NCBI GenBank assembly: GCA_964653025.1 | Contig: CAZZBZ010000006.1 | Coordinates: forward strand, 6,292-70,291 | Reading direction: 5' to 3' | DNA: 64,000 nucleotides | DNA from: an uncultured Verrucomicrobiota bacterium | Lineage (GTDB): Bacteria; Verrucomicrobiota; Verrucomicrobiia; JABWAM01 | Part shown: piece by piece, positions 1 to 64,000 of the stretch | Numbering within the stretch: position 1 is the stretch's first letter | Layout of the letters: every line of letters begins with the position of its first letter | Program-made: the position numbers and the translations under genes | Notes under the pieces: generated by a model | Told to the model about the DNA's origin: nothing | Databases searched by the model: none | Seen by the model: only the letters and a program-made list of their open reading frames with translations

Positions 1-1309
1 GGGTGTCTCCGGTTTCACGGCAGGTGCGAAAGGCGGTCATTAACGCCCAGCGCGCATGGCGGGGGTGGCGGGCCACCTTCCAGCAAACTTCCTTGAGTTC
101 GGAAGGCCATTTCCACTTCTCGCAGAGGCGCGCGAGCATCATGAGGGGAACGGGATCGTCGGCCGCGGCGGCCATTGCGCTCTTCCAGATTCTACGGGAG
201 TTCACGGGCTCCCCGAGCCCGGAAGCGGCGCGGGCCAGGTGAGCGAGGCGGCTGAACTCCAGCCCGGGCCAGACGCTGCGATCCAGGAAATGGCGGGAGG
301 CTTTCCAGTCGCCGAGGGCCTCGTAGGTCTCAACCAGCGCAAGGGCTGCGATGGGGTTTCGGCGAATGAAGATCGGCCGCCCCTCGATCCACGTGGCCGC
401 TTCACGGGAAAGCCCGTTGGCGTTCATCCATCGCGTGAGCTCGTAGACGTTGCTGCCCACCCGCCCCGCAAGGGTCTGGAGGCGCTGGAGTTCCTCGGGG
501 AACCCGGTTTTTTGAAAGCGGTAAAGCGTGCCGAGGCGGATCACCCGGTCCTGGTAAAGGGCGGCAGGAACGGAGACGAGGCGGTCGGCGAATGCAAGGG
601 CGGCAGGACCGTCGTTTCGGGCAAGGGCATCGGCGAGGAGCGCGCGGAGGGTCTGGGAGCGAAACTCAGGCTGCGCGGAGACCTCCTCGATCTCCTGTCG
701 GGCGGCGGTCGCCGTTCCGGGTTTCGATGACTGCATTCGGAGGGTGGCAAGGTCGAGACGGAAGACCGTATTGGAAGGATCGAGGCGGTTGGCCCGTGTG
801 AGGTGCGCCTCGGCGGCGTCGGGGCGGTGGAGCAGCACGGCGAGCGTCCCGGCGGCATGTTGCCAGCGCCCCGTGTTTCTTGCGGATTCGGGCATCGCAT
901 CGAGCGTGCGGTCGGCGAGGATGAGTTCGTTGAATCTCAACGCCGCGTTCGCAAGGGCGAGGCGGTTCTCCAGGTTTCCTGGCTCCACCTGGACGAGGCG
1001 GTTCCGCCACAGGACCGCCTCGGGTGAGCCGATCTTCTCAGCGAGTTCGGCCACCGTCCGCACGATCTCCACGTTGTTGCGGTTGATCTGGTGCGCGTGG
1101 CGGATGTTGAGTGAAGCCGCGAGGAGGTCTCCGCGCTCAATAGCGATCTTCGCGCGGGTCACGAGCCGTTGCTGGGCCCAGATGCCGAGGCCCTTCCACG
1201 AGGCCCAACCTGCGGCGAGGATCAGCCCGGCGATGAGAAAACGTCGCGTCCACCGCCAGAGAAGCAGGGGGGTCGGCTGGAGCCATGGATGGATTGGCAG
1301 CTTGCTCAT
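1..1309 (-). CDS. Membrane-anchored TPR-repeat protein. It is a paralog of the PrsT-like protein at 25114..26850. The 3' part of the gene runs off the window start.
   Basis: I translated the reverse strand by hand from the ATG at 1309. The product begins MSKLPIHPWLQPTPLLLWRWTRRFLIAGLILAAGWASW... and the frame stays open to position 1. It is absent from the ORF track because it is truncated at the edge. It has one N-terminal TM helix followed by TPR-like helical repeats. It shows clear similarity to the 25114..26850 product, for example LWRNRLVQVEPGNLENRLALANAALRF versus LWWRNVLQAEPNNPRRALEVAQASLRF. Confidence 0.6.
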   Translation of the reverse strand, partial: MSKLPIHPWLQPTPLLLWRWTRRFLIAGLILAAGWASWKGLGIWAQQRLVTRAKIAIERGDLLAASLNIRHAHQINRNNVEIVRTVAELAEKIGSPEAVLWRNRLVQVEPGNLENRLALANAALRFNELILADRTLDAMPESARNTGRWQHAAGTLAVLLHRPDAAEAHLTRANRLDPSNTVFRLDLATLRMQSSKPGTATAARQEIEEVSAQPEFRSQTLRALLADALARNDGPAALAFADRLVSVPAALYQDRVIRLGTLYRFQKTGFPEELQRLQTLAGRVGSNVYELTRWMNANGLSREAATWIEGRPIFIRRNPIAALALVETYEALGDWKASRHFLDRSVWPGLEFSRLAHLARAASGLGEPVNSRRIWKSAMAAAADDPVPLMMLARLCEKWKWPSELKEVCWKVARHPRHARWALMTAFRTCRETGDT

Positions 1310-1338
1310 CGGCTACGCAGCCCGCCGCCGTCCGGGGA

Positions 1339-2118
1339 TCAGGATTCCTCGGGGGCGCTTCGCCGCATCCGGCGTAGCGCTAGGAAGGCGAGGACGAACC
1401 CGGCGGCGGCCGCGGGAACCACCCCCGCCTCGGGAATCACCGGTAGAAAAGTGATATCATTCATCGCGATCACCTGGGTGGAAGGATTGCTTTGGGAGTT
1501 TGGGCCGGGAGAGAAGGTAAACTGAAAGCCCTTGATCGGTCCATTGAAGGCAATCTGGACATTCGCGTCAGAGGTCGTGTCGCTGGAGTTTGCGGTGCCG
1601 ATAACGTTGTAGCTGAGGCCGCTTCCCGTAACCGAGTTGTTTGGCGAACCCGTCACCGAGTTGGGGGCGATGGTGTACCCCGCATCGTAGTAGGCCGCGA
1701 TGTTGCTGATCTCGTCCTGGTAGGAATAGGGGGTGCCGCCGGATGACCTGTCCACGTCGAAGAGCGAGAAGGTGACGCCCTCGACGCCGTTCGCATAGCC
1801 GAAGTCCACTGTCAGCGTGGTGGATTGAGAGGTGGCGCTCCAGTTTACGGAGAGGAGAAGGGAGTTCTGTGCCGGGGACAACCCACCCGAGGGGCTCGTC
1901 CCAAGCCGGGGATAACTCGATGTGAACGTTGTCGTAGAGGTGGCGGAGACCGTGACGTCATTGCCCGTGTTGGAGGCATCGATGTCGTAGGACTGGGAGA
2001 GGGACCCGGCCGTCCACGCGAGGGAGTCCCAGTCGAGAACGAGGGCGCGGGAGGGGATGGCGCCGAGACCCAGTGCAACGCCCAACATGCAGGGGAGGAG
2101 TGGACGAATTGAATACAT
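1339..2118 (-). CDS. PEP-CTERM sorting-domain secreted protein (exosortase substrate)
   Basis: There is an N-terminal signal peptide. The body is Ser/Thr/Asn-rich. The C-terminus is VIPEAGVVPAAAAGFVLAFLALRRMRRS, which is a PEP-like motif, then a TM helix, then a basic tail. Confidence 0.7.
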   Translation of the reverse strand: MYSIRPLLPCMLGVALGLGAIPSRALVLDWDSLAWTAGSLSQSYDIDASNTGNDVTVSATSTTTFTSSYPRLGTSPSGGLSPAQNSLLLSVNWSATSQSTTLTVDFGYANGVEGVTFSLFDVDRSSGGTPYSYQDEISNIAAYYDAGYTIAPNSVTGSPNNSVTGSGLSYNVIGTANSSDTTSDANVQIAFNGPIKGFQFTFSPGPNSQSNPSTQVIAMNDITFLPVIPEAGVVPAAAAGFVLAFLALRRMRRSAPEES

Positions 2119-2265
2119 GGGCGGGAACCTACCTTTTCGGTCATCGCCCGGTTATGTTCCGAAGTCAAGGTAACTTCTTATCATTCATCTCTTTCGAACC
2201 ACGGCTGCCGTGTTGGCGGCCATCGGAATCCGAGGGAAGCTTCTGATCACCACACTGGTAGGGCA

Positions 2266-2796
2266 CTAACCCTTGCGGTCGAAGAAGGGGCTCTTGCCCG
2301 TAACGCTGAGCGGGATACCGAGGGCTTGGACGACCTCCGTCGGGAAGAGGCCGAGATCGATCGCGGCCTTCCCGATCGAGTACATGAGGCGGTTGTCGAG
2401 GTGGTGGTGCGCCGCAACGGACGCGGCGGAAGCGGCCGCGATCCCGAGGTCTATCGAGTTGAAGGCGCACACGCCGCAGGCCTGCTCAAGCGCCTCGCAA
2501 GTGGGATGGCCGCAGAAACCGCAGTTGAGTCCCGAAGTTTTTGTAACGACGCCCAGCACAAGGATCGCGGGACTGGCGGCGAGGTTTCCCGCGTCGCGCT
2601 CAAGCCCGGGGCGGTTCTCACGCCGAGCGATCTCCCGCATGCGCGCAACAAGGCGATCACGAGAAGCATCGTCCTCGATCACGCGAACGCGGAGGTTGTC
2701 GATCCCGCGTGTCTTGGGCGCCGTGCGGGCCGCGGCGGCCATCAGACGGACCACGGCCCGGGCGGCATCTTGCTCGTAGGAAAGGGAGGCTTGCAT
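2266..2796 (-). CDS. DUF2148-type Cys-rich (ferredoxin-like) protein. The start could alternatively be at 2910.
   Basis: The ORF is 2266..2910. It contains the conserved block LNCGFCGHPTCEAL...GVCAFNSIDLGIAA and the tail IPLSVTGKSPFFDRK, both typical of the small DUF2148 family. The internal Met (MQASL...) gives a family-typical length of about 176 aa. Confidence 0.5.
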   Translation of the reverse strand: MQASLSYEQDAARAVVRLMAAAARTAPKTRGIDNLRVRVIEDDASRDRLVARMREIARRENRPGLERDAGNLAASPAILVLGVVTKTSGLNCGFCGHPTCEALEQACGVCAFNSIDLGIAAASAASVAAHHHLDNRLMYSIGKAAIDLGLFPTEVVQALGIPLSVTGKSPFFDRKG

Positions 2797-3108
2797 GGTG
2801 AAATGCTGCAGCCGGCTTTCCGTGCGGGCAAGGGGAAAACGGCCGTCGTCCCATTTGCTAGTCTGCTGTCCCTGAAGTGCCTGCCAATATTTCTTTTGAT
2901 GGAGGGCCACGCTTCGTCGTGGCCATCGGCCATCACAGAGGGCACGACGAAGCGTGCCCCTCCATCATTCAGAGCAAACTTCTCGAAATGTGCGAGATCC
3001 ATAGTAGCAAGCATTTCGTGGACACCACACTAGCAAGTTGACGTCAAATCGTGAAGTCCACCGGATACTTGATTCCTGGAGGGTGACGAGAGTATGTAAA
3101 TTCCCCGT

Positions 3109-4176
3109 ATGAAACCCTGTGCGCGACGCCACGTCAGGAACTGGGCGGTTTTTGCCGTCCTCGGGGCGGCCCTTCGCGCCTTCGCGGCGGAAGATCCGCT
3201 CGCGAGTTTGCGCGCCTTCTCGAGTTTCACCTCCGTGGACATTTCTCGCCTTGCGAAAGGTGAGGTTCTCACGGATCGAGGGGACGGCATGGATTTTGTG
3301 CGAGGGATCAGTGGGGAAGCCTGCTACGTCGTGCGCAAGGAGCCTGCCGCAGTTGCCCGTTTTATTATTTCCTCCGATCCCTCGAAGGGTGCCCCGGACA
3401 GCGTCTACTACCATAAGAAATTCAGCGGGGTCGTCCCGGACTCGGTTTTCGTGGAGATGAAGCTCGACGATTCAAAGTTCGGCCAGCGTCGCGTGGTCGG
3501 GAAGACCCTCGAAGTCGGGGGGGGGAAGGCGGATTTCTTCATGAGCAAGGCGGAGATGGTGTGCTTTGAGGAAGTGGCCAAGCAGGGACGGGCCGCGGGC
3601 CTGAAGCCCGCGGAGATCGCGGCGCACTGCTGGTCCTCCCTTTTCGTCGGGCGCGCGACCGCGTTCCTCAAATCGGGCCTCGACAACCTCGATCCCTATG
3701 AGACCGGGCGCGCCCCCGTGAAGCCCGCAGACGAGATGCGGCAACTCCTCGACGAGGTTCCCGAGGTGCGTGAGCATTTTCGCGGGCTCCTCAGCCAGAC
3801 CGGTCTCCTCGGTTCCCCCAACGCCGCGCCACGCCTCGCTCCCGAGTGTTATGCCGAACTGATGAACGCCCAGGTTTCGGCCAGCTTCGATCTCGGCGCC
3901 ATTTTTGTGAAGGAACTTCCGGGCGGTGAGGTTCAGGTCCTCGATTGCCAGTACTACTCCAGCGCGGCGTACTATGTGTCGCTGACGCTCTTCCATCTCT
4001 GGCCCATCCAGGTGGACGGGGCCCCCGCGACGCTCGCGTGGCGAGGGGACCTTCTTTCCGCGCCGCTTCTGGAGGTTACGCACGGCACGGCCCGCATGGC
4101 ATGGGGCCTGGTGATGATGCGCGAGATCAAACAATCCATCCAGATCTTCCAGAAAGACATCCTGAAGGCGCCCTGA
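3109..4176 (+). CDS. Secreted hypothetical protein
   Basis: The ORF is 355 aa with protein-like composition. The N-terminal signal peptide is MKPCARRHVRNWAVFAVLGAALRAFAAEDP. It contains an in-frame G9 tract at 3517..3525. Confidence 0.55.
   Translation: MKPCARRHVRNWAVFAVLGAALRAFAAEDPLASLRAFSSFTSVDISRLAKGEVLTDRGDGMDFVRGISGEACYVVRKEPAAVARFIISSDPSKGAPDSVYYHKKFSGVVPDSVFVEMKLDDSKFGQRRVVGKTLEVGGGKADFFMSKAEMVCFEEVAKQGRAAGLKPAEIAAHCWSSLFVGRATAFLKSGLDNLDPYETGRAPVKPADEMRQLLDEVPEVREHFRGLLSQTGLLGSPNAAPRLAPECYAELMNAQVSASFDLGAIFVKELPGGEVQVLDCQYYSSAAYYVSLTLFHLWPIQVDGAPATLAWRGDLLSAPLLEVTHGTARMAWGLVMMREIKQSIQIFQKDILKAP
3517..3525. repeat. Homopolymeric G9 inside CDS 3109..4176 (encodes GGG)
   Basis: Nine consecutive G residues are read directly from the sequence. 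Confidence 0.9.
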
Positions 4177-4257
4177 GGCAAATGCCCCTTTCCGCCCCTG
4201 GCAATCTTGTCAGGAATGGAGAGTGGGTCTATAATCCTTACTCCCCTCCGTAACTCC

Positions 4258-5172
4258 ATGAAACCCTCCCTTCGTCCTCTCCTTCAGTTGGCCCTTTGTG
4301 CGGCCGTGGGTCTGGTCTTTGCCTCCCCCGCGACGGCGGCTTCAAAGAAGAAGAAGAAGGCCACCGAGGAGGTTTCCTGGGAGGTGTCCTCCGATGCTTC
4401 CTACGTGGCGGGGAGTCAGACGAAGGCCGGAGATGTGAAGTTCGGTCGATTCACCGAGGTGGCGAACTCTTTTCAAGCGGTCGCCTCCACCCACCTCACC
4501 GAGGGGGTCATCCTTCGCATGGGTGGTGCGTGGGATCGGTATTCGTTCGGCACCCCCGCCAATTCCCCGCTCCCCAACACGCTCCAGTCCGGATCGGCGG
4601 TGATGGGGGTGGACTTCCAGGTGGCCAGCGAGTGGCTGGTCCGCTTCGAGGTGCAGCCCGGCGTTTACAGCGATTTCGCGGACATCACGTTCGACGATGT
4701 CAATGTGCCGGCGACGTTCGGGGCCTCCTACCTCTACGACAAGGACCTCCAGATCGTCTTCGGTCTCAGCATCGACCCTCGGCGCGAGATCCCCGTCCTG
4801 CCGGGGGCGGGCATTCGTTGGCAGTTTGCGGACCGCTGGACTCTCAACGCGATCCTGCCGCGTCCACGCCTCGAATGGGCGATGAGTGAGACCCTCACCC
4901 TCACGACAGGCGCGACGCTCAAGGGGGGGTCTTACCGCCTTGCCGACAACTTCGGGGACACTCACAGCCGTCCCGGGATGAACGGGGTGACCGTGGATTT
5001 CTCCGAGGTCCGGGCCTGTCTTGGCGCCGCGTGGAAGCCGCATCCCGCGGTCGAGGTGACCGTCGAGGGCGGTTACATGGTGTGGCGTACCTTCGACGCA
5101 TGGGCCCGGAACGTGAGTTTTCGCGGGGACCCGGCCCCCTACGGGGGGATCTCGGTGACCGCCGGCTTCTGA
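4258..5172 (+). CDS. Putative outer-membrane beta-barrel protein
   Basis: The signal peptide is MKPSLRPLLQLALCAAVGLVFASPATA. The sequence has alternating beta-strand character and ends in a C-terminal Phe (..TAGF), typical of OMP barrels. It contains a (AAG)5 Lys run. The ORF track starts earlier, at 4207. Confidence 0.55.
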   Translation: MKPSLRPLLQLALCAAVGLVFASPATAASKKKKKATEEVSWEVSSDASYVAGSQTKAGDVKFGRFTEVANSFQAVASTHLTEGVILRMGGAWDRYSFGTPANSPLPNTLQSGSAVMGVDFQVASEWLVRFEVQPGVYSDFADITFDDVNVPATFGASYLYDKDLQIVFGLSIDPRREIPVLPGAGIRWQFADRWTLNAILPRPRLEWAMSETLTLTTGATLKGGSYRLADNFGDTHSRPGMNGVTVDFSEVRACLGAAWKPHPAVEVTVEGGYMVWRTFDAWARNVSFRGDPAPYGGISVTAGF

Positions 5173-6912
5173 TTGAAACGCGCGGCCTGGTGGTTCCTGG
5201 CGGCGTTCATCGTCGCCCTCTATCTGGGGTCGAGCGTGGTCCCCGTCCTGTTCGACGAGACGGAAGGGCAGTACGCAGGCGCCGCGAGGGAGATGCTCCA
5301 GCGCGGGGAATGGCTCCTGCCAACCAACAACGGCCTGCCTCGGTTGCAGAAGCCCCCGCTTCTCTACTGGGTGATTCTGCTTTCCTACAAGGCCTTCGGT
5401 GTGAGCGAGTTTGCCGCGCGGTTGCCGAATGCCCTCGCCTGTCTGGCCTGGATCTTCGGCACCGCGCTGGTGGGTCGGTGTGTCAACGGCTGGCGGCTCG
5501 GGGCCTACGCCGCCCTCCTCCTTGCCACCTCGTTCGGTTTTTTCATCTTCGGGCACCTGATCATGCCCGAGCCCTTTCTCGGGGCGTGCGTGACCTTCGC
5601 CTTCTGGTGTCTGCTGTGTGCGCTTCGCACTCCTGAGCGGGAGGCCGCGTGGTTCCGCGGGGCTTGGTTCTTTATGGCCCTGGGCACCCTGCTGAAGGGA
5701 CCTCACGGATTTCTCTACCCGGTGCTCGCCCTGGGGGGGGCGGCGCTGTTTTCGGAGAAGTTCGCGGGATTGTGGCGGCGCTTTTGGAGTTGGCGCCGAG
5801 TCCTGCTCTTCCTCGTGGCCGTGGCGCCCTGGTACCTCGTGATGGAGACCCGGTTTCCGGGATTTCTTCACGAGAACTTCGTCAACGAGCAGGTCGGGCA
5901 TCTCCTCAACGCGCGCTTCCCTCCCGACAGCCGGGCCGTGCCGTCGCTCATCTTCTGGGGTCAGCACCTGCTCTACTTCTTTCCGTGGGCCCTCTTCGTG
6001 CCGGCCGTCGTGTGGGCCTGGCATCGTCCCGAGCCGTGCGAAGAGGCGGGCCACGATGCCGCACGGTTGCTCTGGGCGTGGATCGCGGTGACGGTGGTGA
6101 GCGTCGCCTTCTCGGCGCGGCAGGACTACTACACGATGACCTGCTGGAGCGCGGTGGCGGTGGCCCTGGCGCGCCCATGGGCCCGCGAAGAGGCCGTCCC
6201 TCGGCGCTACTGGGTGGTTCCATGCGTGCTCATGATGCTGGCCGGTCTCGTGGGCGTGGCCTTGTGGCCCCGCATTGATTTCCTGATGGCCGAATCCACC
6301 TTCGAGGTGGACCCCGTTGCCGAGCGCGACACGCTCTGGAACGCGCTCCACGGTTCCACGTTCGGCGGCTGGAGCGAGTTCGTCCCGCTGATGAAGGCGG
6401 CGGGGCTGATCCTCCTCGCAGGGGGCGCCGTATCGGTCTTTCTCGCATGGAAGAAGCGGGCCGCCCTGGCTGCCCGCGCGGTGGCGCTCGTCATGCTGGG
6501 GCTGCTTGTGCTTGCGGCGCGTGGGCTCGCGCTGAAGGGGGAGTACTATTCGCTTGCCGGGGCCGTTGCCGGCATCAAGGCCGCCGCCGAACCCGGGGCC
6601 ATGGTGGTCTACGATGGAGAACCCCATCTTGCCGCGAGCCTTTTCTTTTACCTGGACCGCCCCGCCTCCTGGGTAAATGCCACGCCGGCCGTTGAGTTTG
6701 CCGTGCGCTACTTTGGGATCGGCGCGGAGGCCTTCCTGGAGCGCGCCACCTTTCAGAGGGCGTGGGGCTCTTCTCGCCAGGTCTTCCTGATCACCGAGAA
6801 GGCGGGCCTCGCGGGTTGGGCGAGCGATCTTGGCCTCGACAAACGCCAACTCACGCCGGTGGGAACCAGCGGCACGCGCGTGGCGATTGCGAACCGACCG
6901 GCGCGGCGGTGA
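5173..6912 (+). CDS. GT-C family membrane glycosyltransferase (ArnT/PMT-like, GT39/GT83)
   Basis: The polytopic membrane protein has the N-terminal GT-C signature DETEGQYAGAAREMLQRGEWLLP. This compares with DEGRYAEIAREML..GDWLVP in ArnT. It uses a TTG start in the ORF track. It contains an in-frame G8 tract at 5733..5740. Confidence 0.8.
   Translation: MKRAAWWFLAAFIVALYLGSSVVPVLFDETEGQYAGAAREMLQRGEWLLPTNNGLPRLQKPPLLYWVILLSYKAFGVSEFAARLPNALACLAWIFGTALVGRCVNGWRLGAYAALLLATSFGFFIFGHLIMPEPFLGACVTFAFWCLLCALRTPEREAAWFRGAWFFMALGTLLKGPHGFLYPVLALGGAALFSEKFAGLWRRFWSWRRVLLFLVAVAPWYLVMETRFPGFLHENFVNEQVGHLLNARFPPDSRAVPSLIFWGQHLLYFFPWALFVPAVVWAWHRPEPCEEAGHDAARLLWAWIAVTVVSVAFSARQDYYTMTCWSAVAVALARPWAREEAVPRRYWVVPCVLMMLAGLVGVALWPRIDFLMAESTFEVDPVAERDTLWNALHGSTFGGWSEFVPLMKAAGLILLAGGAVSVFLAWKKRAALAARAVALVMLGLLVLAARGLALKGEYYSLAGAVAGIKAAAEPGAMVVYDGEPHLAASLFFYLDRPASWVNATPAVEFAVRYFGIGAEAFLERATFQRAWGSSRQVFLITEKAGLAGWASDLGLDKRQLTPVGTSGTRVAIANRPARR
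5733..5740. repeat. Homopolymeric G8 inside the ArnT-like CDS 5173..6912
   Basis: Eight consecutive G residues are read directly. They encode LGGA. Confidence 0.9.
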
Positions 6913-8059
6913 GCGCGGGATCCCAGTCCTTCCAGACCGGCTCGAGTCCGAGTTCGCGGACCCGCACCGCCACTTCCTCGACGGAACGGCGATCGGCGAT
7001 CGCGAACTGCTCGGTGGCCTGTTCGCCTTCCGAGGGGACCCGGTCCTTCGGGAGTTCCACGCGGCAGCCGTGCGAGGTCCGGTGCAGGTCGTCGCGCCCG
7101 GCACCGGTGTAGCCTCCCGGTTCCGTGTGAGAACCCGCGCTCATCGCGGTGATCCCGACGCAGGCCAGGCCGTCCCGAAGGGTGGGGGACTCCCTCGTGG
7201 AGAGGACGATGCCCACCTGTGGGAAGGCGATCCGCATGGCGATGACGAACTGGGTCAGATCGCGGTCGGTGACATGGACCAGGGGCTCGAACTCTCCCGC
7301 GGCGGGACGGAGACGTGGCGCGGAGACGGTGAAGAAGGCCTTCCAGCAGATGGCGAGCAGTTCATCGAGGTGTCGTGCGAGCGCGAGGGCCTCCTCGCGC
7401 CAATCGGCAAGCCCGAACAGGGCCCCCAAACCGATTCTTCGGAAACCGGCCTCATAGGCGCGTCGCGGGCAGGCGAGGCGCGCGTCGTAGTCCTTCTTTG
7501 GGCCGGCGAGGTGCATCGCCGCATAGACCTCCCGGTTGTAGGTCTCCTGGTAGACAATGAGCCCCTCGGCGCCCGCCTCGACGATCGAGCGATAGTCCTC
7601 CGTTTCCATCGGGCCGACCTCGAGATTGATCGAGGGCACGCCCAGCGCGCGGAGGCGGCGGACGCATTCGGCGAGGTAGTCGCGACCCACGAAACGGGGG
7701 TGCTCTCCGGCGACGAGGAGGAAGTTCCGGAATCCCTTCTCGAGGAGATGGCGGACCTCGGTCTCGACCTGGTCGAGGGTGAGCGTGACGCGGAGGATGG
7801 GGTTCTCCCTCGAAAACCCACAGTAGCGGCACGAGTTGATGCACTCGTTCGAGAGGTAGAGCGGGGCGAAAAAGCGCATGGTGGCCCCGAAGTGCTGGCG
7901 CGTCAGGCGTCGTGCATCGAGCGCGCGGGCCTCGAGCTCGGCGTCGGTGCAGGGCTGGATCAGGCTTTCGAAGAGGTCGGGGCGGCGGCTCACGTTGGTG
8001 CCTAACTTCGGCAGTGCCGGGCCGAAATGCAACCCGCCCCGCCATCGGGTGCGCGACAA
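6851..8059 (-). CDS. thiH: 2-iminoacetate synthase ThiH (radical SAM tyrosine lyase). The start is uncertain.
   Basis: The radical-SAM CxxxCxxC motif is present in LTRQHFGATMRFFAPLYLSNECINSCRYCGF. This matches the E. coli ThiH region [31 protein letters not shown]. There is a ThiH-like C-terminal KDW region. The 3' end overlaps the convergent GT-C gene by about 60 nt. Confidence 0.8.
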   Translation of the reverse strand: MSRTRWRGGLHFGPALPKLGTNVSRRPDLFESLIQPCTDAELEARALDARRLTRQHFGATMRFFAPLYLSNECINSCRYCGFSRENPILRVTLTLDQVETEVRHLLEKGFRNFLLVAGEHPRFVGRDYLAECVRRLRALGVPSINLEVGPMETEDYRSIVEAGAEGLIVYQETYNREVYAAMHLAGPKKDYDARLACPRRAYEAGFRRIGLGALFGLADWREEALALARHLDELLAICWKAFFTVSAPRLRPAAGEFEPLVHVTDRDLTQFVIAMRIAFPQVGIVLSTRESPTLRDGLACVGITAMSAGSHTEPGGYTGAGRDDLHRTSHGCRVELPKDRVPSEGEQATEQFAIADRRSVEEVAVRVRELGLEPVWKDWDPALTAAPVGSQSPRACRWFPPA

Positions 8060-8062
8060 AAT

Positions 8063-8147
8063 TGGTGGGCGAGACAGGACTTGAACCTGTACCCCTTTCG
8101 GGACTGGAACCTAAATCCAGCGCGTCTGCCAGTTTCGCCACTCGCCC
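8063..8147 (-). tRNA. tRNA-Leu, anticodon UAG
   Basis: I folded it by hand. The acceptor stem is GGGCGAG/CUCGCCC with discriminator A and CCA. The anticodon stem-loop is CUGGA-UUUAGGU-UCCAG. There is a long variable arm, as expected for a class II Leu tRNA. The T-loop is GGUUCAAGUCC. Length is 85 nt. Confidence 0.85.
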
Positions 8148-8496
8148 ATCACTCTCAAAACGGGGGTATTCACGACGACTAAAAAAGGCACTGTCACACT
8201 TTCCGCCCATGTCCGTGCACACCCCTGTTTCAGGCTCCGTCCCATGAGCAAAGCGTCTCCCTTCGTCAAGGTTAAAGACCCTTCTCGCCATTCGGTTCGC
8301 GGTCTGTACCATCCCACGCTCTCACGCCCAGACTCGATCAACCCTTCAGCAACTCGTGCAGCCGCAGCCGCCGCCACAACGCCAACGCCAGATAGACCTC
8401 CCCAAACTTCCGCGCTCGCTCCACTCGCACCGCCGACACAACACCGCATTCAAGAGAGAGTTCAGTGAGGCGATCTTGGCGGAATCACAGCTGCGC

Positions 8497-9774
8497 TCAC
8501 AGCCGTGATCCCAGTCCGGTCCCGTGAGTGGTGTTCAGGCGGTGCACGCCGTTCGTTGGCTGGAATAAGCCCCGGAGACGCGGAAGCCAGGCTTCGTTGG
8601 CCTTTGGGGTGTACTGTGGGGAGTTGAGTTCGACGCAGTTGAGCATGGGAATGTGGGCCGCGAAGAGAAAAGCGTGGATGGCCGAATACCCCGGGTTGGT
8701 GAGGTCCTGAAGCGACAGCGTCATCCCGTGCTTGCGCGCCCACGCGGCCGCCACGAGGGCGAAGCTGTGCCCTTTGCAGGTTTTCAAGGCCAATCCACTC
8801 CATCCCTGTGTCCTCGCCAGCGGCAGCAGTTCGAGGTCCGTGAGGCCCTCGTCGAGGAGGACGGGTTTGAGGGAGGTGACGGCCCGCCAGTCGTGGGCAT
8901 GAACCTTGATGTCACGTCCTGTCGGTTGCTCCAGATAGATGAGGGCTTCGAAGGCGCCGTCGTCGATCGCGCGGAGGTGCTGAAGGTAATCAAGGACCGA
9001 AGCGGCGTCCGGATTGGCCTCGTTGCTGTCCGCGCTCAGGACGGGGCCCCGGATTCCCCAACTCCGTGCGGCGCGGTAGACCTCCACGGTGCGGGTCGCG
9101 TCCGCAAGAGGGTCCTTCCCGAGGATTTTAAGTTTGAAGGCTTCATAGCCGCCCCTCTTGACGCGGCCGGCCACCTCTGTCTCAAGATTGTCCCTTGCGC
9201 TCACGATCCACCATGCCTTCAGATGCTGCGATGGGTAGGGAGCCAGCACTCGTCGGATTGCCGCGCAAGCGGTTTCGCCTCCAAAATGGATGTCCGCCAA
9301 GGGGATGGGTGCTTCTTCGTCGTAGAATCGGAAGGCCGACCTGTTGAGGGCGATTCCTGCCGCGTCATGGATGGCGGCGTCGAAGGGACTCGCGCACATC
9401 GCTCGCGCCAGCGACGGAGGCCCCGCCTCTTGGCAGGCGGCGTGGTGAAGTCGCAGCCCGTGCTCCAGAGGGTGGGCCGGGGTGCCGCACCAGGACGGTA
9501 ACCTTTCCGATATCCCGATGCAGATCTTCCGCAGAACCGCGTCCCGCTGGTCGTGGCCTAACGCGGGGTCGGGCCATGCCCACAGGTCACTCAGGTAGAT
9601 GGAACCCCGCCCTGTAGCCTGAAGCCCGTTGGCGTCGACCGTGACGACGGCTCGCGCCTCGGTGATGTGGCTGATCAGCCCGCTGGAAAGTTGGAGCGGC
9701 TTTTCGAACGCCCGGGGCAGGAACTCGACACGGGCCTCCAAGACCCTGGTTTGCTGAATCGGTCGGGTGGACAT
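8497..9774 (-). CDS. Enolase-superfamily enzyme (mandelate racemase / muconate lactonizing enzyme family)
   Basis: The ORF is 425 aa. It has a capping domain followed by a TIM-barrel organisation. The catalytic Lys region KLKIL is present, as is a spaced acidic metal-ligand pattern. Confidence 0.7.
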   Translation of the reverse strand: MSTRPIQQTRVLEARVEFLPRAFEKPLQLSSGLISHITEARAVVTVDANGLQATGRGSIYLSDLWAWPDPALGHDQRDAVLRKICIGISERLPSWCGTPAHPLEHGLRLHHAACQEAGPPSLARAMCASPFDAAIHDAAGIALNRSAFRFYDEEAPIPLADIHFGGETACAAIRRVLAPYPSQHLKAWWIVSARDNLETEVAGRVKRGGYEAFKLKILGKDPLADATRTVEVYRAARSWGIRGPVLSADSNEANPDAASVLDYLQHLRAIDDGAFEALIYLEQPTGRDIKVHAHDWRAVTSLKPVLLDEGLTDLELLPLARTQGWSGLALKTCKGHSFALVAAAWARKHGMTLSLQDLTNPGYSAIHAFLFAAHIPMLNCVELNSPQYTPKANEAWLPRLRGLFQPTNGVHRLNTTHGTGLGSRL

Positions 9775-9794
9775 AATGGATATCGGTCACCGGC

Positions 9795-10229
9795 TCAGAC
9801 CTCCGCGATGTCCACCATGCGCTTCTCGAGCGCCGATTTCACCCCGGCCAAGCAGATGCGCGTGGCCCGCAAGGCGCTTTCGACCGGGCTGACCGGCTCC
9901 TTGCGAAGGCCCCGGATCTCCTCGACGAACGCGCCCAGCATCCGGGCGTACCCCTTGTCCGGTTCCGCGGTGAAGAGCTTCCAGATGTCCCCGCTGCGTT
10001 CCGCTTCCCGACATGCCTCGCGCTTCTTGGCGAGCCAGACGGAGAGCCCTCCCTTGCTTCCGACGTTCGGGTGACGATCCTTGAGCATGGGGTAGATCTT
10101 GCGCGCAGGGGCGTCCGCGATCCCTGTGGTTCGCACCTCGATCTCCGTCCAGCGCTGGCGTTTCCATGCCTTGATGGCCTCTTCGCGCCACGCGCACGGC
10201 GGGTCCGCAGCGCCTCTTTGTGGGCCCAC
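9795..10229 (-). CDS. Hypothetical protein (low confidence)
   Basis: The ORF is 144 aa with more protein-like composition (K/E/W) than the overlapping Arg/Gly-rich frame. It is tandem with, and immediately upstream of, the enolase-family gene. I recognise no domain. Confidence 0.35.
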   Translation of the reverse strand: MGPQRGAADPPCAWREEAIKAWKRQRWTEIEVRTTGIADAPARKIYPMLKDRHPNVGSKGGLSVWLAKKREACREAERSGDIWKLFTAEPDKGYARMLGAFVEEIRGLRKEPVSPVESALRATRICLAGVKSALEKRMVDIAEV

Positions 10230-10264
10230 TTGCGGCGATCGCTGAATGCACCGGTCGCGCGCGG

Positions 10265-12118
10265 TCAGGCGAGCGGTGTCTTGCGTGCGAAGAAGGCGCC
10301 TCCGGCTGCGAGCACCAGCAGGATGGCCATCGTGGAGGGCTCCGGAATGGTGACGTAGAACCCACCATCCTCGAAGGACCAGGAAAGCGACGACCCGTTA
10401 ATGAAGCTCACGTCGGTATCGGTCGGGTTGCCGAGGGCCGCGTTCCATGAAACCAAGAGGAGGTTGCTGGCGACCATGGGGCGGGTGAAGTTGGCGAGGT
10501 CCACCTGGATTGATCCTCCATGGGTGAACGAACCCGTGATGACCAGGAAGTCGTAGTTGCCTCCCGCGGTGAGAACGAGGTTCGAAACGTCGCCGATCTC
10601 AAGCTGGATCACGAGGTTGCTGTTGTTCCAGTTTCCGAAGTTGGTAATCACCCCCGGACTATTGCCGACATTTACGATCCCACCGGCCGCCCCTGCGACG
10701 TTCCCCGCGATGGAACCCGTGCCACGCACGGTCGCGTTGCTGCCGATTCCAAGGCCACCCTGGAAGGTGTGGGTTCCCCCGGAAAGGTCGAAAACCACCG
10801 GTGTGCCCCCGCCACCGAGGCTGAGGATCGCCCCGTTATTGATGAGCGTGGACTTTGAACGAAGAAGCCCGCCGCTGAACTGGAACACGGACGCCACGCC
10901 ATTGGTCGCGAGGAGGCGGTCAACCGCGCCCGTCCCTCCTGCCATAAGGAACGTCCCGTTCTGCACATCGAACACACCCGTCCCGGTGGAGTTGGATACG
11001 GCGAGGAATCCACCGCTATTGGTGAACGCACCGGCGCGAATGGAAACGCGGTTGGCCCACAGGTCGCCACCAGCCTTGGTCACCACGCCCATTCCCGCGG
11101 ACGCCTTGCCGAGGAACACCTCAGCGCTGCCCGCCCCGTTCGTCACCCGCAGGACGCCGGCATCGCTCATCAGGAGTTCACCCACCGCTTGACCGCCGTC
11201 CCCCAAGTAAACGTTGGAGCCGACAAGTAGGCTGCCGCCACTCAGGTTCACCCTCGCATGGTTGCTGGCCCCAATGGTGGTGTCCGATTTTTGGACGAAT
11301 GAACCGCCGGAGATATTGAGTTCGGCCCACGAGGTGGGGTTGGTGGTGAGGTTGAGGATAAGCGGGCTGGCGTTGGTCACCGTTCCCCCGGTCACCTCCA
11401 TGCGCGCATCGGCGTGAGCGTTGTTAAGACCGTAGCCCAACGTGATCGAGCTGCCGTTATTGACCAGGGCGCCTCCGACCACGCGGACGGTTCCTGTCCC
11501 CGAGTACCCCACGACGATTGCCTTTTGGCTCAAGAGGAGCCCATTGCTCACCGTCATGAGCGCGTTGTCACCGGCAAACCCCCCGACATACATGTTCCTC
11601 GAACCGTTGTATGTGAAGGAACCTCCATCCACCAAGAGAGTGCCGTTCCCGTTGATGGACGGATTGCTGGCGAAGTAAACCGTGCCGCCGAGGACGTTGA
11701 ATTGCGCGCCCCTGATGGTGATGGTTTTGCTCGGCCCGCCCTGCAGGTTGCTATAGGTTCCTCCCGCATGAACGTTCACGATGCTGCCTGTGTCGAACAA
11801 CTGCGCACCCGACACCTGGAAGCCGTTTGTGCGGATGTTGAGCGTCGTGGACCCCCCCGTCGCGATATTCTTGATGGACAGGTTCGTCAGGGAGACACCG
11901 GGCTGTAAGAACTCCACCTTGTAGTGGGAGGCGACGGCACTCGTCAGGAGCGCGTTCGTTGCAGAAATGCCCCCTACGCCATTGTCCCAGTTGGCGACGG
12001 CATCCCATGCGTTGTTCGCATTGGAGTAGTTCGTCCACGTGGTGGTTTGGCCCAGCAGGCAAGGACTGCCCAATGCCAACGCAAGGAGGATCGCAAGATG
12101 GATATGGCGGGTTTTCAT
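10265..12118 (-). CDS. PEP-CTERM protein with autotransporter-associated beta-strand repeats (exosortase substrate)
   Basis: The signal peptide is MKTRHIHLAILLALALGSPCLLGQ. ATG 12118 is chosen over the ORF-track start at 12220. The body has long Gly/Thr/Asn-rich beta-helix-like repeats. The C-terminus is the canonical VTIPEPSTMAILLVLAAGGAFFARK. Confidence 0.8.
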   Translation of the reverse strand: MKTRHIHLAILLALALGSPCLLGQTTTWTNYSNANNAWDAVANWDNGVGGISATNALLTSAVASHYKVEFLQPGVSLTNLSIKNIATGGSTTLNIRTNGFQVSGAQLFDTGSIVNVHAGGTYSNLQGGPSKTITIRGAQFNVLGGTVYFASNPSINGNGTLLVDGGSFTYNGSRNMYVGGFAGDNALMTVSNGLLLSQKAIVVGYSGTGTVRVVGGALVNNGSSITLGYGLNNAHADARMEVTGGTVTNASPLILNLTTNPTSWAELNISGGSFVQKSDTTIGASNHARVNLSGGSLLVGSNVYLGDGGQAVGELLMSDAGVLRVTNGAGSAEVFLGKASAGMGVVTKAGGDLWANRVSIRAGAFTNSGGFLAVSNSTGTGVFDVQNGTFLMAGGTGAVDRLLATNGVASVFQFSGGLLRSKSTLINNGAILSLGGGGTPVVFDLSGGTHTFQGGLGIGSNATVRGTGSIAGNVAGAAGGIVNVGNSPGVITNFGNWNNSNLVIQLEIGDVSNLVLTAGGNYDFLVITGSFTHGGSIQVDLANFTRPMVASNLLLVSWNAALGNPTDTDVSFINGSSLSWSFEDGGFYVTIPEPSTMAILLVLAAGGAFFARKTPLA

Positions 12119-12165
12119 AGAGGTTGAAGGGCCGGGGAAACGCGTGTCTGTCGTTCTTAGGATTC

Positions 12166-13185
12166 TTAGGAAGAAGCAAGGGGAATCGAGTCCGGGGCGG
12201 ACGGCACCTGCGCGGAACACAACGGCGAGGACCCGGGTATTTTAGTGTCGGTTTGCGAAGGAATCAAGCGGTATTTGGCTTTTCGATAGTCGCTGGCGAA
12301 ACCAGCCCCATCGTACGAGCAAGAGGGCATCGTCGACAGTTCCGCGATTCGGACTTCGCGATTCCCCTCATTCCACGATACCTGTGCCGCGAGGGCAGCG
12401 AGTTCGGGTTCGACCAGCACATCCCACGGGACGGGGGCCAGGGCGGCCTTTCCCGACAGGAAGGGGAGGGTCGCCTCGAGCAGGGCGTGATAGATGCGCG
12501 CGTTGTTTACGGATAGCTGATGGACGCCCTTCTCGGTGATGATGGTGCTGTAAAAAGGCAGGCTCGCCACCTGCTTTCCGATCACAACCATTCCGATGCG
12601 GCCGTCAGACCAATTCAGTTGAACGTGCCTCTGAACGCTGGTCCCGAGGTGTCGCACGCTGACGATACCAGACCCCAGGATCCCGCAGAGATGGGAGTAG
12701 GCGTGGATCCCATAGTTGAAGTCATCCACTCCGCAGCCGCAGATGACGGTGTGAGGGGTGCCACGCTCAAGCACGGGTTGCTCAAGGAAACGGAGGGTCT
12801 CGTCAGCGAACCTGAGGCAGGAGCCCCCGGTGATGCGCATTCCGCGATCGGCCCAAGACTTGAACTCGAGGAGGTCTTTCAGGTTTCCCGCAATCGGCTT
12901 GTCGACGAGGATCGCCCTGCCGGCTTCCACAAAGGGGCGAGCACGTTCCACGTGGGCATCCCAGTTGGAGGAGTGAATGATGGCACAATCCACTTTCGCG
13001 GCCATGGCGGCCAGCGAGGGAAAGACCACGGGAATGGATAACTTCGCCACGAAATCGCGGACATACTCTGGGGGGTGCACATCCCCGGCGTCCCAGACGC
13101 CGGTCACCTCGTGCCCCATCTCCCGCAGGATCGGGATCCACTTGACGGGATGACTGGTGTCCAAGTCGACAATTCCGATTTTCAT
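12166..13185 (-). CDS. Gfo/Idh/MocA-family NAD(P)-dependent oxidoreductase
   Basis: The N-terminal Rossmann region is MKIGIVDLDTSH...GHEV. There is a Gfo/Idh/MocA-like central region. Confidence 0.7.
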   Translation of the reverse strand: MKIGIVDLDTSHPVKWIPILREMGHEVTGVWDAGDVHPPEYVRDFVAKLSIPVVFPSLAAMAAKVDCAIIHSSNWDAHVERARPFVEAGRAILVDKPIAGNLKDLLEFKSWADRGMRITGGSCLRFADETLRFLEQPVLERGTPHTVICGCGVDDFNYGIHAYSHLCGILGSGIVSVRHLGTSVQRHVQLNWSDGRIGMVVIGKQVASLPFYSTIITEKGVHQLSVNNARIYHALLEATLPFLSGKAALAPVPWDVLVEPELAALAAQVSWNEGNREVRIAELSTMPSCSYDGAGFASDYRKAKYRLIPSQTDTKIPGSSPLCSAQVPSAPDSIPLASS

Positions 13186-13213
13186 AAAGAAGTCACAGCT
13201 CTGGGATCTGGGC

Positions 13214-14266
13214 TCACGCCATGCGCTCGAACATCTCGCGGGTCACTTCGCCGGAAATGGGGCGCCCCTCGACAAAGGCAAGAATCTGATCCACCGCCAT
13301 GCGGCCCTGACGGAGACAACCGTTCGAGACCGCCCCGGCGAGATGCGGAGTCAGAACCACGTTGGGAAGACGACGGAAGGGATGGTCGGCCGCCGGGGGT
13401 TCCGGGTCCGTGACATCGATGAACGCGGAGATGCGCCCGGTTTCGAGTTCGGCAAGGAGGGCCTGCTCATCCACAACCATCCCACGGGCGGTATTAATGA
13501 AGATGGCTCCATCTTTCATCGCGCGGAAATGCTGCGCCTTGAGAAGCTGCTTGGTTGCGGGGAGGGCGGGCGCGTGCAGGGAGACCACGTGGCTCTGGCA
13601 GACAAGGTCGTCAAGCGTGGCGAGGGTGCACCCGAGATCGCGGGCCGTCTCGGGTTTCATGTAGGGATCGTAAAGCAGGATGCGGACCTCGAAGTTGCGC
13701 AGCAGGCGAATCAGGTGCAGTCCGGCCCGGCTGGCGGAGATCACGCCGACGGTGACGCGGTAGAGTTCCCGGACCGCCATGCGGCCTGTCCCCAACGTCG
13801 GATCGCTCCACTTGCCGAGGCGCGTCCAGTCGCGGGACGGGAAAAACCCCTTCAACCCGGCGATGGCCATCCCGAGGGCGGTTTCGGCAACCCCCACGGC
13901 GATGGCGTCGTTGGTGGTTGCGATGCGGAGCCCGCGCGTCCAGATATCCGGGGGGACCAGGCGTTTGATGCTGCCGGCCGCGTGGACGAGAAGCCCGAGG
14001 TTGGGCAAGGAATCGAGGAACTTCGCCGCGAGTGGCGGGGTGCCCCAGCCGGTCACAAGGATCCCGATGCGGTCGGCGAACTCCGCCTCGATGGTCGGCG
14101 TAGCCCCGGTCCCTTCGCCGAGAATGACCGGGAGGCGCGCCTGAAGCGCCGCCATATCTTCCGGATCGAAGCAGCGCCTGCGGTTAGTCTCCGGCAGGTG
14201 GAGATAGGCGCGTTGGAGGGAAGGGGGAAGGGGAGGCATCGGGGTCAGGTGGGGGGAGGTCTCCAC
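13214..14266 (-). CDS. D-isomer-specific 2-hydroxyacid dehydrogenase family protein
   Basis: The NAD-binding domain has G-x-G-x-x-G-like GTGRMA. The catalytic region is typical, with RG...D/E...H, and the sequence LTPHLAG is present. Confidence 0.8.
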   Translation of the reverse strand: METSPHLTPMPPLPPSLQRAYLHLPETNRRRCFDPEDMAALQARLPVILGEGTGATPTIEAEFADRIGILVTGWGTPPLAAKFLDSLPNLGLLVHAAGSIKRLVPPDIWTRGLRIATTNDAIAVGVAETALGMAIAGLKGFFPSRDWTRLGKWSDPTLGTGRMAVRELYRVTVGVISASRAGLHLIRLLRNFEVRILLYDPYMKPETARDLGCTLATLDDLVCQSHVVSLHAPALPATKQLLKAQHFRAMKDGAIFINTARGMVVDEQALLAELETGRISAFIDVTDPEPPAADHPFRRLPNVVLTPHLAGAVSNGCLRQGRMAVDQILAFVEGRPISGEVTREMFERMA

Positions 14267-16815
14267 CGCATGAGGTTGATGCCGACGGAAAAATAGACGT
14301 TGCCGTCGCGGTCACACACGACTCCCGCCCCGATCTCCTGGCCGTCGATAAGTTGGGCGACCATCGTGCAGTTTTCGGGATGATTCGCAGGAGCACGGAA
14401 AATGGCCTGGCCGAGGGAACCGTAAATCGAACGGCTTCGGGCATCCCAGGCGAGCGTGGCTCTCCACGGCACGGAGGTGGAGGTGCGAAGAGATCTCCGG
14501 AAGCTCACGGAGAACGTGTTGGGGTCAACCCCGAACCATTCGCCTTCCCGGGTCAGCCCGCAGATCGGCCCGTCCGGTACAACGAGTAACGCGGCGATGG
14601 AAATGGCTCCAGGGACCTGGACCGTGCGAAGGACCTGATGCTTGTCGAGATCCCATTCAGCCAGCGTGGCGGTTTCAGCGACGGTCGCGCTTCCAGACCC
14701 CCCGTGGACCGAACTCCCCAGGTAGAGGCGCCGCCGTCCGTCATCCACGGCGAGAGCGGCGATGCTTTGGCGCGGGATGACGGAGCGCCAAACAGTGAAG
14801 GTTTCCTCCCCCTTGCGCAGGCACGCGAGCGCCCCGTTGTGCAGCCCGTAGCCGGGAGCGGTGCCCACATAGACGTTTCCAGACCGGTCGGAGACCATCG
14901 CCCAGGGACGATCCTGTTCCTGGCCAATTCGGCCAATGGTGCGGACCCCTTGACTGGGTTCGGAGGGATTAAAGGTATGGACGGTGGCATGCGTGTAGGT
15001 TCCCAGATAGAGCCTGCCATTGGCGGCGCACATGGAATCCACCTGCCCCGCCTTGAAAGACGTGATTTCGCGAAGATCATGGATTTGCCTTGTGGCCGGA
15101 TCGAAGGCCATCAAGACCGACGGCTTCGTCGAGGCATAGATCCGCCCATCCGGCCCCAGGGCGATGGAGTAGATGGATTTTACCCCACCCCCATAGGGAA
15201 GCGGAATCGAGACATGCTCGCCTCCTTCGCTCCATTTCCTTAAGAGGACCTTGGTGGCGCTCGCCTCGACAATTTGCCAGCCATTCTCGAGTCGAGGCTG
15301 GGCGGGAAAGGACGGGGGCATGCAACCCATTGCCTGTCGCACCCCATTGGCGACCTGTTCCACCTTGCCTCCCGGGGAGATTTTGAGGCAACGTCCTTCG
15401 CTGGCGGGGGTTGCGATCCCCGGGTAAGCGTACACAAGCCCATCCTCGCCCATGTAGACCCGGGGGACATGGTTGGTGACCCAGTCCTTGGGCCACACGT
15501 CCCTTTTCGCCCCGGAAACCGGGTTGTATTCGAAGAGGGCCTGCGAGCGCATGCCCACCGCGGCGTAGACAAGTCCATCGCGCCCGACGGCCCCGAAGCA
15601 GGCATGGGTCTGGTCGGGACTCAGCGCGCCGAGGTTGGTGATTTTCCGCGTCTTTGGATCAAGAGAAAACAGGAGGTTGCCCGGGTTGGTCCCCCCGTAG
15701 ATGGTGCCGTCGGGCGCCGTCTTGAGCCAGTAGACCATGGTCTCGTTTTCAATGCCGCCCAACTGCTCGACGCGGTTCTCCTTCGGATCGAAGCAGAAGA
15801 GAAAGGCACCGGGAGCCTGGGAGGTCCCGAGATAAACCCTGCCATCCTTCCCGGTCGTGATACCGTAAGGCATGCCGCTGAGTTCGTGCTTGGTCACCTC
15901 ACGCGTCGCCAGGTCGACCACCAGGATGAAACGATCACGTCGGAAAGCCATCACGAGCAGTTGGCCTGCGCCCCTCGGGTTCGGGCAAAGGGTCCAATCG
16001 TGGAGCGAGGCCGGGCTTTCGCCCGCCGGGCCCAATACCTCGATGCGGTCGTTCAGCAGCGCTTGCGGTACGCCCAAGGGGAGCTTCGGCAAGGAAGCCG
16101 CGGGGGGGCGCCCCGTCGTGGTGGCGGTCGCGCTTTTCTGCTTGCTGAGATCACCGAACCAGGGGGGCTCATGGGTGTCGGCGCCCTGGCCAACATCGAG
16201 TTCCTCCTGGCTCATGAGGCGGACACTCCCATCGCAGAAAAGGACGTGGGCCTTCTTCCCATCGAAACCAAACTGCATCCCTCCGTTTGGGTAAGCCTGG
16301 TACCAGCCCAAGCCCGGCTGTTTGATCGCTTCACTTTCGACAAGCAGGAGTGTTGCCCCGGCGTTGGGGACCTCCCGTACCAGCCGTCGACGGGGGCCAA
16401 TCTCTCCGCCCTTGGCATCGGCTCCAAGCGCATAGGTGTTGTAGCCGTAGCTCACGAGGCTGGCCTTGCCTCCTCGACGGAAGCTCATCGGCACGGACGG
16501 AGAGAAGAAGGGGCCATCGATCCTGACATGTCCCGGCGGAGAGGGATCATGGAGAGCCTTCTTCAGCAGTTCGGGCCACAGCAGCACCCGACCGCCATCG
16601 CCCTTGAGGGACAGCGGGGGAAACTCGCCGCCGTGATCCTTGCGCCATACCTGGAAGGCCTCGTAGAGCTCAAGTAGGTTCTTCTTCACCTGGGGGTCGG
16701 GCTCCTCGGCCCGTGTGGACGGGGGGGGGGTGATACCCCCAAGCAGAACAGCCAACAAGATCCCTCCTTTGATCAGCGCTCTGCACAGGCTTACGGGTGT
16801 TGAGCGGGTGTTCAT
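14245..16815 (-). CDS. Secreted fusion protein. It has an H-X9-DG (DUF1559 C-terminal-like) region and a large SBBP-type beta-propeller.
   Basis: The signal peptide is MNTRSTPVSLCRALIKGGILLAVLLG (ATG 16815). Residues about 150-250 resemble the C-terminal half of the neighbouring DUF1559 protein: VSYGYNTYALG...AHVLFCDGSVRLMS. They lack the prepilin N-terminus. After that come at least 9 repeats of the form DG.VY.GT....L..FDP. An example is DRSGNVYVGTAPGYG, which is SBBP beta-propeller-like. A C10 tract sits 85 nt into the CDS. Confidence 0.7.
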   Translation of the reverse strand: MNTRSTPVSLCRALIKGGILLAVLLGGITPPPSTRAEEPDPQVKKNLLELYEAFQVWRKDHGGEFPPLSLKGDGGRVLLWPELLKKALHDPSPPGHVRIDGPFFSPSVPMSFRRGGKASLVSYGYNTYALGADAKGGEIGPRRRLVREVPNAGATLLLVESEAIKQPGLGWYQAYPNGGMQFGFDGKKAHVLFCDGSVRLMSQEELDVGQGADTHEPPWFGDLSKQKSATATTTGRPPAASLPKLPLGVPQALLNDRIEVLGPAGESPASLHDWTLCPNPRGAGQLLVMAFRRDRFILVVDLATREVTKHELSGMPYGITTGKDGRVYLGTSQAPGAFLFCFDPKENRVEQLGGIENETMVYWLKTAPDGTIYGGTNPGNLLFSLDPKTRKITNLGALSPDQTHACFGAVGRDGLVYAAVGMRSQALFEYNPVSGAKRDVWPKDWVTNHVPRVYMGEDGLVYAYPGIATPASEGRCLKISPGGKVEQVANGVRQAMGCMPPSFPAQPRLENGWQIVEASATKVLLRKWSEGGEHVSIPLPYGGGVKSIYSIALGPDGRIYASTKPSVLMAFDPATRQIHDLREITSFKAGQVDSMCAANGRLYLGTYTHATVHTFNPSEPSQGVRTIGRIGQEQDRPWAMVSDRSGNVYVGTAPGYGLHNGALACLRKGEETFTVWRSVIPRQSIAALAVDDGRRRLYLGSSVHGGSGSATVAETATLAEWDLDKHQVLRTVQVPGAISIAALLVVPDGPICGLTREGEWFGVDPNTFSVSFRRSLRTSTSVPWRATLAWDARSRSIYGSLGQAIFRAPANHPENCTMVAQLIDGQEIGAGVVCDRDGNVYFSVGINLMRWRPPPT
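16721..16730. repeat. Homopolymeric G10 (C10 on the coding strand) inside the 5' end of CDS 14245..16815
   Basis: Ten consecutive G residues are in the window sequence. On the coding strand they encode TPPP directly after the signal peptide. This is a classic slipped-strand mispairing substrate. Confidence 0.9.
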
Positions 16816-16831
16816 GCGCAGATGCGGGTGA

Positions 16832-17542
16832 CTACTTGCAGTTGTTGCCGAACCATGGCGCGTTGTCCGTGTCGGGCGTGGCTCCAGTGACCAGTTGGTC
16901 TCTTGTCCGCGATTCCGCGTGGACGTCCGCAAAAAGCACATTTGCGCGTCCCTCGTGCCGCTCGAAGAAGAACGCGGGATGACAATATGAACCGTACCAC
17001 CCGACGTACGGTTGGGTGGTGGCCTCGATGTCCACGAGCATCAGCGTCTGCTCCGTTGGACTGCGCAGGTCCTTCCGCAGCTTCGTATTGCCGTCTGTCC
17101 AGGGGGTCATCCCGCCCCCAACCCCGTAGTGGCTCAGGCCATAGCTGACATAGGAGGCGGAGAGGTTCCGATCCTTTATGGGCACCGAAGGGCAATAAAA
17201 CACTCCCCGGGGATCGAGGTTGTAGCCGCTGGTGTTGTCCCCGACGTAGCGTTTCAGCAACACACCCCAGGCATAGTGTTCGGTAGCCGCCGTCGCAAGG
17301 TTCGGGGCAAAGCGAACCGGTGGAAAGTAGCCGTCGAAATCGTTGCGGTAGGCCATGATTGCCAGCCCGATCTGGCGGAGTTGGCCGGTGCAGGCGGTGC
17401 TTCGCGCCATGGCACGCGCGCGCCCCAGGGACGGCATCAGCAGGGCTGCGAGGATCGCAATGATTGCGATCACCACGAGAAGTTCGATCAGCGTGAAACC
17501 CCTTCCATCGCACCGACATGGCTCCGCCGGGGTGGTACCCAT
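16832..17542 (-). CDS. Prepilin-type N-terminal cleavage/methylation domain protein of the H-X9-DG (DUF1559) family
   Basis: The N-terminus is ...[28 protein letters not shown], a type IV pilin-like leader plus hydrophobic helix. The C-terminus is [15 protein letters not shown], an H-X9-D motif. This matches the TIGR04294-type family. Confidence 0.8.
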
Positions 17543-17632
17543 ACATTTGCCACGTAGTAGACCACACGGGCGAGTCGGCGTCTTTACCCGCGGCTGACGT
17601 GCTTTTGACCAAATCTGCTCGACGCCTTTGCG

Positions 17633-18496
17633 TCAGCGACTTTTCCGTCCCCAGGTTAACGGACGAGGCATGCCGTCATCCATGGTGAGGTGGGTGCTCC
17701 GGTAAACTGCCGGGCTGGTGTGGAATACCTTTCGGAAGGCCCGCGTGAACGGATGGACGGAGCAATAGCCGCTGAGTTCTGCAATCCTCTTGATAGGAAC
17801 CGGTTGCGAGGCGGTGAGTGCCGTGGCCGCCGCGCGCATCAGTTGATCGAGCAGAAAGCGGCGAGGGGACATGCCAAGCACCAGGCGAAAACTCCTCGAA
17901 AAATGCGCCGTGGAGAGGTGGCATGCCCTCGCCATGGCGCCCACGGTCCAGCGCTCCTGGGGGCACATGATGATCTTCTCAAGGAGCGGAAACAGTTGTG
18001 CCCGGAAAGGACTGAGTTCCACGGGTTGCCTGGGGCTTTCTGGCGTCCGCTGGGGAATTTCGGCGAGTGCCAGGGTGATGGCCGCATCCACCTGCTGGTG
18101 GATTAATGATCCCCCTTTGAGAAACCTTGCCCCAACGAGATTCAGGATCGCCCGCAGGGCGGGGGAGGCGCGGAACCTCTGAAAGGAGTGTCGTACTAGG
18201 GCCCAGAACGGTGGGGCAAGGTGAAATTTGAAGGATGCGTGCCGATGGCATGACTTCGAGGTAAACGCATGTCGGAGCAGGGGAGGGATCAACCAACCAT
18301 CACCAGGACGGCCGTCGAAAGGCGGATGGCCTTCGATGAACACCGTGGTTCTTCCCTCGAGGAGGATGTCGAGTTGGAAGTAATGATGGAGGTGCTGCCG
18401 CATCTGGTAGCCCTCGGGAGGAATCGTCGCAAAGTCCACTCTCACGATTTCGGTGACCACAGGACCATGCATGGGATGAAGGAGAAGGGGGCACAA
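17633..18496 (-). CDS. AraC-family transcriptional regulator
   Basis: The C-terminal dual helix-turn-helix of the AraC family is present (..HLSTAHFSRSFRLVLGMSPRRF... IKRIAELSGYCSVHPFTRAFRKVFHTSPAVYR). The N-terminus is a cupin-like sensing domain. It is divergent from a Gfo/Idh/MocA gene. Confidence 0.8.
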   Translation of the reverse strand: MCPLLLHPMHGPVVTEIVRVDFATIPPEGYQMRQHLHHYFQLDILLEGRTTVFIEGHPPFDGRPGDGWLIPPLLRHAFTSKSCHRHASFKFHLAPPFWALVRHSFQRFRASPALRAILNLVGARFLKGGSLIHQQVDAAITLALAEIPQRTPESPRQPVELSPFRAQLFPLLEKIIMCPQERWTVGAMARACHLSTAHFSRSFRLVLGMSPRRFLLDQLMRAAATALTASQPVPIKRIAELSGYCSVHPFTRAFRKVFHTSPAVYRSTHLTMDDGMPRPLTWGRKSR

Positions 18497-18601
18497 CGTG
18501 TAGTTGCTCGCGGGGTCATGCTAGAGAATAAAGCAGATTTGGTCAAATCCGTGGTCGCCCGCGACAAAGACGAACCACGGGGATTCGTTCAAAGTAGCGG
18601 G

Positions 18602-19573
18602 ATGAACACCGTTCCTGTCGCACTGATCGGTTGCGGAAAGCTGGGGCGCGTCCACGCCGAATGCCTTGCTCGGATTCCCGAAGCACGGTTGGTCGCCTAC
18701 GCGGACGTGTCGGAGGAGGCCGCCAAGGGTTTACTCAAGGATTTTGGAGGCGAATATGCCACCATGGACGTGTCGCGCGTAGTTGGCGACCCGTCGATTC
18801 GGGCGGTCTACATCTGCACGCGGCATGACTCGCACGCCCCTCTGGCGATCGCCGCGGCGCGAGCAGGCAAACATATCCTGATCGAGAAGCCCCTCGCCCT
18901 GACCATCGAGGACTGCGAAAGCGTCGCATTGGAGGTGGCGAAGGCGGGGGTTGTCCTGATGCCTGCGTTCAAGATGCGGTACTACCCGCTCATCCAGATG
19001 GCTCACGAATTCATTCCCGAGCCACAGGTCCTGGTTGGGCAGATGATGTGCGACCGCTGGCCCGAGACCATCTGGCCACAGGACCCGGTCCAGGGTGGGG
19101 GCAACGTTCATAGCCAAGGATGCCATACGACCGACATCCTGCGATATCTGGCGGGCAGCGAACCGAAGCTCCTCTGGGCTGCAGGAGGGGCCCTTACCCA
19201 CACGAGACATCCGTGCATTGACCAGTGCGTGGCGACCATCTGCTTTGCAAATGGACACGTGGCGAGTTGGATTCAGGGTGATGCCGCCACGGGAATGTTC
19301 ACCAGCAAGTTCTTCTTCGAGTTGTTCGGCAACAATGGTCGTAGCGTCCAGCTTCACGATCGCCTGAAGAAGGCGGTGTTCTTCGATGGCAAGAAGACCT
19401 GGACGGAGGAACGCGGGGAGGAAGAGGGGTTCTTTCTCGAAAACCGGGAATTCATCTCCGCCATCCTCGAAGAACGGAAACCGGCCCTTGACGTCCATGA
19501 CGGGATCCAAGCCACTCGCATCGTGCTTGCCGCCGAACGCGCGATCCGCACGGGAATCGTCCAGAAACTGTGA
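18602..19573 (+). CDS. Gfo/Idh/MocA-family oxidoreductase
   Basis: The ATG at 18602 gives MNTVPVALIGCGKLGRVHAE..., a Rossmann N-terminus typical of the family. The ORF-track start at 18269 would overlap the AraC gene. Confidence 0.8.
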   Translation: MNTVPVALIGCGKLGRVHAECLARIPEARLVAYADVSEEAAKGLLKDFGGEYATMDVSRVVGDPSIRAVYICTRHDSHAPLAIAAARAGKHILIEKPLALTIEDCESVALEVAKAGVVLMPAFKMRYYPLIQMAHEFIPEPQVLVGQMMCDRWPETIWPQDPVQGGGNVHSQGCHTTDILRYLAGSEPKLLWAAGGALTHTRHPCIDQCVATICFANGHVASWIQGDAATGMFTSKFFFELFGNNGRSVQLHDRLKKAVFFDGKKTWTEERGEEEGFFLENREFISAILEERKPALDVHDGIQATRIVLAAERAIRTGIVQKL

Positions 19574-19684
19574 GGTTCCGGGGAAGCTTCCTCGCACACA
19601 TCCAACCTAGGGAAAACTCGCGAGAGCCTGTCCTTGCTGGGGCGGCAGGAATCAACCGGCCAGGGCCACACCATTGGGCTTGGC

Positions 19685-20101
19685 CTAATCGCCGATGATC
19701 TTCACGAGGGCCCGCTTGCGGCGCCGTCCGTCGAACTCGCCGTAGAAGATCTGCTCCCAGGGGCCGAAATCGAGGCGACCCTGGGAGATCGCCACAACGA
19801 CCTCGCGGCCCATGATCGTGCGCTTCAGGTGGGCATCGGCGTTGTCCTCGGCCCCGTTGTGGGCGTACTGGGAGTGCGGCTTCTCGGGCGCCAGCTTCTC
19901 GAGCCACTTTTCGAAATCGGCGCGGAGACCGCGTTCGTTATCATTGACGAACACGCTGGCGGTGATGTGCATCGCGTTGACCAGGACCAGGCCCTCGCGG
20001 ATGGCGCTGTCGCGGAGGCATTGTTCGACCTGCGGGGTGATGTTCACGAGCCCGCAGCGTGACGGGATCTCGAACCAGAGTTCCTTTCGGTAGCTCTTCA
20101 T
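19685..20101 (-). CDS. yjbQ: YjbQ/UPF0047-family protein (secondary thiamine-phosphate synthase-like)
   Basis: The family hallmark [13 protein letters not shown] is present. The length is 138 aa. Confidence 0.85.
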
Positions 20102-20410
20102 GGTTTTGGGAAACTAAAGGGTTGGGGGGGTGACGGGTCGAGGACCCACGCGGGTTTCGGATTCCTTCCTCTTCCTTCAACCTCGCAAGGGCCTTCTGCA
20201 CTACATGCCACCTCCAACTCAGTCCCCCTCTGAAAACTCCCAGACTCCCTCACCCCTCACGGGGGGAGATATTTTCACCCTCGCTCAAACTGCGGAACTT
20301 GGGCTAGAAGCCGGAGGTGGACAATACCCCAAGGTTCCCTTATCCTTCCGCCTGTTATTGAGTGGTCCGTGGGCGCGCCACAGTGCGACGCGGGCCGCCG
20401 AGGAGGTTAC

Positions 20411-20899
20411 GTGGAACTCAAAGAAATCAAGGCGATCATTGACCTGATGAAGCGCAACGGGCTCACGGAGTTTGAACTCGAGCGCGACAATCAAAAGATC
20501 CGCATCCGCCGGGGGGCGGACGGGTCTTTCCAATCCATTTCTCCCGCGGGCGGAGTCGGGCATTCCGTGGCCGTCCCCGCACCCCAGGTCGCCCTCCCGG
20601 TTTCCGCGGTTCCCGTAGCGTCGGTCCTTGCGTCTGCCGCGCCCGATCTCAAGGAGATCAAGTCGCCGATGGTCGGCACATTCTACCGGTCCCCTTCGCC
20701 CGACGCCCCGCCCTACGTGGAGATTGGCCAGACGGTCACCGAGGACACCGTGGTCTGTCTCATCGAGGCGATGAAGGTGATGAACGAGATCAAGGCCGAG
20801 GCCTCGGGTGTGATCGCCGAGATCTGTGTCGAGAACGTCAAGCCCGTGGAGTTTGGCAAACCCCTTTTCCGTCTTCGAACGCTTTCCGTAGCCAAATAG
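20411..20899 (+). CDS. accB: Acetyl-CoA carboxylase biotin carboxyl carrier protein
   Basis: The biotinylation motif EAMKVMNEI is present. There is an Ala/Pro-rich linker. The GTG start at 20411 is preceded by a perfect AGGAGG Shine-Dalgarno 5 nt upstream. The N-terminus VELKEIKAIIDLM matches AccB N-termini. Confidence 0.85.
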   Translation: MELKEIKAIIDLMKRNGLTEFELERDNQKIRIRRGADGSFQSISPAGGVGHSVAVPAPQVALPVSAVPVASVLASAAPDLKEIKSPMVGTFYRSPSPDAPPYVEIGQTVTEDTVVCLIEAMKVMNEIKAEASGVIAEICVENVKPVEFGKPLFRLRTLSVAK

Positions 20900-20905
20900 T
20901 CGGCC

Positions 20906-22270
20906 ATGTTCCAGAAGGTCCTCATCGCCAACCGCGGCGAAATTGCACTGCGCGTGATCCGCGCGTGCCGCGATCTCGGTATCCCCACGCTGGCGGTTTA
21001 CTCGGACGTGGACGTGGACTGCCTTCACGTCCAGTTTGCCGACGAGGCGATCTGCATCGGCAGCGCGCCGGCCACCGAGAGTTATCTCAAGATCGACCGC
21101 ATTATCTCCGCCGCGGAGGTGGGGGACGTGGACGCCATCCACCCGGGGTACGGTTTTCTTGCCGAGAATGCGCACTTTGCGGACATCTGCGAGAACTGCA
21201 ACATCAAGTTCATCGGTCCCGGCGCCGGGGCGATGCGTGCGATGGGGGACAAGGCACGGGCCCGCGAATCCGCCCGCAAGGCGGGCATCCCCGTGGTTCC
21301 CGGGAGCGACGGGGTGCTCGACAACGAGCAGGAGGCGCTCCGTGCCGCGAAGAAGCTCGGCTATCCCGTGATGATCAAGGCGGTGGCCGGGGGAGGGGGG
21401 CGCGGGATGCGCATCGCGCACAACGACGTCAGCCTGGTCCAGGGCTTTTTCACCGCGAAGGCGGAAGCGGAGAGGGCCTTCAACAACCCCGGGCTTTATC
21501 TCGAGAAATTGATCGAGAACCCCCACCACATCGAGTTTCAGATTCTTGCGGACGAGCATGGACATATCGTGCATTTCGGGGAGCGCGAGTGCAGCATTCA
21601 GCGTCGTCACCAGAAGCTCATCGAGGAATGCCCGTCGCCCTTTCTGACGGCCGACCTCCGCAAGAAGATGGGTAAGGCCGCGGTGCGCCTCGCCCAGGCG
21701 GTTTCCTACACCAGTGCGGGGACCATTGAGTTTCTTGTGGACGGGAAGGGGAATTTTTACTTTCTCGAGATGAACACCCGCATCCAGGTGGAGCATCCCG
21801 TCACCGAGGAGGTCTTTGGGGTGGACCTTGTGAAGTGGCAGATCCGAGCGGCGGCGGGGGAGAAGTTGGGGTTCGACCAGGATGACCTGAAGCCACGGGG
21901 CGCCGCGATCGAGTGCCGGGTAAACGCGGAGGATTCCGAGCGGAACTTCATGCCTTCAGCGGGCAGGATTGAACTCTTCTGCCCCCCGGGCGGATGCGGC
22001 GTGCGCGTGGATTCCCACGCCTACAGCGGTTACCACATGCCGCCGAACTATGACTCGCTCCTGGCAAAGATCATCACCCGCGGGTCGGATCGCGAGGAGG
22101 CGCTCACCCGCATGCGACGTGCGCTCGACGAGTGCCTGTTCAAGGGCGTCAAGACCACGATCCCCGTGTCCAAGATGGTTTTGCGCGATCCGAACTTCCG
22201 CCGAGGCCAGTACGATTTGGGATTCCTGCCCGCCCTCCTGAAAAACGGCCATGGCGACGGGGTGGAGTAG
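20906..22270 (+). CDS. accC: Acetyl-CoA carboxylase biotin carboxylase subunit
   Basis: The N-terminus is [21 protein letters not shown]. There is an ATP-grasp domain. The whole 454 aa is collinear with AccC. Confidence 0.9.
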
Positions 22271-22387
22271 TCCCTTTGTCGCTCGCGAGAAAATTCCAAC
22301 GTCGGACTTGCGCGACGGCGGGCTTTCTCCTAATTCAACGCGCATTCGCGCGGCTTATCGCGCGGTTTTAAATCAACAAGAACTTTC

Positions 22388-23416
22388 ATGAGCATCAAAA
22401 GACTCGCCATGCTGACCGGTGGGGGCGACTGCCCCGGCCTGAACCCCGTAATCCGTGCCGTGACTCGCCGCGCCCTGCAGGAGGGGTACGAGGTGCTTGG
22501 TATTCGCAACGGCTGGAAGGGGATGATCGAAAAGAACTTTATTTCGCTCGACCGCCTTGCAATCGCGGGAATCCTTCACCGCGGCGGCACCATCCTGGGG
22601 ACCTCCCGCACCAACCCCCGCAAGATGCCCGGCGCCGTCCAGAAAATCTTTGATAACTTCAAGGATCTGAAACTCGACGTCCTCATCGCCATCGGGGGGG
22701 ACGATACCCTTGGCGTGGCCTACGACCTCCACACGAAGGGTCTCGCCACGATCGGGGTGCCGAAGACCATCGACAATGACCTTCCCGGCACCGACTACAC
22801 TTTCGGTTTTGACACCGCGGTGAATATTGCCATGGAGGCCATCGACCGCCTCCACACCACGGCGGAATCGCACAATCGGGTGCTGGTCGTCGAGTTGATG
22901 GGGCGCAACGCGGGCTGGATCACCCTCCACGCCGGGATCGCCGGCGGGGCAGACTACATCCTCCTTCCCGAGTTTCCGAAGAGCATGAAGGAAGTGGGCG
23001 AGGTTCTCAAAAAGCGCCACGCGGGCGGCCGCTCCTTCAGCATCGTCGCCGTCTCCGAGGGCTTCAAGATCGAGGGCGAGGAAATCACCCAGAACCATGA
23101 GAAGGATGCCTTTGGTCATGTCCGGCTCGGTGGCGTGGGCGAGCGCGTGGCCAAGCAGATTGAGAAGCACACCGGCTTTGAGACCCGCTCCGTCGTCCTC
23201 GGTCACCTCCAGCGTGGCGGTGTGCCCACGGCCTACGACCGCGTGCTCGGCACGCGCTACGGCCTCAAGGCGGTCGAACTCGCGATGAAGGGCCAGTTTG
23301 GGAAGATGGTGGCCCTCCGTGGCACCGAGATCGTGGCGATCGACCTGCAGGCGGTCACCAAGACAAAGGTGGTCAGCAAGGAACTCTACGAGGAAGCCCA
23401 GGTCTTCTTCGGCTGA
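22388..23416 (+). CDS. pfkA: 6-phosphofructokinase (ATP- or PPi-dependent; not resolved)
   Basis: The motifs LTGGGDCPGLN, GGDDT and MGR are present. The length of 342 aa is typical. Confidence 0.85.
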   Translation: MSIKRLAMLTGGGDCPGLNPVIRAVTRRALQEGYEVLGIRNGWKGMIEKNFISLDRLAIAGILHRGGTILGTSRTNPRKMPGAVQKIFDNFKDLKLDVLIAIGGDDTLGVAYDLHTKGLATIGVPKTIDNDLPGTDYTFGFDTAVNIAMEAIDRLHTTAESHNRVLVVELMGRNAGWITLHAGIAGGADYILLPEFPKSMKEVGEVLKKRHAGGRSFSIVAVSEGFKIEGEEITQNHEKDAFGHVRLGGVGERVAKQIEKHTGFETRSVVLGHLQRGGVPTAYDRVLGTRYGLKAVELAMKGQFGKMVALRGTEIVAIDLQAVTKTKVVSKELYEEAQVFFG

Positions 23417-23450
23417 GGTTTCGCGACGAGAATATCGGTCCTGATCGGAT

Positions 23451-23475
23451 GGGGGGCGCAATCCTCGCGCCCCCC
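23451..23475. terminator. GC hairpin between the convergent pfkA and exosortase genes
   Basis: GGGGGGCGC-AATCCTC-GCGCCCCCC gives a perfect 9-bp stem and a 7-nt loop. There is no strong U tract, which is common at this GC content. It lies between two stop codons. Confidence 0.45.
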
Positions 23476-23565
23476 TCCGATCACTCGTGGCCGTGCCAAG
23501 CGCGTGGATGCCGCAGAAAACCCCCGGCAAACCACCCTGCGCCCGATCCGTGCTTCGCCGCGCGG

Positions 23566-25092
23566 TCAGCGCCGCTCGACCAACATGGGGCCGACGAGTT
23601 TCTGGAAGGAAAGGGCCGCCGCCGCCATGTCGCCTCCGCCGTCGGAGGTGGCCTGCAGGATCTGGAGGCCGAGGTGGCGGCGTCCCTCGATGGCGGCGCG
23701 CCAGCGGTTGCGGTGGGTGAACTCCAACTCGGGGAGTCGGCCCGGTGCGGTTTCCCAGCGGCAGAGGAAAAGCGCCAGCGGCCGTCCCTCGCGCGTAAAT
23801 CGGTAGGGCAGGCAGGGGAGACGCAACTGCCCAGACGAAAGAGTCAGTGGGGTCCCCATGTGGTCCAGTCGCCAGCCCGCTGAGGGAAGACAGCCCTCCG
23901 GCACGTGGAGATCGGAGATGCGCGACACGTCTTGTCCCGCGCTCCAGTGAAAGAGATGAACCTGCCAGGTTTGCCCGTCGGGTGTTCGTATTTCCCTGGC
24001 TTGAAGTTCATCGCAGTGCAGGCGCTCACGGATCCGACGGGGGATTTCCATGGGGCGGACGATGCCCGGTGCGCGTGACCAGTCCAGGGTCCACGAGGGG
24101 CTTGGGAGAAGGTCCCGCTCGTGGGCTCGATACCATGCCCCGGTGAGGACCTCGACCGCGATCAGCCATGCGAGGCCGGCGGCGGCGGCGAGGGCGGGGA
24201 TGCGGCGAGGAGACCGCGACGGGTCAGGTGAGGGGGGAGATGGGGCAGGAGTTTCCCAGCGCGCAGAGAGCCAGCCGAGGACTGCGAAGCACGGGATGAG
24301 GACCGTGAAGCCGGCGGGATCATGCCATCCCTCCACGGCCGAGGGGCCATGCCTTGCGGCGATCCAGGCAAGGGAAAATGAACGCAGGAAGTTCATCGCC
24401 AACGCGAGCGGGAGGCCGAGGGCAACCAGGGCCGCACGGTGACGGGGGCCAAGGCGAGACCATTCGCCGAGGAGGAGGGCGACCATCAAGGTTGCGTGGA
24501 GGGAGCGAACCCCGCTGCACGCTTCCTCGATGCCAACGAATCCGGCGACCATCTCGATGACGCTGCCCTGCTGGACACACGCGATGCCAAGCCAGTTCAA
24601 GGCATCCACCGTGATGGCCGTCACGCTTTCCATGAGCCCCTGGGTGAGTGGGGCCTCGATTCGAGCCGGCCAGGGGACCGCAAGGAGGGGGAAGAACGCG
24701 GGGAAGGCAAAGTGGCCCAACCATGGACGGCCCCCGGCGCGATGGACCACGAGGAGGGTTAGTCCGAGCACGATGATCGCGAGGGCGATGTTTGCGAGGC
24801 GCCACTCGCCGTTGGCCTCGAGGAGGATGCGGAGGGGAAGGAGGGTCAGTCCGAGCAGGGTGACCGCGATCCAGAAAACGGCCTTCCCGTGTGCGGTTGG
24901 GACGGGCTCGGGGCGGGTGTTCCAGCGTCTCCATGTGAGGAGGATCGCAAGGGGGGGCACGAACCATCCGAAGCTGTACTGCGGATTGATCGACCACTCT
25001 CCTCGCAGGCGCTCAAAGAGAAGAACCCAGAGTCCGGTGAGGCATGCCCACCGCAGCAAACTTGCAAGGCGCGGAAAAAGAAGAGGGGGCAC
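23566..25092 (-). CDS. xrtA: Exosortase (XrtA-like) fused to a C-terminal EpsI domain
   Basis: It has eight or more TM helices. The exosortase active-site block is IEEACSGVRSLHA. The motif NFLRSF with the conserved Arg is present. The C-terminal roughly 200 aa are a soluble EpsI-like domain (..HVPEGCLPSAGW..). Confidence 0.85.
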   Translation of the reverse strand: MPPLLFPRLASLLRWACLTGLWVLLFERLRGEWSINPQYSFGWFVPPLAILLTWRRWNTRPEPVPTAHGKAVFWIAVTLLGLTLLPLRILLEANGEWRLANIALAIIVLGLTLLVVHRAGGRPWLGHFAFPAFFPLLAVPWPARIEAPLTQGLMESVTAITVDALNWLGIACVQQGSVIEMVAGFVGIEEACSGVRSLHATLMVALLLGEWSRLGPRHRAALVALGLPLALAMNFLRSFSLAWIAARHGPSAVEGWHDPAGFTVLIPCFAVLGWLSARWETPAPSPPSPDPSRSPRRIPALAAAAGLAWLIAVEVLTGAWYRAHERDLLPSPSWTLDWSRAPGIVRPMEIPRRIRERLHCDELQAREIRTPDGQTWQVHLFHWSAGQDVSRISDLHVPEGCLPSAGWRLDHMGTPLTLSSGQLRLPCLPYRFTREGRPLALFLCRWETAPGRLPELEFTHRNRWRAAIEGRRHLGLQILQATSDGGGDMAAAALSFQKLVGPMLVERR

Positions 25093-25113
25093 CGAGAGGG
25101 AAGGGGGAAATCG

Positions 25114-26850
25114 TTATGGGGCGATTGGACGGTCGCTTCGCGGGGCGGGGGATGGGGTGCGGGCTCCTGCACGGTAGGAGGCGAGGAGTCGCTTCTCTTC
25201 GGGCTTGAGCTTCTTTTCGTCGAGCGAGGCGAGGAGTTTCTCCGCATCGGCACGGCGGCCGGCGCCGGCGAGGATGAGGGCGTGGTTGAGTTTTACGCTC
25301 GGGTGGTTAAGGACGGCGGGCGGGAGTTTTTCGTAGATCCTGAGGGCCTCGCCGGGTTTCTCCTGTCGATAGAGAGAAAAGCCGTAGGTGACGGCCGCGG
25401 CGGGGTGGCGGGAGGTGGCGCGGTAGACCATCTCCGCGAGCGTGGCGGCGCGTTCGGGGCTGTCGTTGAAGAGGAGGTCGAGCGCGGCGAGGTCGTTCGC
25501 GACGGCGAGGTCGCTTGGCGCGCGCTCATGGAGTTCGAGGAGGACGCCGCGGAGCTTGTCCTGCCGGTGGGTGCGGAGGTAGATGCCAACAAGTCGTCCG
25601 AGGCCGAGTTCCGGGGAGACCGGGCCGCTGGCGATTTCGCGGCAGAGGCCCTCGGCCTCGGGCTCCCATCCCCAGCGGATGGCAAGGTTGGCGAGGATCA
25701 GTTGCTGCGGGAGGCTCTTTGCGGTAAGCCCTCGCGCCACGCCCCAGTGCTTGTCGAACATCGGGGAACGGGTGGCGCGGGCGAGGTGGGCGAGGAGGGC
25801 GCTGCGCAAGTACTCGAGGGGAGGGATTGTGGAATCACGGAGGAGGCCATCCAATGCCTTCCAGTCCTTGAGCTGCATGAGGGCCTCGGCCTTGATGAAG
25901 TAGAGCATCGAGTCGCGGTCGGTGCGTCCGCCGGCCCGTGCGAGGAGGTCGAGTGCCTCGCGGGCCTTGCCGCGCCCCAGGTGCCAGACCAGGATCTGGG
26001 CGAGGGCGGACGGGTCGGAAACGGCCTGCTGCTCGTAGCGTGCGATTTCCTCGGCGGCCCCGGGCGGATCGATGAGGCGGCGGATCTCGATGGCTTGGAG
26101 GCGTTCTTCCCAGGAGAGCGCGGCGTGGCGGGCGAGCTGGTCCCAGCATTTCAGGCTTTCGGCGGGTTTCTCCTCTCGGCGGTAGTGGAACGCAAGGTTG
26201 CGCAGGGCCGTGCGCCCGAAGTCGGGATCGGCCACCCATTGTTGGACCTCCTTTTTCGCGCGTTCACGCGTGGCGGGGTCTGGGGAGAAGAGGCCGACGC
26301 AGGCGAGGTTGAAGCGGTGGCGCGGCTGGTCCGGCTCCGTGGATTGGAGTTCGCCCATCAAGCGACCAGCCTCGCGAAAGTTTCCCCGGGCAAGGGCGCA
26401 ACCGGCGGCGGCCGTGAGCCATGCGGGGTCTTTGTGAAACCCGGCGGGCAGGGCGCGCAGGAGCGCTTCGGCCTCGTCCACCTTGCCGAAGCGCAGGGAT
26501 GCCTGGGCGACCTCGAGGGCGCGGCGGGGGTTGTTAGGTTCCGCTTGGAGCACGTTGCGCCACCAGAGCATGGCGAAGGGCTCGCCGACCCGCGTGGCGA
26601 GCACGGCCATGGCGCGGTTCTCCTCGATGCCCTGGGGATCATAACGCAGGGCCTGGCGGATCGTGAGCGAGGCCTCGAGCAGGCGGTCCTTCTCCATCAG
26701 GCTCATCGCGTGACGGGTGAGGAGGCCCCCCCGCCAATGCTTGTAGCGCAGTTTGGCGGAGGGATAGGTCGCGACGAGCACGGCAACGACCGCGGCGAAG
26801 GCCACGACGTAAGAAAAAGAGTAGAGGGAGAAAGGGGCTTTTGGCTTCAC
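25114..26850 (-). CDS. prsT: PEP-CTERM system TPR-repeat protein (PrsT-like), membrane-anchored
   Basis: It has an N-terminal TM helix and TPR repeats throughout. It lies immediately upstream of the exosortase, the position PrsT occupies in known loci. It is a paralog of the gene at 1..1309. Confidence 0.65.
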   Translation of the reverse strand: MKPKAPFSLYSFSYVVAFAAVVAVLVATYPSAKLRYKHWRGGLLTRHAMSLMEKDRLLEASLTIRQALRYDPQGIEENRAMAVLATRVGEPFAMLWWRNVLQAEPNNPRRALEVAQASLRFGKVDEAEALLRALPAGFHKDPAWLTAAAGCALARGNFREAGRLMGELQSTEPDQPRHRFNLACVGLFSPDPATRERAKKEVQQWVADPDFGRTALRNLAFHYRREEKPAESLKCWDQLARHAALSWEERLQAIEIRRLIDPPGAAEEIARYEQQAVSDPSALAQILVWHLGRGKAREALDLLARAGGRTDRDSMLYFIKAEALMQLKDWKALDGLLRDSTIPPLEYLRSALLAHLARATRSPMFDKHWGVARGLTAKSLPQQLILANLAIRWGWEPEAEGLCREIASGPVSPELGLGRLVGIYLRTHRQDKLRGVLLELHERAPSDLAVANDLAALDLLFNDSPERAATLAEMVYRATSRHPAAAVTYGFSLYRQEKPGEALRIYEKLPPAVLNHPSVKLNHALILAGAGRRADAEKLLASLDEKKLKPEEKRLLASYRAGARTPSPAPRSDRPIAP

Positions 26851-26902
26851 GTCCAGCGGGCAGGATGGTGCCGGTGCAGGTTATCCAAGGGAAGCGGGCC
26901 GA

Positions 26903-27943
26903 TCAGGCGGGGATGGCAGTCTGGTTGCGGCAGCGGCCCGCGAGCCAGCGGGCGGCGACGGCGGCCCCGAGACCGGTAACTGCAATCAACCACGAGGAGA
27001 GCTCCGGTACGAGCGGGAGGCTGCTGGTGATCACGAGGTTGCGGATCTCGTGGATGTCGGTGGATCCTCCGGTGGCGGCTGCGAAGCCGATTCCCAACAG
27101 TTCGGGGCGTGCCACCTGGTTGCTCGCCGTATTCAAGTTGTAGCTGCTGATGAGCGTCTGGGGCGTCCCTGCGGCGCCGAACTGCATGGTCACCGTGAGG
27201 GTGTTGTTCGAGCTGAAATCAAGGTTCACCTTGCGATAGTCCACACCAGTCTGGACCGGACGCGTTGTGTAGGTGGGAAAGTCCATCTGCCCGATGGAGT
27301 CGAGATTGGCCATGGCCAGATAGTTGTAGCCGGTCGTTGAGTTTCCGGAACCGCGGACCGTGATCGAGTTGGGGATGAAGCCTGGGCCGCCGATGCGCCC
27401 CTCGGTCGGGTTGCTGAAATTGCCGAAGTTGTCGAGCCCGACGCCGAGCCAACCGCCCGCAACGCCCTCCATGCCGGTGCGCTGCGCATAACCGAGTGAG
27501 CCGCCAAAGGACCCTGGGCTGGGGCTGGGCGTGGTCGCATCGAAGAGGAAAAAGCTGATGCCGTCGGCCCCCGATCCGTTCCACATCGCATACTCAAAGG
27601 AGATCGAGAACGAACTTGGCGTGCGGATCGCCGAGTTGAGGAAGGCGTAGGCGGACTGGTTGTTTGCGTTGCTGGTGAGTCGCAGCCAGCCGTTACCCGA
27701 GGGATCAATACCCTGCGCCGCGGTGAGGACGGGAGCAGGGGTGCCGGGATCATCTCCCGCGAGTATCCACCCGGGGGCGGTCGTCTCCCTGAAGGTCTCG
27801 CTGTAGAGGTATTGTGCGCGTGCGCTGACAGTGAAGACAAGAAGCAGCACCCCGGCGGTCACCCGGATGCCCCGAAGTCTGGAAGACGCGAGATTCACGC
27901 CCCCGCAGCCTAGCAGGAGGACGGCAAATGGCAACAGGGGCAT
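26903..27943 (-). CDS. PEP-CTERM-like secreted protein with a lectin-like (legume-lectin/LamG-type) domain
   Basis: There is a signal peptide. The block SFSISFEYAMWNGSGADGISFFLFD resembles a legume-lectin fold. The C-terminus is a variant sorting signal: LPLVPELSSWLIAVTGLGAAVAARWLAGRCRNQ. Confidence 0.6.
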   Translation of the reverse strand: MPLLPFAVLLLGCGGVNLASSRLRGIRVTAGVLLLVFTVSARAQYLYSETFRETTAPGWILAGDDPGTPAPVLTAAQGIDPSGNGWLRLTSNANNQSAYAFLNSAIRTPSSFSISFEYAMWNGSGADGISFFLFDATTPSPSPGSFGGSLGYAQRTGMEGVAGGWLGVGLDNFGNFSNPTEGRIGGPGFIPNSITVRGSGNSTTGYNYLAMANLDSIGQMDFPTYTTRPVQTGVDYRKVNLDFSSNNTLTVTMQFGAAGTPQTLISSYNLNTASNQVARPELLGIGFAAATGGSTDIHEIRNLVITSSLPLVPELSSWLIAVTGLGAAVAARWLAGRCRNQTAIPA

Positions 27944-27962
27944 GCCTCGCCACGGTCCGCCT

Positions 27963-29891
27963 TCAAGGAGGCGGCGCGGCGTGGGCTGCGGATTCCCACC
28001 GCCCGTTGAGCAACCCGAGCGATTCGGTCAGCCCCATGAGTTCGCGATTGATCTCGACGATATTTCCGGAGGCATAGGTGGTCGGATCCTCCATCAGCGC
28101 GGTGAGTTCCTTTTGTCGATTTTCCAGGGCCAGGATCTCGGCCTCGAGAGAGGCCACTTTCTGTGCGTGCTCCTTGTTTTGGAGGGAATGGGCCTGGCGC
28201 TTCTCGGCATCGAGTCGGCGCTGCGCTTTCGTGCTGGCCCGCGGGGCGGGTCCTTCTTTCGGATGGGCGGACGGGAGGGAGGTTTTTCGCGCCGTCAGGG
28301 CCGAGCGTTCCGAGACCGCCTGCGACCGGTCGAGGTAGTATTGGTAGTCGCCCGCGTAAGGGGTGAGTTTGCCGTCGGCGATGTGCAGCACCTTTGTGGC
28401 GATGGCGCGGATAAAGTAGACGTCATGCGAGATGAAGACCAGGGTCCCCTCGAACTGCTTCAGTGCCCCGACCAGGGCATCGATGCTCGCCATGTCCAGG
28501 TGGGTGGTGGGCTCGTCCATCAACAAAAGATTGGGCGGATCGAGGAGAAATTTGACGAGGGCCAGGCGACTTTTCTCCCCGCCGCTGAGCACGGAGACCT
28601 TCTTGAAAACCTCGTCGCCGCGAAAGAGAAAAGAACCCAAGACGCTTCGAACGGTTTGCTCGGAGATGCGCTGGGGGGTGTCGAGCGCTTCATCCAGGGC
28701 CGAACGCGATCCGTCCAACGTGTCAATGCGATACTGTGCGTAGTAACCCATGCGGGTATTGTGGCCCAATGAGCGCCGTCCCTGTTGAAAGGGAACAATC
28801 CCGGCCAGGATCTTGAGCAAGGTGGATTTCCCGGCCCCGTTGGGTCCCACCAAGACCACACGCTGGCCGCGCTCGGTTTCGAAATTCAAGCCGCGGTAAA
28901 CGACATGCTCCCCGTAGGCTTGGTGGATGCCTTCCAGGGTGATGACACGCTGGCCGCTGCGCGGCGGCTGGGGAAAGCGAAACTTGATCGTCTTGTCATG
29001 GCGCGTGGGAGCCTCGATCTTCTCCATGCGCTCGATCTGGCGCAGCTTGCTCTGGGCCTGGGACGCCTTGCTCGCCTTGGCGCGAAAGCGATCGGCAAAA
29101 GTCTGGAGGGACTGGATTTCCTTCTGCTGGTTTTTGTAAGCGGCCTCGTGCTGCTCCTCCCGCGCCGCCGATTGCTCGACGTAGGAATCGTAGTTGCCGC
29201 GGTAGCGATGGAGTTTACCGTGCTGGATGGCGATGATCGTGTCAGAGAGGCGGTTCAGGAATTCCCGGTCGTGGGAGATCATGAAAATCGCGCCCGGGTA
29301 ACCCATCAGGTAGTTCTGGAACCAGAGCAGCGCATCCAAGTCCAGGTGGTTGGTCGGCTCGTCGAGCAGGAGCAGGTCCGGTTCCTGGACGAGTAGCCGC
29401 GCCAGATGGGCGCGCATGACCCAGCCGCCGCTCATCTCGCGGGCGCGTCGGTGAAAATCGCCCTCGCGGAAGGCGAGGCCCGACAGGATGCGCTTGGCCT
29501 TCGGTTCGGTGCTGTGGCCGCCAAGCTCGGTGAAGCGCGCGTGGGTCTGGTGGTAGTCCTCGCTGTCTTCAAGCCCGCGGGCCTCATGCTCCCGCATGGC
29601 CCGTCGCAGCCCGGTCATCTCGGTGCAGGTGCTGGTCGCCAACTCCAGCACGGTCTCGTCGCCGCAGGGCGCGCTCTCTTGGGGAAGATGGCCCACCGAA
29701 ACCCCCGGATCGAAGAGGATCGTCCCCTCATCAGGTGAGATCTCCCGTAACATCAGGGAAAAGAGCGTGGTCTTCCCCGCACCGTTGGGTCCAACCAGGC
29801 CGATCCGATCGGCATCGTTGACCTGCACCGACGCTTCCTCGAAGAGGGTGCGCGCGCCGTAGGCCTTGGTGACTCCTGAAATAGTGAGCAT
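27963..29891 (-). CDS. ABC-F family ATPase (translation-factor type, EttA/Uup-like)
   Basis: It has two ABC domains: GPNGAGKTT, LSGG..., GPNGAGKST, LSGGEKSRL. There are no TM domains. A linker and a C-terminal coiled-coil are present. ATG 29891 (MLTISGVTKAYG) is chosen over 29930. Confidence 0.85.
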   Translation of the reverse strand: MLTISGVTKAYGARTLFEEASVQVNDADRIGLVGPNGAGKTTLFSLMLREISPDEGTILFDPGVSVGHLPQESAPCGDETVLELATSTCTEMTGLRRAMREHEARGLEDSEDYHQTHARFTELGGHSTEPKAKRILSGLAFREGDFHRRAREMSGGWVMRAHLARLLVQEPDLLLLDEPTNHLDLDALLWFQNYLMGYPGAIFMISHDREFLNRLSDTIIAIQHGKLHRYRGNYDSYVEQSAAREEQHEAAYKNQQKEIQSLQTFADRFRAKASKASQAQSKLRQIERMEKIEAPTRHDKTIKFRFPQPPRSGQRVITLEGIHQAYGEHVVYRGLNFETERGQRVVLVGPNGAGKSTLLKILAGIVPFQQGRRSLGHNTRMGYYAQYRIDTLDGSRSALDEALDTPQRISEQTVRSVLGSFLFRGDEVFKKVSVLSGGEKSRLALVKFLLDPPNLLLMDEPTTHLDMASIDALVGALKQFEGTLVFISHDVYFIRAIATKVLHIADGKLTPYAGDYQYYLDRSQAVSERSALTARKTSLPSAHPKEGPAPRASTKAQRRLDAEKRQAHSLQNKEHAQKVASLEAEILALENRQKELTALMEDPTTYASGNIVEINRELMGLTESLGLLNGRWESAAHAAPPP

Positions 29892-30035
29892 GGGGGCCGC
29901 AGACCATAGCGGGGCGTTGGAAAAATGCAACGCGCCCGAGCCCGGAAGGGATCATCCGTCCTGGCGCGAACTTTTCGGCCGCCGACGCGGAATTCTTGAA
30001 GAAGTGCCACGGGAGGGACGCTAGACTCCTCCTCC

Positions 30036-30950
30036 ATGCAGGACCCGCGCATGATCTATGTGGTCGGACCGACCGCCGTCGGCAAGAGCGAGGTCGGGGT
30101 CGAACTGGCCCTGCGCCTCGGGGGGGAGATCGTCTCTGCCGACTCGATGCAGGTTTACCGGGGGATGAACCTCGGTACTGCGAAGCCGACCGCCCCAGAG
30201 CGGCGCGGGGTGCCACACCACATGATTGACGCGCTCGACGTGGGGGAGCAATGCGACGTGGCGCGGTTCCGCCAGATGGCCCTCGAAGCGGCATGCGGGA
30301 TCGCGGCACGCGGCCGCCTGCCGATTGTCGTCGGGGGGACCGGTCTCTATGTGCGCGCGCTGGCGCACGGGATTTTCGAGGGGCCGGGGCGGAACGAAGC
30401 CCTACGCGCAAGGTTCGAGGCGCTGTCTTCGGAAGAGTTATGGTTGCGCCTTGAAAAGGTTGATCCCGTGGCGGCCGTGAGAATGACGGATCGTAACCGC
30501 CGGCGCATGGTCCGTGCGCTGGAGTTTTTTGAGATGACGGGGCGGCCGATCTCCGAGGTGCAGACCCAGTGGGCTGCGGCAGAGGCGCCCCCGATCTTTG
30601 GCCTCGCTCGCGAGCGGGATGACCTTCGGAGGAGGTGCGACGCCCGCGTGGAGCGGATGTTTGCGCGGGGTTTTGTGGACGAGGTGCGTGCCCTGATGGC
30701 TCGCGGGCTCGCGGCCAGCCCGACTGCCGCGAAGGCCATTGGCTATGCGGATGTCCTGGGGTTCCTCGAAGGAAAAGCGAACGAGAAAGATCTCGTGGGG
30801 GCGATCCAGCGGCGGACATGGCAGTACGCGCGGCGGCAGATGACCTGGTTTCGCCGCGAGACGGGGATTGTGTGGATCGCATGCGCCGTGGAGGAGTCCC
30901 CCGTAGTCATTGCCGACAGGATCGCGGCCGCCCTTCCCGCGGCCCGTTGA
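30036..30950 (+). CDS. miaA: tRNA dimethylallyltransferase
   Basis: The P-loop GPTAVGKSE is present. The DSMQVYRGM block is present. The whole 304 aa is collinear with MiaA. Confidence 0.85.
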   Translation: MQDPRMIYVVGPTAVGKSEVGVELALRLGGEIVSADSMQVYRGMNLGTAKPTAPERRGVPHHMIDALDVGEQCDVARFRQMALEAACGIAARGRLPIVVGGTGLYVRALAHGIFEGPGRNEALRARFEALSSEELWLRLEKVDPVAAVRMTDRNRRRMVRALEFFEMTGRPISEVQTQWAAAEAPPIFGLARERDDLRRRCDARVERMFARGFVDEVRALMARGLAASPTAAKAIGYADVLGFLEGKANEKDLVGAIQRRTWQYARRQMTWFRRETGIVWIACAVEESPVVIADRIAAALPAAR

Positions 30951-31062
30951 CACTCCGCGGGACAGGGGATTAACCTTTGGGGAGATTTGTTTTCGACCGC
31001 GCCCTCTAAAAACGCTCCCACCCCGACTTTTGAAGAAACTTCCCGTGAGAATCTCTACCTCC

Positions 31063-31695
31063 ATGCTTGGGCTTGTCCTTGTGGCTGAGTTGGCGTGGAG
31101 CGTTGGGGTCGGCGTGGTAGACCCGAAGCAATCCGCGGTGTCCTACTCCGCGCCCGTGCCCGTCGCGGAACCGACCGGTTTTCGTGAGTGGCAGTATCTC
31201 GTCATTCACCACAGCGGCTCCTCGGCGGGGAATGTGGCCATGATCCAGGCCGAGCACCTTCGTCGCGGGATGGAAAACGGGATGGCCTACCATTTCCTGA
31301 TCGGCAATGGCAGCGTCGGGTTGGGCGATGGCGAGGTCGCCGAGGGGCGGCGCTGGAAGTACCAGTTGCAGGGCGGGCACGCGCACCAGGAGCCGCTGAA
31401 CGAGGTGGGAATCGGTATCTGCCTCGTGGGCAACTTTAATCGCACCACGCCGACCGAGGCGCAGATGCGCGCCCTCGCGAACCTGGTCCTGCGCCTCCAG
31501 CGAGACTTCAACATTGCCGACGAGGGCATCCATGGGCACGGCCAGTACTTCGGCGAGGATAGCGACTGTCCCGGTCGAAACTTTAGTTGGGATCGATTCT
31601 GGAATCATCTCGATCTGGCCCACGAGCGTGAGTTTAGCCCGCGCGCGGGACCCCTCGCCGCGGGGGTGCCACCTCCCACACCCAAGGCCCCATGA
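31063..31695 (+). CDS. N-acetylmuramoyl-L-alanine amidase, Amidase_2/PGRP family
   Basis: The YLVIHHSG motif is present. A Zn-ligand His is present. The motif DCPGRNF is the family's conserved Cys. There is an N-terminal TM/signal segment. The ORF track begins earlier, at 30910, which overlaps miaA. Confidence 0.7.
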   Translation: MLGLVLVAELAWSVGVGVVDPKQSAVSYSAPVPVAEPTGFREWQYLVIHHSGSSAGNVAMIQAEHLRRGMENGMAYHFLIGNGSVGLGDGEVAEGRRWKYQLQGGHAHQEPLNEVGIGICLVGNFNRTTPTEAQMRALANLVLRLQRDFNIADEGIHGHGQYFGEDSDCPGRNFSWDRFWNHLDLAHEREFSPRAGPLAAGVPPPTPKAP

Positions 31696-32417
31696 GCGAC
31701 CCGTCTCCCACCCCGAGGGGATTGCTCATTCGCGAGATGTCGAAGGATGAGATGCCGAGGGAGAAGCTCGAGAAGTACGGGCCGGATACCCTTTCGGACG
31801 CGGAACTGGTGGCGATCCTTTTGCGGACCGGTCGGAAGGGGCGATCAGTCGTGGATATCGCACGGGATCTTGTCGAGGAGAGCGGGGGACTTGCGCAACT
31901 CGCCCGCCGCACCCCGAAAGAACTCCAGTCCCTTTCTGGAATCGGGCCGGCCAAGGCGGTGACGCTTGTCGCCGCACTGGCCCTCCATGCGAGAATTGTG
32001 GGCAAGCAGATGGAACGTGCCCTGCTCGATCGTCCCGAGAGCATCGCGGAGTACATGCGTCCCATCGTGCGCGACCTTCCGGTGGAGGTGCTCTTCGGGG
32101 TACCGCTTGACGCCCAGTTAAGGACCATGCGCCACTATCAGGTCACGAGAGGGTTGGCGAACCAGACCCTCATCCACGCGCGGGAGGTGTATCGCCCGGC
32201 GATCGCTTGCGGGGCGGCGCACCTTGTGCTCGTCCACAACCACCCGAGCGGGGACCCGAAGCCGAGTGCCGACGACATTCGTGCCACGCGCGAGATGGCG
32301 GAGGCGGGTCGTCTCCTTGGTATCCCGCTTCTTGATCACGTGATCCTTGGCACTCCGAGCCCGATGAACCCCGCCGGCTTTGTGAGCCTCAAACAGATGG
32401 GCGTGATCGGGGGGTAA
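31692..32417 (+). CDS. radC: RadC-like JAB/MPN-domain protein (UPF0758)
   Basis: There is a HhH N-terminal region. The JAMM motif HNHPSGDPKPSADD is present. Confidence 0.8.
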   Translation: MSDPSPTPRGLLIREMSKDEMPREKLEKYGPDTLSDAELVAILLRTGRKGRSVVDIARDLVEESGGLAQLARRTPKELQSLSGIGPAKAVTLVAALALHARIVGKQMERALLDRPESIAEYMRPIVRDLPVEVLFGVPLDAQLRTMRHYQVTRGLANQTLIHAREVYRPAIACGAAHLVLVHNHPSGDPKPSADDIRATREMAEAGRLLGIPLLDHVILGTPSPMNPAGFVSLKQMGVIGG

Positions 32418-32473
32418 CCAGAAAAGCCCCGCGCTTCAGGGGTGGGGCGGAATCGCCGACCCCCCCGTGCTGG

Positions 32474-32653
32474 CTAGTACTGCATCGCACCGCCGCCCAT
32501 TGGGGTGGAGCGCTCCCACTTCGAGGGGGTGTTCCATGGCAGGGTGGAGATGTTGGTCTTCTCGGGCTCGTCTTTTGGCGTGGACGCGCAGCCGCCGAGA
32601 AAAAGCGGTGCGAGGGCGAGGGCCATGCAGGCGAGGAAGATGCGGAGTTTCAT
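32474..32653 (-). CDS. Small putative lipoprotein
   Basis: The sequence is MKLRIFLACMALALAPLFLGGCASTPK..., which has a signal peptide plus a lipobox (LGGC). It is 59 aa. There is no convincing SD. Confidence 0.4.
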   Translation of the reverse strand: MKLRIFLACMALALAPLFLGGCASTPKDEPEKTNISTLPWNTPSKWERSTPMGGGAMQY

Positions 32654-32700
32654 GAGAGGCAGTAAGGCGGGGGCGTCGCCCCCTAATCTGCAACCAGCAA

Positions 32701-33465
32701 TCAAAATGTGACCGTGTCGCCTTCCAGCGGGGGAGCCTGCTGCCAGTCGGCGAGGATGTCGGCGATGGCGATGGAGGGTTCCACCGAGGTGACCTTGATC
32801 TTACCGACCAGCTTCCCGTCCCGGTAGATGATCATCGAGGCGTTCTCGACCACGCCGTCGTTGGAACCGATGTCGAGGACCACGAAGTTCCAGTCCGGAT
32901 TTACGGCCATGATATGGCCGGTGAGGCCGTCGGGCATCTTGCCGCCACGGCGGCGCGCGGCCTGCTCTTCGAGCTTCTTCTTCTCGCCGTCGAGCTTGGT
33001 GAGCTGGTCTTTGAGGATATTCTTTTCCTGGTCGAGCGTGGTAAACTGGGTCTGCAGTTCCTGGAGCTTGTCCTTTACCTGTTCGATCGTCATGCCCGGA
33101 GGAAGGGCCTTGACGTACTTCTCGATTTCCGCCTGCTTCGCGGTGAGGTCCTGCTGCACGGACTGGAGTTTTTGCTCGGCGGAGGCCGCCTTGGTCTTCA
33201 CGGACTCCAGGTCGCCGCGCGTCTTGTCCGCGGCTTCCTTGACCTCGGCGATCTCTTTGGTCTGCGACTGGATCTTTGCAAGGGCGGCCTGCTTGGCTTG
33301 CTCCTCGGCAGTCGCCCGCAGTTGAGCGGCGTTGGTGTCCGCGGTCTGCTTCTCGAGGCTTGCCTGCAACTCGGTCTTTTTGCCCTTGAGTTGAACTCCG
33401 GCGTAGATGGCACCGAGCCCGGCAACGATAGTGACGACCAAAAAGATGCGGGTGAGAAGCGACAT
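32701..33465 (-). CDS. Membrane-anchored coiled-coil protein with a C-terminal globular domain (hypothetical)
   Basis: There is an N-terminal TM helix. The long Ala/Gln/Lys/Glu-rich region is a heptad-like coiled-coil. The last roughly 70 aa are conserved-looking (GHIMAVNPDWNFVVLDIG...). Confidence 0.6.
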   Translation of the reverse strand: MSLLTRIFLVVTIVAGLGAIYAGVQLKGKKTELQASLEKQTADTNAAQLRATAEEQAKQAALAKIQSQTKEIAEVKEAADKTRGDLESVKTKAASAEQKLQSVQQDLTAKQAEIEKYVKALPPGMTIEQVKDKLQELQTQFTTLDQEKNILKDQLTKLDGEKKKLEEQAARRRGGKMPDGLTGHIMAVNPDWNFVVLDIGSNDGVVENASMIIYRDGKLVGKIKVTSVEPSIAIADILADWQQAPPLEGDTVTF

Positions 33466-33596
33466 AAGCGTCAGATTGCGAGGGATTTAGGGGAAACTAG
33501 TCAAAAGCCCCGAAGGTTGTCAACGAGCATTCCCAAAGCTTATGCATGGCAGCGAACATTCACAAATTGATTGCGCACCCATGCGAGATCCGTCGA

Positions 33597-34265
33597 TCAA
33601 CGGCCTGCTTTCGAGGGTTTCGCTTTGCTGGCGGAGGGAGCGGGCTTCGGCGGCGGTACGGTTGGTGCCTCGAAGGGGTCTGCCGCCTGGACCTGCACGA
33701 GCACGGAGGCCGCGGCTTTCAATAGGGCATCCTCCCCGCGGAGGGTGTGATGCGTCCGCTTCTCCCTCCGAGCAATCGTCTGTACGCGAGCCGTTCCTCG
33801 ACTCTCGTCCACGTACCGGGCTGTCTCGATGCGTGTGGAGAACTCCCGTACCTCCAGCGAGGCCATGCTGCCGTAGCCGGAGAGCAGGCGATCGTGGAGG
33901 CTGCGAAGGTTCGTGGGGCCTTCCGGGCTTCGGACACAGTTCACGCTGGCGATGTCCACGTCGACCATCGAGAGGTAAAACCGCCCACGCAGGAGCGCCC
34001 AAGGGTCGTAGCGGACGGAAAGAGAACGAATTCCCAGAGCCATCGGGGTGCGGCAACTGTACGGGGAATTATTAATTGAGATGGCACAAGCATTGACGAG
34101 CGACGAGGAGAGGCGCAGATCCACCGACCCCACGGCACACGGGAGTCCGGTCACCCGTTCGAGTTCGCCCCGCAGGAGTCGTGCGCCAATCCAGTTACGC
34201 CCCAGTACCAGTCCGATGAGGACGAGCACCAACAGGAAAAAGATTCGAAACAGCCAGCGAAACAT
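33597..34265 (-). CDS. Hypothetical membrane-anchored protein (AsmA N-terminal-like)
   Basis: MFRWLFRIFFLLVLVLIGLVLG is an N-terminal TM helix (ATG 34265). The remainder is soluble with an Ala/Pro/Lys tail. Confidence 0.5.
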   Translation of the reverse strand: MFRWLFRIFFLLVLVLIGLVLGRNWIGARLLRGELERVTGLPCAVGSVDLRLSSSLVNACAISINNSPYSCRTPMALGIRSLSVRYDPWALLRGRFYLSMVDVDIASVNCVRSPEGPTNLRSLHDRLLSGYGSMASLEVREFSTRIETARYVDESRGTARVQTIARREKRTHHTLRGEDALLKAAASVLVQVQAADPFEAPTVPPPKPAPSASKAKPSKAGR

Positions 34266-34326
34266 GGGGATTCGGGAGTTGCGGGATGATTCGACGGAGA
34301 AAACGTGATGCCAAGCCAAATGTGGA

Positions 34327-34355
34327 CTCCCCCTCGCAATGGGGAGATCCTTTTT
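34327..34355 (+). terminator. Intrinsic-terminator-like hairpin plus T5 on the + strand, with no upstream + strand gene
   Basis: CTCCCC-ctcgcaat-GGGGAG is followed by ATCCTTTTTCGC. It lies in the divergent region between minus-strand gene 33597..34265 and the SDR operon. Confidence 0.4.
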
Positions 34356-34367
34356 CGCAACTACTCA

Positions 34368-34454
34368 GGTTCACGGTTCAGAGGTTCAACGGTTCACGGT
34401 CGGGAATCTCGTTAGAAAATGATCGGCAACCGTTGAACCGTGAACCGTTGAACC
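34368..34454. promoter_or_regulatory. Array of TTCA(A)CGG repeats arranged as an extended inverted repeat
   Basis: The left arm is GGTTCACGGTTCAGAGGTTCAACGGTTCACGG (34368..34399). After a 30-nt spacer, the right arm is CCGTTGAACCGTGAACCGTTGAACC (34430..34454), the reverse complement of the same unit. It lies about 65 nt upstream of the SDR/CoA-transferase/thiolase operon. A related copy is at 40449..40517. Confidence 0.6.
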
Positions 34455-34518
34455 CAACAACCCGAGCAGTTACCCTTTTTCGTTGAAAAGGGTCCGCTCG
34501 GAGGGCGACACTTCTTCC

Positions 34519-35280
34519 ATGTCTATTTCGATTGATCTCACCGGAAAGACAGTGCTCGTCACCGGCGCCTCGCAGGGCATCGGGGCGCAGATCGCGCGCA
34601 CCTTCCACCGCGCCGGCGCCGCGGTGGTCCTGAACCACCCCGGTCTTGAGGGCCCGCGCGCCGATGCCACCCGCCTCGCCGAGGAACTCAACGCCGCGCG
34701 TCCCGGAAGCGCCGAAGAGGCTGCCGCCGACATTTCGGATGCAGGGGCCGTTCGCGCGATGATGGAATCCCTCCGCGCCCGGCGGGGAGGGATCGACTTC
34801 CTCGTCAACAACGCCGCGATCATTCGCGACCGGACCATCGCGAAGATGTCCCTTGAGGATTGGGGTGCCGTGGTCGGGGTAAACCTTTCCGGGGTTTTCC
34901 ACTGCTGCAAGTATGGGCTGGAGATCATGCGCGACGGCGGCGCCATCGTGAGCCTTGGGAGCATCGCCGCCCTCCAGGGGTTCTACGGACAGGCCAACTA
35001 CGCCGCCGCCAAGGCCGGCGTGCAGGCGATGATGCGCGTCCTCAGTCGCGAGTGCGCCCGTCGGGGCATTCGCGTGAATGCCATTGCCCCCGGGGTCGTC
35101 GAAACAGCCATGGCCGCCACCATCCCTGCGGAGGTGCGCGCCGAGATGCTCAAGAACGTCCCGCTGCGCCGCTTCGGCGACCCGTCGGAAATCGCGAATG
35201 TCGCCCTGTTCCTCTGCTCTCCGCTGGCGTCCTACGTCACGGGGCAGACGATCGAGGTCAATGGAGGTTGGCGCGGGTGA
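34519..35280 (+). CDS. SDR-family oxidoreductase (3-oxoacyl/3-hydroxyacyl reductase-like)
   Basis: The glycine motif TGASQGIG is present. The NNAAI block is present. The catalytic YxxxK is in YAAAK. Confidence 0.85.
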
Positions 35281-36803
35281 GAGGCGCGGCCCGGATCGTT
35301 TCCGCGGCGGAGGCGGTGGCGATGATCCCCGCCGGTGCCACCGTGGCGGTCAGCGGTTTTGTGGGCTCGGGGCACCCCGAACTGCTCACGGCGGCGCTGG
35401 AGAAGCGTTTTCTCGGGAGCGGCACGCCCCACGACCTCACGCTCGTTTACGCCGCGGGGCAGGGGGATCGCGACCGACGCGGCCTCAACCACCTCGCACA
35501 CCCCGGGCTCCTCAAGCGCGTGGTCGGTGGGCACTGGAACCTCGCCCCCCGTCTCGGGAAACTCGCCATGGAGAACCGGATCGAGGCCTACAACCTTCCG
35601 CAGGGAGTCCTCTGTGCCCTCTTCCGCGAAATCGCCGCGAAACGCCCAGGCGTGATCACGCGCGTGGGCCTCCACACCCTCGTGGATCCGAAGAACGGCG
35701 GCGGGCGCCTCAACGAAAGTACCGTCGAGCATCTCGTTGAGCGGATCACCCTCGGCGGGCAGGAATGGCTCTGGTATCGCGCCTTCCCGATCCATGTAGC
35801 GCTCATCCGCGCCAGTACCGCCGACCGCCGCGGAAACCTCGCGCTCGATCGCGAGGCGATTGTCGGCGAGGTGCTCCCCCTCGCCCAGGCTGCGAGGAAT
35901 TGCGGCGGGATCGTCATCGCCCAGGTCGAGCGCCTCGTGGATCGCATCCCCGACCCGAAGTCCGTGCGCGTTCCCGGGATTCTCGTGGATGATCTCGTCC
36001 TCTCCGAAGGGGAAGGGCACGACCAGACCTTCGCGGAGCCCTTCAACGAGGCCTACGTCACCGCCGGGCCTCCTCCCGCCGCGCCGCCGCCGCTCCCCTT
36101 CTCCGAGCGAAAGATCATCGGGCGGCGCACCCTTGCGGAAATTGCGAAGGGCGACCTCGTGAACCTCGGTATCGGCCTTCCGGAGGCGGTCGCCGCCGTC
36201 GCTGCCGAGGAAGGAAGGCTCGAGGATTTCACACTGACCGTCGAGAGCGGGCCGATCGGGGGGATTCCTGCCGGTGGATTGAGCTTCGGTTGCAGCGCCT
36301 GGACGGAAGCGGTGGTGGACCAGCCCGCGCAGTTCGATTTCTACGACGGTGGCGGACTGGATTTCGCGGCGCTCGGCGCCATCGAGGTGGACGCTGAGGG
36401 CAGCGTCAACGTGACCAGCTTTGCGGGGCGGTTTGCCGGCGTGGGTGGATTCATCAACATCAGCCAGAATGCGAAGCGGCTCGTCTTCTGCTTCAGCTTT
36501 CGCGCGGGCGACCTCGAGGTGGACGCCGAGGGGGGGTGCCTTCGGATCGTGAGGGAAGGCCAGTATCCCAAGTGGGTGAAGCGTGTTGCCCAGGTCGGTT
36601 TTCATGGCCCCTCCGCCCTCGCGCGCGGCCAGCAGGTCCTCTACGTCACCGAGCGGGCCGTGTTCGAGCTCACCCCGAAGGGCGTGGAGTTGCGCGAGGT
36701 CGCGCCGGGCGTTGACCTGAAGGCCTCGGTGCTCGATCTGATGGCCTTCGCCCCCGTGGTGGGTTCCCCCAAACTGATGCCTGCCTCCTGTTTTCATAAG
36801 TGA
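35277..36803 (+). CDS. Acyl-CoA:acetate/3-ketoacid CoA-transferase (family I, YdiF-like)
   Basis: The GTG start overlaps the SDR stop (GTGA). The N-terminus is [23 protein letters not shown], which compares with VLSAQEAVNYIPDEATLCVLG in YdiF. The length is 508 aa. The large minus-strand ORF 35232..37082 here is spurious. Confidence 0.8.
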
Positions 36804-36822
36804 ACCCGAAAGGACATTTCCC

Positions 36823-37995
36823 ATGAAACTCTCCAAACCTGTCTTCATCGTTTCCGCCGCACGCTCGCCAATCGGACGCTTCGGTGGCGGCCTCAAGTCC
36901 GTCGGCCCCGTGGACCTTGCCGCGCATGTCGCAGCCTCGTTCCTCAAGCCAGAACTGGCCGCGCGCACCGGCTCGGTGATCCTCGGCCAGGTCCTCCAGG
37001 CGGGCAGTGGGATGAACGTGGCCCGCCAGATTTCCCTGCGCCTGGGCATCCCGCGGGAGACCCCCTCTTTCACCGTGAACATGGCGTGCGCCTCGGGCCT
37101 GAAGGCCGTGGCTCTCGGCGCCTCCGCGATCCAGGAGGGCGAGGCGGAACTTGCGCTCGCGGGCGGGGTCGAGTCGATGAGCCGCGCGCCGCACTATTCC
37201 TGGGGCATGCGCTGGGGGCACAAGCTCGGGGACGTGGCCCTCGCCGATGCGATTTTTGCCGATGGCCTCACCGACCCCACTCTCGGCCTCGCGATGGGGG
37301 AGACCGCCGAGCGGCTCGCGGAGCTTTACCGCGTGTCGAGGGCCGACCAGGACGCCTTCGCCCTCGAAAGCCAGCGCCGCGTGGCGACCGCCCGCGCCGC
37401 CTTTGCGCGGGAGATTGTCCCGTTCCCGTCGGATAAGGGGACCGTGGAGAAGGACGAGCACCCGCGCCCGGACACGACGCTGGAGAAGCTGGCGCAGCTC
37501 AAGCCGTCCTTTCGCAAGGAGGGCACCGTGACCGCTGGCAATTCCTCCGGCATCAACGACGGGGCCGCGCTCGTACTGCTTGCGGGGGAAGGCGCCGCGA
37601 ACCGTGCCGGCCTGCGCCCGCGGGCGAGGGTGATCGCGTGCTCCGCGGTGGGCTGCGACCCTGCCATCATGGGGATTGGCCCCGTCGGCGCGATCCGTGC
37701 CCTGTGTGCCGAGACCGGATGGGACCTCGACAAGGTGGATGCCGTGGAGATCAACGAGGCCTTTGCCGCACAGACGCTGGCGTGTGCGCGCGAGCTCAAA
37801 CTTCCCTTGGAGAAGCTCAACCGCCGCGGCGGCGCGATCGCCCTCGGTCACCCGATCGGCGGCAGTGGCGCGCGCGTGCTCGTGACCCTCCTCCATCTCA
37901 TGGAGGACCTGGGGCTGAAGCGCGGGATCGCCTCCCTCTGCGTGGGGGGTGGCATGGGCATCGCGATGGCCATCGAACGCGAGGCCATCGCGTGA
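36823..37995 (+). CDS. Acetyl-CoA C-acetyltransferase (thiolase)
   Basis: The N-terminus is VFIVSAARSPIGRFGG. The active-site Cys is in NMACASGL. The C-terminal CVGGGMGIA block is present. Confidence 0.9.
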   Translation: MKLSKPVFIVSAARSPIGRFGGGLKSVGPVDLAAHVAASFLKPELAARTGSVILGQVLQAGSGMNVARQISLRLGIPRETPSFTVNMACASGLKAVALGASAIQEGEAELALAGGVESMSRAPHYSWGMRWGHKLGDVALADAIFADGLTDPTLGLAMGETAERLAELYRVSRADQDAFALESQRRVATARAAFAREIVPFPSDKGTVEKDEHPRPDTTLEKLAQLKPSFRKEGTVTAGNSSGINDGAALVLLAGEGAANRAGLRPRARVIACSAVGCDPAIMGIGPVGAIRALCAETGWDLDKVDAVEINEAFAAQTLACARELKLPLEKLNRRGGAIALGHPIGGSGARVLVTLLHLMEDLGLKRGIASLCVGGGMGIAMAIEREAIA

Positions 37996-38007
37996 TTGAA
38001 GTTTTTT
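37963..38007 (+). terminator. Hairpin plus T6 at the end of the thiolase gene
   Basis: GCGATGGCC-(11 nt)-GGCCATCGC is a perfect 9-bp stem that overlaps the stop codon. GTGATTGAAG follows, then TTTTTT. Confidence 0.45.
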
Positions 38008-38047
38008 AAATCCGGATTTGACCGCGGGGTGCCAGCATCTCTAATAT
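38008..38047 (+). promoter_or_regulatory. Putative sigma-70-type promoter of gap with an overlapping 12-bp palindrome
   Basis: TTGACC (38018..38023) is separated by 18 nt from TAATAT (38042..38047). The perfect palindrome AAATCCGGATTT (38008..38019) overlaps the -35 element. The gene start at 38086 is about 38 nt downstream. Confidence 0.4.
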
Positions 38048-38049
38048 GA

Positions 38050-39126
<1,077 letters not shown>

Positions 39127-39212
39127 GATTCGCCAGAGCCCCACGGTCGCCGCGCGCTCGCTTTTCGCTGCGAGCTGTGGCTGCTCGAATGAAATCCTGA
39201 TTGGCGAATCCT

Positions 39213-40436
39213 ATGGCAAAACTCAACGTTCAGGACCTCGATGTCGCGGGCAGGCGCGTGCTTGTCCGTGTGGACTTCAACGTACCCCTCGACGCGGACG
39301 GGAAGATCACGGACGATTCGCGCGTCCGCGCCTCGCTCCCCACCATCGACTGGCTTCTTGAGCGCGGGGCCCGCGTCATCCTCTGCAGCCACCTTGGACG
39401 CCCGAAGGGCAAGCCCGACCCCTCGATGAGTCTCCGCCCCGTGGCAAAGCACCTTTCCGACCTGCTCAACCGCCCGGTCGCGTTCCTCGACGACTGTGTT
39501 GGCGAGAAGGTGGAGAAGACCGTGGGGATTATGAAGGACGGGGACTGCCTGCTGCTGGAGAACGTCCGGTTTTATGCCGCGGAGGAGAAGAACGATTCCG
39601 CGTTCGCGAAGCAACTGGCCTCCTGCGCCGAGCTTTACGTGAACGACGCGTTCGGCTCCGCCCACCGCGCCCATGCTTCCACCGAGGGGGTCGCCCGCTT
39701 TGTCCAGAAGTCTGCCGCCGGTTTTCTCCTCCAGAAGGAGCTCCAGTACCTCGGCGACGAGCTCGCAAACCCAGCGCGCCCCTTCGTCGCGATTCTTGGT
39801 GGCGCCAAGGTCAGCGATAAGATTGCGGTGATCGAGTCGCTTCTCGACAAGGCCGACACCCTGCTTATTGGAGGCGCGATGGCCTACACCTTCCTCCGCG
39901 CGCAGGGAATCCCCACGGGTGCCTCGCTTGTTGAGGAGGACCGCCTCGATATGAGCCGTCGCGTCCTCGAGCTCGCCTCGAAGAAGAACAAGCGCATTTT
40001 TCTTCCCGTGGACCATGTTGTCGCCCGCCGCGTCGAGACCGACAAGCTCGATAAGAAGGGCAGAAAGATCGTGGAGTTCCAGGGCGCCCACGCCACGGAT
40101 TGCGCCTCGATCGGCGAGGGGCTTTGCGGCGTGGACATTGGACCGAAAACGCTGGAGGTCTATTCGAGAGCCGTGGGCACGGCAAAGACCGTCCTCTGGA
40201 ACGGCCCGATGGGGATCTTTGAGAACAAGCAGTTTTCCCGGGGCACCTTCGAGGTCGCGAAGGCTGTCGCCGCGAGCGGTGCCAAGTCCATCATCGGCGG
40301 TGGCGACTCCGTGAAGGCCATCCATCAAAGCGGCCTCTCGGACAAGATTACCTTTCTCAGCACCGGCGGCGGCGCCTCCCTCGAGTTCCTCGAGGGCAAG
40401 GTCCTTCCTGGTGTTGCAGCGCTCAACGAGAAGTAG
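39213..40436 (+). CDS. pgk: Phosphoglycerate kinase
   Basis: The ATG at 39213 gives [27 protein letters not shown]. The ORF-track start at 39201 is TTG. The 407 aa are collinear with PGK. Confidence 0.9.
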
Positions 40437-40448
40437 GTCGGCTACCGA

Positions 40449-40517
40449 AGTTCACGCTCCGGGGGCTCAACGGCTGGCGAAAAGCTTCTCGATCCCCAAA
40501 CCGTGAACCGCTGAACC
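40449..40517. promoter_or_regulatory. Second copy of the TTCACG / TCAACGG ... CCGTGAACCGCTGAACC palindromic repeat element
   Basis: GTTCACG (40449..40455), CTCAACGG (40466..40473) and, after a spacer, CCGTGAACCGCTGAACC (40501..40517). This has the same architecture as 34368..34454. It lies between pgk and tpiA. Confidence 0.55.
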
Positions 40518-40559
40518 TGGCAACATAATTTTCTCAACCAACACCCTGATCCCATCCTC

Positions 40560-41321
40560 ATGAAGACCCGCCGCTCCATCATCGCCGGAAACTGGAAAAT
40601 GCATCGCACCCTCGCTGAGGCCGAGAGCCTCGTGAAGAGTCTCCTTCTCGAGCTAACGGACCTCTCTGATGTGGATGTGGTTCTCTGCCCACCGTTCACT
40701 TCCCTTGCGAAGGTGGCCGACCTCGTCTCCAAGACCCAGATTCGCGTCGGTGCCCAGGATATGCACTGGGAGAAAGAGGGGGCTTTCACCGGCGAGATTT
40801 CTGCCACGATGCTCCGCGATGTCTTTTGCCGCTACGTGATCCTTGGTCACAGCGAGCGCCGTCAGTACTTTGGTGAGACGAACGCCACCGTGAACCGCAA
40901 GGCCAGGGCAGCCATCGCGGCCAGCCTCCGCCCCATCGTCTGCGTCGGCGAGACCCTCGATCAGCGCGAGAAGGAGGACTTCAAGGCCATCCTTCGCACC
41001 CAGGTGCAGGAGAGCCTCGATGAGATCTTTGGCGACGAGGCCGAGGAGGTCGTCGTGGCCTACGAGCCGGTGTGGGCGATCGGCACCGGTCGCACCGCAA
41101 CCCCCGCCCAGGCGCAGGAGGTCCATGCCCTGATTCGCACAACTCTCTCCGACATGATGGGGGCCAAGCTCGCCGCGAAGATCCGTATCCAGTACGGCGG
41201 CAGCGTGAAACCCGCGAATGCCGTCGAGATCCTTGGGCAACCCGACATTGACGGCGCGCTCGTCGGGGGTGCCAGCCTCGATGCCCGCAGCTTCGCCGCG
41301 ATCGTCAAGGCCGCGATCTGA
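40560..41321 (+). CDS. tpiA: Triosephosphate isomerase
   Basis: The N-terminus is IIAGNWKMH. The YEPVWAIGTG block is present. The GGSVKP block is present. Confidence 0.9.
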   Translation: MKTRRSIIAGNWKMHRTLAEAESLVKSLLLELTDLSDVDVVLCPPFTSLAKVADLVSKTQIRVGAQDMHWEKEGAFTGEISATMLRDVFCRYVILGHSERRQYFGETNATVNRKARAAIAASLRPIVCVGETLDQREKEDFKAILRTQVQESLDEIFGDEAEEVVVAYEPVWAIGTGRTATPAQAQEVHALIRTTLSDMMGAKLAAKIRIQYGGSVKPANAVEILGQPDIDGALVGGASLDARSFAAIVKAAI

Positions 41322-41322
41322 C

Positions 41323-41340
41323 GGGGGAATCCTGCCCCCC
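41323..41340 (+). terminator. GC hairpin immediately after the tpiA stop
   Basis: GGGGG-AATCCTG-CCCCCC. This has the same G-run/AATCCT/C-run architecture as the hairpin at 23451. Confidence 0.35.
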
Positions 41341-41467
41341 GGTTACGGGATTCCTGCCGAGTGGCTTGCATCGCGTCCCGAAGGCCTGTAGAAGAATCTT
41401 CCTCACCAACTCCTATCTGGCCTGTGACCTGCGGCTTACAGCTCGCAGCTTTTGGCCTCCGCCCCCC

Positions 41468-41851
41468 ATGACTTTTACCGGCCTCCTTATTGGTTTTCTG
41501 CTCACGGTCCACGTGGTCGTGTGCGTGCTCCTCGTTCTCATTGTCCTCATGCAGCGCCCCAAGAGCGAGGGGCTCGGCACCGCCTTCGGGGGGGGCGTCA
41601 CCGACTCCCTGTTCGGCTCCAGCGCGGGGAATGTCCTTACCAAGATCACCACATGGCTCGGTGTCATCTTCTTCATCACCACCATCTCCCTTGCCCTTCT
41701 CTATAGCCGCGCGACTGCCACGAAGAAGGCGAGCCTCGGGGCCAAGCTAAAAGCGGTCGCTTCGGCTTCGACCAACGCCGACGTACGCGCCGCGATCACC
41801 AACGTCCCGTCCGCATCAGTCGCCCCGACCAACGCCCCGTCCGCGAAGTAG
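41468..41851 (+). CDS. secG: Preprotein translocase subunit SecG
   Basis: MTFTGLLIGFLLTVHVVVCVLLVLIVLMQRPKSEGLGTAFGGG has two TM helices and the SecG Gly-rich motif. It is in the classic position after tpiA. ATG 41468 is chosen over the ORF-track start at 41366. Confidence 0.75.
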   Translation: MTFTGLLIGFLLTVHVVVCVLLVLIVLMQRPKSEGLGTAFGGGVTDSLFGSSAGNVLTKITTWLGVIFFITTISLALLYSRATATKKASLGAKLKAVASASTNADVRAAITNVPSASVAPTNAPSAK

Positions 41852-41966
41852 AAGGGGTCCGCCATATCGGGGTGCTTGGCGCTGTGGTCTTTGACCGCAG
41901 TCGGGCTGACGCCGCGATCGGGAAAACGGGGTCAACGGCTCCGTCTCAAACAGATATCTGTCCGCC

Positions 41967-42944
41967 TCAGTCCTTCTTCTCGGGCACCGCTTCCGGCAAC
42001 CGGCTCACAAACCTCTGTCCCACCTTGAGCGGACAGCCGCGCAGAAAGTCAGCCGATGTCATCCGCCGTTTTCCCTCGGCTTGGAGCTCTTTGATCACGA
42101 CCGCCCCGCGCGGAGCCGCGACGTGGATGCCGTCGACATCGATCTTGATGATCTCGCCAGGCTTACCCTCCACAAAGCGCTCAAAGTCCGCCACAAGCAG
42201 CTTGACCATTTTCGGACCCTTCTCGGCGACCAGCCAGGAGCAGGCCCCGGGACCGGGCGTGAGGGCGCGGATGTGGTTCCACACGCGCCGCTTGCTCGTC
42301 TCCCATTCGACCCACTCGTCGTCGCGGGTGATTTTTGGGGCGTGGGTCGCCTCGCCCTCGGGTTGGGGTCGGAAGTCGGCCTTCTCCTGCGCGAGAAGGC
42401 GCAGGGCGTCCACGACGAGCGAGGCGCCCATTGCCGCAAGGCGATCGTGAAGCGTGGCCACGGTGTCCGAGTCGCGGATGTGGGTGCTCTGCTGAAGAAG
42501 GATGTCGCCGGTGTCCAGCCCCTCGTCCATGCGCATAATGGTGACCCCCGTCTCGGGGCAGCCCTCCATGATTGCGCGTTGGATCGGGGCCGCACCGCGA
42601 TACTTCGGCAGCAACGAGCCGTGGATGTTGAGGCTCCCGAGGCGGGGAGCATCGAGCGCCGCGCGTGGAAGGATCTTCCCGTAGGCGACCACGATGTTCA
42701 CCTCCGGCCGCAGGTAGCGAAGTTGGGAAAGGAACGGGGGCGACTGGAGCGAGGTGGGCTGGAGGACCTTGCAGTGAAAATCAAGCGCGAGGATCTTGAT
42801 TGGAGTGGGGGCGAGCTTCCCTGATCGCCCGCGCGGGCGGTCGGGCTGGGTGACGACGCCGACGATGTCGAAGGAAGGGTGTTCCGCGAGCGCCCGAAGT
42901 GACGGGCAGGCGAAGTCCGCCGATCCAAAGAAGACAACTTTCAC
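41967..42944 (-). CDS. fmt: Methionyl-tRNA formyltransferase
   Basis: The N-terminus is MKVVFFGSADFACPSL. The SLLPKYRGAAPIQ block (formyltransferase motif) is present. Confidence 0.85.
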   Translation of the reverse strand: MKVVFFGSADFACPSLRALAEHPSFDIVGVVTQPDRPRGRSGKLAPTPIKILALDFHCKVLQPTSLQSPPFLSQLRYLRPEVNIVVAYGKILPRAALDAPRLGSLNIHGSLLPKYRGAAPIQRAIMEGCPETGVTIMRMDEGLDTGDILLQQSTHIRDSDTVATLHDRLAAMGASLVVDALRLLAQEKADFRPQPEGEATHAPKITRDDEWVEWETSKRRVWNHIRALTPGPGACSWLVAEKGPKMVKLLVADFERFVEGKPGEIIKIDVDGIHVAAPRGAVVIKELQAEGKRRMTSADFLRGCPLKVGQRFVSRLPEAVPEKKD

Positions 42945-43050
42945 CCTGCGCTCTTAACCCGGCCCACGCGTTCCCGCAAGGAGGAAGGGGGAGGAAGGGG
43001 GACGCGAGCGGGTTTGCAGCCCGCGCCGGTCCTGCTAGGGTTGGTGCCGC

Positions 43051-44448
43051 ATGCCATTGTGCCTCCACAACACCCTGACCCGCAAGGTCGAGGAGTTTCG
43101 CCCGTCGGAACCCTCTGGTCGCTCGGTGACGATGTACTGCTGCGGGCCGACGGTGTACGACTCGGCGCACATCGGCAACTTTCGCACGTTTGTGGCGCAG
43201 GACCTCCTTCGCCGTTGCCTCGAGGCACACGGCTGGGAGGTGCGCCACGCGATGAACATTACCGACGTGGAGGACAAGATCATCCGCTCGATCAAGGTCT
43301 CGGGGGAGTCGCTTGAGGTCTTCACCCGCCGCCACGAGAAAACCTTCCTCGATGACTTCGATGCGCTGGGCTGCCGCCGTCCCACCGTGATGCCGCGGGC
43401 GACAGAGCATATCGGGGAGATCATCGCCCTCGTGAAGCGCCTGCAGGAGAAGGGCGTGGCCTACGCGGCGGCGGACGGCTCCGTCTACTTCTCCATCGAG
43501 CGCTTTCCCGACTACGGGAAGCTCTCGAGGCTCGACCGCTCGCAGCTCAAGCCGGGTGCGCGGGTGAGCGCCGATGAGCACGCGCGCGAGGCCTATGGCG
43601 ACTTCGCCCTCTGGAAGGCATGGACCGACCGCGATGGCGCCGTGGCGTGGGAGAGCCCGTGGGGGAAGGGTCGCCCCGGCTGGCACATCGAGTGCTCCTG
43701 CATGAGCATGAAGCACCTCGGGGAGACCCTCGACCTGCACTGCGGGGGCGAGGACCTCGTCTTCCCGCACCACGAGGACGAGATCGCCCAGAGCGAGGCC
43801 GCCACGGGTCGCCCCTTCGCTCGCTTCTGGATCCACAGCGCGCATCTGCTCGTCAATGGCCAGAAGATGTCGAAGTCTGCCGGTAACTTTTTCACCGCCC
43901 GCGACCTCTTCGCAAAGGGATATACCGGGCGCGAACTCCGCTACGCGCTTCTCTCGGCGCACTATCGCCTGCCACTCAACTTCACCCTCGAGGGACTCGA
44001 TGCGGCGCGCCAGGCCCTTGCCCGCCTCGATGCGTGGGAGGAGCGCCTCCGCGCCACCGCGGGGCACCTTCCTTTGTCGGCTGCGGGCGGGTCGCTCCGG
44101 CAGGCCTTCGGCGCCGCGCTCGACGACGATCTCAATATCTCGGCTGCCCTCGGCTGCCTTTTCGATGCCCTGCGCGCCTCGAACCGCGCCCTCGACGAGG
44201 GGAAGCTGTCGCCGGCGGAGGCTGCCCGCGACCTCGCGGACTGGCTCGCGGTACGGGAGGTCCTGGGCCTTCCCGCGCCCACCCCGAAAGCCGCCCCTCC
44301 GGAAGTGGAGGCGCTTGCCCGCGAGCGGCAGGCGGCGCGGGCCGCGAAGGACTGGAAGCGCTCCGACGCCCTGCGCGCCGAGATTGTGAAACTTGGCTGG
44401 GCCGTCAAGGATGTTCCCGGCGGTTTCCAACTTTCCCGTTCGCCTTGA
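43051..44448 (+). CDS. cysS: Cysteine--tRNA ligase
   Basis: The motifs CGPTVYDSAHIGN (HIGH), KMSKS and the zinc-ligand Cys are present. The full 465 aa is collinear with CysS. Confidence 0.9.
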   Translation: MPLCLHNTLTRKVEEFRPSEPSGRSVTMYCCGPTVYDSAHIGNFRTFVAQDLLRRCLEAHGWEVRHAMNITDVEDKIIRSIKVSGESLEVFTRRHEKTFLDDFDALGCRRPTVMPRATEHIGEIIALVKRLQEKGVAYAAADGSVYFSIERFPDYGKLSRLDRSQLKPGARVSADEHAREAYGDFALWKAWTDRDGAVAWESPWGKGRPGWHIECSCMSMKHLGETLDLHCGGEDLVFPHHEDEIAQSEAATGRPFARFWIHSAHLLVNGQKMSKSAGNFFTARDLFAKGYTGRELRYALLSAHYRLPLNFTLEGLDAARQALARLDAWEERLRATAGHLPLSAAGGSLRQAFGAALDDDLNISAALGCLFDALRASNRALDEGKLSPAEAARDLADWLAVREVLGLPAPTPKAAPPEVEALARERQAARAAKDWKRSDALRAEIVKLGWAVKDVPGGFQLSRSP

Positions 44449-44513
44449 TCCGTGCGTTCGAGAGCCCTATTCTACGAGCGTACGTGGCAGATCCCCTCGA
44501 ACCGTCATCACTC

Positions 44514-45500
44514 ATGAACCCCATCTCCCCCTATTGGAAAGGTCGTCGCGTGACGGTGACCGGTGCGGCCGGCCTGGTCGGTTCCCACCTCTGTGACCTG
44601 CTCGTCGAGGCGGGTGCCGAGATCCTCGCCGTGGACGACCTCTCGAAGGGAATTCGCGAACGCCTTGCCCATCTCGAGGGCAGGATCCGCTTCGTGAAGG
44701 CCGACCTCTGCGTCCCCGGCGCTGCCGAGGAACTCTTCCGTGGGCAGCAGGTGATCCTTCACCTCGCCTCGCGGGCCTACGGGATTGCCTACAGCGGGGG
44801 CCACCACGACGAGATGCTCCGTTTCAACGTGGACCTCAACCACAAGGTCCTCCGCGCTTGTGCCGCCGCGCGGGTCGAGCGCGTCCTGGCGGTGAGTTCC
44901 TCCTGCGTCTACCCGGATGAAGCCCCCTCTCCGACGCCGGAGCTTCCCGTGAATACCGGCGAGCCCGAGCGGGCCAACATCGGCTACGGGCAGGCCAAGC
45001 GTCAGCTCGAGATCGAAGCCACGGATCTCTCGCGCTCCACGGGCATCGGCGTGGCCATCGTTCGCCCCTTCAACGCCTACTCGGGGCGCTACAAGTGGGA
45101 GGGCGAGTACAGCCACGTGATCCCCATGCTCGTGAAGCGCGTCATGGAGGGAGAGGAGCCTCTCGTCATCTGGGGCACGGGCCGCCAGCGTCGCAACTTC
45201 CTTCATGCCGTGGATTTTGGCCGCTGCTTCCTCGCCGTGACGGAACACCACGCGAAGGCCGATCCCGTGAATGTCGGCTACGAGGAGACCGTCTCCATGG
45301 CCGAGCTTGCCGCCGCGATCGGCGAAGCCGCCGGGCGAAAACTCACCATCCGCTTCGACCCCTCCAAGCCCGAGGGTCGCCTTGTGAAGAGCGCGGATTC
45401 CACCAAACTCCGCCGCGTCACGGGGGGCGTGGCGCCCAGCATCCCCCTCGCCGAGGGCCTTCGCGAGATGATCGAGTGGCACCGCCGATCCTTCGCCTGA
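44514..45500 (+). CDS. NAD-dependent epimerase/dehydratase family protein (sugar-nucleotide modifying)
   Basis: ATG 44514 gives MNPISPYWKGRRVTVTGAAGLVGSHL, a Rossmann fold. The catalytic YxxxK is in YGQAK. The ORF-track start at 44034 overlaps cysS. Confidence 0.8.
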   Translation: MNPISPYWKGRRVTVTGAAGLVGSHLCDLLVEAGAEILAVDDLSKGIRERLAHLEGRIRFVKADLCVPGAAEELFRGQQVILHLASRAYGIAYSGGHHDEMLRFNVDLNHKVLRACAAARVERVLAVSSSCVYPDEAPSPTPELPVNTGEPERANIGYGQAKRQLEIEATDLSRSTGIGVAIVRPFNAYSGRYKWEGEYSHVIPMLVKRVMEGEEPLVIWGTGRQRRNFLHAVDFGRCFLAVTEHHAKADPVNVGYEETVSMAELAAAIGEAAGRKLTIRFDPSKPEGRLVKSADSTKLRRVTGGVAPSIPLAEGLREMIEWHRRSFA

Positions 45501-45519
45501 CGGCGGAGGACAAAGGAAA

Positions 45520-46680
45520 ATGAGCATGGATTCCAGCGAACGCCTTCTTGCCTCGCACCACGCGCTGGCCATCAAGAAGAAGATGGATGTGCGGCGCGAG
45601 GAGTACCTCGACTTCATGACGTTTAAGTCGAACGCGCGTCCGCTGTTCGATGAGATTTTCGGACCAATCATTGGTCTCAAGGAGGAGTGGATGGCGCAGG
45701 GGGCGAAGCTGGAGGAGTTGGACATGTCGGCATTTCGCTTTCGTCGGCCGATCTTTCGGAGCCTGCCGGTCACCACCGGATGGATCGAGGGGAAGCCCGT
45801 GCGGATCATCGAGGAAACGGCGGAGTATATCATCGCGCGCGACCAGATGGGGCGGCGGGTAAAGCTCTGCCGCGGCGTGGCCTCCATCCCTCTCCCCCTC
45901 GATCACCCCGTGAAGACGATGGACGACTGGCGCAAGGTGAAGTTCCAGTACGAGTTTCACGAGAAGCGGGTGGCTGCCGACTTTGAGCGGATCGCCTGCG
46001 AGGCCCGCGAGGCGGGGCAAGTGGTGCGCCTGGGGATTCCTGGGGGTTTCGACGAGCCGCGGCAACTTCTCGGCGAGGAAGGGGTGTGCCTGGCAACCGG
46101 GGAGGCCCCGGAGATGCTCCACGAGATCCTCAACACAATCGCGGACACGGCCGTGCGCGTGATCGAGAGCGCAGGAAAACGCGGGGGGTTCGATGAGTTG
46201 TCGATCCACGAGGACATGGCGGGCAAGAGCGGGCCGCTTTTCGGCCCGCGGCAGGTGCGCGAGTTCATGGCGCCCTACTTCCGTCGAGTTTGGGCGTCCG
46301 CACAGGCTGCCGGAGCAAGGACCTTCATGATGGACTCCGACGGCGACATGAGCCCGATCCTCGGGGATCTCTGCGACGCAGGGTTAAACGCGATCCACCC
46401 GATGGAGCCGACCGGAAATAACGACCTTCTCGCCGTGCGGGAGAAGTTTGGGAAGCGCTTGGCGTTCCAGGGCGGCATCGACAAGCATGTGCTCCGCAAG
46501 GGGCACGAGGCGATCACGGCGGAACTGGAGCGCAAGGTGCCTCCGATGATCCGTTCAGGGGGATGCATCTTCGGTCTCGACCATCGCATTCCGAACGGAA
46601 CGCCGCTCGAGGCTTACCGCTTCTACCACGCGAAGATGTGGGAGATCCTGGAGAGGGAAGGCGCGAAGCTGACAGCGTAG
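45520..46680 (+). CDS. Uroporphyrinogen-decarboxylase (URO-D) family protein. This is a tentative call; the protein is otherwise hypothetical.
   Basis: The ORF is 386 aa and TIM-barrel-like. The N-terminus (SSERLLASHHA) and the DSDGD...NAIHPMEP region are reminiscent of URO-D/MtaA-type proteins. This rests on weak recognition only. Confidence 0.45.
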   Translation: MSMDSSERLLASHHALAIKKKMDVRREEYLDFMTFKSNARPLFDEIFGPIIGLKEEWMAQGAKLEELDMSAFRFRRPIFRSLPVTTGWIEGKPVRIIEETAEYIIARDQMGRRVKLCRGVASIPLPLDHPVKTMDDWRKVKFQYEFHEKRVAADFERIACEAREAGQVVRLGIPGGFDEPRQLLGEEGVCLATGEAPEMLHEILNTIADTAVRVIESAGKRGGFDELSIHEDMAGKSGPLFGPRQVREFMAPYFRRVWASAQAAGARTFMMDSDGDMSPILGDLCDAGLNAIHPMEPTGNNDLLAVREKFGKRLAFQGGIDKHVLRKGHEAITAELERKVPPMIRSGGCIFGLDHRIPNGTPLEAYRFYHAKMWEILEREGAKLTA

Positions 46681-46750
46681 GGCGGCGCATTGTGGCCCGC
46701 TCTCCCGTCTTTTGCGGTCCAACCCTTGAACCTTTCCCCTTCTCTTCCCC

Positions 46751-49700
46751 TCACTTCTTCTTAAAAAGCCCGTCGAGGAGGTTCTGGAGAGGCGGTTGCT
46801 GGGGCGGGGTGGGCTGACCGGGCTGGGCGGGTTGCGACGGTTGCTGCTTCTTCTCAAGCATCTGCTTGAGGTAGTTGACGCCGGTGTTGATCAGCGTCTC
46901 GCCGACAAACTTGCTGGTGTCGAGGGCGACCTGCGGTTCGGAGAATGTCCCCGTGATGGTCGCGGCGCCCGGGAGGCGGAGCCAGTCACCCCGCTCGGCG
47001 CTCATGGTCTTAAGGAGGGGGGCGAGGAGCGAGGATTTCGCCATCACCGCGCGGTTCATCTTGATCGTGGCTTCCATCGCGAGCCGTTGGTCGAAGAACG
47101 CGTTGCCGCGGAGGGAGACCTGCAGGGCCGAACCGATCACGTGGAGGTTGTCGGTGGACAGTTTTCCGGAGGCGATTTTTGCGGAGCCTTCTACGGAGTT
47201 CACGGTGGAGGCCGTGATGTCCGGAGACTGGAGGATGCCGCCGAGGCGGGTGAGGGCCTTCCCGATCGAGGGGAGTTTCTCAAGGTGGGCGTCGCGGATG
47301 GCGAGTTCGAGGTTGCCATCGAGATTTTTGTCGAGCATCTCGCGGGAGAGACCGCGGCCCGATCCGTAGATGCGTCCAGTGAGCGTGCCGCTAATTTGTC
47401 CACGCAAAGAAGGCGTGAATGTTTCCACGAGAGGGCCGAGGGCGAGGTTCTCCACCTTCGACTCGAAGCGGAAGGGACCGGGGGTGCCGTCCTCGCCCTT
47501 GTCGGTCTTCACGCTGGCCGAGAGCGGTGCGCCGCCGAGGGTGGCGTGTGCGTCGGGCACCTCGATGGTGTTGCCCTTCACGCGCAGGGGGAGGACAAGG
47601 TTGGCGAGGGTGAAATCGCGAACCTTGAGCGAGTCCACCTTCGCGTCGAGGGTGAGGTCGAGCGCGCGCGACAGGGCGGGCGGGGCGGTGGGAGGGGCAT
47701 GGGATGGCACCGCGGCGGACGGGGAAGGGGGGGTGGCAGTCGCGGGTGACGGGGTTGCGACGGACGGGAAAATCTGGTCGTACCAAGGGGTGAGATCGAG
47801 GGACTGGCCAATGAGCTTGAGGTTGGCGAAAAGCAGGGACGGTGTGGATTTGAGGACGCCCGAGGCCTCGACACGGTTTTTCGCCCTGCCAACGGGATCG
47901 AGTTGGAGCGCGGTCGACCGGAGGGTGAGTGTGCCGTTCGTGTTCCACGAAAGGTTGGCCGAGAGGCCGGCGTTGAGGGGCTTGAGGCCCGACGGCGCGG
48001 TGCCCCCGATGACGAGGTTCTTCGCCTCGACCTTCCCGTCGAACGAAAGCGTGCCTGCGTCCCAGGCAACTTCGCCCTGTCCGGAAAAGAGGAGGGATCG
48101 CAGCTCGATGCCGGGAAGCCACGCGGCAAGGAGGGGGGCGAAGGCGGTCTCGCGGCAGTCGCTGGCCTCGAAGCGAGTGCGAAGGGCGCCCGTGCGCGCG
48201 TTCCAACTTGCGTTGGCGAGGAGGATGCCTGTGGGTTGATCCGCGACGAGCAGGGTAAGGCGGGTGTCGTTGGCGCGGAATTCAGGATTGCCCCAGCCGA
48301 CGACGGCGTCGAGTTGTGCTGCGAGGCGGGTGTATCGGATGCCCTGCCATACGATGGAGACGTTCCTGGTCGAGGTGGTTGTCCGTGCGACAAAGCGGCC
48401 GGTTGCGTCAAGCTTCCATTCCGCCGTGATGGATGCGGTGCCCGAGGGGATTGCGAGGTCGGCGACCGGATGGAGGGCAAGGAGAGTGGGGAGCGGGGCG
48501 GAAAGGACGAGGCGTCCCGCGCCGGCATGCGCGGAGAGATTCCAACTCCCGTCGAGGGTGGCCTCTGCGATTTCTTCGCCTTTCTCGATGAGTCGGAAGG
48601 AGTTTTTCTCGAAGCGGAGTGTTTTGAGGTCGCGCAGGCTGGTGCGTCCCACGACCTGGGCAGCGGCGTCGGTAAACGAGATTTTGGGGGTGACGAGGGC
48701 GATTCCTGCGGCGCCAATGCGGCCATCGAACGAAAGGAGATGTCCCTGCTCCGAGGCAGTGATCTTGAGCGTGGCCGCAAGCGTGCCCGCGTCGAGGCGC
48801 CAGCCGGGAGGGAGGTCGAGGAGGCGCAGGAAGGGTGCGATCTCGAGCGGGGAAAGTTGGAGGCTGAACTCGGCGTCCTCGGCAGGGGTGCCGAGGTTTT
48901 CGCCCTCCTTCCACGAGATCGTCATGGGGCGGTTGAGCGTCCCCTTGAGAAGTGGACCGCTACCTTGGCGCGTGGTGTCGAGGTTGAGTTGGGAGATTGT
49001 GGCTTGTCGGATGCGAAGGTTGATTTCGATTTCGTGATCGAGGGAGATCTGGATGGGGCGAGCGAAGAGGGCGGAGAGATTGGGGGAGGAAACCATGAGC
49101 GGGTTCGCGGTGAGGCGGCCTTTGGTGCGAATCAGGGTGGCGTCGTGTCGGAGGGAGAGGTGGCCGGTGTACCCGATCTGCGTCGGTCCAAAATCCATGT
49201 GGCGCGCACCGAAGAGAAGATTGAGCACCGGCTTGCCCACAGGGCCGATTTCCATGTCGAGTTCCGCCTCTCTCGCCGCGAGGTCGAGGGGGCCCGTTGC
49301 CCGTGCGGTGGCGAGCGCGGTTCCCGCACGTTCCACGGTGAGGGCCGCCTCACGGAGAAGGCCCTTGCCGTTCACACCGGATCCAAGATCGAAGTGCAGG
49401 GTTGCGGAGAAACCTTCGAAACGCTCGGCCCCGGCGTGGCCAGCGAGGCGATCAATAAAAAGCTCACCTTTCGCGGAGCGAGGGATGAGCGCCTCGTCGA
49501 GGTTCACCGCGAGTTTTGCGCGTGCGTTGCCGGTGGCGGTGGTGGCGTGCGCTTCCTGTCCCTCTTCCCCGGGGGCTTCTTGCTTCAGGGAGAATCCCAG
49601 GTCGAGGTCGAGGGTCGCGGAGCCGCCCGGACGAAGGTCTTGTGCGGAAAGGTTGGCGGTGCCGATCTCGATTTTCCTGAGGGGGGCCTCGTGGACGAGG

Positions 49701-50251
49701 TGCAGGTTGCGGATCGAGAGATTCCCGACCCAAACAGGGAGCGGGGGAGGTGCGTCAGTACTTGTCGAAACGGGCGTCGGGACTTTCGCGGTCGCAGCGG
49801 CGGGTTGGAAAGCCTTTGGCATGTCCGCGAAGGTGCCGTCCGGTCTCTCGACGAGGTGGATCGACGGGGATTCGAGTTGCAGGGTCTCAGCTTCAAAGCG
49901 CCCGAGGAGCGCGGCCCAGCCGTGATAGCGGGCGGAAAGACGCACGGCGGCAAGGAGCGGGCGTTCGGCCGGGCCGATGCGCAGGTTCTCGATCTCGATC
50001 GAGGAGAACGGGTGCCAGGCGACCCGCGAGGCGGTGATCTCCATACCGAAATTTTTTGAGAGATGGGGCAGGATCACGCGGCGGACGCCGGCATCGCTCG
50101 TCAGCCAGAACCCGAAGCCGAGCAGGAGGGCGAAGAGGGAGACGCACAGGATGGCGGTGAGCCCAAGCCATCGGGCACCTCGATTTTTTGGGGCCGATGC
50201 AGGCACCGGTTCTTGGGAAAGGCCGTGAGTTGGGGGAGCGGCGTCAGGCAT
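46751..50251 (-). CDS. AsmA-family / TamB-like large envelope protein
   Basis: ATG 50251 gives MPDAAPPTHG..., followed by the TM helix RWLGLTAILCVSLFALLLGFGFWL. The roughly 1100-aa body is beta-rich and repetitive. The C-terminal region is AsmA-like with a Gln/Pro tail. The ORF-track N-terminal extension to 50926 has Arg/Pro-biased junk composition. Confidence 0.7.
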   Translation of the reverse strand: MPDAAPPTHGLSQEPVPASAPKNRGARWLGLTAILCVSLFALLLGFGFWLTSDAGVRRVILPHLSKNFGMEITASRVAWHPFSSIEIENLRIGPAERPLLAAVRLSARYHGWAALLGRFEAETLQLESPSIHLVERPDGTFADMPKAFQPAAATAKVPTPVSTSTDAPPPLPVWVGNLSIRNLHLVHEAPLRKIEIGTANLSAQDLRPGGSATLDLDLGFSLKQEAPGEEGQEAHATTATGNARAKLAVNLDEALIPRSAKGELFIDRLAGHAGAERFEGFSATLHFDLGSGVNGKGLLREAALTVERAGTALATARATGPLDLAAREAELDMEIGPVGKPVLNLLFGARHMDFGPTQIGYTGHLSLRHDATLIRTKGRLTANPLMVSSPNLSALFARPIQISLDHEIEINLRIRQATISQLNLDTTRQGSGPLLKGTLNRPMTISWKEGENLGTPAEDAEFSLQLSPLEIAPFLRLLDLPPGWRLDAGTLAATLKITASEQGHLLSFDGRIGAAGIALVTPKISFTDAAAQVVGRTSLRDLKTLRFEKNSFRLIEKGEEIAEATLDGSWNLSAHAGAGRLVLSAPLPTLLALHPVADLAIPSGTASITAEWKLDATGRFVARTTTSTRNVSIVWQGIRYTRLAAQLDAVVGWGNPEFRANDTRLTLLVADQPTGILLANASWNARTGALRTRFEASDCRETAFAPLLAAWLPGIELRSLLFSGQGEVAWDAGTLSFDGKVEAKNLVIGGTAPSGLKPLNAGLSANLSWNTNGTLTLRSTALQLDPVGRAKNRVEASGVLKSTPSLLFANLKLIGQSLDLTPWYDQIFPSVATPSPATATPPSPSAAVPSHAPPTAPPALSRALDLTLDAKVDSLKVRDFTLANLVLPLRVKGNTIEVPDAHATLGGAPLSASVKTDKGEDGTPGPFRFESKVENLALGPLVETFTPSLRGQISGTLTGRIYGSGRGLSREMLDKNLDGNLELAIRDAHLEKLPSIGKALTRLGGILQSPDITASTVNSVEGSAKIASGKLSTDNLHVIGSALQVSLRGNAFFDQRLAMEATIKMNRAVMAKSSLLAPLLKTMSAERGDWLRLPGAATITGTFSEPQVALDTSKFVGETLINTGVNYLKQMLEKKQQPSQPAQPGQPTPPQQPPLQNLLDGLFKKK

Positions 50252-50362
50252 TCCCCCATTGTACACGTCGGAGAATGGGGGGCAAAGTGGCAAAAGGGGG
50301 GGCAAGGAGACTCCCGGCTTGCCCCGGGGTCGGGGGTGTGGTTCCAAGGGGGTGGCACCCTT

Positions 50363-51562
50363 ATGAACTCGCCGCTTCCCATCCAGTTGGAGATTTCCGC
50401 GGCCGAAAGGTCCTGTCTCGAACGGGACTACGAGCTTTACGCGACGGATGAGTTGCCCGCGGCATGGGAGGACTTCGTGCAGGAGGAGTATGGCCTCGAT
50501 GTGGCGGGGAGGTTTGCGGGCATGCCGATCCGCAATCCTTTCGGTTGCGCGGGCGGACCGCTTTGTCGGAACATCCTGCAGGTGCGCGAAGCCTCCGAGG
50601 CGGGGCTTGGGTTCATCACCCTGATCGCGGCGCGGGCGCGCGATGAAGCGGGCGCCACCATGGTGCAGGACTGGCGTGGGTTGGAGTCCGAGATCGATCT
50701 CGAGGAGCGCGACGGTGGGCGCTCGCTGACGTGGATCGAGTGCGGGTGGTACGACACCCTCGATGTTTACGCGGAGTTTCTGCGCACCGCCCTCGATGTG
50801 GGGGGGCGTCGTCGGATGCTTGTGATCCCGGCAATACGCATCAGCGTGAACGCGCGCGGCCAGGCGAGTCCGCCCGAGGTTCGCCACACGGTCCGCCTGC
50901 TCCAGGAGGTCTGGCACGGGGCACATCCCGACCAGTCGCTTCCGCTGGAGGTGGAGGTCCTTCCCGAGATGCGCGGACTTTCACCGGCGAACAAGAAGAA
51001 AGCGCTGCTGCGCGCCTACGGCGCGGTCGCGGGTCTCATCAAGGCCGCATCCGAGCATCCGCGCTATGTGTGCGCGGGACTGAAGCTGGGCTCCGCCGCG
51101 TTCGATGCCGCCTTCCAGGCCCGCGCGGTGGAGGCGGCCCTTGGCGGGGCGGAGAAGCCAGGGTTCCTTGTCCTCTTCGAACGCCTGCGGCGGTTTGAGC
51201 GGCGGCGTGGCGGACGGTGCACGGTCTCGTTCGGGGGTGAAGAACTCTCGCGGCGCAACCTCGCGGCCCTCGATCGCCTCGACCGGACGGTGGAGTTCAG
51301 CGCCCTTGGCGACATCACCACGGGGAGGAGGATGGTCGAGTACGCGCTGCGCGGCGCGACGAGCGGGCAGATGCACACGATCTTCCATCTCCCCTCGTCC
51401 TTTTACCGTCGCCAAACGGGTACGCGGATCGATCGGGCCCTCCATGAGTTGGTTTTCCACCCGCACCACGGCCTCGTTGCGGCGATGCTCCACGTGAAGG
51501 CAAGGGCCGGCGTCGCCCGATTTCTCGATCTCGCGAAGGCGCGCGCGAAACTCGCGAGCTGA
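50363..51562 (+). CDS. Hypothetical TIM-barrel protein with a dihydroorotate-dehydrogenase-like N-terminal motif
   Basis: ATG 50363 gives MNSPLPIQ... The block GRFAGMPIRNPFGCAGGP resembles the DHOD/DHPD-family substrate loop G.KF.NP.GLAAG. I cannot confirm the rest. Confidence 0.4.
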   Translation: MNSPLPIQLEISAAERSCLERDYELYATDELPAAWEDFVQEEYGLDVAGRFAGMPIRNPFGCAGGPLCRNILQVREASEAGLGFITLIAARARDEAGATMVQDWRGLESEIDLEERDGGRSLTWIECGWYDTLDVYAEFLRTALDVGGRRRMLVIPAIRISVNARGQASPPEVRHTVRLLQEVWHGAHPDQSLPLEVEVLPEMRGLSPANKKKALLRAYGAVAGLIKAASEHPRYVCAGLKLGSAAFDAAFQARAVEAALGGAEKPGFLVLFERLRRFERRRGGRCTVSFGGEELSRRNLAALDRLDRTVEFSALGDITTGRRMVEYALRGATSGQMHTIFHLPSSFYRRQTGTRIDRALHELVFHPHHGLVAAMLHVKARAGVARFLDLAKARAKLAS

Positions 51563-51621
51563 GCGGGTCATCCCGAAGTTGCGGTTCGGGGGCCGGGGTG
51601 GTAGTCGGAGGCGATCACCCC

Positions 51622-52670
<1,049 letters not shown>

Positions 52671-52674
<4 letters not shown>

Positions 52675-54407
52675 AGAATAGCTGGAAGTTCCGGGCGGGG
52701 CTGGCGTTGACGTTCGCCTTCCTCGCGCTTTTCCTCATCTGGCCCGTTTTCTTCGTGGTTCAGGGGAGTGTGCTGGTCGAGCAGGAGGGGCGCACGCGGT
52801 TCACGGCCGTGTTCTTCCAACTCTTCGCGCAGAGCCCGTTCATGTGGACCTGCCTGCTGAACAGCCTTGCGCTGGCGGTGTGCAGCACGGGGGTTTGTGT
52901 CCTCATTTCGCTGCCGCTGGCACAGCTCTTCGCGCGGCACGACTTCCCGGGAAAGATGCTCTGGCAGGCGCTCCTCATGGGGCCGCTCATCCTGCCGCCG
53001 TTCGTCGGGGCCATCGGCGTGCAACAGATCTTCGCGCGGTTTGGCACGCTGAACCACTGGCTGGGGCTGGTGGGGCCGGGCGTGGCAGACCCGAGGCCGA
53101 TCGACTGGCTCGGCGACGGGGGCTTCTGGGGGGCGGTGGTGATGCAGTCGCTCCACCTTTTTCCGATCCTTTTCCTGAACCTCACCGCCTCGATGGCGAA
53201 CATCAATCCGGCCATGCGTGAGGCGGCGCGCGGCCTCGGCGCCGCCCCGTGGCGTGTCTTTCACACGGTCACCCTGCCGCTCCTTACCCCCGGGTTCTTT
53301 GCGGGCGCGATCATCGTCTTTGTCTGGGCGTTCACCGACCTCGGGACACCGCTCATCTTCGGGTTCTCCAACGTGGTGGCCGTCCAGATCTTCGACAAGG
53401 TCAATGAGGCCGGCTTCAACCCTTTCGGGTACACGCTGGTCATCGTGGTGCTCGTGACCACCGTGGTCCTTTTTCTCATCTCGCGCCAGCTAGTGGCGCG
53501 GCAGGACTACGTCACCCAGGGCAAAGCCTCGGCGCGCGAGGATCTCGAGCCGCTGCGGGGAAGGGGGCTTGCGCTCGCCACGGTGGGGCTCGGGTTCATT
53601 GGTGCCCTTGCCTTGCTCCCGCACGCGAGTGTTGTTCTCCAGTCGTTGAGCGGAAAGTGGTTCATGGGCGCGCTGCCGCAGGAGTGGACGCTCGGTCACT
53701 ACCGTGAGGTGTTTACCCTGCCGCAGACGATGACAGGACTGCGCAACAGCCTCTTCTACTCGAGCCTGAGTGCGGGGGTGGATGTGGTGCTCGGCGTTGC
53801 CATCGCCTATTGGCTCGCGCGAAAGGAGTTTGCGGGCAAAGCGCTGCTCGACGCCCTGACGGTCCTCCCGCTTGCCCTCCCCGGCATCGTGCTGGCCTTC
53901 GGCTACGTGATGGCGTTCAACGTGCCGAAGTCATGGCACGGGCTCGACCTCGGCTGGCTCAGGTCGTTCCTGAATCCGCGGGAGAACCCGACGCTCCTCC
54001 TCGTGGTGAGCTACAGCGTGCGGCGCCTGCCCTTCATCGTGCGTGCCGTGTATGCGGGCCTGCAGCAGATGAGCGTCTCGCTGGAGGAGGCCTCCCGGAA
54101 TCTTGGTGCGAGCGAGGCGGTCACCGTGCGCCGTGTGGTCCTTCCCCTTGTGCGGGGCAACGTGATCGCGGGCGCGGCGCTGACCTTTGCCTTTGCCTTC
54201 CTCGAGGTGAGCGACAGCCTGATTCTCGCGATGAAGGAGCAGTTCTACCCAACGACAAAAACGATCTGGGCCCTCATGGGGCGGATCGAGCCGGGGGCGG
54301 GCGCGGTGGCGAGCGCGCTTGGCGTGCTCGGGATGCTCCTCCTTTTCCTCGCCTTCTACATAGCCAACCGCGTCCTCGGCAAACGCATGGGCAACCTTTT
54401 CGGTTGA
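52671..54407 (+). CDS. ABC transporter permease with fused duplicated transmembrane domains (FbpB-type)
   Basis: The ORF is 578 aa. It has two tandem roughly 6-TM permease halves, each with an EAA-like loop (..AARGLGAAPW.. and ..ASRNLGASEA..). A 4-nt overlap with the ATPase gene indicates an operon. Confidence 0.85.
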
Positions 54408-54451
54408 GTGTGCTTCCGGCTTGCATGGGAGAGGCAGGGGAGGCATAAGCC

Positions 54452-54970
54452 TTGGCCGTGCGCATTGCCCTGGCATTGATCGCGCTTTTCGCGCTGGCTC
54501 GCCCCTGTCGCGCCGAGATCAGCTCCGACTGGGAGGTGATGAAGGTCCATCACGAGTTGATCGACACGGTCGGCGAGACGACCGAGTTGGTCGGGGATCT
54601 CAAGGAGAAGGCGGCCTTTCAGCGGAACCTTTCGCTCAACGCGAAGCAGGTCACCGGCATCCGCTTCGTGGTCCACTGGAAGGCCCCCTCTACGGGGATC
54701 CCAAAGTTCGCGGTCAAGATCGAGGCGCGCGGCGTGGTTCCCGCGACGAATGAGGAGACCTGGAAGGAGATCATCAAGCTGTACAAGGAGACGCCCGATT
54801 TTAGCGGCTGGACGTATGCCGACATCAAGGGCGACGCCCTGGTGAAGTTCGGGCGGGTGATGGCGTGGAAAGTGACTCTTTTGCAGAACGGGAAGCCGAT
54901 GGCGACCCGAGATTCGTTCACGTGGGACGAAGCCGCGGCGGTCGCGGCCAGGAACAAAGACAAGCCCTGA
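54452..54970 (+). CDS. Secreted hypothetical protein
   Basis: It has a TTG start. The signal peptide is MAVRIALALIALFALARPCRA. It is 172 aa with balanced composition. Confidence 0.5.
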   Translation: MAVRIALALIALFALARPCRAEISSDWEVMKVHHELIDTVGETTELVGDLKEKAAFQRNLSLNAKQVTGIRFVVHWKAPSTGIPKFAVKIEARGVVPATNEETWKEIIKLYKETPDFSGWTYADIKGDALVKFGRVMAWKVTLLQNGKPMATRDSFTWDEAAAVAARNKDKP

Positions 54971-55009
54971 CCCCGGACCGCGGGGCGAGGCACCCAAGGA
55001 GGAATCACC

Positions 55010-55213
55010 ATGGCATTCAGCGTTGTCAGCAACAAGTCGCAGAAAACCTATTACCTTCACTCCCGCGAGGTGGTCCTCAGGGGGGACCGGAAGCAGCGGA
55101 TCTTCTTCTTCGCCGGTGAGGTGAAGGAGGGGGCGCTCGACGCGATCCCCGAGGGGTACGAGACGATGGAGAACCCGCGCACCGGCCTCCCGATGCTGCG
55201 GAAGAAAAAGTAA
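55010..55213 (+). CDS. Small conserved-looking hypothetical protein (67 aa)
   Basis: A strong SD, AAGGAGG, lies 7 nt upstream of the ATG. The sequence MAFSVVSNKSQKTYYLHSREVVLRGDRKQRIFFFAGEVKEGALDAIPEGYETMENPRTGLPMLRKKK is well composed. It is followed by its own terminator. Confidence 0.55.
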   Translation: MAFSVVSNKSQKTYYLHSREVVLRGDRKQRIFFFAGEVKEGALDAIPEGYETMENPRTGLPMLRKKK

Positions 55214-55216
55214 CCC

Positions 55217-55236
55217 GGCGCTTGGCGCCCCTTTTT
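55217..55236 (+). terminator. Small hairpin plus T5 after the 67-aa gene
   Basis: GGCGC-ttg-GCGCC is followed by CCTTTTTCG. Confidence 0.4.
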
Positions 55237-55238
55237 CG

Positions 55239-56963
55239 TTGACCCCCGGTTCGCCCCAGCGCGGGAGAATCGTGGGGGTGTGGTTTCCCCTCGCCATCCT
55301 CGTGGCGGTGTGGATGGCCGCCGCGTGGTGGGCGCGGCGCGAGTGCCTGCCGTACGACGTCAACAACACCGACGTCGGAACTTATCTTTTCCAGGCCGAG
55401 ACCTTCGCTGCCGGGCAACTCGCACGCCCGACGCCCGAGCCGCGTGAGTTTTTCTCGCAGTGGCAGGCAATCGTCCGGGATTGTTCCTTTGCCTACTACC
55501 CGCCGCTGCCGGCGGTCGCCATGGCATTGCCGATTGCGTTCGGCGGGTCGCCCTTCTGGGTTCCTTGGCTCTCGTCGGGTTTGGTGCTGGTCCTGACCTT
55601 CATCTGGATCAGGCGCCTTGCAGGGAAACGCGCCGCGTGGTTCGGGACGCTTGTTCTTGCGGTCTCGCCCTTCTTCGTCGCCAACGGCCTTTCAGTCCTC
55701 TCGCATGCGTTCACCCTGCTCCTGACCGTCGCGTTTCTCGTGGCCGTGGAACGCTGGCGGGCGATGGGATCTCGCGGGTGGGCGGCGGCAGCGGGAACGC
55801 TTCTCGCGGCGGTCTTCGCCTCGCGCCCCGTGAACGCCCTCGCGCTCGGGATCGCGTGGGTGCCATGGGCCGTCGCATCGACAATTGCCAACTGCCAATT
55901 GCCAACTGAAGAACGGAAACGGCAAGGCTTTATGGGGGTCGCGGGTTTTGCGGTTGGGTTTGCGGCGCTGTTCGTGCCGCTGGCGCTCTACTACCACGAG
56001 ATGGCAGGGCGGTGGACGCTCAGCCTGTTCACGGACTACTGGCCGAGGAACCGGTTCGGCTTTGGGCAAGGACTGGGGCGTGGGGAGACGGGACACTACT
56101 TCCAGACTTTTACGGATCACGATTTTTTTGGATTTCTTGGGAATCTGCGGTACAGCGCGGAAGGACTGGCGACCTGGTGGACGGGAAACGCATGGCTTTC
56201 GGCGGCGCTGCTCGGACTTGTGGGAATCCTCCTCGTTCTCCGTATCAAGAATCGGATTTCATCAATTGGCAGTCGGCAGTTGGCAGTTGGAAATGTTGGG
56301 TGGCCTCTGCTGGTGTGGCCTGCGGCGCATGTCTTCCTCTACGCGGGCTACTTCACCCCGAGCACTCCGACGACGGGGCCGCGCTACCTCGCCGAGCTCA
56401 TGCCGGCGCTTGCGCTCGCCACGGGGTGGGGCATGGCTCGCCTGGCGACCGGGGGTGTGGCAAGGCGGCGTCTCGCGCTCCTGCTTTTCTCGGTTGCGAT
56501 GGTCGTGTCGGCTCAGGCCGTGGTGAGGTTCCTTCGGCTCAATCAACTCGGTATCCCGGCCCGACGGGCGGTGGAGCATGGTGTTGTCGGGGAAGCGCGG
56601 GCGCCGGCGGTGGTCTTCCTGCGTTCCTTCTGGATCGGCCATCCGCTCCCGATCTTTCGGAATCTTCCCAGCCTCTCGGGTCCGGTGATCTTCGCATGCG
56701 ACCGAGGGGCGGAAGATCGACGGTTGGTGGAACGGCACCCCGACCGCAACGCCTATGTCCTCGCGCTGTTCCCCGAAGGGCGCGGGGTGCGGACGGAGAT
56801 GGTGCCTGTTTATCGGGCGAACGACCGCCGGTGGCTCCGTGCGCCTGAGTCGGTGGAAGCTCCCTTCTTTGTCGGGAGCCGCTTCACTCCTTCGCTGCGG
56901 CTGGAGGGGGAGGCGGCGAGGAAGCTCTTTTACCCGCAGCCGGACGAGATCGAGGGACAGTGA
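55239..56963 (+). CDS. Polytopic membrane protein, GT-C glycosyltransferase-like
   Basis: It has about 12 TM helices. The N-terminal periplasmic-loop motif NNTDVGTYLFQAETFAAGQL has the GT-C D-x-G-x-Y pattern. It carries two inverted 4x heptamer arrays in frame. Confidence 0.6.
   Translation: MTPGSPQRGRIVGVWFPLAILVAVWMAAAWWARRECLPYDVNNTDVGTYLFQAETFAAGQLARPTPEPREFFSQWQAIVRDCSFAYYPPLPAVAMALPIAFGGSPFWVPWLSSGLVLVLTFIWIRRLAGKRAAWFGTLVLAVSPFFVANGLSVLSHAFTLLLTVAFLVAVERWRAMGSRGWAAAAGTLLAAVFASRPVNALALGIAWVPWAVASTIANCQLPTEERKRQGFMGVAGFAVGFAALFVPLALYYHEMAGRWTLSLFTDYWPRNRFGFGQGLGRGETGHYFQTFTDHDFFGFLGNLRYSAEGLATWWTGNAWLSAALLGLVGILLVLRIKNRISSIGSRQLAVGNVGWPLLVWPAAHVFLYAGYFTPSTPTTGPRYLAELMPALALATGWGMARLATGGVARRRLALLLFSVAMVVSAQAVVRFLRLNQLGIPARRAVEHGVVGEARAPAVVFLRSFWIGHPLPIFRNLPSLSGPVIFACDRGAEDRRLVERHPDRNAYVLALFPEGRGVRTEMVPVYRANDRRWLRAPESVEAPFFVGSRFTPSLRLEGEAARKLFYPQPDEIEGQ
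55883..55908. repeat. Tandem heptamer array (AAYTGCC)x3.7 inside CDS 55239..56963
   Basis: The sequence is aattgcc aactgcc aattgcc aactg. Confidence 0.8.
56264..56291. repeat. Inverted copy of the heptamer array (caattgg cagtcgg cagttgg cagttgg)
   Basis: The reverse complement is ccaactg ccaactg ccgactg ccaattg, which is the same AAYTGCC unit family as 55883..55908. The two arrays form an imperfect 26-bp inverted repeat (about 4 mismatches) separated by 355 bp. Both are in frame in the CDS. Confidence 0.8.
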
Positions 56964-56967
56964 ATAA

Positions 56968-56988
56968 CCGCCGCCTTCCAGGCGGCGG
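56968..56988. terminator. Bidirectional hairpin between convergent genes
   Basis: CCGCCGCC-ttcca-GGCGGCGG is a perfect 8-bp GC stem. It lies exactly between the stop at 56963 and the stop at 56993. Confidence 0.5.
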
Positions 56989-56992
56989 TGGT

Positions 56993-57844
56993 TCACTTCA
57001 TCTTGAACTCGACGGAGAGAGGGGGAGGATTTGTGCCGAGACGGGTGCTGAGCCAGTAAACGATGACGGTATTTCCCTCGGTCTTTTTGGTGCCGTCGGG
57101 CGGGTTGAAGCGCACGAGTTCTGCTCCCGTCGGGAGCGCGACGCCCGCACCGGCGATGCCGCCGGTTCGGGGAAGACGCCCGAGAGGGACATCGAGGGAC
57201 CCGCCACGAAGAAGGCGTGGCCGAACATTGGTTTCAAAAGCACGAAAAACGAACTGCGTGGATCCCGGGGGGAGCGGCTGGTCGAGGTTCAGCGTGATAT
57301 AGAGCACGTTGGTGTGGGTTGGGTTGCTGCGCAGGGTGAAGCGCATCGGCGATCCGTCGAGGCGGTAATAGCCGATCCATTGGTCGCGGCGCCGGGGAAA
57401 CTGGCGTTCCACTTTTGTGATGGAGTTGAAGCCCGGGTTCCATGCGGGCTCCGTGGCCCATGTCACGGAGGGGTGGTTGGTGTCGGCAAGGACCAGCATG
57501 CGGAGGGAAGCGAGAGGGAGACGGGTCTTGGCAGCTTCGGTCTCGCATGCCTCGCGGAGGAGTTTCAGCGGTGCGATGGGCAGGGAAGGGCTGGAGTGCG
57601 TCTCGGTGTGAAACCATGCGGGGGGGCCTTGAGGTTGGCTCTCTTGCCACCGGAGGGCGATGAAGGCGGCGGCGCCCGCGAAGAACAGGAGGGTCAACAT
57701 CCACTTGAGCTGAATGGGAAAAGGGGGGAGCGGTTTTCGTTGCGTCTTGAAACGTGGAGCCGCGGCCGCCGCGCCGGGGGGGACGTGGCGAAAGCCTTCT
57801 CGCATCGAGATGAACAGCGCTTTGAGAAGATGGAAGGGGTTCAT
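56993..57844 (-). CDS. Hypothetical membrane-anchored protein
   Basis: The ORF is 283 aa. There is one TM helix (MLTLLFFAGAAAFIALRW). It is downstream of, and co-oriented with, the pilin-like gene. Confidence 0.45.
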   Translation of the reverse strand: MNPFHLLKALFISMREGFRHVPPGAAAAAPRFKTQRKPLPPFPIQLKWMLTLLFFAGAAAFIALRWQESQPQGPPAWFHTETHSSPSLPIAPLKLLREACETEAAKTRLPLASLRMLVLADTNHPSVTWATEPAWNPGFNSITKVERQFPRRRDQWIGYYRLDGSPMRFTLRSNPTHTNVLYITLNLDQPLPPGSTQFVFRAFETNVRPRLLRGGSLDVPLGRLPRTGGIAGAGVALPTGAELVRFNPPDGTKKTEGNTVIVYWLSTRLGTNPPPLSVEFKMK

Positions 57845-57916
57845 CGAGGAGGGAGCAGGGGGAAGCAGTGGGGGAAGTGGGAGGGGATCTTGGGACGGTT
57901 GTCAGTCAATCAGCAA

Positions 57917-58684
57917 TCAAGGGAGGGTGGTCTGCCAGTCGGCGTTCTTGTCGTACCAGTAGGTCATCTGGTTGGTTTCGTAGTGGTTGAAGGCGGCGAC
58001 GTGGCCGTCGGCGAAGAGGAAGTTGGCCGCGCCGTTGTGGGGAAGCGGGTAGGTGGAGCCGTTATGGGAGAAGCCGGTGCGATCAGTGACCTCGTTGGTG
58101 GGATCGAAGTCCTGGTCGTTGCGGTCTGTGGAGAGATCTTCGCTCATGAGGATGAACGCGGGTGGGTTGCTGATGCGGCGGGCGTCGAGGACGAATGCGC
58201 CGGTCTTCGATCCGCCGCCGACTCCGGGATCACCCCCGCCTTCCTTGTAGGGCTGGATGAGGTTGAGGTAGTAGTCCACTTGGACCACGGGGGTGACCCA
58301 CTTCGGGAGGCCACGGTCTTGCAGGATGCCGGTATCCTTGAAGTAAGGGTAGAGGAGCCGGGTCCATGACTGCGTGGATCCGGAGGAGTTCCACGCGGGG
58401 GAAGGGAGTCCGCTCTGGGCGACGAGTTGGTTTTCGTTCTCATCCCAGTACATCCGGACCGCGTAGCCGAGCTGCTTGAGATTATTGGCGCACGACATGG
58501 CCTGGGCGCGGTAGCGCGCCTTCGAGAGCGAGGGCATGAGCAGGCCCGCGAGGATGCCGAGGATGGCCACTACGACCAAAAGCTCGATGAGAGTGAAGGC
58601 GGTGAGCGGTGAGCGGTGAGCGGTGAGCAGGCTTGCTCCGTGTTGCGCGAGGAAACGGGGAGTTGGGCGAGACTCAAACATCAT
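57917..58684 (-). CDS. Prepilin-type N-terminal cleavage/methylation domain protein, H-X9-DG (DUF1559) family
   Basis: ...[28 protein letters not shown] is the pilin-like N-terminus, preceded by a 26-aa leader. The C-terminus [17 protein letters not shown] is an exact H-X9-DG motif. A 4x GGTGAGC heptamer array lies in the leader-coding region. The gene overlaps the upstream GT-C gene by 4 nt (ATGA). Confidence 0.8.
58601..58628. repeat. Perfect tandem heptamer (GGTGAGC)x4 in the 5' coding region of the pilin-like gene
   Basis: The sequence ggtgagcggtgagcggtgagcggtgagc is read directly. On the coding strand it encodes [11 protein letters not shown] in the leader peptide. The 7-nt unit is not a multiple of 3. 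Confidence 0.9.
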
Positions 58685-60867
58685 GGAGGGAGGATGTGGG
58701 GGGGCGGTGCGGGAGGCGAGGCTTGGGGGGAGCTTACCGCAGAAGGGGCGTTGGTGGAAATGATGGTTTGCGGGGGCGCGTTGCTGACCGTGACCGAGAG
58801 GACATTGCCCGACACGCGAACAACGATTCCCGATGGGATGATCGCGAGCGTGGCGACGTTCGATGAGATGACGGCCACCGGAAGGGAGACCGTGGCGGAG
58901 GGCGGGTTCGTCGCGGGGAGTGGCGGGGGGAGAGGGAGAACGGTCCTGCGGGTCGCCATGAGGCGACCCTGTTGCCCGTTCAGTTCGCCGAGTTCGCGTT
59001 CCATGGCCGTGATGCGGTCGCGGCTTTGCTGGGCACCGGGGTACTTCTGTTCGTGTTCCTCGCGGACGAGGTTGAGGCGGTAGCGGACCTGCTCGATGCG
59101 TTCCTGGATCTGTTCGAGCGTCAGCCCGCGGGAGGGAGCGGGGGTGGCAGTGCCGGGTTTTACGAAGGCGATTTCAGTGAGCGTCCAGACGGTGGAGCGA
59201 ATTTCGCCCTCGGGGCGGAAGGCGGGCTGCAGGCACTCCCCGACGGGAAGGAAGTCGAAGCGGGGGCCGAGGCGGGCCTTCCACGCGCGCGCGACCGCCT
59301 GGTTGCCGAACATCGCAACGCGTCGGCCAGCATCGAGGTGTTTGGCGATGAGGCTGCGCTGGATCTCGGCGAGTTCGGGTTCGCGCTTGCCCTCGAGCAT
59401 CTTCTTGATGGCGAGCGCCTTCTCGCGGTGAAAGGGATGGGGCTCGCCGTTTTCCAGCACCTTCGTCCAGCGCTGGATGGTGGCGCGGTCGAACATCCCC
59501 TGTCCATAAAGGGTGTGGTTACCCGCAAACTCGATGAACTGTAGAGACCCCTCGTCCGAGAGGATGACGGCGCTTTCGGGGAGTTTTCTACGGAGGAGGT
59601 CGGTGGCGTTGGCGGAGAAGGTGTTGCGTTCGAGCATGGGCATGAGGCGCTCGGTCGCGATGCCCTGGTTGACCCACGCGATGAAGAAGACGAGGAGCCC
59701 GGAGATGGCGACCCAGGCGGGGCGGAGGGGTTGTGCGTGGCAGAGCAATCCCATGCCGGCGATGATGAGCGGGGGGAAGATGCTCACGAAAAATCGGATA
59801 TAGGAGGGGCCCTCCCCGGCGGGAGCCCAGTAGTAGGCGGTGTAAAGGAGCAGCGTGGGCAGGATCCAGAGCGCGAGGAAGAGCCCCCGGCGGAACTCGT
59901 GGACGAGGTACCAGGCCATGCCAGCCAGCCCGAGCGGGAAGAGCAGGTAAAGCCCGGGAAAGTCCATCCGCGCCAGCATCAGCGGCCAGTTCTTCAAGAA
60001 CCATTTCTGGCTGAAACCCGTGGCCTCGCCGCACAGCGCATACCCTGTCTTGAGCGGTCCTCCGAAGGCGACGGTGTGTTGCCAGAGCAGCGGGGCGAAG
60101 GAGAGGAGGGCGGCGACCAGGATCAGCACGAGGTCTCGTACAAAGGGAAACAACACCCTCGATGGCGGGTTCTCGCCGCGGTCCCGCCAGAGGCGGATGA
60201 GGCGCGTGGCGACGATCGCGGCCGCCGGTAACGCGAGGAGGGCTTCCGTATAACGGGCACTGACAGCCCAGGCCATGGCCGCCGCGCCGAGCATCCCGCG
60301 CCACCCACCCCCCTTCTCGCCCCATTGCCAGAAAAAATACATCCCCCAGAGCGAGAAGAACGTGGAGGAGGGGTGACTCAGCGCCGAGACGCTGAAATAG
60401 GCATGCATCGGGTTGGTGGCCAGGAGGATTGCGGCGAAGGCGCCGGCGAGGTCGCCCGCGATCGCGCGGCCAAGGAGAAAGATGCCGATGACTGCGAGGG
60501 CGGAGAGAAGTGGGTTCACCCAGAAAGCCGCCGAGGGGCCGCCGAGACGCCATGCGACCGCGCAAAGGGATGGATAGCCGATCGGATACTTCGCGGCGTA
60601 GAGGTTGCGTTTCGCGTCCACGAGCACCCAGTTGCCGCTGATAAACTCATACGGGTCGGAGGACTGCTTCCGAACGTCCCCGGTCGTTGCGAGGCGTTTT
60701 GCGGTGACGAGGTAACCGTTCTCGTCGGTTCCCCCGAAGGAGGGTACGTAGTAGGCGCCCACCATCGCCACGAAAAGGGCGGCGGCTGCGATAGCGGCGA
60801 GAGCCGAGGAGAGTCTGCGGACCATCCCTCGAATGTGAGGCCGGACGGAGGGACGCATCAACCCCAA
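58681..60867 (-). CDS. GT-C family membrane glycosyltransferase (ArnT/PMT-like) with a C-terminal soluble/coiled-coil extension
   Basis: The N-terminal motif [21 protein letters not shown] has the DE.GY signature of GT39/GT83. There are about 11 TM helices. The C-terminal region of roughly 250 aa has a coiled-coil and a Pro/Ser/Thr-rich tail. Confidence 0.75.
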
Positions 60868-60938
60868 ACCCGGAGGGTTCGGTTGCCATGCGCCCCTGTC
60901 TCGGGAATGTCGCCTCCGTCCTTGTCCATCCCGTAGCG

Positions 60939-61811
60939 ATGGGCTACTCTAAAAACTACCCGATGGCCAAACCGCGCGTATCGCAGGTCGAGCATGAGCG
61001 TCTGCTCCAGACGGTGCAGATGTTCGAGGAGGTTGCCCGCACTCAGCCGGGCGATATCCAGTCACTCGAAATTCTCAAGGAGGCCTACCTCAACCTTGGC
61101 CGCGACGACGAGTCGGTGACCACTTCCAAGAAGATCGCTCGCGCCTACCTTTCCGCCGGCCAACTCTCCTCCGCCATTCTCGAATACGAGGGCGTCATCC
61201 AGCGCTATCCGGACGACGCCGAGTGCCGGGCCGCCCTCCATGAGCTCGAGCAGAGCATGGCCGCCGTGGGGACCGCCGGCACCGACCAATCCACCGCCGG
61301 TGCCGCAGAAGCCGCAGAGCAGGTTCTCGCGGAGGCCGAGCAGTTCGAGGACGGTAACGAGGCCCTCCTCCGCTTCTTCCAGGAAAACGGCCTTGTCAGC
61401 GAGAAGGACGGCGTCACCGTTCTCGCCGCCATCAGTGCCGCCGCCAACGAGGCCCCGCCAGACAGGCCTGCCCCCTCGCTTCTCGCCATGCTCGCTGAAC
61501 GCGGCATCGCCTCCATGGAAAAAAGTCTTGGCCTCATCGTTGAGAAAACGCGCCTCCCCTTCCTGCCGCTGGCCATCTGTGAGGCCGATAGCGGGCGCGC
61601 CAATCTTCTCGAACGCGGGTTCTGCCTCCGCCACCTCGTGCTTCCCTTCGACCAGGTCAGCCGCACCCTCCTCGTGGCCACCGTCAATCCCTTCGATGCC
61701 CGTGCCAAGCACCATGTTGAGGCCGCTGCGGGGACGCGTGTCCAGTGGTACGTCACCTCGCCCGAGGACATGACCTCCCAGCTCAAGAACGTCTTCCGTA
61801 TCGTCGGCTAG
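60939..61811 (+). CDS. Protein with a GspE/PilB N-terminal (T2SSE_N) domain. The start could be 60888 or 60963.
   Basis: The C-terminal roughly 100 aa (LPFLPLAICEADSGRANLLERGFCLRHLVLPFDQVSRTLLVATVNPFDARAKHHVEAAAGTRVQWYVTSPEDM) match the GspE N-terminal fold. The N-terminal half is TPR-like and helical. Confidence 0.6.
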   Translation: MGYSKNYPMAKPRVSQVEHERLLQTVQMFEEVARTQPGDIQSLEILKEAYLNLGRDDESVTTSKKIARAYLSAGQLSSAILEYEGVIQRYPDDAECRAALHELEQSMAAVGTAGTDQSTAGAAEAAEQVLAEAEQFEDGNEALLRFFQENGLVSEKDGVTVLAAISAAANEAPPDRPAPSLLAMLAERGIASMEKSLGLIVEKTRLPFLPLAICEADSGRANLLERGFCLRHLVLPFDQVSRTLLVATVNPFDARAKHHVEAAAGTRVQWYVTSPEDMTSQLKNVFRIVG

Positions 61812-61821
61812 CACCCCTTCC

Positions 61822-63522
61822 ATGAAGCCCTTTGGAGAGAGAATTGCAGACGCCCTCATCGAGGACGGTGTGCTCCAGCCCACCCAACTTGAGGAGGCCA
61901 TGTCCCAGCATAAGACTCAGGGAGGTCGCCTCCTCAAGATCCTCCTCGACCACCAGTATGTGACCGAGCAGGACATGATGGTCAGCATGGGGCGCACCCT
62001 CGGTGCCGCCCCCATCAACCTCGCGCGCGTCAAGATTCCTCCCGAGATTGCCGAGCTCGTCCCGCGCGACCTCGCCCGCAATCACCAACTCCTCCCCGTC
62101 GCCCGCCTCGGCAACCTTCTCTACGTGGCGATGGCCGACCCCCTCAACGTCCTCGCCCTCGATGACGTGAAGCAGATCACCCACCTCGAAGTGGTTCCCC
62201 TCATTGCCACCGAGCGCATGGTCGCCGACGCGATCTCCAACCTCGACGCCCAGGGCAGCCAGCAGATCGAAGAAATTATCCGCGACGAGAACATCGATAT
62301 CGAGATCTCCGAGGACAAGCCGATGGAGGAGGTGGACGTCACCGCCAACGACCCCGGCGCCGCCCCCGTCATCCGCATCGCGAACCTCATGTTCGCCTCC
62401 TGCGTCAAGGACAAGGCGAGCGATATCCACCTCGAGTGCTACGAGAAGATTCTCAAACTTCGCTACCGCGTGGACGGCGTGCTCTTCGATTACCCCGCGC
62501 CCCCGAAGTCCATGCAGGGCGCCATCATCTCACGCCTCAAAATCATGGCGCATCTCGATATCTCCGAGAGGCGTCTTCCGCAGGACGGACGGATCCGCAT
62601 CAAGATGGCGGGACGCGACATCGATTTTCGCATGTCCTTTCTCCCCACCAAGTACGGGGAGAAAGTGGTGGGCCGAATCCTCGATAAGTCTGCTCTCGGC
62701 GGCACGGTCGCCGACCTTGGTCTCGACCCCCAGTCGCTCAAAATCTTCATGGGGGCCCTCGACGAGCCACAGGGGATGATCCTCGTCACCGGCCCCACCG
62801 GTTCCGGGAAGACGCGCACCCTTTACACCGCGCTCGCCGAGATCAACAAGCCCCAGTACAACATCGTCACCGTCGAGGACCCGATCGAGTACGAGCTTGC
62901 CGGGGTGAACCAGGTTCAGGTGAAGCCCGACATCGGATTCACCTTTGCCGCGGCCCTGCGCTCCATTCTCCGCCAGGATCCCGATATCGTGATGATCGGG
63001 GAAATGCGCGACCAGGAGACCGCCCACATCGGCGTGGAGGCCGCCCTTACCGGCCACCAGGTGCTCAGTACCCTCCACACCAACGATGCGGCCGGCGCGA
63101 TCACCCGCCTCACCGACATGGATATCGAGCCGTTTCTCACGGCATCGAGCCTTTCCCTCACCTGCGCCCAGCGCCTCATGCGCCGCATCTGCACCAACTG
63201 CAAGGAACCCCAAAAAGTTCCCGAAAAGCTTTGGGAGCAGCTCCACCTCGACCCCAAGAAGGAAGCCGAGTTCACCTACTACAAGGGGCGCGGCTGCGAC
63301 CGCTGCAAGAACAAGGGCTACGCCGGCCGATGCGCCATCCTCGAGATGATCCCCGCCACCGAGCCGATTCGGAAGCTCATCATCGAGCGCGCCACCGCCT
63401 CCGAGATCAAGCAGACCGCCCTCCAGGAGGGGATGCTGACCCTGCGCATGACCGGCCTCCTCAAGGCTCGAGAGGGAATCTCCACGCTCGAGGAGGTCCT
63501 CGGCGTCACCACCACCGACTGA
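61822..63522 (+). CDS. pilB: Type IV pilus assembly / type II secretion ATPase (PilB/GspE family)
   Basis: The Walker A motif is GPTGSGKT. The Asp box and His box are present. The C-terminal tetracysteine motif is CTNC...CDRCKNKGYAGR. Two N-terminal T2SSE_N domains are present. Confidence 0.9.
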   Translation: MKPFGERIADALIEDGVLQPTQLEEAMSQHKTQGGRLLKILLDHQYVTEQDMMVSMGRTLGAAPINLARVKIPPEIAELVPRDLARNHQLLPVARLGNLLYVAMADPLNVLALDDVKQITHLEVVPLIATERMVADAISNLDAQGSQQIEEIIRDENIDIEISEDKPMEEVDVTANDPGAAPVIRIANLMFASCVKDKASDIHLECYEKILKLRYRVDGVLFDYPAPPKSMQGAIISRLKIMAHLDISERRLPQDGRIRIKMAGRDIDFRMSFLPTKYGEKVVGRILDKSALGGTVADLGLDPQSLKIFMGALDEPQGMILVTGPTGSGKTRTLYTALAEINKPQYNIVTVEDPIEYELAGVNQVQVKPDIGFTFAAALRSILRQDPDIVMIGEMRDQETAHIGVEAALTGHQVLSTLHTNDAAGAITRLTDMDIEPFLTASSLSLTCAQRLMRRICTNCKEPQKVPEKLWEQLHLDPKKEAEFTYYKGRGCDRCKNKGYAGRCAILEMIPATEPIRKLIIERATASEIKQTALQEGMLTLRMTGLLKAREGISTLEEVLGVTTTD

Positions 63523-63586
63523 GCCCGCCCTCGCTCGTGGGTGATCGCCCGTGGCTCTGGTTTTCGGTCGGCCGCTGCGACGAGAA

Positions 63587-63752
63587 GCCACGGATGAAAC
63601 ACGGATGGACACGGATCACCAATGCGCCGATTCCGCCACACGGAATCGGTGCGACTTCCACCGGAGGATGGGAATAGCTCTGCGGCTGAGACATGTCAGG
63701 TCCGTGTAGCGGACCTGACATTATCTTCTGTAATCCGTGTTTCATCGGTGGC
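63587..63752. other. Structured intergenic region: a 20-bp long-range inverted repeat enclosing two internal hairpins
   Basis: The outer inverted repeat is GCCACGGATGAAACACGGAT (63587..63606) paired with ATCCGTGTTTCATCGGTGGC (63733..63752), 19 of 20 bp. The first internal hairpin is GCGCCGATTCCG-ccacac-GGAATCGGTGCG (about 63623..63652). The second internal hairpin is ATGTCAGGTCCG-tgtag-CGGACCTGACAT (63693..63721, a perfect 12-bp stem) followed by TATCTTCTGT. The motif CACGGAT occurs three times in direct orientation (63589..63620). Confidence 0.5.
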
Positions 63753-63838
63753 TCTCTCTGCCCCTCGACCATGGCTCTCTTCTTTGCCTCCACTTTCGGG
63801 GTTGAGACACGCCCCGTTTCTGGCAGACTCGCCCCCCG

Positions 63839-64000
63839 ATGACTTCGCCACGGCTGCGCTTTCTTCCTTGGTTCGCTGCCTTCGCCCTCGCGATCGCTCC
63901 CGCGCCCGCCGAGGTGGTGGATGGCGTGGCCGCCGTGGTCAACGACGACATCATCACCTTCAGCGACGTGAAGGGGATGGTCGGCCAGACCGAGGATTCC
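63839..64000 (+). CDS. SurA-like periplasmic chaperone/PPIase, N-terminal fragment (runs off the window end)
   Basis: ATG 63839 gives MTSPRLRFLPWFAAFALAIAPAPAEVVDGVAAVVNDDIITFSDVKG. This is a signal peptide plus the SurA N-terminal signature (V)DRIVAVVND..IT.S. Confidence 0.55.
   Translation, partial: MTSPRLRFLPWFAAFALAIAPAPAEVVDGVAAVVNDDIITFSDVKGMVGQTEDS

Follow-up and report, generated by a model that had tools for sequence, protein, structure and literature searches.

What could an exported protein do that carries the head of a pilin on a beta-propeller scaffold, and is its production switched by a homopolymer tract at the start of its gene? These questions are raised by two minus-strand open reading frames lying 16 nt apart in the window, the whole 64,000-nt stretch of verrucomicrobial DNA that was analysed. 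As an earlier reading of the letters alone (the sequence-only reading) had it, the upstream frame (16832..17542, 236 aa, P0028) is of the prepilin type, and the downstream one (14245..16815, 856 aa, P0001) joins a non-pilin copy of its neighbour's domain to a large propeller. The fusion protein comprises a predicted Sec-type signal peptide (residues 1-36, 16708..16815, read from the sequence), a leaderless pilin-head (DUF1559-like) module (residues 37-231, 16123..16707), a linker modelled with low confidence (residues 232-257) and tandem beta-propellers of the Reg_prop type, with about 13-14 blades in total (residues ~258-856, 14248..16044), all encoded on the minus strand. The signal peptide has an n-region with R4, R12 and K16, the h-region GGILLAVLLGGI and the c-region TPPPSTRA, features that point to a Sec-type signal and not to a prepilin leader. 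Cleavage is predicted before EEPDPQV, and this putative mature start aligns with those of homologues (...A/QEPDAQVV and ...S/QEPHPEVV, the slash marking the cleavage site).

To what extent does the module resemble the pilin encoded next door? BLASTP aligned residues 35-225 of the fusion protein with residues 43-236 of the neighbour (31% identity, E 2e-21). The aligned region is the neighbour's entire globular domain, past the hydrophobic prepilin helix, and not only its C-terminal (H-X9-DG) half as had been claimed; the alignment quoted for that half, from VSYGYN to VLFCDGS, does exist. In the fusion protein, the Sec-type signal peptide takes the place of the leader (class III) and of the hydrophobic helix alone, and the whole head is kept. 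The module has a single long helix (the alpha1-C equivalent) packed against a beta-sheet. Neither of the family cysteines is retained, and three motif residues are changed (R155F, H156D and H168S). The motif reads FD-x9-DG; its histidine, present in 58 of 65 relatives, is an aspartate here. With the cysteine pair and three motif residues gone, the module may have lost the function of the ancestral site. The neighbour itself, previously described as a canonical DUF1559 prepilin, does not fully merit that word: it has a G/ leader and helix followed by a head domain, and it matches the prepilin N-methylation models (PF07963, 33.8 bits; TIGR02532, 32.9 bits) and DUF1559, but it scores 15.6 bits with TIGR04294, under the cutoff of 19, and DV replaces DG in its motif (RH-x9-DV). 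More than 3,600 relatives were found at E<=1e-10, with JGI names of prepilin or H-X9-DG proteins; the gene of the closest one (P0175) has that of a LacI regulator on one side and that of a secreted protein of 1139 aa on the other. The domain split drawn in the sequence-only reading is wrong. Of the profiles it proposed, PF07596 matched the neighbour (40.1 bits) and TIGR04294 the large protein at 19.0, exactly the cutoff; PF06739 (SBBP) gave no match to the latter at E<=0.1.

A profile search of 1.84 billion representatives showed that the leaderless module is rare, with about 10 clusters. At E<=1e-30, 11 representative clusters were retrieved, the 11th being the prepilin-type neighbour from the window, which is the top ordinary prepilin against this profile (E 1e-30). 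Without exception, the module comes after a Sec signal peptide, and its fusion partners are propellers or CBM9/GH123-like glycosidases. In P0008, P0011, P0012, P0016, P0029 and P0034, it lies between the signal peptide and a CBM9-like/GH123_N-type glycosidase region ("CBM9-like" being NCBI's name for P0011, the gene of which is flanked by GlcNAc 2-epimerase-family and GH172-like genes). P0016 and P0011 bear Lentisphaerae/Victivallales names. The module of the fusion protein is 42-55% identical to those of Lentisphaerota proteins, compared with 31% to the neighbouring prepilin, and is therefore no recent local duplicate. It had been proposed to be a partner module of the neighbouring pilin; however, the adjacency is not conserved, a prepilin gene adjoining the module gene in one of four contexts examined (in the window, but not on contigs L016, L017 and L022). 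Judged from these domain arrangements, the module is portable.

Is the fusion genuine? On L016, the two parts are encoded separately: a gene for a signal peptide plus module (208 aa, 3558-4184) is followed after 33 nt by one for a propeller (620 aa) that is 41% identical to that of the window, and then by 2-hydroxyacid dehydrogenase and Gfo/Idh/MocA genes. The two separate genes in relatives, together with the identity of the window to contigs from metagenome runs, which makes a metagenome-assembly origin probable, might suggest that a module gene and a propeller gene were merged in the assembled genome, either by loss of a stop codon or by a frameshift introduced in sequencing or assembly. 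This artefact is extremely improbable: an independent single-run Logan assembly (L013) is 100% identical across the junction and the entire propeller region (window 16402-11138), the reading frame is unbroken, and a linker of about 26-40 residues occupies the place that, with separate genes, is taken by a stop codon, an intergenic gap and a signal peptide for the propeller. Moreover, a fusion of the same kind, with two modules and a propeller, occurs in P0005 on five contigs from different samples, where its gene lies beside AraC and Gfo/Idh/MocA genes. We conclude that the gene is a true fusion of genes that are adjacent but separate in a relative with matching gene order, a Rosetta stone arrangement.

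A D-isomer-specific 2-hydroxyacid dehydrogenase gene (13214..14239, minus strand; PF02826, 165 bits) starts 5 nt downstream of the fusion gene, with an ATG at 14239 that is also the start on L013, and is followed in the same direction by a Gfo/Idh/MocA-type oxidoreductase gene (12166..13185, minus strand; PF01408). The order propeller then 2-hydroxyacid dehydrogenase is conserved in relatives (L016), and both L016 and L017 have a Gfo/Idh/MocA gene close to that of the propeller. Farther on is a gene (10265..12118, minus strand) for a PEP-CTERM-sorted surface protein (TIGR02595 at the C-terminus, 16.9 bits, cutoff 16). On L016, the protein preceding the module gene ends in a tail that resembles PEP-CTERM by eye (VPEP, a hydrophobic stretch and KKRK) and gave no match to the NCBIfam model. 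The whole locus sits on a 12.2-kb segment (8148..20303), in place of which the sister genome GCA_049318025.1 carries some 71 bases of unrelated sequence: its contig L015 aligns to window positions 1964-8147 (98.6%), then jumps to 20304-26261 (99.5%). The segment is thus accessory and strain-specific. Its left edge abuts, in the junction alignment, the 5' end of a tRNA-Leu(TAG) gene (8063..8147, minus strand, ARAGORN); GC content is 59-65% inside and 61-69% outside. No direct repeats were found flanking the segment, nor mobility genes among the genes scanned in it. It also encodes an enolase-superfamily enzyme and a second oxidoreductase.

What, then, do the propellers do? Previously described as SBBP-type, they match Reg_prop best among Pfam families (PF07494, 37.3 bits, above the cutoff), and the best PDB sequence match in hmmsearch is the Bacteroides sensor BT4663 (4a2l, E 7.6e-17; also 3v9f and 3ott), the glycan-sensing domain of which is the best solved relative. 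The AF2 model (pLDDT 88.1, pTM 0.86, about 52 strands) was assigned by Foldseek to tandem 7+7, or seven-bladed double, propellers, with the sensor domains of BT4663 and BT4673. Because of the low TM-scores to BT4663 (0.36), this match does not establish how the two propellers are oriented towards each other. Bacteroides hybrid two-component sensors bind oligosaccharides in the periplasm with this tandem Reg_prop-type fold. The propellers might instead be enzymatic, given the dehydrogenase genes nearby and weak matches to SGL/SMP-30/gluconolactonase (E 0.018), a strictosidine-synthase-like N-terminus (24.4 bits), virginiamycin B lyase and propellers of the ScyE family. The region would then be, for instance, a lactonase or sugar-derivative lyase, the pilin head only a localisation or solubility tag and the operon purely catabolic, and the conservation of the 2-hydroxyacid dehydrogenase and Gfo/Idh/MocA neighbours across relatives and the fusion of the module to bona fide glycosidase-like proteins (GH123_N) are in line with it. 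Yet every enzyme-family match falls under its curated cutoff, the strongest sequence and fold matches are non-enzymatic sensor propellers, and tandem double propellers are typically binding scaffolds; we consider an enzyme unlikely.

We lean slightly towards a joint reading in which the protein is a Sec-exported, non-polymerising "modular pilin head" and an envelope glycan-binding or -capturing component of a strain-specific system for using sugars or sugar acids, the C10 tract being a by-product. A DUF1559/H-X9-DG pseudopilin head would have shed both the class III leader and the hydrophobic helix alpha1-N, acquiring an ordinary signal peptide; in the lineage of the window, the module would then have joined the downstream propeller gene. 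The propellers would bind the ligand, and the module would tether or present them, probably by head-to-head contact with DUF1559 pseudopilins of a T2SS/T4P-like apparatus. The three of four module contexts without an adjacent pilin gene argue against this reading, as do the cysteines and motif residues missing from the module. In its favour, one Opitutales bacterium encodes 67 PulG-like pseudopilin paralogues, one of them within an alginate-utilisation cluster, and one pseudopilin is among its genes over-expressed on alginate (PMC13274419).

Is the gene an on/off switch? The C10 tract (16721..16730, minus strand; G10 on the plus strand) begins exactly where the sequence-only reading placed it, 85 nt into the coding sequence, and reads aCC-CCC-CCC-CCg, codons T29 to P32 of the signal-peptide c-region. 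As it also stated, a slip by one base abolishes the protein, leaving 42 aa for C9 and 48 aa for C11; C7 and C13 stay in frame. The tract could be a contingency locus modelled on the homopolymer tract of Neisseria pilC, a selected slipped-strand switch by which some cells of the population would make the exported propeller protein and others not, and which might act on the downstream dehydrogenases too, through polarity. No other homopolymer in the window is as long, and the tract lies within the first 100 nt of a gene for a putatively exported protein on an accessory segment, and falls in a c-region that tolerates whole-codon changes. In many bacteria, G/C tracts from about 9 nt upwards have high slippage rates; the tract is a plausible mutational hot spot. 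Among proline pairs, CCC-CCC occurs somewhat less often than expected (12 observed against 19.3) and CCT-CCC more often (15 against 4.6), so the genome tends to break up C-runs, the tract being an exception. Contigs of three separate sequencing runs terminate at 16715, 16731 and 16770, all at most 55 nt from the tract. These breaks are ambiguous: they are unlike a simple C9/C10 bubble, and homopolymer error at low coverage explains them equally well, as fits L002, which ends before the first C and is succeeded in that sample by a contig restarting 329 nt on, at 16402.

The claim that such a run is unusual even in a GC-rich genome found no support in the counts. The window has 64.0% GC and 39, 16, 2, 1 and 1 G/C runs of 6, 7, 8, 9 and 10 nt; extrapolated with a factor of about 0.3 for each further base, these counts predict about 0.5 runs of at least 10 nt per window, and the tract lies within this geometric tail. 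Ordinary codon choice would produce it from T-P-P-P about one time in ten (CCC is 45% of proline codons, and ACC is assumed to be about half of threonine codons). The proposed orthologue comparison could be made with homologues alone, no close orthologue existing, and those compared have neither a proline run nor a tract at that position. No second repeat-controlled gene was seen in the locus, and three runs within conserved genes in other parts of the window (G9, G8 and G7) have equal lengths in the sister strain, which is ~99% identical in shared DNA. The classic contingency locus found no positive support: both spanning sequences (the window and Logan contig L001) are C10, with no length variant seen. 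We regard a selected switch as unproven and quite unlikely; on the simplest account, the tract arises incidentally from the codons used most often for T-P-P-P, in a tolerant c-region.

Control at the level of transcription may come from an AraC-family regulator (cupin plus HTH_18; PF12833 63.6 bits, PF00165 58.7 bits, Cupin_2 weak) encoded directly upstream of the prepilin-type gene (17633..18496, minus strand; start at 18472 for gene callers; 279 aa on Logan contigs). It would govern a unit of pseudopilin, fusion protein, 2-hydroxyacid dehydrogenase and Gfo/Idh/MocA oxidoreductase, in which no convincing terminators were found between the genes from the pseudopilin to the dehydrogenase (gaps of 16 and 5 nt). 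Divergent from the regulator gene is a second Gfo/Idh/MocA oxidoreductase gene (18602..19573, plus strand; PF01408 87 bits, PF02894), the start of which is uncertain (longest frame from 18269, Logan call at 18476, Rossmann motif near 18602). A candidate shared operator, the 16-mer AGCAGATTTGGTCAAA, is found upstream of both transcription units: copy 1 (17604..17619, minus strand), between the AraC and pilin genes, belongs to a 41-nt imperfect inverted repeat (I1), and copy 2 (18532..18547, plus strand) lies in the divergent region between the AraC and Gfo/Idh/MocA genes. The window holds exactly these two copies, against 0.23 expected.

The fusion gene (14245..16815, minus strand) encodes an 856-aa protein and lies 16 nt from the co-directional gene of P0028, a 236-aa prepilin-type DUF1559 protein (16832..17542, minus strand). 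By BLASTP, the large protein aligns over its residues 35-225 with residues 43-236 of this neighbour (31% identity, E 2e-21). Because the alignment spans residues 43-236 of the neighbour, the whole globular DUF1559 pseudopilin head is present in the large protein, rather than the C-terminal half alone, as the sequence-only reading had held; what the module lacks relative to the neighbour is only the class III leader and the alpha1-N helix. TIGR04294 scored 19.0 bits on the module, exactly its cutoff, with the DG of the motif kept and the His replaced by Asp, and the Pfam search returned no PF07596 match in the module at E<=0.1. Among the profiles from which the domain split had been expected to emerge, TIGR04294 thus reached threshold, while neither PF07596 nor PF06739 appeared at E<=0.1. 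An AlphaFold2 model of residues 30-232, built from a 65-sequence input (pLDDT 91.7, pTM 0.89), consists of a helix of 20 residues and, after it, a beta-sheet, and the module is therefore predicted to adopt the type IV pilin or pseudopilin fold, a long alpha1-C helix packed on an antiparallel beta-sheet. Foldseek found no PDB match to this model. When the module-family profile was run against PDB sequences, only alpha1-N helices were matched, through the prepilins in the profile, so no solved structure of this family's head domain exists.

The alignment of 65 DUF1559-type heads defines a family motif, R-H-x4-N-V-L-F-x-D-G-H, which reads F-D-x4-H-V-L-F-C-D-G-S in the window module, the only case among the 65 with Asp at the His position. 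The Cys of VLFCDG is invariant among the leaderless modules. Two other cysteines, one on the alpha1-C helix and the other in the FxCP loop, occur together in 58 of the 65 sequences and are both absent from six, with one exception; neither is left in the window module (at ~43 and ~105 in the 856-aa protein) or in several more of the leaderless modules. This paired presence and loss indicates a disulfide, predicted from the alignment, that was lost in the window module. A recent tandem duplication of the neighbouring gene was rejected as the source of the module, which is 42-55% identical to modules of other lineages and 31% identical to the neighbour.

The large protein begins with MNTRSTPVSLCRALIKGGILLAVLLGGITPPPSTRA|EEPDPQV, in which n, h and c regions and a cleavage site were assigned by reading the sequence: a Sec-like signal peptide with an h-region of 12 residues followed by TPPPSTRA. 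Profile searches returned neither PF07963 nor TIGR02532 in the 856-aa protein, and its N-terminus is therefore not a prepilin leader. The N-terminus was also considered as a degenerate form of such a leader (KGG|ILLAV...) and this was dismissed, there being no Glu at +5 and only ~11 hydrophobic residues before PPP. A lipoprotein signal was likewise discarded, as the sole N-terminal Cys (C11, in VSLC) lies before the hydrophobic stretch and has no lipobox. An upstream start at 16941, giving an 898-aa ORF, would overlap the pilin gene by 110 nt and bury the signal peptide, and was set aside. The module is thus homologous in its head to the DUF1559/H-X9-DG family and scores exactly at the TIGR04294 cutoff, but differs from the family in lacking the class III leader and alpha1-N and in standing at the N-terminus of large multidomain proteins. 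Without leader and alpha1-N, it would have no standard route into a pilin filament.

The neighbour, by contrast with the module, carries a class III leader and a hydrophobic alpha1-N helix (G|F-x-x-x-E), recognized by TIGR02532 (32.9 bits, cutoff 16.3) and PF07963 (33.8 bits, cutoff 21.2). PF07596 (DUF1559) scored 40.1 bits (cutoff 23.3), covering only profile positions 2-56 of 268. Leader and DUF1559 N-region place P0028 in the PF07596 (SBP_bac_10)/TIGR04294 family with TIGR02532/PF07963 leaders, known from Planctomycetota, Verrucomicrobiota and Lentisphaerota. TIGR04294, however, scored 15.6 bits, under its cutoff of 19, and the motif reads RH-x9-DV, with a V at the G position that is unique in the 65-sequence alignment. 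The description of this gene as a canonical DUF1559 prepilin therefore stands for the leader and the N-region but not for the H-X9-DG end; judged by these matches, P0028 is a divergent member of the DUF1559/H-X9-DG family.

To place the module among its relatives, a profile made from six modules was searched against 1.84 billion representative sequences, matching 661 proteins at E<=1e-3 and 11 at E<=1e-30. Ten of these 11 best matches are leaderless modules or their closest kin, comprising propeller fusions, fusions of ~1320 aa to a CBM9-like/GH123_N part (CBM9-like being NCBI's name for P0011, and GH123_N our assignment), stand-alone proteins of 204-208 aa and one 250-aa form. The eleventh is P0028 itself (E 1e-30), and canonical prepilins ending in PWFG-N (P0036-P0038) fall just under the E cut (~1e-30 to 1e-27). 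The module is a rare and portable unit, and in all fusions it directly follows the signal peptide. The 250-aa form, P0033, is a head with a degenerate prepilin leader that still contains E5 (G|VILTELLAAAV...), and the same module clade includes stand-alone heads with a Sec signal (P0032 / L016 3558-4184, 208 aa). With both kinds of intermediate in one clade, the leader swap therefore arose within the small module clade. No adjacent pilin gene was found in the contexts of the relatives P0003, P0005 and P0011. A search of GTDB representative genomes returned no close relative of the fusion protein; of nine loci, two were convincing, both Lentisphaerota GH123-type fusions. JGI metagenome contigs gave no match to the fusion protein, and an exact look-up of the 856-aa sequence found no indexed contig.

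The nearest propeller homologues (P0002-P0004 and P0006, 41-43% identity) have no module. On L016, the contig of P0003, the genes run in the order GntR-type regulator, 279-aa protein, 208-aa protein, propeller, 2-Hacid_dh, another gene and, on the opposite strand, Gfo/Idh/MocA. The 208-aa protein consists of a signal peptide and the module, ending in ...APWYGNLSK*; the 279-aa protein, encoded upstream of it, has a PEP-CTERM-like C-terminal tail by eye and matched no model. The window has the same gene order, but module and propeller form a single ORF, whose linker stands where L016 has a stop codon, a space between the genes and a separate signal peptide for the propeller. By this comparison, the 856-aa gene is a fusion of two neighbouring genes. 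Were the junction an assembly error, it would not be expected in an independent assembly; the Logan contig L013, from a single run, spans window positions 16402-11138 at 100% identity, and we give an artefactual fusion next to no chance. Another relative, P0005 (995 aa), combines two modules with a propeller and is located after AraC and Gfo/Idh/MocA genes. The recruitment of the head to propellers and glycosidases, together with the occurrence of the same parts as separate proteins in relatives, argues for an independent function of the head domain, connected with carbohydrate handling.

The remainder of the protein had been described as an SBBP-type propeller. PF06739 gave no match at E<=0.1 anywhere in the 856 residues, the matches being to Reg_prop, DUF5074 and SSL_N, with Reg_prop (PF07494) at 37.3 bits (cutoff 20.4) in the propeller region; the SBBP assignment was abandoned. 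The AlphaFold2 model of residues 233-856 (pLDDT 88.1, ~52 strands) resembles, by Foldseek, double propellers in which two seven-bladed units stand in tandem, among them the BT4663 and BT4673 periplasmic sensor domains of B. thetaiotaomicron, although the match to 4a2m combines an E of 8e-17 with a low TM-score of ~0.36. By sequence, the best PDB relative is BT4663 (4a2l, E 7.6e-17), followed by the sensors of hybrid two-component systems (HTCS) 3v9f and 3ott/3va6. Profile matches and model agree in pointing to Reg_prop-type tandem propellers. The HTCS sensors BT4663, BT4673 and BT3049, themselves Reg_prop proteins, share these tandem propellers; by sequence no solved structures are closer to the propeller region, and in the fold comparison they rank near the top. 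Sensing by BT4663 works through the binding of an oligosaccharide ligand. Its PDB entry title designates it a heparin/heparan sulphate sensor. Unlike the HTCS proteins, the window protein stops after the second propeller: Pfam matches include no Y_Y_Y, transmembrane, histidine kinase or receiver part, and alone it would be no signal transducer. We regard an enzymatic propeller, which could overlap with a ligand-binding role, as unlikely; the scores for the SGL, virginiamycin B lyase and ScyE families all fell under their cutoffs.

The gene pair lies in DNA that varies between strains. In the sister genome GCA_049318025.1 (contig JBMOHD010000017.1), the two flanks are 98.6-99.5% identical, but window positions 8148-20303 are missing, and ~71 unrelated bases stand in place of the 12.2-kb segment (edges 8147/8148 and 20303/20304). 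The 5' end of a tRNA-Leu(TAG) gene (8063-8147) abuts the left edge. Neither an integrase nor a transposase was found among the scanned genes, there are no flanking direct repeats, and the GC shift is not marked. Besides the pilin and fusion pair, the segment encodes an enolase-superfamily protein, a 617-aa PEP-CTERM-sorted protein (10265-12118, minus strand), two Gfo/Idh/MocA oxidoreductases, a 2-hydroxyacid dehydrogenase, an AraC-family regulator and a UPF0047 protein. An exosortase EpsH gene (23566-25092, minus strand) is found just beyond it, in DNA common to the sister strain. The window contains exactly two copies of the 16-mer AGCAGATTTGGTCAAA, against 0.23 expected by chance, and both are within the segment, at 17604-17619 (minus strand), upstream of the pilin-fusion operon, and at 18532-18547 (plus strand), in the divergent AraC - Gfo/Idh/MocA intergenic region. 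Each copy sits inside a 41-nt imperfect inverted repeat and faces a transcription unit, which suggests common control through a candidate shared operator, at which the AraC-family protein presumably acts. Where the divergent Gfo/Idh/MocA gene starts is ambiguous (18269-18602): the longest ORF, from 18269, runs into the AraC gene; 18476, the start called in a metagenome, is 4 nt away from that of the AraC gene; and the Rossmann motif begins at ~18602, where a start would leave true intergenic space for the 16-mer.

Taken together, these results lead us to favour, by a modest degree, a Sec-exported envelope protein that joins a leaderless pseudopilin head to a glycan-sensor-type double propeller and serves strain-specific, AraC-associated utilisation of a sugar or sugar acid. 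The protein would be exported, its propellers would bind a ligand, and its module may dock to pseudopilins. Considered by analogy, its closest functional counterparts are PilC of Neisseria and PilY1 of Pseudomonas, Sec-exported propeller proteins that work with pilins. PilC1/2 and PilY1 are likewise large, are not pilins, combine an ordinary signal peptide with a beta-propeller, and have pilin-like genes adjacent. PilY1, however, has only one propeller, a modified seven-bladed one, lacks a pilin-head module, enters the pilus via minor pilins and has no homology to the window protein; indeed, the PilC/PilY1 propeller family is absent from the Pfam matches of the 856-aa protein at E<=0.1. Modular type IV pilins, such as PilB and PilC of Streptococcus sanguinis, join a pilin module and an adhesive or lectin-like module in one polypeptide, but they keep the class III signal peptide and alpha1-N and polymerise, whereas the window protein has neither feature. 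In the Sulfolobus bindosome, sugar-binding proteins bear class III (pilin-like) signal peptides and pilin-type machinery is coupled to sugar uptake; that system is archaeal and its binding proteins retain the pilin-type leader, which the window protein has lost.

The pilC1 gene reportedly carries its G tract in the signal-peptide coding region (Jonsson et al. 1991). Phase variation of this contingency gene works through a long homopolymer tract (PMC5231331). In the fusion gene, an exact C10 tract (16721..16730; G10 on the plus strand) lies 85 nt into the CDS and reads aCC-CCC-CCC-CCg (T29-P32), in the c-region of the signal peptide. As the sequence-only reading had stated, a slip of one base truncates the protein, the computed products being 42 aa for C9 and 48 aa for C11; C7 and C13 stay in frame. 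The claim that such a tract is unusual for this genome is not supported by the counts. G/C runs of 6, 7, 8, 9 and 10 nt number 39, 16, 2, 1 and 1 in the window, and at a ratio of ~0.3 per added base, by our calculation, ~0.5 runs of at least 10 nt are expected. CCC is the commonest Pro codon (45%), and given T-P-P-P the observed codons have a probability of ~10%, with ACC assumed to make up about half of Thr codons. Codon pairs give a mild hint that runs are avoided: CCC-CCC is observed 12 times against 19.3 expected, and CCT-CCC 15 times against 4.6. Of the 20 G/C runs of at least 7 nt, 17 are G on the plus strand. Other long G runs, within conserved genes, have the same length in the sister strain (G9 at 3517-3525, G8 at 5733-5740, G7 at 4923-4929, 22694-22700 and 24951-24957). 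No Logan contig carries the gene with the G9 run (3517-3525) or its neighbour, and one 1.9-kb JGI contig begins ~74 nt from that run.

Homologues have neither a tract nor a Pro run at this signal-peptide site, and JGI metagenome contigs held no match to the tract flanks with 6-15 bases allowed between them. Both sequences that span the tract, the window and L001, have C10. Three single-run Logan contigs carry the pilin gene at 100% identity to the window (L001, L002 and L003, from SRR12261223, SRR12261224 and SRR12261225), and they end at 16715, 5 nt beyond an intact C10, at 16731, just short of the tract, and at 16770, all within 55 nt of it. Such clustering is unlikely to arise by random breakage. 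The breaks are not a simple length bubble, because the next contig of the same sample (L013) restarts only at 16402; they fit low-coverage, error-prone reads at a 10-nt G/C run just as well as they fit true heterogeneity. A classic contingency locus, as had been proposed, would agree with the placement of the tract, yet the tract is not beyond what composition and codon use predict, and homologues lack it. C10 is plausible as a hot spot but unproven as a switch, and we consider a true contingency locus improbable. Phase variation would matter here only if reads showed heterogeneity in tract length.

A bolder proposal, to which we lend little credence, casts the leaderless heads as cargo adaptors: a Sec-exported propeller or GH123-like glycosidase would dock head-to-head on a DUF1559 pseudopilus or type IV-like fibre, and C10 would turn the cargo on and off. 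The docked cargo could then be pushed out via a secretin or shown on the fibre, and the huge DUF1559 families of Planctomycetota, Verrucomicrobiota and Lentisphaerota would supply polysaccharide-utilisation operons with adaptors specific to a substrate or cargo. The adjacent, co-transcribed pilin and head-fused cargo of the window would form a minimal test pair, with C10 adding population-level switching of the cargo. The module and the adjacent pseudopilin are a defined protein pair for binding and docking tests, and the locus by itself is a lead from comparative genomics rather than an established mechanism. No description of a leaderless DUF1559/H-X9-DG head recruited as an N-terminal module was found in the searchable literature, and a search for the run and assembly accessions yielded no paper; it is this form of the head, without pilin leader and in that position, that is new here, the parent family being already known.

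Few paralogue families in Planctomycetota, Verrucomicrobiota and Lentisphaerota are as large as the DUF1559/H-X9-DG proteins, for which two studies give 67-68 copies per genome. DUF1559, of unknown function, forms the largest group of paralogues in Planctopirus limnophila (68 copies; PMC10632474), and an Opitutales isolate has 67 PulG-like pseudopilin paralogues, one within an alginate-utilisation cluster, while its genes over-expressed on alginate include a pseudopilin (PMC13274419). The locus offers a testable handle on this very large family, with a putative mechanism. The closest relative of P0028 with known context, P0175 (41% identity), has a LacI regulator on one side and a large secreted protein on the other, and near it a neighbouring operon is headed by a second DUF1559 gene, with an F5/8-type-C protein. 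These two adjoining operons, on contig L021 (GCA_045635745.1; 1530-6853 and 7002-12143), each run from a regulator of LacI/Peripla_BP type through a DUF1559 pilin-like gene to a large secreted protein, one of 957 aa with F5/8 type C and the other of 1139 aa, a layout that suggests a recurring operon design. The window itself holds a further prepilin-type DUF1559 gene at ~57917-58684 (minus strand), inside the stop-to-stop ORF 57920-59173, with PF07596 at 29.1 bits, PF07963 at 20.8 bits, just under the cutoff of 21.2, and a phmmer match to P0028 at E 1.3e-16.

Follow-up and report, generated by a model that had tools for sequence, protein, structure and literature searches.

The window analysed here, by which we mean the whole 64-kb stretch of DNA, matches a contig of MAG GCA_049318025.1 at 99.8% identity, and the best named hits of its proteins are to 'Verrucomicrobiae bacterium'. 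Within it, a 254-bp divergent intergenic region separates a membrane gene from an SDR gene, which is followed in order by genes for a FadX-like CoA-transferase (GTG start at 35277) and a thiolase, and by gap, pgk, tpiA and secG. An 87-bp inverted repeat built from GGTTCA units (34368-34454, hereafter the main copy) lies inside this intergenic region, and a second copy lies between pgk and tpiA; there are no further GGTTCA arrays in the window. The features of the two sites are as follows.

33597-34265, minus strand: membrane gene, left of the main copy (DUF748 in a relative).
34286-34314, minus strand: predicted sigma-70-like promoter of the divergent membrane gene (TTGGCA-17-AATCAT), left of the hairpin and outside the repeat.
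34368-34400, no strand assigned: left (5') arm of the main copy, with four GGTTCA units at periods of 7, 8 and 8 nt, then a partial unit, GGT.
34401-34427, no strand assigned: spacer or loop of the main copy, in which the predicted fold has a short inner stem.
34428-34454, no strand assigned: right (3') arm of the main copy, AACCGT and then three TGAACC units, pairing with the left arm.
34483-34519, plus strand: candidate SDR promoter, a conserved TTGAA(A/C)-N18-GACACT-N6-ATG block outside the repeat, proposed from alignment.
34519-35280, plus strand: SDR gene, right of the main copy.
40449-40473, no strand assigned: left arm of the second copy, degenerate (GTTCACGCTCC...GGCTCAACGG), beginning 13 nt past the pgk stop codon (40436).
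40498-40517, no strand assigned: right arm of the second copy, AAACCG TGAACC GC TGAACC, ending 42 nt before the tpiA ATG (40560).

Analysis of putative promoter elements by alignment revealed that the TTGAA(A/C)-N18-GACACT-N6-ATG block is the sole part of the SDR intergenic region common to relatives. This suggests a candidate promoter of a leaderless SDR-operon transcript, whose TTGAAC box resembles a single repeat unit. A perfect small hairpin, ACCCTTTT-TCGTTG-AAAAGGGT (34472-34519), overlaps the same block. The stop codon of the SDR gene and the start codon of the CoA-transferase gene overlap as GTGA (35277-35280), and this suggests that translation of the two genes may be coupled. Further downstream, gap has a sigma-70-like promoter of its own, TTGACC-N18-TAATAT at 38018-38047, whose boxes and spacing are identical in the relative L233. 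Since this promoter is conserved, gap, pgk and tpiA are probably transcribed separately from the SDR, CoA-transferase and thiolase genes. The main copy probably lies between two likely -35 boxes and outside both divergent transcripts, a placement that depends on promoter calls made from consensus matches and alignment.

The original prediction had also pointed to a GTTCACC heptamer just upstream of gap. The heptamer is present (38052-38058), but it is a single one, belongs to no array and is unrelated to the arrays. It sits at about the +1 position, just downstream of the gap promoter, and is conserved in a relative.

The main copy reads GGTTCAC GGTTCAGA GGTTCAAC GGTTCAC GGT, then a 27-nt spacer, then AACCGT TGAACC G TGAACC GT TGAACC. 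Three direct and three inverse units had been proposed; the three inverted units on the right are there as described, but the left arm contains four GGTTCA units, not three. The two arms show perfect complementarity over their inner 18 nt. The predicted RNA fold has an energy of -48.7 kcal/mol (z = -6.4 against shuffles) and the predicted DNA fold one of -28.1 kcal/mol (z = -6.2 against shuffles). In the 64-kb window, GGTTCANNGGTTCA has four matches with at most one mismatch where 0.30 are expected, CCGTGAACCGYTGAACC has three where 0.05 are expected, and none of 100 shuffles gave counts of the two-unit motifs as high as those observed. The palindrome reported upstream of the SDR, CoA-transferase and thiolase genes is thus real, given the z of its RNA fold and motif counts beyond those of all shuffles. 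An Rfam scan of the window found one tRNA only and no match at the main copy.

A 9-nt direct repeat, CCTTTTTCG, brackets the hairpin at 34349-34357 and 34474-34482, with a spacing of 125 nt. The probability of such a repeat by chance is about 0.1, and the homologous sequence is single-copy in L233. It could be either a target duplication or a chance occurrence.

The same architecture had been said to recur at 40449-40517. This was borne out for the right arm, CCGTGAACCGCTGAACC, which is intact there, but the left arm has degenerated, and the predicted fold is no more stable than the folds of shuffled sequences (z = -0.6). The pgk-tpiA copy is most likely a decaying relic of the GGTTCA repeat.

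Comparison with relatives showed that both sites are labile. In L233, whose CoA-transferase is 89% identical, the gene order from DUF748 through secG is preserved, and the divergent intergenic region, 105 bp long against 254 bp here, contains no hairpin. At the SDR site of L232 (86%) there is one GGTTCAA...TTGAACC pair, that is, 1 + 1 units. The SDR intergenic region of a 98% strain is about 47 bp longer, as judged from gene coordinates only. Between pgk and tpiA, a 98% strain has point changes within units (TGAACC to TGAACT), and a 90% relative has TGAACC units with different spacers. One unit is found at 86% identity and none at 85%, and in a 77% relative the two genes are only 8 bp apart. 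The array is absent or decayed at this site in L386, L387, L388 and L390. Judged by the sequences compared, the arrays vary in length and sequence between close relatives at orthologous positions.

These comparisons bear on the first of two readings put forward in the original prediction, an operator for central-carbon and acetyl-CoA genes. In this reading, the inverted arrays would be cooperative sites for a dimeric or multimeric regulator of the SDR/CoA-transferase/thiolase operon and of tpiA. In its favour, the main copy is situated within a region of divergent promoters, tpiA has a second, partial copy upstream, and in three relatives the -35 element of the candidate SDR promoter is a unit-like TTGAAC box. 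However, the reading fails because the hairpin is absent from the orthologous promoter of the syntenic L233, because the degenerate pgk-tpiA array decays or is absent in relatives at 98-77% identity, and because in other genomes of many phyla, like arrays adjoin unrelated genes, even within a ribosomal-protein operon, so that the proposed restriction to genes of related function does not hold. Moreover, no regulator gene is adjacent to the main copy, and gap is served by the conserved promoter described above. The original prediction had itself named occurrence of the motif regardless of gene function as grounds against an operator, and this is what the other genomes show. We therefore regard a local operator as very improbable.

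Our search further revealed that the repeat is widely dispersed. The 18-mer GGTTCARCGGTTCACGGT matched at least 111 stretches in a species-level genome collection, against about 35 expected by chance for the entire collection. The matches listed include MAGs of Verrucomicrobiota, Lentisphaerae, Kiritimatiellia, Desulfobacterota, Planctomycetota, Elusimicrobia, Gemmatimonadota, Spirochaetota and others, with Desulfobacterales, Syntrophaceae/Smithella and Desulfonatronum among the labels. Among these listed matches, several assemblies gave four to six contigs apiece, and nearly every match extends to a longer array or a full hairpin. Within the clade of the window, the density is about 4 sites in roughly 170 kb, from which the copy number of the source genome is an extrapolation; the window itself has 2 sites in 64 kb.

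Three-unit GGTTCA arrays and full hairpins were also present in IMG/VR contigs. In a phage family with lambda-like head modules (portal, protease, decoration protein and major head protein), GGTTCA elements occur between the genes. Up to four GGTTCA hairpins per 10 kb were seen in the head-module loci L009, L020, L029, L036 and L045 and in related IMG/VR contigs, all from uncultured phages.

In viral contigs, three-unit arrays were found in 54 and 97 stretches for two control hexamers and in at least 119 for GGTTCA, which means that arrays as such are common. Inverted pairs accounted for 1 of the 54 and 4 of the 97 control stretches, against 13 of 119 for GGTTCA.

Hairpins made of other heptamers also exist, such as those of GGTGTCA in L301. 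In other genomes, GGTTCA arrays were observed directly beside arrays of CTACAGC, ATTGGAY, CCAATAT, GGTGTCA and other heptamers (L124, about 6560-6650; L170, about 2890-2960; L166, about 2400-2480; L139, about 4790-4830; L030, 331-350 and 3518-3537). Several families of heptamer arrays seem to coexist in each of these genomes. In L190, a Verrucomicrobiia relative, five-unit GGTTCA and TGAACC arms at 6522-6556 and 6829-6863 stand about 270 nt apart and may bracket a larger insert.

The window contains other heptamer arrays too. An unrelated inverted pair consists of (CAACTGC/CAATTGC) x3.9 at 55882-55908 and its reverse complement, (TTGGCAG) x3.6, at 56266-56290; the two are 358 nt apart and lie inside or across a long ORF (55239-56963, plus strand). 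A perfect (GCGGTGA) x4.3 array at 58599-58628 is located in the 5' coding leader of a minus-strand gene (57917-58684), and the N terminus of the gene product has a prepilin-type motif. Gain or loss of a single 7-nt unit would put the gene out of frame, so the array could be a phase-variation switch.

The position of the family in its host genomes was determined with genes called from codon log-odds; the caller had been trained on long ORFs free of ambiguity and mostly agrees with an independent gene table for L001. Of 369 arms, 334 were non-coding. The median number of units per array was four, and the periods between units were 7 nt in 744 intervals and 8 nt in 492. Called genes were found on both sides of 215 of 264 elements; 190 of these gene pairs were tandem, 13 convergent and 12 divergent, which equals the background mix of gene pairs (1552 tandem, 106 convergent and 114 divergent). 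The median distance from the upstream stop codon to the start of the GGTTCA arm is 9 nt, and that from the end of the TGAACC arm to the downstream start codon is 27 nt (about 25-27 nt). The usual layout is therefore a stop codon, about 9 nt, the GGTTCA array, a loop, the TGAACC array, about 25 nt and a start codon. Arms that seem to be single occupy the position expected of the matching half of a hairpin.

Two other readings of the placement were rejected. TGAACC arrays are not 5'-UTR elements pointing at start codons, as they face gene starts and gene ends about equally (109 against 102), and the apparent bias toward starts is explained by the 'single' arms being halves of hairpins. Nor do TTGAAC units generally act as the -35 box of a leaderless gene, since numerous arrays directly adjoin a start codon or are followed by an ordinary ribosome-binding site.

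Twenty downstream genes picked at random had unrelated functions. They included genes for ribosomal proteins L2 and L22, PurH, NadA, FliK, UvrD, Skp, a peptide chain release factor with PCRF and RF-1 domains, parts of ABC transporters and a GHMP kinase. One ribosomal-protein operon (L161) holds three GGTTCA elements. In these other genomes, the elements have no functional link to their neighbouring genes.

The stable hairpin and its typical start so shortly past a stop codon would suit a transcription terminator or attenuator, possibly a bidirectional one. In addition, T-runs past the outer ends are modestly enriched (13.8% against a background of 7.8%), and some Lentisphaerae copies end in ATGCCC-TTTTTT. 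Most copies are nevertheless without a U-tract, and copies are found inside a ribosomal-protein operon. As for the main copy, it stands between divergent gene starts with no gene end there, and a terminator scan made no call at it. We consider a terminator or attenuator extremely improbable.

The sequences of the arms give an indication of how the arrays arise. In the unbiased viral set, adjacent spacers within an arm were identical in 53% of cases, against 17% expected, and in the genome set of 8/7 flavour, two-unit (15-nt) blocks are repeated. Both observations fit local tandem duplication. Spacers at mirrored positions in the two arms were the same in 15% of cases (control, 14%). The fold energy of true arm pairs (-0.620 kcal/mol/nt) is no better than that of chimeric pairs (-0.614 kcal/mol/nt, p = 0.8) and much worse than that of perfect palindromes (-0.93). 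The two arms are not co-adapted and evolve independently. A perfect hairpin maintained by selection was rejected on the same two comparisons.

The relative order of the two arms is nearly fixed. At ascertained loci, a GGTTCA arm stood 5' of a TGAACC arm within 80 nt in 53 cases and the reverse order was found in none; direct scans gave 24 sites (21 stretches) in the forward order, against 3 independent sites (5 stretches) in the reverse. The hexamer itself is kept across phyla while the spacers vary. Together, the near-fixed orientation and the cross-phylum conservation hint at something beyond neutral slippage, that is, recognition by some factor.

Copies within some genomes have loops or flanks in common. 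The CAZKCI copies have the loop GGTTGGCA(A/G)AAATGAAAAACAACC, and Lentisphaerae/Kiritimatiellia copies have the common ends GGCATGGTTCA...TGAACCATGCC. Copy-and-paste spread thus seems to occur in some genomes besides local growth.

The second reading of the original prediction was a REP- or MITE-like element, that is, a non-autonomous palindrome copied by a transposase such as RAYT/TnpA-REP or a MITE partner. As a description, it holds in so far as the element is a dispersed, multi-copy, intergenic palindromic repeat. The common loops and flanks just mentioned, the breaking of assemblies at the element and the CCTTTTTCG repeat around the main copy point the same way. However, neither REP head is enriched at the arm flanks (GTAG at 11 and CGTC at 3 of 369, against about 13 expected by chance). 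In 48 hairpins, there was no sign of target-site duplication, as the longest direct repeat of the flanks, 4.17 nt on average, barely exceeded the control (3.85 +/- 0.15 nt), and no palindrome extension or terminal inverted repeat was found beyond the arrays. The loop of the main copy had no second occurrence in a metagenome scan or in BLAST against plasmid and phage records, and the bracketing 9-nt repeat may be fortuitous at the probability given above. Moreover, the arms are independent unit arrays, which evolve in place at an orthologous site. Mobilization by a transposase as the origin of the family appears improbable to us.

Modular arrays of short units are known from other bacteria. Xanthomonas genomes have about 185 intergenic arrays of the heptamer GGGAATC each, typically of about 4 units, and 70-75 of the arrays occur as convergent pairs (Rehm et al. 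2015, PMC4692102). Most are found where neighbouring ORFs point the same way and few where the ORFs diverge, and the arrays differ from one sister species to another (PMC4692102). The GGTTCA arrays resemble them in their tandem units of about 7 nt, their intergenic location (89-93%), mostly between co-directional ORFs, their convergent pairs capable of forming stem-loops, their variation in length and sequence between relatives, and the lack of a link to gene function. The units differ, being GGGAATC/GGGGAYT with a G-tract in Xanthomonas and GGTTCA plus 1-2 free nt, with mixed periods of 7 and 8 nt, here. Since the GGTTCA unit has no G-tract, no G-quadruplex is possible, unlike in the Xanthomonas arrays. 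The hosts also differ, as GGTTCA arrays are found in Verrucomicrobiota, Desulfobacterota, other phyla and phage contigs, and the inverted pair is their dominant form.

The STRR repeats of cyanobacteria are dispersed intergenic tandem heptamers with a few favoured units, usually described as lying in direct arrays rather than in obligatory head-to-head pairs. They differ from the GGTTCA arrays in their units and in phylum. The STRR heptanucleotides, of Calothrix and Nostoc, are cited in the Xanthomonas paper (PMC4692102). Direct repeats of the heptamer TAACTGA, in 2-6 copies, have been described in Beggiatoaceae, cyanobacteria and Bacteroidetes (MacGregor 2015, PMC4679880). Their spread across phyla is patchy, and they lie close upstream of start codons, including those in ribosomal-protein operons, with no functional pattern among the downstream genes (PMC4679880). 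They are almost always direct (one indirect case in 170) and overlap the ribosome-binding site (PMC4679880). GGTTCA arrays are similarly patchy across phyla, likewise occur in ribosomal-protein operons and also have a stop codon within the unit. Unlike TAACTGA repeats, they form head-to-head pairs and stop about 25 nt short of the start codon.

REP elements are single imperfect palindromes of 20-40 bp with a GTAG or CGTC head, not modular arrays of units. REP and BIME elements are multi-copy and extragenic, mostly between co-directional or convergent genes, and are thought to influence mRNA stability, termination and supercoiling. They and the GGTTCA elements are both multi-copy extragenic imperfect palindromes, but the GGTTCA element described here is 87 bp long, built of units and headless. 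REP/BIME elements and their RAYT transposases are the subject of PMC3733652, PMC2817692 and PMC8266576.

A further system is of interest for the way in which heptads can be read. The omega repressor of plasmid pSM19035, a ribbon-helix-helix (RHH) protein, binds contiguous 7-bp heptads, both direct and inverted, in promoter regions. The omega system is plasmid-specific, has a known cognate protein and acts at few promoters; it demonstrates that heptad arrays can be cooperative protein sites on duplex DNA. Contiguous units of about 7 bp are found in both cases, but the GGTTCA arrays are genome-wide and cross-phylum, and no cognate protein was found for them. On the whole, the GGTTCA element fits better with the heptamer arrays of Xanthomonas, cyanobacteria and Beggiatoaceae (PMC4692102, PMC4679880). 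In the searchable literature, we found no description of GGTTCA-based head-to-head arrays across phyla and phage head modules, and the literal motif matched primer sequences only.

It is possible, although we think it unlikely, that each GGTTCA is the binding site of a widespread trans-acting protein, the arrays then forming a genome-wide structural or post-transcriptional network. Putative candidates would be a ribbon-helix-helix or nucleoid-type protein polymerising on 7-bp heptads, or an S1-, Csp- or CsrA-type RNA-binding protein. Such unit-wise recognition would be consistent with a hexamer kept across phyla between free spacers, with arms that are not co-adapted, as they should be in an element that acts by structure only, with the strong preference for the head-to-head order and with the occurrence of single arms without the full hairpin. 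A like proposal was made by MacGregor for the TAACTGA repeats just upstream of start codons (PMC4679880). On the other hand, no candidate protein was found, the mixed 7- and 8-nt periods keep no constant helical phase, the 'single' arms sit exactly at one half of a decayed hairpin, and the point decay at pgk-tpiA between 98% strains looks neutral.

A broader form of the idea, which we hold to be rather doubtful, is that the arrays are the cis-sites of a trans-acting factor spread by horizontal transfer, which could be a hexamer-reading protein or an enzyme that generates the arrays. If this is true, the factor would be common to PVC bacteria, Desulfobacterota, other anaerobe-rich phyla and phages. 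It would explain why the hexamer is conserved while the spacers drift, as well as the head-to-head order and the fixed distances to stop and start codons. It would then amount to a cross-phylum system of intercistronic control or of genome structuring.

The explanation that we prefer, and that we consider probable, is that the main copy is one copy of a dispersed, fast-evolving intergenic GGTTCA repeat, with the pgk-tpiA site as a decayed relic, and is not a gene-specific switch. The repeat unit is 7-8 nt long with the core GGTTCA, arranged as head-to-head arrays of the form (GGTTCA-N1-2)n, loop, (N1-2-TGAACC)n. We infer that each arm grows and shrinks alone, through tandem duplication of one- or two-unit blocks and slipped-strand events. 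Such arm-wise slippage would let an element appear, change and decay at a given intergenic site in closely related lineages. A single strand is predicted to fold into a long imperfect hairpin. Between co-directional genes, the element would be co-transcribed, and if it is active, its most plausible role would be that of an intercistronic hairpin affecting the 3' ends or the processing of mRNA.

The main copy itself is probably not transcribed, and since it lies between predicted divergent promoters, it may be read as a largely neutral insertion or expansion. At most, it would have a structural effect on both promoters, through cruciform formation or spacing. Most likely, it represents an expansion particular to its lineage and has hardly any gene-specific function, if any.

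For the annotation of this window, our analysis does away with an attractive but false regulatory connection of the acetyl-CoA operon to the glycolytic genes, and it indicates likelier promoters, namely the TTGAA(A/C) box before the SDR gene and TTGACC-N18-TAATAT before gap. The arrays also matter for the quality of MAGs, as they break short-read assemblies. In L235 1-28, a Logan assembly of SRR12261224 from the same species, a short-read contig starts exactly within the right arm, and the GGTTCA element there acts as an assembly breakpoint. Over-represented intergenic heptamer arrays have been noted since 2007 and are still without explanation. With their strict arrangement and conserved hexamer, the GGTTCA arrays offer a tractable case for asking whether such arrays arise as by-products of mutation or serve as sites for a common factor.

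Follow-up and report, generated by a model that had tools for sequence, protein, structure and literature searches.

A gene for a predicted GT-C fold membrane glycosyltransferase of Verrucomicrobiia carries two short arrays of tandem heptanucleotides, inverted with respect to each other, that lie at two loops on either side of the most conserved part of the protein. These arrays are probably microsatellites which arose by replication slippage together with template switching and which are tolerated in permissive loops of the glycosyltransferase. The features concerned, all within a 64-kb stretch of DNA (the window, meaning here the whole stretch that was analysed), are as follows.

34367..34454, unstranded: intergenic pair of GGTTCA(N) arrays in inverted orientation, ~27 nt apart, with arms of 18 nt at 100%
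55278..56963, plus strand: gene for the predicted GT-C fold membrane glycosyltransferase (GT39/ArnT-like), from the ORF, homologs and fold search
55882..55908, plus strand: heptamer array 1 (site 1), CAATTGC CAACTGC CAATTGC CAACTG
55882..55913, unstranded: left arm of the inverted repeat, pairing with 56258-56289
55909..56262, plus strand: spacer between the arrays, coding for helix 223-256, the family's most conserved block and helices 296-342
56258..56289, unstranded: right arm of the inverted repeat, TTCATCAATTGGCAGTCGGCAGTTGGCAGTTG
56263..56290, plus strand: heptamer array 2 (site 2), CAATTGG CAGTCGG CAGTTGG CAGTTGG
58599..58628, minus strand: third heptamer array, (GGTGAGC)x4.3 when read on the plus strand, (GCTCACC)x4 in the coding direction, from TRF

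The first-pass annotation had read array 1 as aattgcc-aactgcc-aattgcc-aactg at 55883-55908 and this holds, with a leading c that extends the start to 55882. Its sequence for array 2 was likewise correct but the coordinates were off by one (the array starts at 56263, not 56264, and ends at 56290), and the spacer is 354 nt rather than 355. Both arrays are in frame, as had been described, and are translated as STIANCQLPTEERKRQ and RISSIGSRQLAVGNVGW. TRF resolves array 1 as 3.9 copies of period 7, or alternatively as a 14-mer in 1.9 copies at 100%, and array 2 as 3.6 copies at 56266-56290. At period 7, three arrays of at least 3.5 copies were observed in the window against 0.05 expected (maximum of one in 100 dinucleotide shuffles), and at periods 8-12 the 64-kb window contains none. 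The shuffles rule out a chance origin of the arrays. All three have at least three head-to-tail 7-nt units and, with this excess over composition and specificity for period 7, show the characteristics of heptanucleotide SSRs. The motif CAAYTGCCAAYTGCC, with up to two mismatches allowed, has five matches in the window against 0.28 expected, all of them at sites 1 and 2; a dispersed repeat family was rejected, since the CAAYTGCC motif is confined to these sites within 64 kb.

The inverted relationship of arrays 1 and 2 proved to be real. The arms are 32 nt long, 84% complementary and 344 nt apart, with shorter registers reaching 88% over 25 nt and 93% over 14 nt, and no other inverted repeat in the window with a spacing of up to 600 nt is as long. 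The inner 15 nt of the left arm (TTGCCAAYTGAAGAA) are an older core common to L001 (related loci are given here by L numbers), in which only this 15-nt core, TTGCCAATTGAAGAA / TTCATCAATTGGCAA, is kept, at 93%. Pairs of 12-mers at 60-600 nt spacing show no inverted excess in the window (9 inverted versus 10 direct) and a genome-wide bias towards template switching is therefore not evident.

The third array that had been noted near the glycosyltransferase gene is also present. It falls within the leader peptide of a pseudopilin-like H-X9-DG gene (57917-58684, minus strand), directly before A/FTLIELL, and is absent from the orthologous pseudopilin leaders of L001-L005. This array is the same phenomenon as arrays 1 and 2 with another unit, and the intergenic GGTTCA(N) pair is a further instance of inverted-array architecture in this genome.

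The ORF of the glycosyltransferase is open from 55239 (574 codons) and database homologs begin at the GTG at 55278 (561 aa). Among its 29 Verrucomicrobia homologs some are named GT39 or ArnT-like and some have PF13231, while the protein itself gives Pfam matches below threshold, with only DUF7846 at 22 bits. An AF2 model of the protein has a pLDDT of 82.6. The earlier description of the host gene as GT-C-like agrees with the top Foldseek matches, which are ArnT 5f15/5ezm, AglB, PglB, ALG9/12 and PMT (E 1.5e-7 and TM 0.52-0.55 for 5f15 and 5ezm); judged by this predicted multi-helix structure, the product is a GT-C fold glycosyltransferase of Verrucomicrobiia. Array 1 encodes residues ~215-223 (TIANCQLPT) of the 574-codon ORF, a stretch that in the model runs from the last part of helix 197-216 through loop 217-222 into helix 223-256. 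Array 2 encodes residues ~342-351, at a loop (343-353) modelled with pLDDT below 50. In an alignment of 19 glycosyltransferase sequences these two inter-helix loops, both short, are the main length-variable (indel) places. The most conserved block, LFTDYWPRNRFGFGxGLGRGEPGHYFQT... (LFTDYWPRNRFGFGQGLGRGETGHYFQT...), lies in the spacer, where columns Y267, W268, P269, G274, F275, G276, G280, R281, G282, E283, F288, Q289 and T290 are invariant. To judge from the alignment, the 354-bp spacer is ancestral coding sequence and not an insert.

Homologous DNA was sampled at ~21 unique loci, metagenome and genome scans giving 7 and 8 loci. Heptamer arrays, with at least nine different units, were found at sites 1 and 2 in about half of ~20 homologs. 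Together the 21 related loci (253 kb) contain 29 heptamer arrays of at least three copies, compared with 0-1 for each period from 8 to 12, and a single dispersed unit is ruled out by the change of unit from array to array. Heptamer arrays are ~5 times denser in the GT-C genes (12 in 31.8 kb) than in the flanks (17 in 221 kb) and all of the in-gene arrays are located in the two loops, which is more than simple tolerance obviously predicts. L003 has (GAGAAGG)x4 ... (TTCTCAT)x4 at site 1, and at site 2 arrays are seen in L009 ((TTCCGCG)x4), L016 ((ATTCYYA)x4), L026 (AATCACY/CATCACC) and L024 (RAATCCA). Two of these arrays, in P0009 and P0010, were forecast from the peptide alone and then found in the DNA. 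The homologs also speak against coincidence, as their residues at sites 1 and 2 differ and many carry nucleotide repeats of their own there.

Comparison with the relatives gives an order of age for the two arrays. Array 1 is old and appears to be evolving in concert: L004, which is 68% identical, carries (CCGATTG)x4 at site 1 at the same position and length as the (CCAAYTG)x4 of the window, the same A/G difference being present in 4/4 units. The right two units of array 1 are kept in L001 and L002. Array 2 is on the same comparison a young in-frame gain of the window's lineage, extending a 15-nt inverted repeat. Site 2 is 21 nt longer (three units, seven codons: GSRQLAV) than in its four closest relatives, L001, L003, L002 and L004. 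Of the 21 bases gained, 19 agree with array 1 read as its reverse complement, and the unit variant CAACTG, which is window-specific in array 1, has CAGTTG as its counterpart in array 2. Heptanucleotide SSR behaviour is thus also seen between relatives as unit turnover, counted here as typical of microsatellites, and as whole-unit length change.

Inverted complementarity between the loops is not restricted to the window. A 49%-identical homolog has mutually inverted arrays of a unit unlike that of the window. In L017 the units at site 1 (GAAMCWG) are reverse complements of those at site 2 (GTTTCNG), giving arms of 27-30 nt, and 13 nt from close by are repeated as a direct copy within the site-2 insert; in L005 the two loops are connected by a gapped inverted repeat of 18 nt. 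For the window, L017, L005 and L002 each, 0 of 1300-1480 null windows score as well for inter-loop complementarity. Such complementarity recurs with three or more sequences that are unrelated to one another (those of the window/L001/L002 type, of L017 and of L005). Approximately 10 of the 16 homologs tested are without any repeat between the loops. Where it occurs, this recurrent complementarity could result from selection for pairing rather than from mutation alone.

At the level of strains the arrays are stable. Three strain-level assemblies (the window, L006 and L015) are 99.6-100% identical over shared sequence and both arrays are unchanged in all of them; L006 differs from the window by one mismatch within the gene, L015 is 99.6% identical over 12.4 kb, and SNPs lie near the arrays at 55865 and 55925. 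Because the independent assemblies L006 and L015 match base for base, the arrays are not assembly artefacts. Neither unit-number polymorphism among the three assemblies nor an inverted or frameshifted allele among these and the ~20 homologs was found. Contigs end near site 2 in L014, L022, L023 and L024, but heterogeneity is a less likely explanation of this than graph branching at the edge of a conserved block common to co-occurring relatives.

We propose that replication slippage in a 7-nt register would generate short arrays and homogenise their units, and that in coding sequence such arrays would persist only at positions where the protein can absorb a change in length, and would change only in frame-preserving steps (three units, that is 21 nt or seven codons). 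The slippage reading is supported by the permissive location of the arrays in two loops, a variable pseudopilin leader and, for the fourth pair, intergenic DNA. The pre-existing 15-nt inverted repeat between the loops may then have been extended by a template switch to give array 2: the nascent strand would have used the complementary strand of array 1 as template for ~21 nt, and slippage may have followed. It has been shown that template switching homogenises and expands the arms of inverted repeats (PMC8604942), and the same effect in such arms is described in two other sources (PMC13100816, PMC8794818). The direct copy in L017 and the inverted repeats of L017 and L005 suggest that local copying recurs. 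Quasipalindrome template switching favours short spacers (PMC8604942), and the 344-354 nt spacer, long by comparison with documented events, counts against this step. The outcome would be a mutational by-product borne by the protein rather than a device, and we infer an absence of function; possible side effects are a potential 26-32 bp long-range mRNA stem and a weak substrate for rare inversion. Counting against a by-product is that the array carriers, glycosyltransferases and a pseudopilin, are of the cell-envelope class. Cell-envelope genes are a class typical of contingency loci.

Among the alternatives, it is conceivable, although unlikely, that the loops constitute a conserved, fast-evolving long-range inverted-repeat system, either a recombinase-independent inverton or a regulatory mRNA stem. 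The heptamer arrays would then be renewable raw material, with complementarity kept by gene conversion or selection. This would explain the recurrence in at least three lineages with unrelated sequences, and also the ~5-fold array density and the clustering in cell-envelope genes.

More specifically, the arrays were suggested in the first-pass annotation to be crossover sites for inversion of the intervening segment. A flip of the 354 bp, effected by RecA or by a recombinase encoded elsewhere, would truncate the glycosyltransferase and give ON/OFF heterogeneity of surface glycan. As in an intragenic inverton, the longest inverted repeat of the window flanks a coding segment, here in a cell-envelope gene. 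In the register that would be read after a flip the reverse strand contains stops, so that inversion would cleanly turn the gene OFF through a stop at codon 271, and the junctions predicted for the inverted state are GCCGTCGCATCGA-array-ATGAAATCCGATTCTTGATACGG and its partner CGTTTCCGTTCTT...-array-AAATGTTGGGTGG. The recurrence of loop complementarity in L017, L005, L002 and L001 with different sequences is also what gene conversion between recombining arms would produce. However, a single orientation is seen in ~20 assemblies, three of this strain included, and a check of neighbouring genes revealed no recombinase. Unlike recombinase sites, which have a conserved recognition sequence, the arms bear no relation in sequence from one lineage to another (L017, L005 and the window), and the majority of homologs tested have no inter-loop repeat at all. 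For RecA, arms this short and imperfect (15-32 nt, 77-93% identity) make poor substrates. A query with the OFF-state fusion protein against 5.8 billion proteins found none, although known ON proteins were not re-listed and its sensitivity is uncertain. The only return, P0042, is one half (the N-terminal) of a homolog that is broken at a third loop, G-rich and variable, and this split is unrelated to the arrays. On this evidence inversion is unsupported and we consider it distinctly improbable.

Similarly improbable is a role for pairing in the transcript, in which the loop-coding stretches would pair around ~350 nt and modulate translation or membrane-insertion kinetics, or make an RNase III site. 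The stem is present in both the MFE and centroid folds of 55870-56305, and the complementarity of loops with different sequences in several lineages resembles covariation. The fold z-score is only -2.07, however, with 3/100 shuffles folding as well, and GC-rich random windows reach duplex energies as low as that of site 1 versus site 2. Mismatches are wobble-compatible equally in sense (2/5) and antisense (2/5), showing no strand bias, and most homologs are without the repeat. No Rfam family matches the region; a known RNA family was rejected in that the sole Rfam match in the window is a tRNA at 8066-8147.

Still less probable is a contingency locus, in which slipped-strand mispairing would alter unit number and, 7 not being a multiple of 3, switch the gene ON/OFF by frameshift. 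It has been shown that heptanucleotide tracts can mediate phase variation in Haemophilus, the known phase-variable tracts having 13-38 units (PMC2651432). Glycosyltransferases and a pseudopilin would be fitting hosts, and the final unit of the perfect GGTGAGC array is exactly where the Logan contig L006 ends, an effect that a unit-number polymorphism would have in a de Bruijn graph. Yet L006 passes unbroken through both GT-C arrays, which are identical in three strains differing at nearby SNPs. The tracts here are also short (4 units against the 13-38 of known phase-variable heptamer tracts) and impure, array 1 being effectively a 14-mer in 1.9 copies and array 2 having two identical units, and the GT-C arrays are mid-gene. 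A compensating +1/-1 change at the arrays would throw the conserved core out of frame. In ~20 homologs there is no array-frameshifted allele, the single split gene breaking elsewhere. Of the earlier proposal that these are copy-number-variable sites that reset the frame, the slippage origin is plausible, whereas unit variation and frameshifting find no counterpart in the three assemblies or the ~20 homologs. The weakest suggestion, that a small foldback (MITE-like) element left the arrays as its footprint or termini, or that they are pure coincidence, is refuted: terminal inverted repeats ~400 bp apart are superficially MITE-like, but what lies between them is the invariant core in each of the 19 aligned homologs, whether these carry arrays or not, no target-site duplication flanks the arms, the two arms differ in age, the motif is nowhere else in the window, and coincidence is excluded by the shuffles.

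An excess of 7-nt repeats in bacteria has already been noted but is poorly explained and has been described mostly for intergenic DNA. The present locus and its homologs form a natural time series in which the same two loops are repeatedly colonised by arrays of differing units, with concerted unit turnover, whole-unit length changes, one 21-nt (7-codon) in-frame gain and one array apparently templated in inverted orientation from a neighbour ~350 nt away. This provides a system for asking how such arrays arise and spread locally, how membrane proteins gain loop residues from them, and whether template switching spans hundreds of bases in bacteria. Should the pairing turn out to have a function, whether by inversion or through an RNA stem, environmental Verrucomicrobia would possess a switch of a new kind.

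Heptameric SSRs have been reported as over-represented in bacteria, and a hypothesis of polymerase-footprint slippage has been proposed (PMC4692102, which cites Mrazek et al., 2007 for this over-representation). The closest comparison is with the GGGAATC arrays of Xanthomonas and GGGGAYT arrays of Nostoc (Rehm et al., 2015; PMC4692102), in the former of which 4 units are preferred and 70-75 cases per genome of convergent array pairs are seen. The likeness extends to the tandem 7-nt units, the excess of period 7 over other long periods, the preference for ~4 units, the frequent inverted (convergent) pairing, a position that is conserved while length and sequence vary between relatives, and a large, high-GC genome of a non-pathogen. 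In Xanthomonas and Nostoc, however, there is one G-rich, G-quadruplex-capable unit family per genome, each unit having a G3-4 tract (GGGNATC), mostly intergenic and under-represented in ORFs. The units here are many, unrelated and without G-tracts (CCAAYTG, GGTGAGC and GGTTCAN in the window, with CAATTGC, CAACTGC and CAGTTGG in the arrays themselves; GAGAAGG, TTCCGCG, ATTCCCA, GAAACCA and others in relatives), and the window arrays are in frame in genes, with inverted partners ~350 nt apart across conserved coding sequence. The arrays also resemble the cyanobacterial STRR heptamers and the TAACTGA repeats (MacGregor, 2015; PMC4679880), which are tandem heptamers in 2-6 copies of unexplained origin whose in-ORF copies lie at peripheral or poorly conserved parts of proteins. 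TAACTGA direct repeats occur in Beggiatoaceae, Cyanobacteria and Bacteroidetes, but there one and the same unit is dispersed, for the most part immediately before start codons, and a role as a regulator binding site has been proposed for it (PMC4679880); here there is no dominant unit and no association with start codons. With invertons and SSR contingency loci the arrays share inverted repeats flanking an in-gene segment and non-triplet tracts in cell-envelope genes, and differ in their one orientation, their short impure tracts, the constant length seen in three assemblies and, for invertons, the lack of a recombinase among the neighbours checked. Finally, as in quasipalindrome template-switch mutagenesis (PMC8604942, PMC13100816, PMC8794818, PMC7954356), a short imperfect inverted repeat appears to have been extended and homogenised from its complementary arm, and such events affect coding DNA with multi-residue changes, can create stems de novo and recur in parallel. 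Documented template switches mostly have spacers of a few to tens of nucleotides, whereas here ~350 nt intervene and what was copied would be a tandem array in its own right.

The two arrays lie in two inter-helix loops (site 1 and site 2) of a GT-C gene and, together with the other heptamer arrays of the window, occupy the following positions.

Host gene and heptamer arrays in the window
55239/55278-56963, + strand: GT-C host ORF, with 29 homologs
55882-55908, + strand: array 1 (site 1), CAATTGC CAACTGC CAATTGC CAACTG
56263-56290, + strand: array 2 (site 2), CAATTGG CAGTCGG CAGTTGG CAGTTGG
58599-58628: third array, perfect (GGTGAGC)x4.3, in the leader peptide of gene 57917-58684 (- strand)
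34367-34400 and 34428-34454: inverted GGTTCA(N) array pair, intergenic

Both array sequences match the first-pass annotation, although its coordinates for array 2 were one base too high and the spacer is 354 nt rather than 355 nt. TRF resolves array 1 as period 7 with 3.9 copies or, alternatively, as an exact 14-mer with 1.9 copies. That the arrays are inverted copies was borne out by arms at 55882-55913 and 56258-56289 (32 nt, 84% complementary; 88-93% in shorter registers), the longest inverted repeat at a spacing of ≤600 nt in the whole 64 kb. The array motif has five overlapping matches in the window (0.28 expected), all five at sites 1 and 2 and none elsewhere in the 64 kb. An assembly artefact was ruled out by two strain-level assemblies that carry both arrays base for base, namely L006, an independent Logan contig with one mismatch to the window within the gene, and L015, an NCBI MAG contig 99.6% identical across 12.4 kb (50 differences, SNPs at 55865 and 55925 among them).

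The homologs of the host ORF all come from uncultured Verrucomicrobia, and some carry GT39 or ArnT-like annotations. The AlphaFold model from an alignment of 19 sequences (mean pLDDT 82.6) has ArnT, AglB, PglB, ALG9/12 and PMT as its best PDB matches, which confirms the GT-C fold suspected from sequence. Array 1 encodes residues ~215-223, which run from the end of helix 197-216 through loop 217-222 into the first part of helix 223-256, and array 2 encodes residues ~342-351 inside loop 343-353, where pLDDT is <50. In the 19-sequence alignment these are the family's two main unconserved, large-indel places, and they flank the protein's most conserved block, LFTDYWPRNRFGFGxGLGRGEPGHYFQT. All homologs have the 354-bp spacer, whether they carry arrays or not, and it is ancestral coding sequence. 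Since the arrays bracket this block, the suggestion that they are the footprint of a foldback element is refuted. A second GT-C-like gene (58681-60867, - strand, 728 aa, with weak STT3, PMT and PMT_2 matches) belongs to the surrounding envelope/secretion cluster, along with the pseudopilin gene, an MshEN/TPR protein and a T2SS-type ATPase (60888-63522).

At 3.5 copies or more, the window has three tandem arrays of period 7, against 0.05 per dinucleotide shuffle, and none of periods 8-12. The third array, present as first reported, encodes part of the variable leader of a pseudopilin-like H-X9-DG protein directly before the A|FTLIELL prepilin motif; the orthologous leaders of five relatives (L001-L005) lack it and have unrelated sequence there. 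L006 breaks off precisely where the fourth GGTGAGC unit ends (window 58628), a stop of the kind that unit-number polymorphism would cause in de Bruijn assembly. In 253 kb from 21 non-redundant loci, 29 arrays of three or more copies have period 7, and each of periods 8-12 has 0-1. GT-C genes (31.8 kb) hold 12 of the 29, every one at site 1 or site 2, and the flanks (221 kb) hold 17, a ~5-fold higher concentration in the GT-C genes.

The GGTTCA(N) pair (core 18 nt, 100% complementary; spacer ~27-36 nt), between divergent genes 33597-34319 (-) and 34860-36803 (+), has the architecture seen at the GT-C loops but a different unit and a short spacer. A separate hairpin at 2897-2924/2940-2967 (28 nt, 93% complementary, 15-nt loop) stands between divergent ORFs 2266-2910 (-) and 3109-4176 (+). 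The motif GCCACGGATGAAACACGGA forms a 21-nt, 95% inverted pair at 63586-63606 and 63733-63753, 126 nt apart, with tandem reiteration of CACGGATGRA (x2.6). It is also present at L005 16619, L016 8183 and L017 9911 and 10009(-), the L017 pair being inverted and straddling the GT-C gene start. It is thus a conserved, dispersed element, shared by several Verrucomicrobiia MAG loci that are only distantly related.

At site 1, L004 (68% aa identity to the window protein) has a perfect (CCGATTG)x4, identical in position and length to the window's (CCAAYTG)x4. The single A/G difference between them is repeated in all four units, which indicates that array 1 is old and has evolved in concert. L001 and L002 (87% and 79% identity over aligned columns) retain the right two units, GCCAATTGCCAATTGAAGAACGG, preceded by 40-80 extra nt that include small GC-rich hairpins (CCCCG...CGGGGCAGGTY); L002 additionally has (CCAATSG)x4. 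These hairpins, CCCCGCGCAACGCGGGGCAGGTC and CCCCGATTGCGGAATCGGGGCAGGTT, sit inside the site-1 array with GCCAAC flanks (L001 2225-2262 and L002 5708-5745) and presumably resemble the very small hairpin repeats of cyanobacterial genomes. In L003 (87%) site 1 holds unlike arrays, (GAGAAGG)x4 and (TTCTCAT)x4 separated by 58 nt, as an imperfect inverted pair.

At site 2 all four nearest relatives have a short form (CAATTGGCAAYAGGTTCTGG in L001 and L003), relative to which the window has 21 additional nt, equal to three whole units, or seven codons (GSRQLAV). By parsimony, the lineage of the window gained these nucleotides recently and in frame. The probable seed of the extension persists in L001 as an inverted repeat of 15 nt (93%), with TTGCCAATTGAAGAA at site 1 paired to TTCATCAATTGGCAA at site 2. 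CAACTG, a window-specific unit variant of array 1, has its mirror image, CAGTTG, in array 2, and the reverse complement of array 1 matches 19 of the 21 added bases.

Many homologs have heptamer arrays of other units in these two loops. Two of them, in P0009 and P0010, were foreseen from odd peptides and then borne out by the DNA.

Heptamer arrays in the loops of homologs
L009, site 2: (TTCCGCG)x4
L016 and L019, site 2: (ATTCYYA)x4
L024, site 2: RAATCCA units
L026, site 2: AATCACT AATCACC CATCACC CATCACT
L017, sites 1 and 2: heptamer arrays at both

Inverted score (site 1 aligned to the site 2 reverse complement) and number of random same-locus windows that matched it
Window: 18.5; 0/1476
L017: 17; 0/1401
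L005: 14; 0/1433
L001: 11.5; 12/1240
L002: 10.5; 0/1309
L016: 9; 71/1420

Inverted scores were at background in 10 further loci, and direct-orientation scores at all loci tested. In L017, whose protein is only 49% identical, site 1 (GAATCAG GAACCAG AAACCAG AAACTCG GAACTTG GAACCTG) and site 2 (GTTTCAG GTTTCTG GTTTCGG GTTCTAG ... GTTCCAA GTTCTGG GTTCAAT) are reverse complements (arms 27-30 nt, 77-85%) whose unit bears no relation to that of the window, and the site-2 insert contains a 13-nt direct copy of the sequence immediately downstream of site 1. Upstream of a GT-C homolog, L023 2385-2461 and L024 1-80 carry (AGAAYCC)x5 then (AAAATCC)x5, and RAATCCA, of the same unit family, occurs at site 2 of possibly that gene. 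If L023 and L024 represent one gene, one unit family lies upstream of it and at site 2 in direct orientation. The inverted recurrence, the L017 direct copy and these direct units point to a tendency for arrays to spread by local copying, whether inverted or direct, to the closest permissive sites. L026 has adjacent (GAAGTCG)x3 and (TCCTCAG)x4.5 at 4507-4567, inside a neighbouring PMT_2/TPR gene.

The best-supported account, which we consider probable, is that the arrays are of mutational origin. An old loop-1 array would have been maintained by slippage; loop 2 would earlier have held a short inverted repeat, by chance or older; a templated event may then have lengthened the loop-2 arm by three units, with survival limited to an in-frame (21-nt) product. 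Heptameric SSRs occur in excess in bacterial genomes, above all in large ones of high GC content, and it has been hypothesised that the 7-nt register is linked to the polymerase footprint (PMC4692102). Xanthomonas arrays prefer four units, with 70-75 cases per genome of two convergent arrays, and relatives keep the position of the arrays but differ in their length and sequence (PMC4692102). Template switching between imperfect inverted repeats homogenises and extends their arms, in coding DNA too (PMC8604942, PMC13100816, PMC8794818).

Pure neutrality leaves unexplained the ~5-fold concentration in GT-C genes, the several independent origins of inverted complementarity between these two loops, a spacer that is long for template switching, the lack of an overall excess of inverted repeats in the window, the cell-envelope nature of the carrier genes and the stop of L006 at the GGTGAGC array. 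These six points keep three other explanations alive. That the arrays flank an invertible segment is unlikely. Inversion of 55909-56262 brings a stop at codon 271, so that the inverted state would be OFF-only (a truncated glycosyltransferase), with no recoding. The three strain-level assemblies (window, L006 and L015), however, have a single orientation, and no recombinase domain was detected in 19 window ORFs (33.6-34.3 kb and 39-63.5 kb; including an ABC transporter, the T2SS-type ATPase, the MshEN protein, the pseudopilin, the second GT-C gene and housekeeping enzymes). When the predicted OFF-state fusion was searched against a database, no protein of that form came up, which is weak evidence as known proteins were not re-listed; the search returned only P0042, the N-terminal half of an interrupted homolog whose break, in a G-rich loop, has nothing to do with the arrays. 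P0042 and P0027 (3939-nt NCBI contig) are the 168-aa and 387-aa ORFs of this homolog, which breaks at a third variable G-rich loop (~ window residues 170-183) where P0037 has a GGS duplication; a frameshift, pseudogenisation or a sequencing error may account for the split.

Just as doubtful is a functional RNA stem between the two loop-coding stretches: the long-range stem appears in both MFE and centroid folds, but z is only -2.07, arm mismatches have no sense-strand wobble bias and no Rfam family was found in the region. Slipped-strand phase variation is more improbable still, with no frameshift at an array in about 20 homologs; neither the tract-length variants nor the inversion that the first-pass annotation had envisaged occur among the three assemblies. 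Inversion or tract-length switching in reads, if true, would make the locus much more significant.

The locus belongs to the known phenomenon of heptameric SSRs. It differs from those described in that the arrays lie in frame within loop-coding sequence, that their units are many, unrelated and not G-rich, that they recur at orthologous positions with turnover of the unit, and that the inverted pairs span ~350 nt of conserved coding sequence.

Follow-up and report, generated by a model that had tools for sequence, protein, structure and literature searches.

Verrucomicrobia and Planctomycetes encode very large families of paralogous DUF1559/H-X9-DG proteins, for which no role is known. SSR contingency loci, in turn, are known mostly from small-genome, host-adapted pathogens. 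In the 64-kb stretch of verrucomicrobial DNA analysed here (the window), a gene of this family carries a perfect heptanucleotide array in the segment that encodes its leader peptide. The question raised by this locus is whether the array switches production of the mature pilin-like protein on and off, as a preliminary description of the sequence had proposed, or whether it is a coding microsatellite in a segment that tolerates changes of length.

The array and its host gene

Direct reading of the forward strand gives GGTGAGC four times without a mismatch; the coding strand reads CTG (CTCACCG)x4 CC TTC, and the array begins 56 nt past the A of the ATG at 58684 (Table 1). It corresponds to codons 20-29 of the ORF and encodes the 11 residues directly before FTLIELLVV. 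TRF reported period 7, 4.3 copies, 100% matches and a score of 60, the top score in the window. Sequence and TRF thus both agree with the preliminary description, which had placed four exact 7-nt units 56-83 nt after the start codon and before FTLIELLVV.

The array exceeds the expectation from composition. No 7-mer array of at least 3 units arose in 300 Markov-2 simulations of the window, and a 21-nt probe allowed up to 3 mismatches matched no second site there, with 0 matches expected; these two tests rule out a chance origin. An assembly artefact is likewise ruled out, since the array is present in four independent assemblies: the MAG L001, assembled independently, and two Logan contigs carry the identical array, and a degenerate form occurs in L009 and L010. 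No inverted partner of the array was found within 2.3 kb.

The 255-aa product matched PF07596 (DUF1559; 33.9 bits, cut-off 23.3), PF07963 (21.7 bits, cut-off 21.2), TIGR02532 (22.9 bits, cut-off 16.3) and, at residues 215-231, TIGR04294 (H-X9-DG; 26.1 bits, cut-off 19). Its N-terminus bears a cleavage/methylation motif, with Glu at +5, and a hydrophobic helix, and from this N-methylation motif the leader is expected to be cleaved off. In the proteins of the window, L009 and L006, Ala takes the place of the usual Gly at position -1 of the cleavage site; among orthologues the residue is Gly (P0002, P0006, P0007 and others), Ser (P0004, P0005) or Ala (P0010). Leader length also varies widely among homologues. 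Because both leader length and the -1 residue vary, a seven-residue insertion in the presumably cleaved leader is plausibly neutral.

A misannotated start that would leave the repeat outside the ORF was rejected. There is no in-frame ATG, GTG or TTG between the repeat and FTLIE, and the ATGATG at the start is kept in L009, where the upstream gene is missing. The mRNA around the start folded no better than shuffled sequences (z = +0.51), and no Sigma-70-type promoter or terminator signals were found beyond those of shuffles. At the other end of the gene, the stop codon lies within a 2.5-unit heptamer run (57901..57919), TGATTGC TGATTGA CTGAC, and the matching spacer in L002 (866..892) holds a 3.9-unit array (TTCATCG/TTCACCG) just 5' of the next gene.

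Table 1. Features of the locus, and leader alleles in the window and its relatives
Feature	Position or carrier	Strand	Basis or remark
DUF1559/H-X9-DG prepilin-like gene, 255 aa	57917..58684	-	Pfam, NCBIfam, homologues
Leader-peptide coding segment, codons 1-29, then FTLIELLVV	58598..58684	-	Sequence; divergence from L009
Perfect heptanucleotide array (CTCACCG)x4	58601..58628; periodic stretch 58599..58628	-	TRF, sequence, chance tests
TTG, possible alternative start	58675..58677	-	Frame simulation; conserved in L009
54-nt mosaic patch in mature domain	58192..58245	-	Comparison of window with L001
GT-C fold glycosyltransferase-like gene, 728 aa, upstream of pilin-like gene	58681..60867	-	Weak STT3/PMT matches
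Heptamer arrays (CCAAYTG)4 and inverted copy	55882..55908 and 56263..56290		Inside ORF 55239..56963(+)
Allele n=4, perfect	Window (protein P0126), L001, L012, L013		
Allele of 28-nt length with 4 substitutions: CTTGCCG CGCACCG CTTACCG CTCACCG	L009/L010; presumably two similar contigs		Flanks 90-95% identical to window
Allele n=1: …GCAAGCCCG CTCACCG CG TTC, encoding ASPLTA directly before FTLIE	L006		About 91% identical

Leader states in relatives

Relatives were collected by a search of 5.8 billion protein clusters, and the members of the 90% clusters were examined together with the available contigs. Close relatives were found at 96, 96, 81 and 72% protein identity. The perfect tract is shared with L001 (MAG GCA_049318025.1), 99.2% identical to the window over 6.3 kb, and with the Logan contigs L012 and L013, which are 99.97% and 100% identical to it. 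All three leader states (perfect four units, degenerate tract of four-unit length, single unit) are in frame. Compared with the single CTCACCG of L006, the window has three additional units, corresponding to 21 nt or seven residues (HRSPLTA), again in frame. The preliminary description had looked to sister genomes to tell a switch from coding constraint, and they point both ways: the length does differ (one versus four units), but L009/L010 keep 28 nt and every allele is in frame.

Other relatives have unrelated leaders that contain no repeat, including P0002, P0124, P0125, P0004 (72%) and the L002 lineage (P0003, 81%). P0002, P0124 and P0125 belong to the same 90% cluster as the window protein, and P0002 is 96% identical to it. 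The two 90% clusters contain no truncated or frameshifted members. Nine simulated alternative alleles (n=1 and 7, the TTG forms of n=2, 5 and 8, short frameshift products and truncated calls) were sought by exact look-up in a collection of 15 billion proteins; none was present, whereas the window's own protein was. Repeat-number polymorphism covering both ON and OFF frames was thus not seen among these assemblies and clusters, at low power, as the perfect tract occurs in four assemblies only, all at least 99.2% identical. A scan of contigs from species-representative genomes returned no close orthologue, only a 28% paralogue, and the scan of metagenome contigs gave one useful locus, L006. The neighbours of P0139 and P0134 yielded only contigs with unrelated, repeat-free leaders (P0002-type L014 and P0124-type L015).

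Altogether, at least four unrelated leader or N-terminal segments are joined to mature domains that are at least 90% identical (P0002, P0123, P0124, P0125, P0121). In L006 (about 3025..3050), homology of the leader to the window begins only about 25 nt before the array. Such combinations may reflect either recombination between paralogues at the FTLIELL-coding core or chimeric metagenome assembly.

The leader and the mature part diverge at different rates. Between the window and L009, 11 of the 56 nt before the array differ (19.6%), as do 4/28 within the array (14.3%) and 32/684 in the remaining mature part (4.7%), so that the leader has evolved about four times as fast as the mature part and appears weakly constrained, in fact near-unconstrained. 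The array of the L009 lineage decays by substitution at the leader's rate with its length unchanged; in H. influenzae surveys, tracts that change by substitution but not in length are taken to be inconsistent with phase variation (PMC2651432). The window tract, in contrast, is perfect though the surrounding leader is ~20% diverged from L009. If the common ancestor had a perfect four-unit tract, the chance that all four substitutions fell on the L009 side is about 0.06. Slippage that continues to homogenise the window tract, or selection that keeps it perfect, could account for its perfection.

A separate irregularity was noted in the mature domain. The 54-nt patch listed in Table 1 contains 26 differences in gene coordinates; of the 46 mismatches that separate the window from L001 over 6.3 kb, it holds nearly half. 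Its two versions are a 22-residue stretch and YIEGDGKPLVGPPEKNGPYFLD. A YIEGDGKP-type patch, near-identical to that of L001, recurs in the L006 lineage (P0121), although that lineage is more distant; this points to gene conversion or recombination.

Reading frames of alternative alleles

Alleles with 0-8 units were rebuilt in silico, and their frames were read from the ATG at 58684 and from alternative starts. From this ATG, the full protein is obtained only with 1, 4 or 7 units (248, 255 and 262 aa, respectively), while three units give 35 aa and five units 69 aa. The second start listed in Table 1 modifies this picture: with 2, 5 or 8 units the TTG is in frame with the mature part, and a full-length product from it would carry a different leader. 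Only with 0, 3 or 6 units is there no start codon in frame with the mature protein. The earlier claim that only 1, 4 and 7 units keep the frame is therefore right for the ATG, but a start at the TTG would restore the frame at 2, 5 and 8.

The textbook phase-variation architecture recognised in the preliminary description is borne out: an uninterrupted 7-nt SSR lies early in the ORF, its unit is not divisible by three, and it passes screening thresholds. In-silico screens for phase-variable loci use a cut-off of at least 3 units for 7-mers (PMC2651432; PMC5084427), and the array is above it. Screening nominates candidates only; we regard the array as a candidate SSR locus. Its use as an on/off switch fared less well, because the layout fits but every assembled allele with this leader is in frame.

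Contig ends at the array edge

The two Logan contigs that start at the array (SRR12261223_144802 and SRR12261225_133747, from runs SRR12261223 and SRR12261225) both begin at window position 58628, and the first 31-mer of both is G-(CTCACCG)4-CC. Logan contigs are assembled by Minia3 from k=31 de Bruijn graphs from which singleton k-mers are dropped (PMC12424806). Since the periodic stretch is 30 nt long, a single four-unit allele should be an unbranched path at k=31; in graph simulations n=4 alone indeed gave one unitig without a break. A mixture of n=4 with n=5 or n=7 produced a unitig start exactly as in L012 and L013, whereas mixtures with n=3 or n=1 moved the start 7 or 21 nt further in. 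A T>C SNP in the nucleotide immediately 5' of the array reproduced the same break. The breaks thus hint at longer alleles (at least 5 units) in the sampled population, with the flanking SNP giving the same break.

The 31-mers CGCTCACCGCTCACCGCTCACCGCTCACCGC and GCTCACCGCTCACCGCTCACCGCTCACCGCT are specific to alleles with at least five units. The left-junction 31-mer TGCTCACCGCTCACCGCTCACCGCTCACCGC occurs in every allele with at least four units and the CTG flank, and AGCCCGCTCACCG… marks the flanking T>C SNP.

The other end of L013 falls at window position 55882, the outer base of another heptamer array, and fits a longer allele or an adjacent SNP at that site. Three of the four Logan contig ends therefore lie on array edges to the base, and random breaks are unlikely to have placed them there. 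Copy-number variants may accordingly be common enough to pass the k-mer threshold of at least two reads. Asking whether k=31 contigs break at the very base that longer alleles predict may also serve elsewhere as an inexpensive indicator of SSR heterogeneity.

Neighbouring arrays and genes

All three period-7 arrays of at least 3.4 units in the window, namely the leader array and the two (CCAAYTG)4 arrays of Table 1, fall within 2.8 kb. The latter two, inverted relative to each other and 354 nt apart, map to two variable loops within a multi-pass membrane protein of 574 aa. The L009 sequence is shorter by 21 nt at the right-hand site; the left-hand site is occupied by (CAATCGG)x5 in L002 (3012..3047; about 72% identical) and, in L009, by an unrelated insert that brings inverted heptamer arrays of its own (6696..6724 and 6786..6814). 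The 574-aa membrane-protein ORFs are intact in all compared relatives. Heptamer arrays are thus a recurring and evolving feature of weakly constrained coding segments at this locus, in frame in consensus assemblies. Inversion of the segment between the two arrays inside the 574-aa gene was considered and rejected: cuts at the array edges introduce stop codons, and the 7 cut pairs that alone keep the ORF open place the right cut just outside the right array and give a hydrophilic antisense frame.

The gene upstream of the pilin-like gene encodes the GT-C-like protein listed in Table 1, whose counterpart in L001 carries the NCBI name ArnT family. The TGA of this gene and the ATG of the pilin-like gene overlap as ATGA, and the two genes are translationally coupled. 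A 2.1-kb segment holding this STT3/PMT/ArnT-like gene (window 58785..60906) is cleanly missing in L009 and L010; in L009 (3872..4000) about 100 nt of its 3' end are left 5' of the conserved ATGATG. This difference is a presence/absence polymorphism of a putative pilin-modifying enzyme.

Other repeats in the window were also recorded. The homopolymers C10 (16721..16730) and G9 (3517..3525) are not more frequent than expected from composition. The C10 tract encodes, on the minus strand, PPP just past the N-terminal hydrophobic segment of an 898-aa ORF, 14245..16941(-); this ORF contains an H-X9-DG motif and directly follows a second DUF1559 pilin-like gene, 16832..17542(-). Such a tract is a classical homopolymer candidate, yet 0.37 tracts of at least 10 are expected per 64 kb. 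At 34367..34454, an inverted pair of short tandem arrays, GGTTCA(N1-2) and its complement, about 27 nt apart, looks like a hairpin or operator.

Interpretation

The reading that we put first, with an even chance of being correct, is that the array is a coding microsatellite made by slippage and filtered for reading frame within a weakly constrained leader, and that frameshift variants are by-products. We infer a slippage origin for the array itself. Replication slippage would create and remodel the tract in this tolerant segment, while selection for an intact frame would pick the majority alleles, which would explain the restriction to n=1 and n=4. A change by a single unit would shift the ATG out of frame with the mature part and cut the product to 35-69 aa, which would make the site a built-in mutational on/off point. 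Frameshifted alleles are probably present as a minority, and the evidence so far makes them by-products rather than a selected switch of high frequency. The heptamer arrays of the 574-aa gene, which differ from L009 by 21 nt with ORFs intact, support this frame-filtered reading. Counting against it are the Logan breaks at the array edge and the perfection of the tract within a leader that is otherwise strongly diverged. It is also weakened by the path from one to four units: a perfect 4x7 array cannot come from one unit in one step, so the lineage passed n=2 or n=3, and slippage would have needed an out-of-frame or TTG-dependent intermediate. Finally, the position of a surface-type gene beside glycosyltransferase-like genes speaks against it. 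Surface-type and glycosyltransferase-like genes are the classic cargo of contingency loci.

A selected slipped-strand phase-variation switch, off at n=3 and 6, on at n=4 and 7, and reversible, is possible, although we hold it doubtful. Within such a switch, the TTG start may give a third, weaker state at n=2, 5 and 8, and the population would hedge against phage or grazers that target the surface structure. The architecture matches that of switches with an SSR in the leader region, and the one-versus-four-unit polymorphism, the perfect tract inside a fast-evolving leader and the clustering of all period-7 arrays around the locus all fit it. The membrane-protein array of L002 has a different, homogenised unit, which suggests concerted turnover and points in the same direction. 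The contig breaks, seen at the array edge in both runs and once more at another heptamer array, are as expected for alleles with five or more units, but the flanking-T SNP explains the break at the leader array as well. Further evidence weighs against a switch. Four units are at the low end for slippage rates: the phase-variable heptamer tracts of H. influenzae hmw1A and hmw2A have 13-38 units and lie mostly in promoters (PMC2651432), and switching rates depend strongly on the number of repeats, falling as it falls (De Bolle 2000 and Bayliss 2012, as listed in PMC11868660). An out-of-frame allele is absent from every assembly and protein cluster examined, and the sister lineage L009/L010 has lost tract perfection at constant length.

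On a broader scale, the leader array and the heptamer arrays in the adjacent GT-C-like membrane-protein loops might form a small hypermutable 'phasome' that stochastically switches or remodels a surface module of pilin-like and glycosyltransferase-like genes; we consider this conjecture rather unlikely. If true, the PVC group would gain its first SSR contingency system, in a host known so far from metagenome assemblies only, and the huge DUF1559 family, whose function is unknown, a first regulatory handle. A limited full-text search returned no report of SSR phase variation in Verrucomicrobia, and its matches concerned invertons. Should the tract switch, this would argue that at least some DUF1559 proteins are exposed at the surface and under fluctuating selection, for instance from phage or grazers, and slipped-strand phase variation would extend to environmental PVC bacteria. 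Should it not switch, the locus would be a caution that a textbook tract at threshold level can be a frame-filtered indel in a disposable leader.

Less probable still is a static relic, that is, a 21-nt in-frame insertion fixed once in the tolerant leader and no longer appreciably unstable. The same copy number in four assemblies fits a relic. So does the comparison with L009, from which the window diverges by 5-10%: the length is unchanged, and the array there has decayed by substitution as fast as the near-neutral leader. The exact look-up, which put no alternative allele on record, fits as well. Part of the same improbable reading is that the perfection of the window tract is due to chance and that the Logan breaks come from a flanking SNP or graph cleaning. 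Against it, L006 has one unit at the same site, so that the length has changed at least once; the array could not have arisen from one unit in a single event, and array-edge positions of three of four contig ends are very unlikely for random breaks.

We think it very improbable that the heptads work through DNA or RNA and not through frame, for instance as tandem protein-binding sites, by forming a two-tetrad G-quadruplex on the GGTGAGC strand or by an mRNA structure that adjusts translation initiation. The forward strand does read G2N5 four times, and heptamer arrays recur in the locus, some as inverted pairs. On the other hand, the start region shows no folding beyond shuffles, the leader array lacks an inverted partner nearby, its unit occurs nowhere else in the window, orthologues with other leaders are entirely without it, and in L009 it is decaying. 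An artefact or an explanation that we did not consider has a negligible share.

Comparison with known repeat systems

The nearest models are Neisseria opa, with CTCTT repeats, and pilC, with a poly-G tract, in which a repeat whose unit is not a multiple of three lies in the part that encodes the signal or leader peptide, and a change of one unit shifts the frame of the mature protein. The window array resembles them in its position within the leader-coding part of a surface-type gene and in a unit that is not a multiple of three. It differs in its 7-nt unit and four copies, in a prepilin-type leader in place of a Sec signal peptide, and in its uncultured environmental host. Furthermore, unlike for opa and pilC, which are listed among phase-variable modules (PMC7157529), no OFF alleles or within-clone switching have been observed for the window array.

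With regard to unit length, the array is closer to pglE and to hmw1A and hmw2A, all of which have a 7-nt unit. That heptamer tracts can mediate phase variation is accepted (PMC2651432). In N. meningitidis, a heptanucleotide repeat in the coding sequence drives phase variation of the pilin-glycosylation gene pglE (PMC7157529), a precedent that favours a switch. In contrast to the long, mostly promoter-borne hmw tracts, the window tract has four copies, is leader-coding, and keeps its length in the sister lineage.

Several short arrays with 7-nt units of differing sequence in one region of the genome also recall, by description, the STRR arrays of cyanobacteria. The latter heptanucleotide arrays are mainly intergenic and present in many copies per genome, whereas the arrays here are few, have about four units and lie mostly in coding sequence.

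Compared with ordinary in-frame indels of coding microsatellites, the locus shows the same behaviour insofar as lineages differ only by multiples of 21 nt and the host segments are fast-evolving. It departs from them in one respect: as the unit has 7 nt, each single slippage step is a frameshift, and the window array must have passed, and can re-enter, out-of-frame states.
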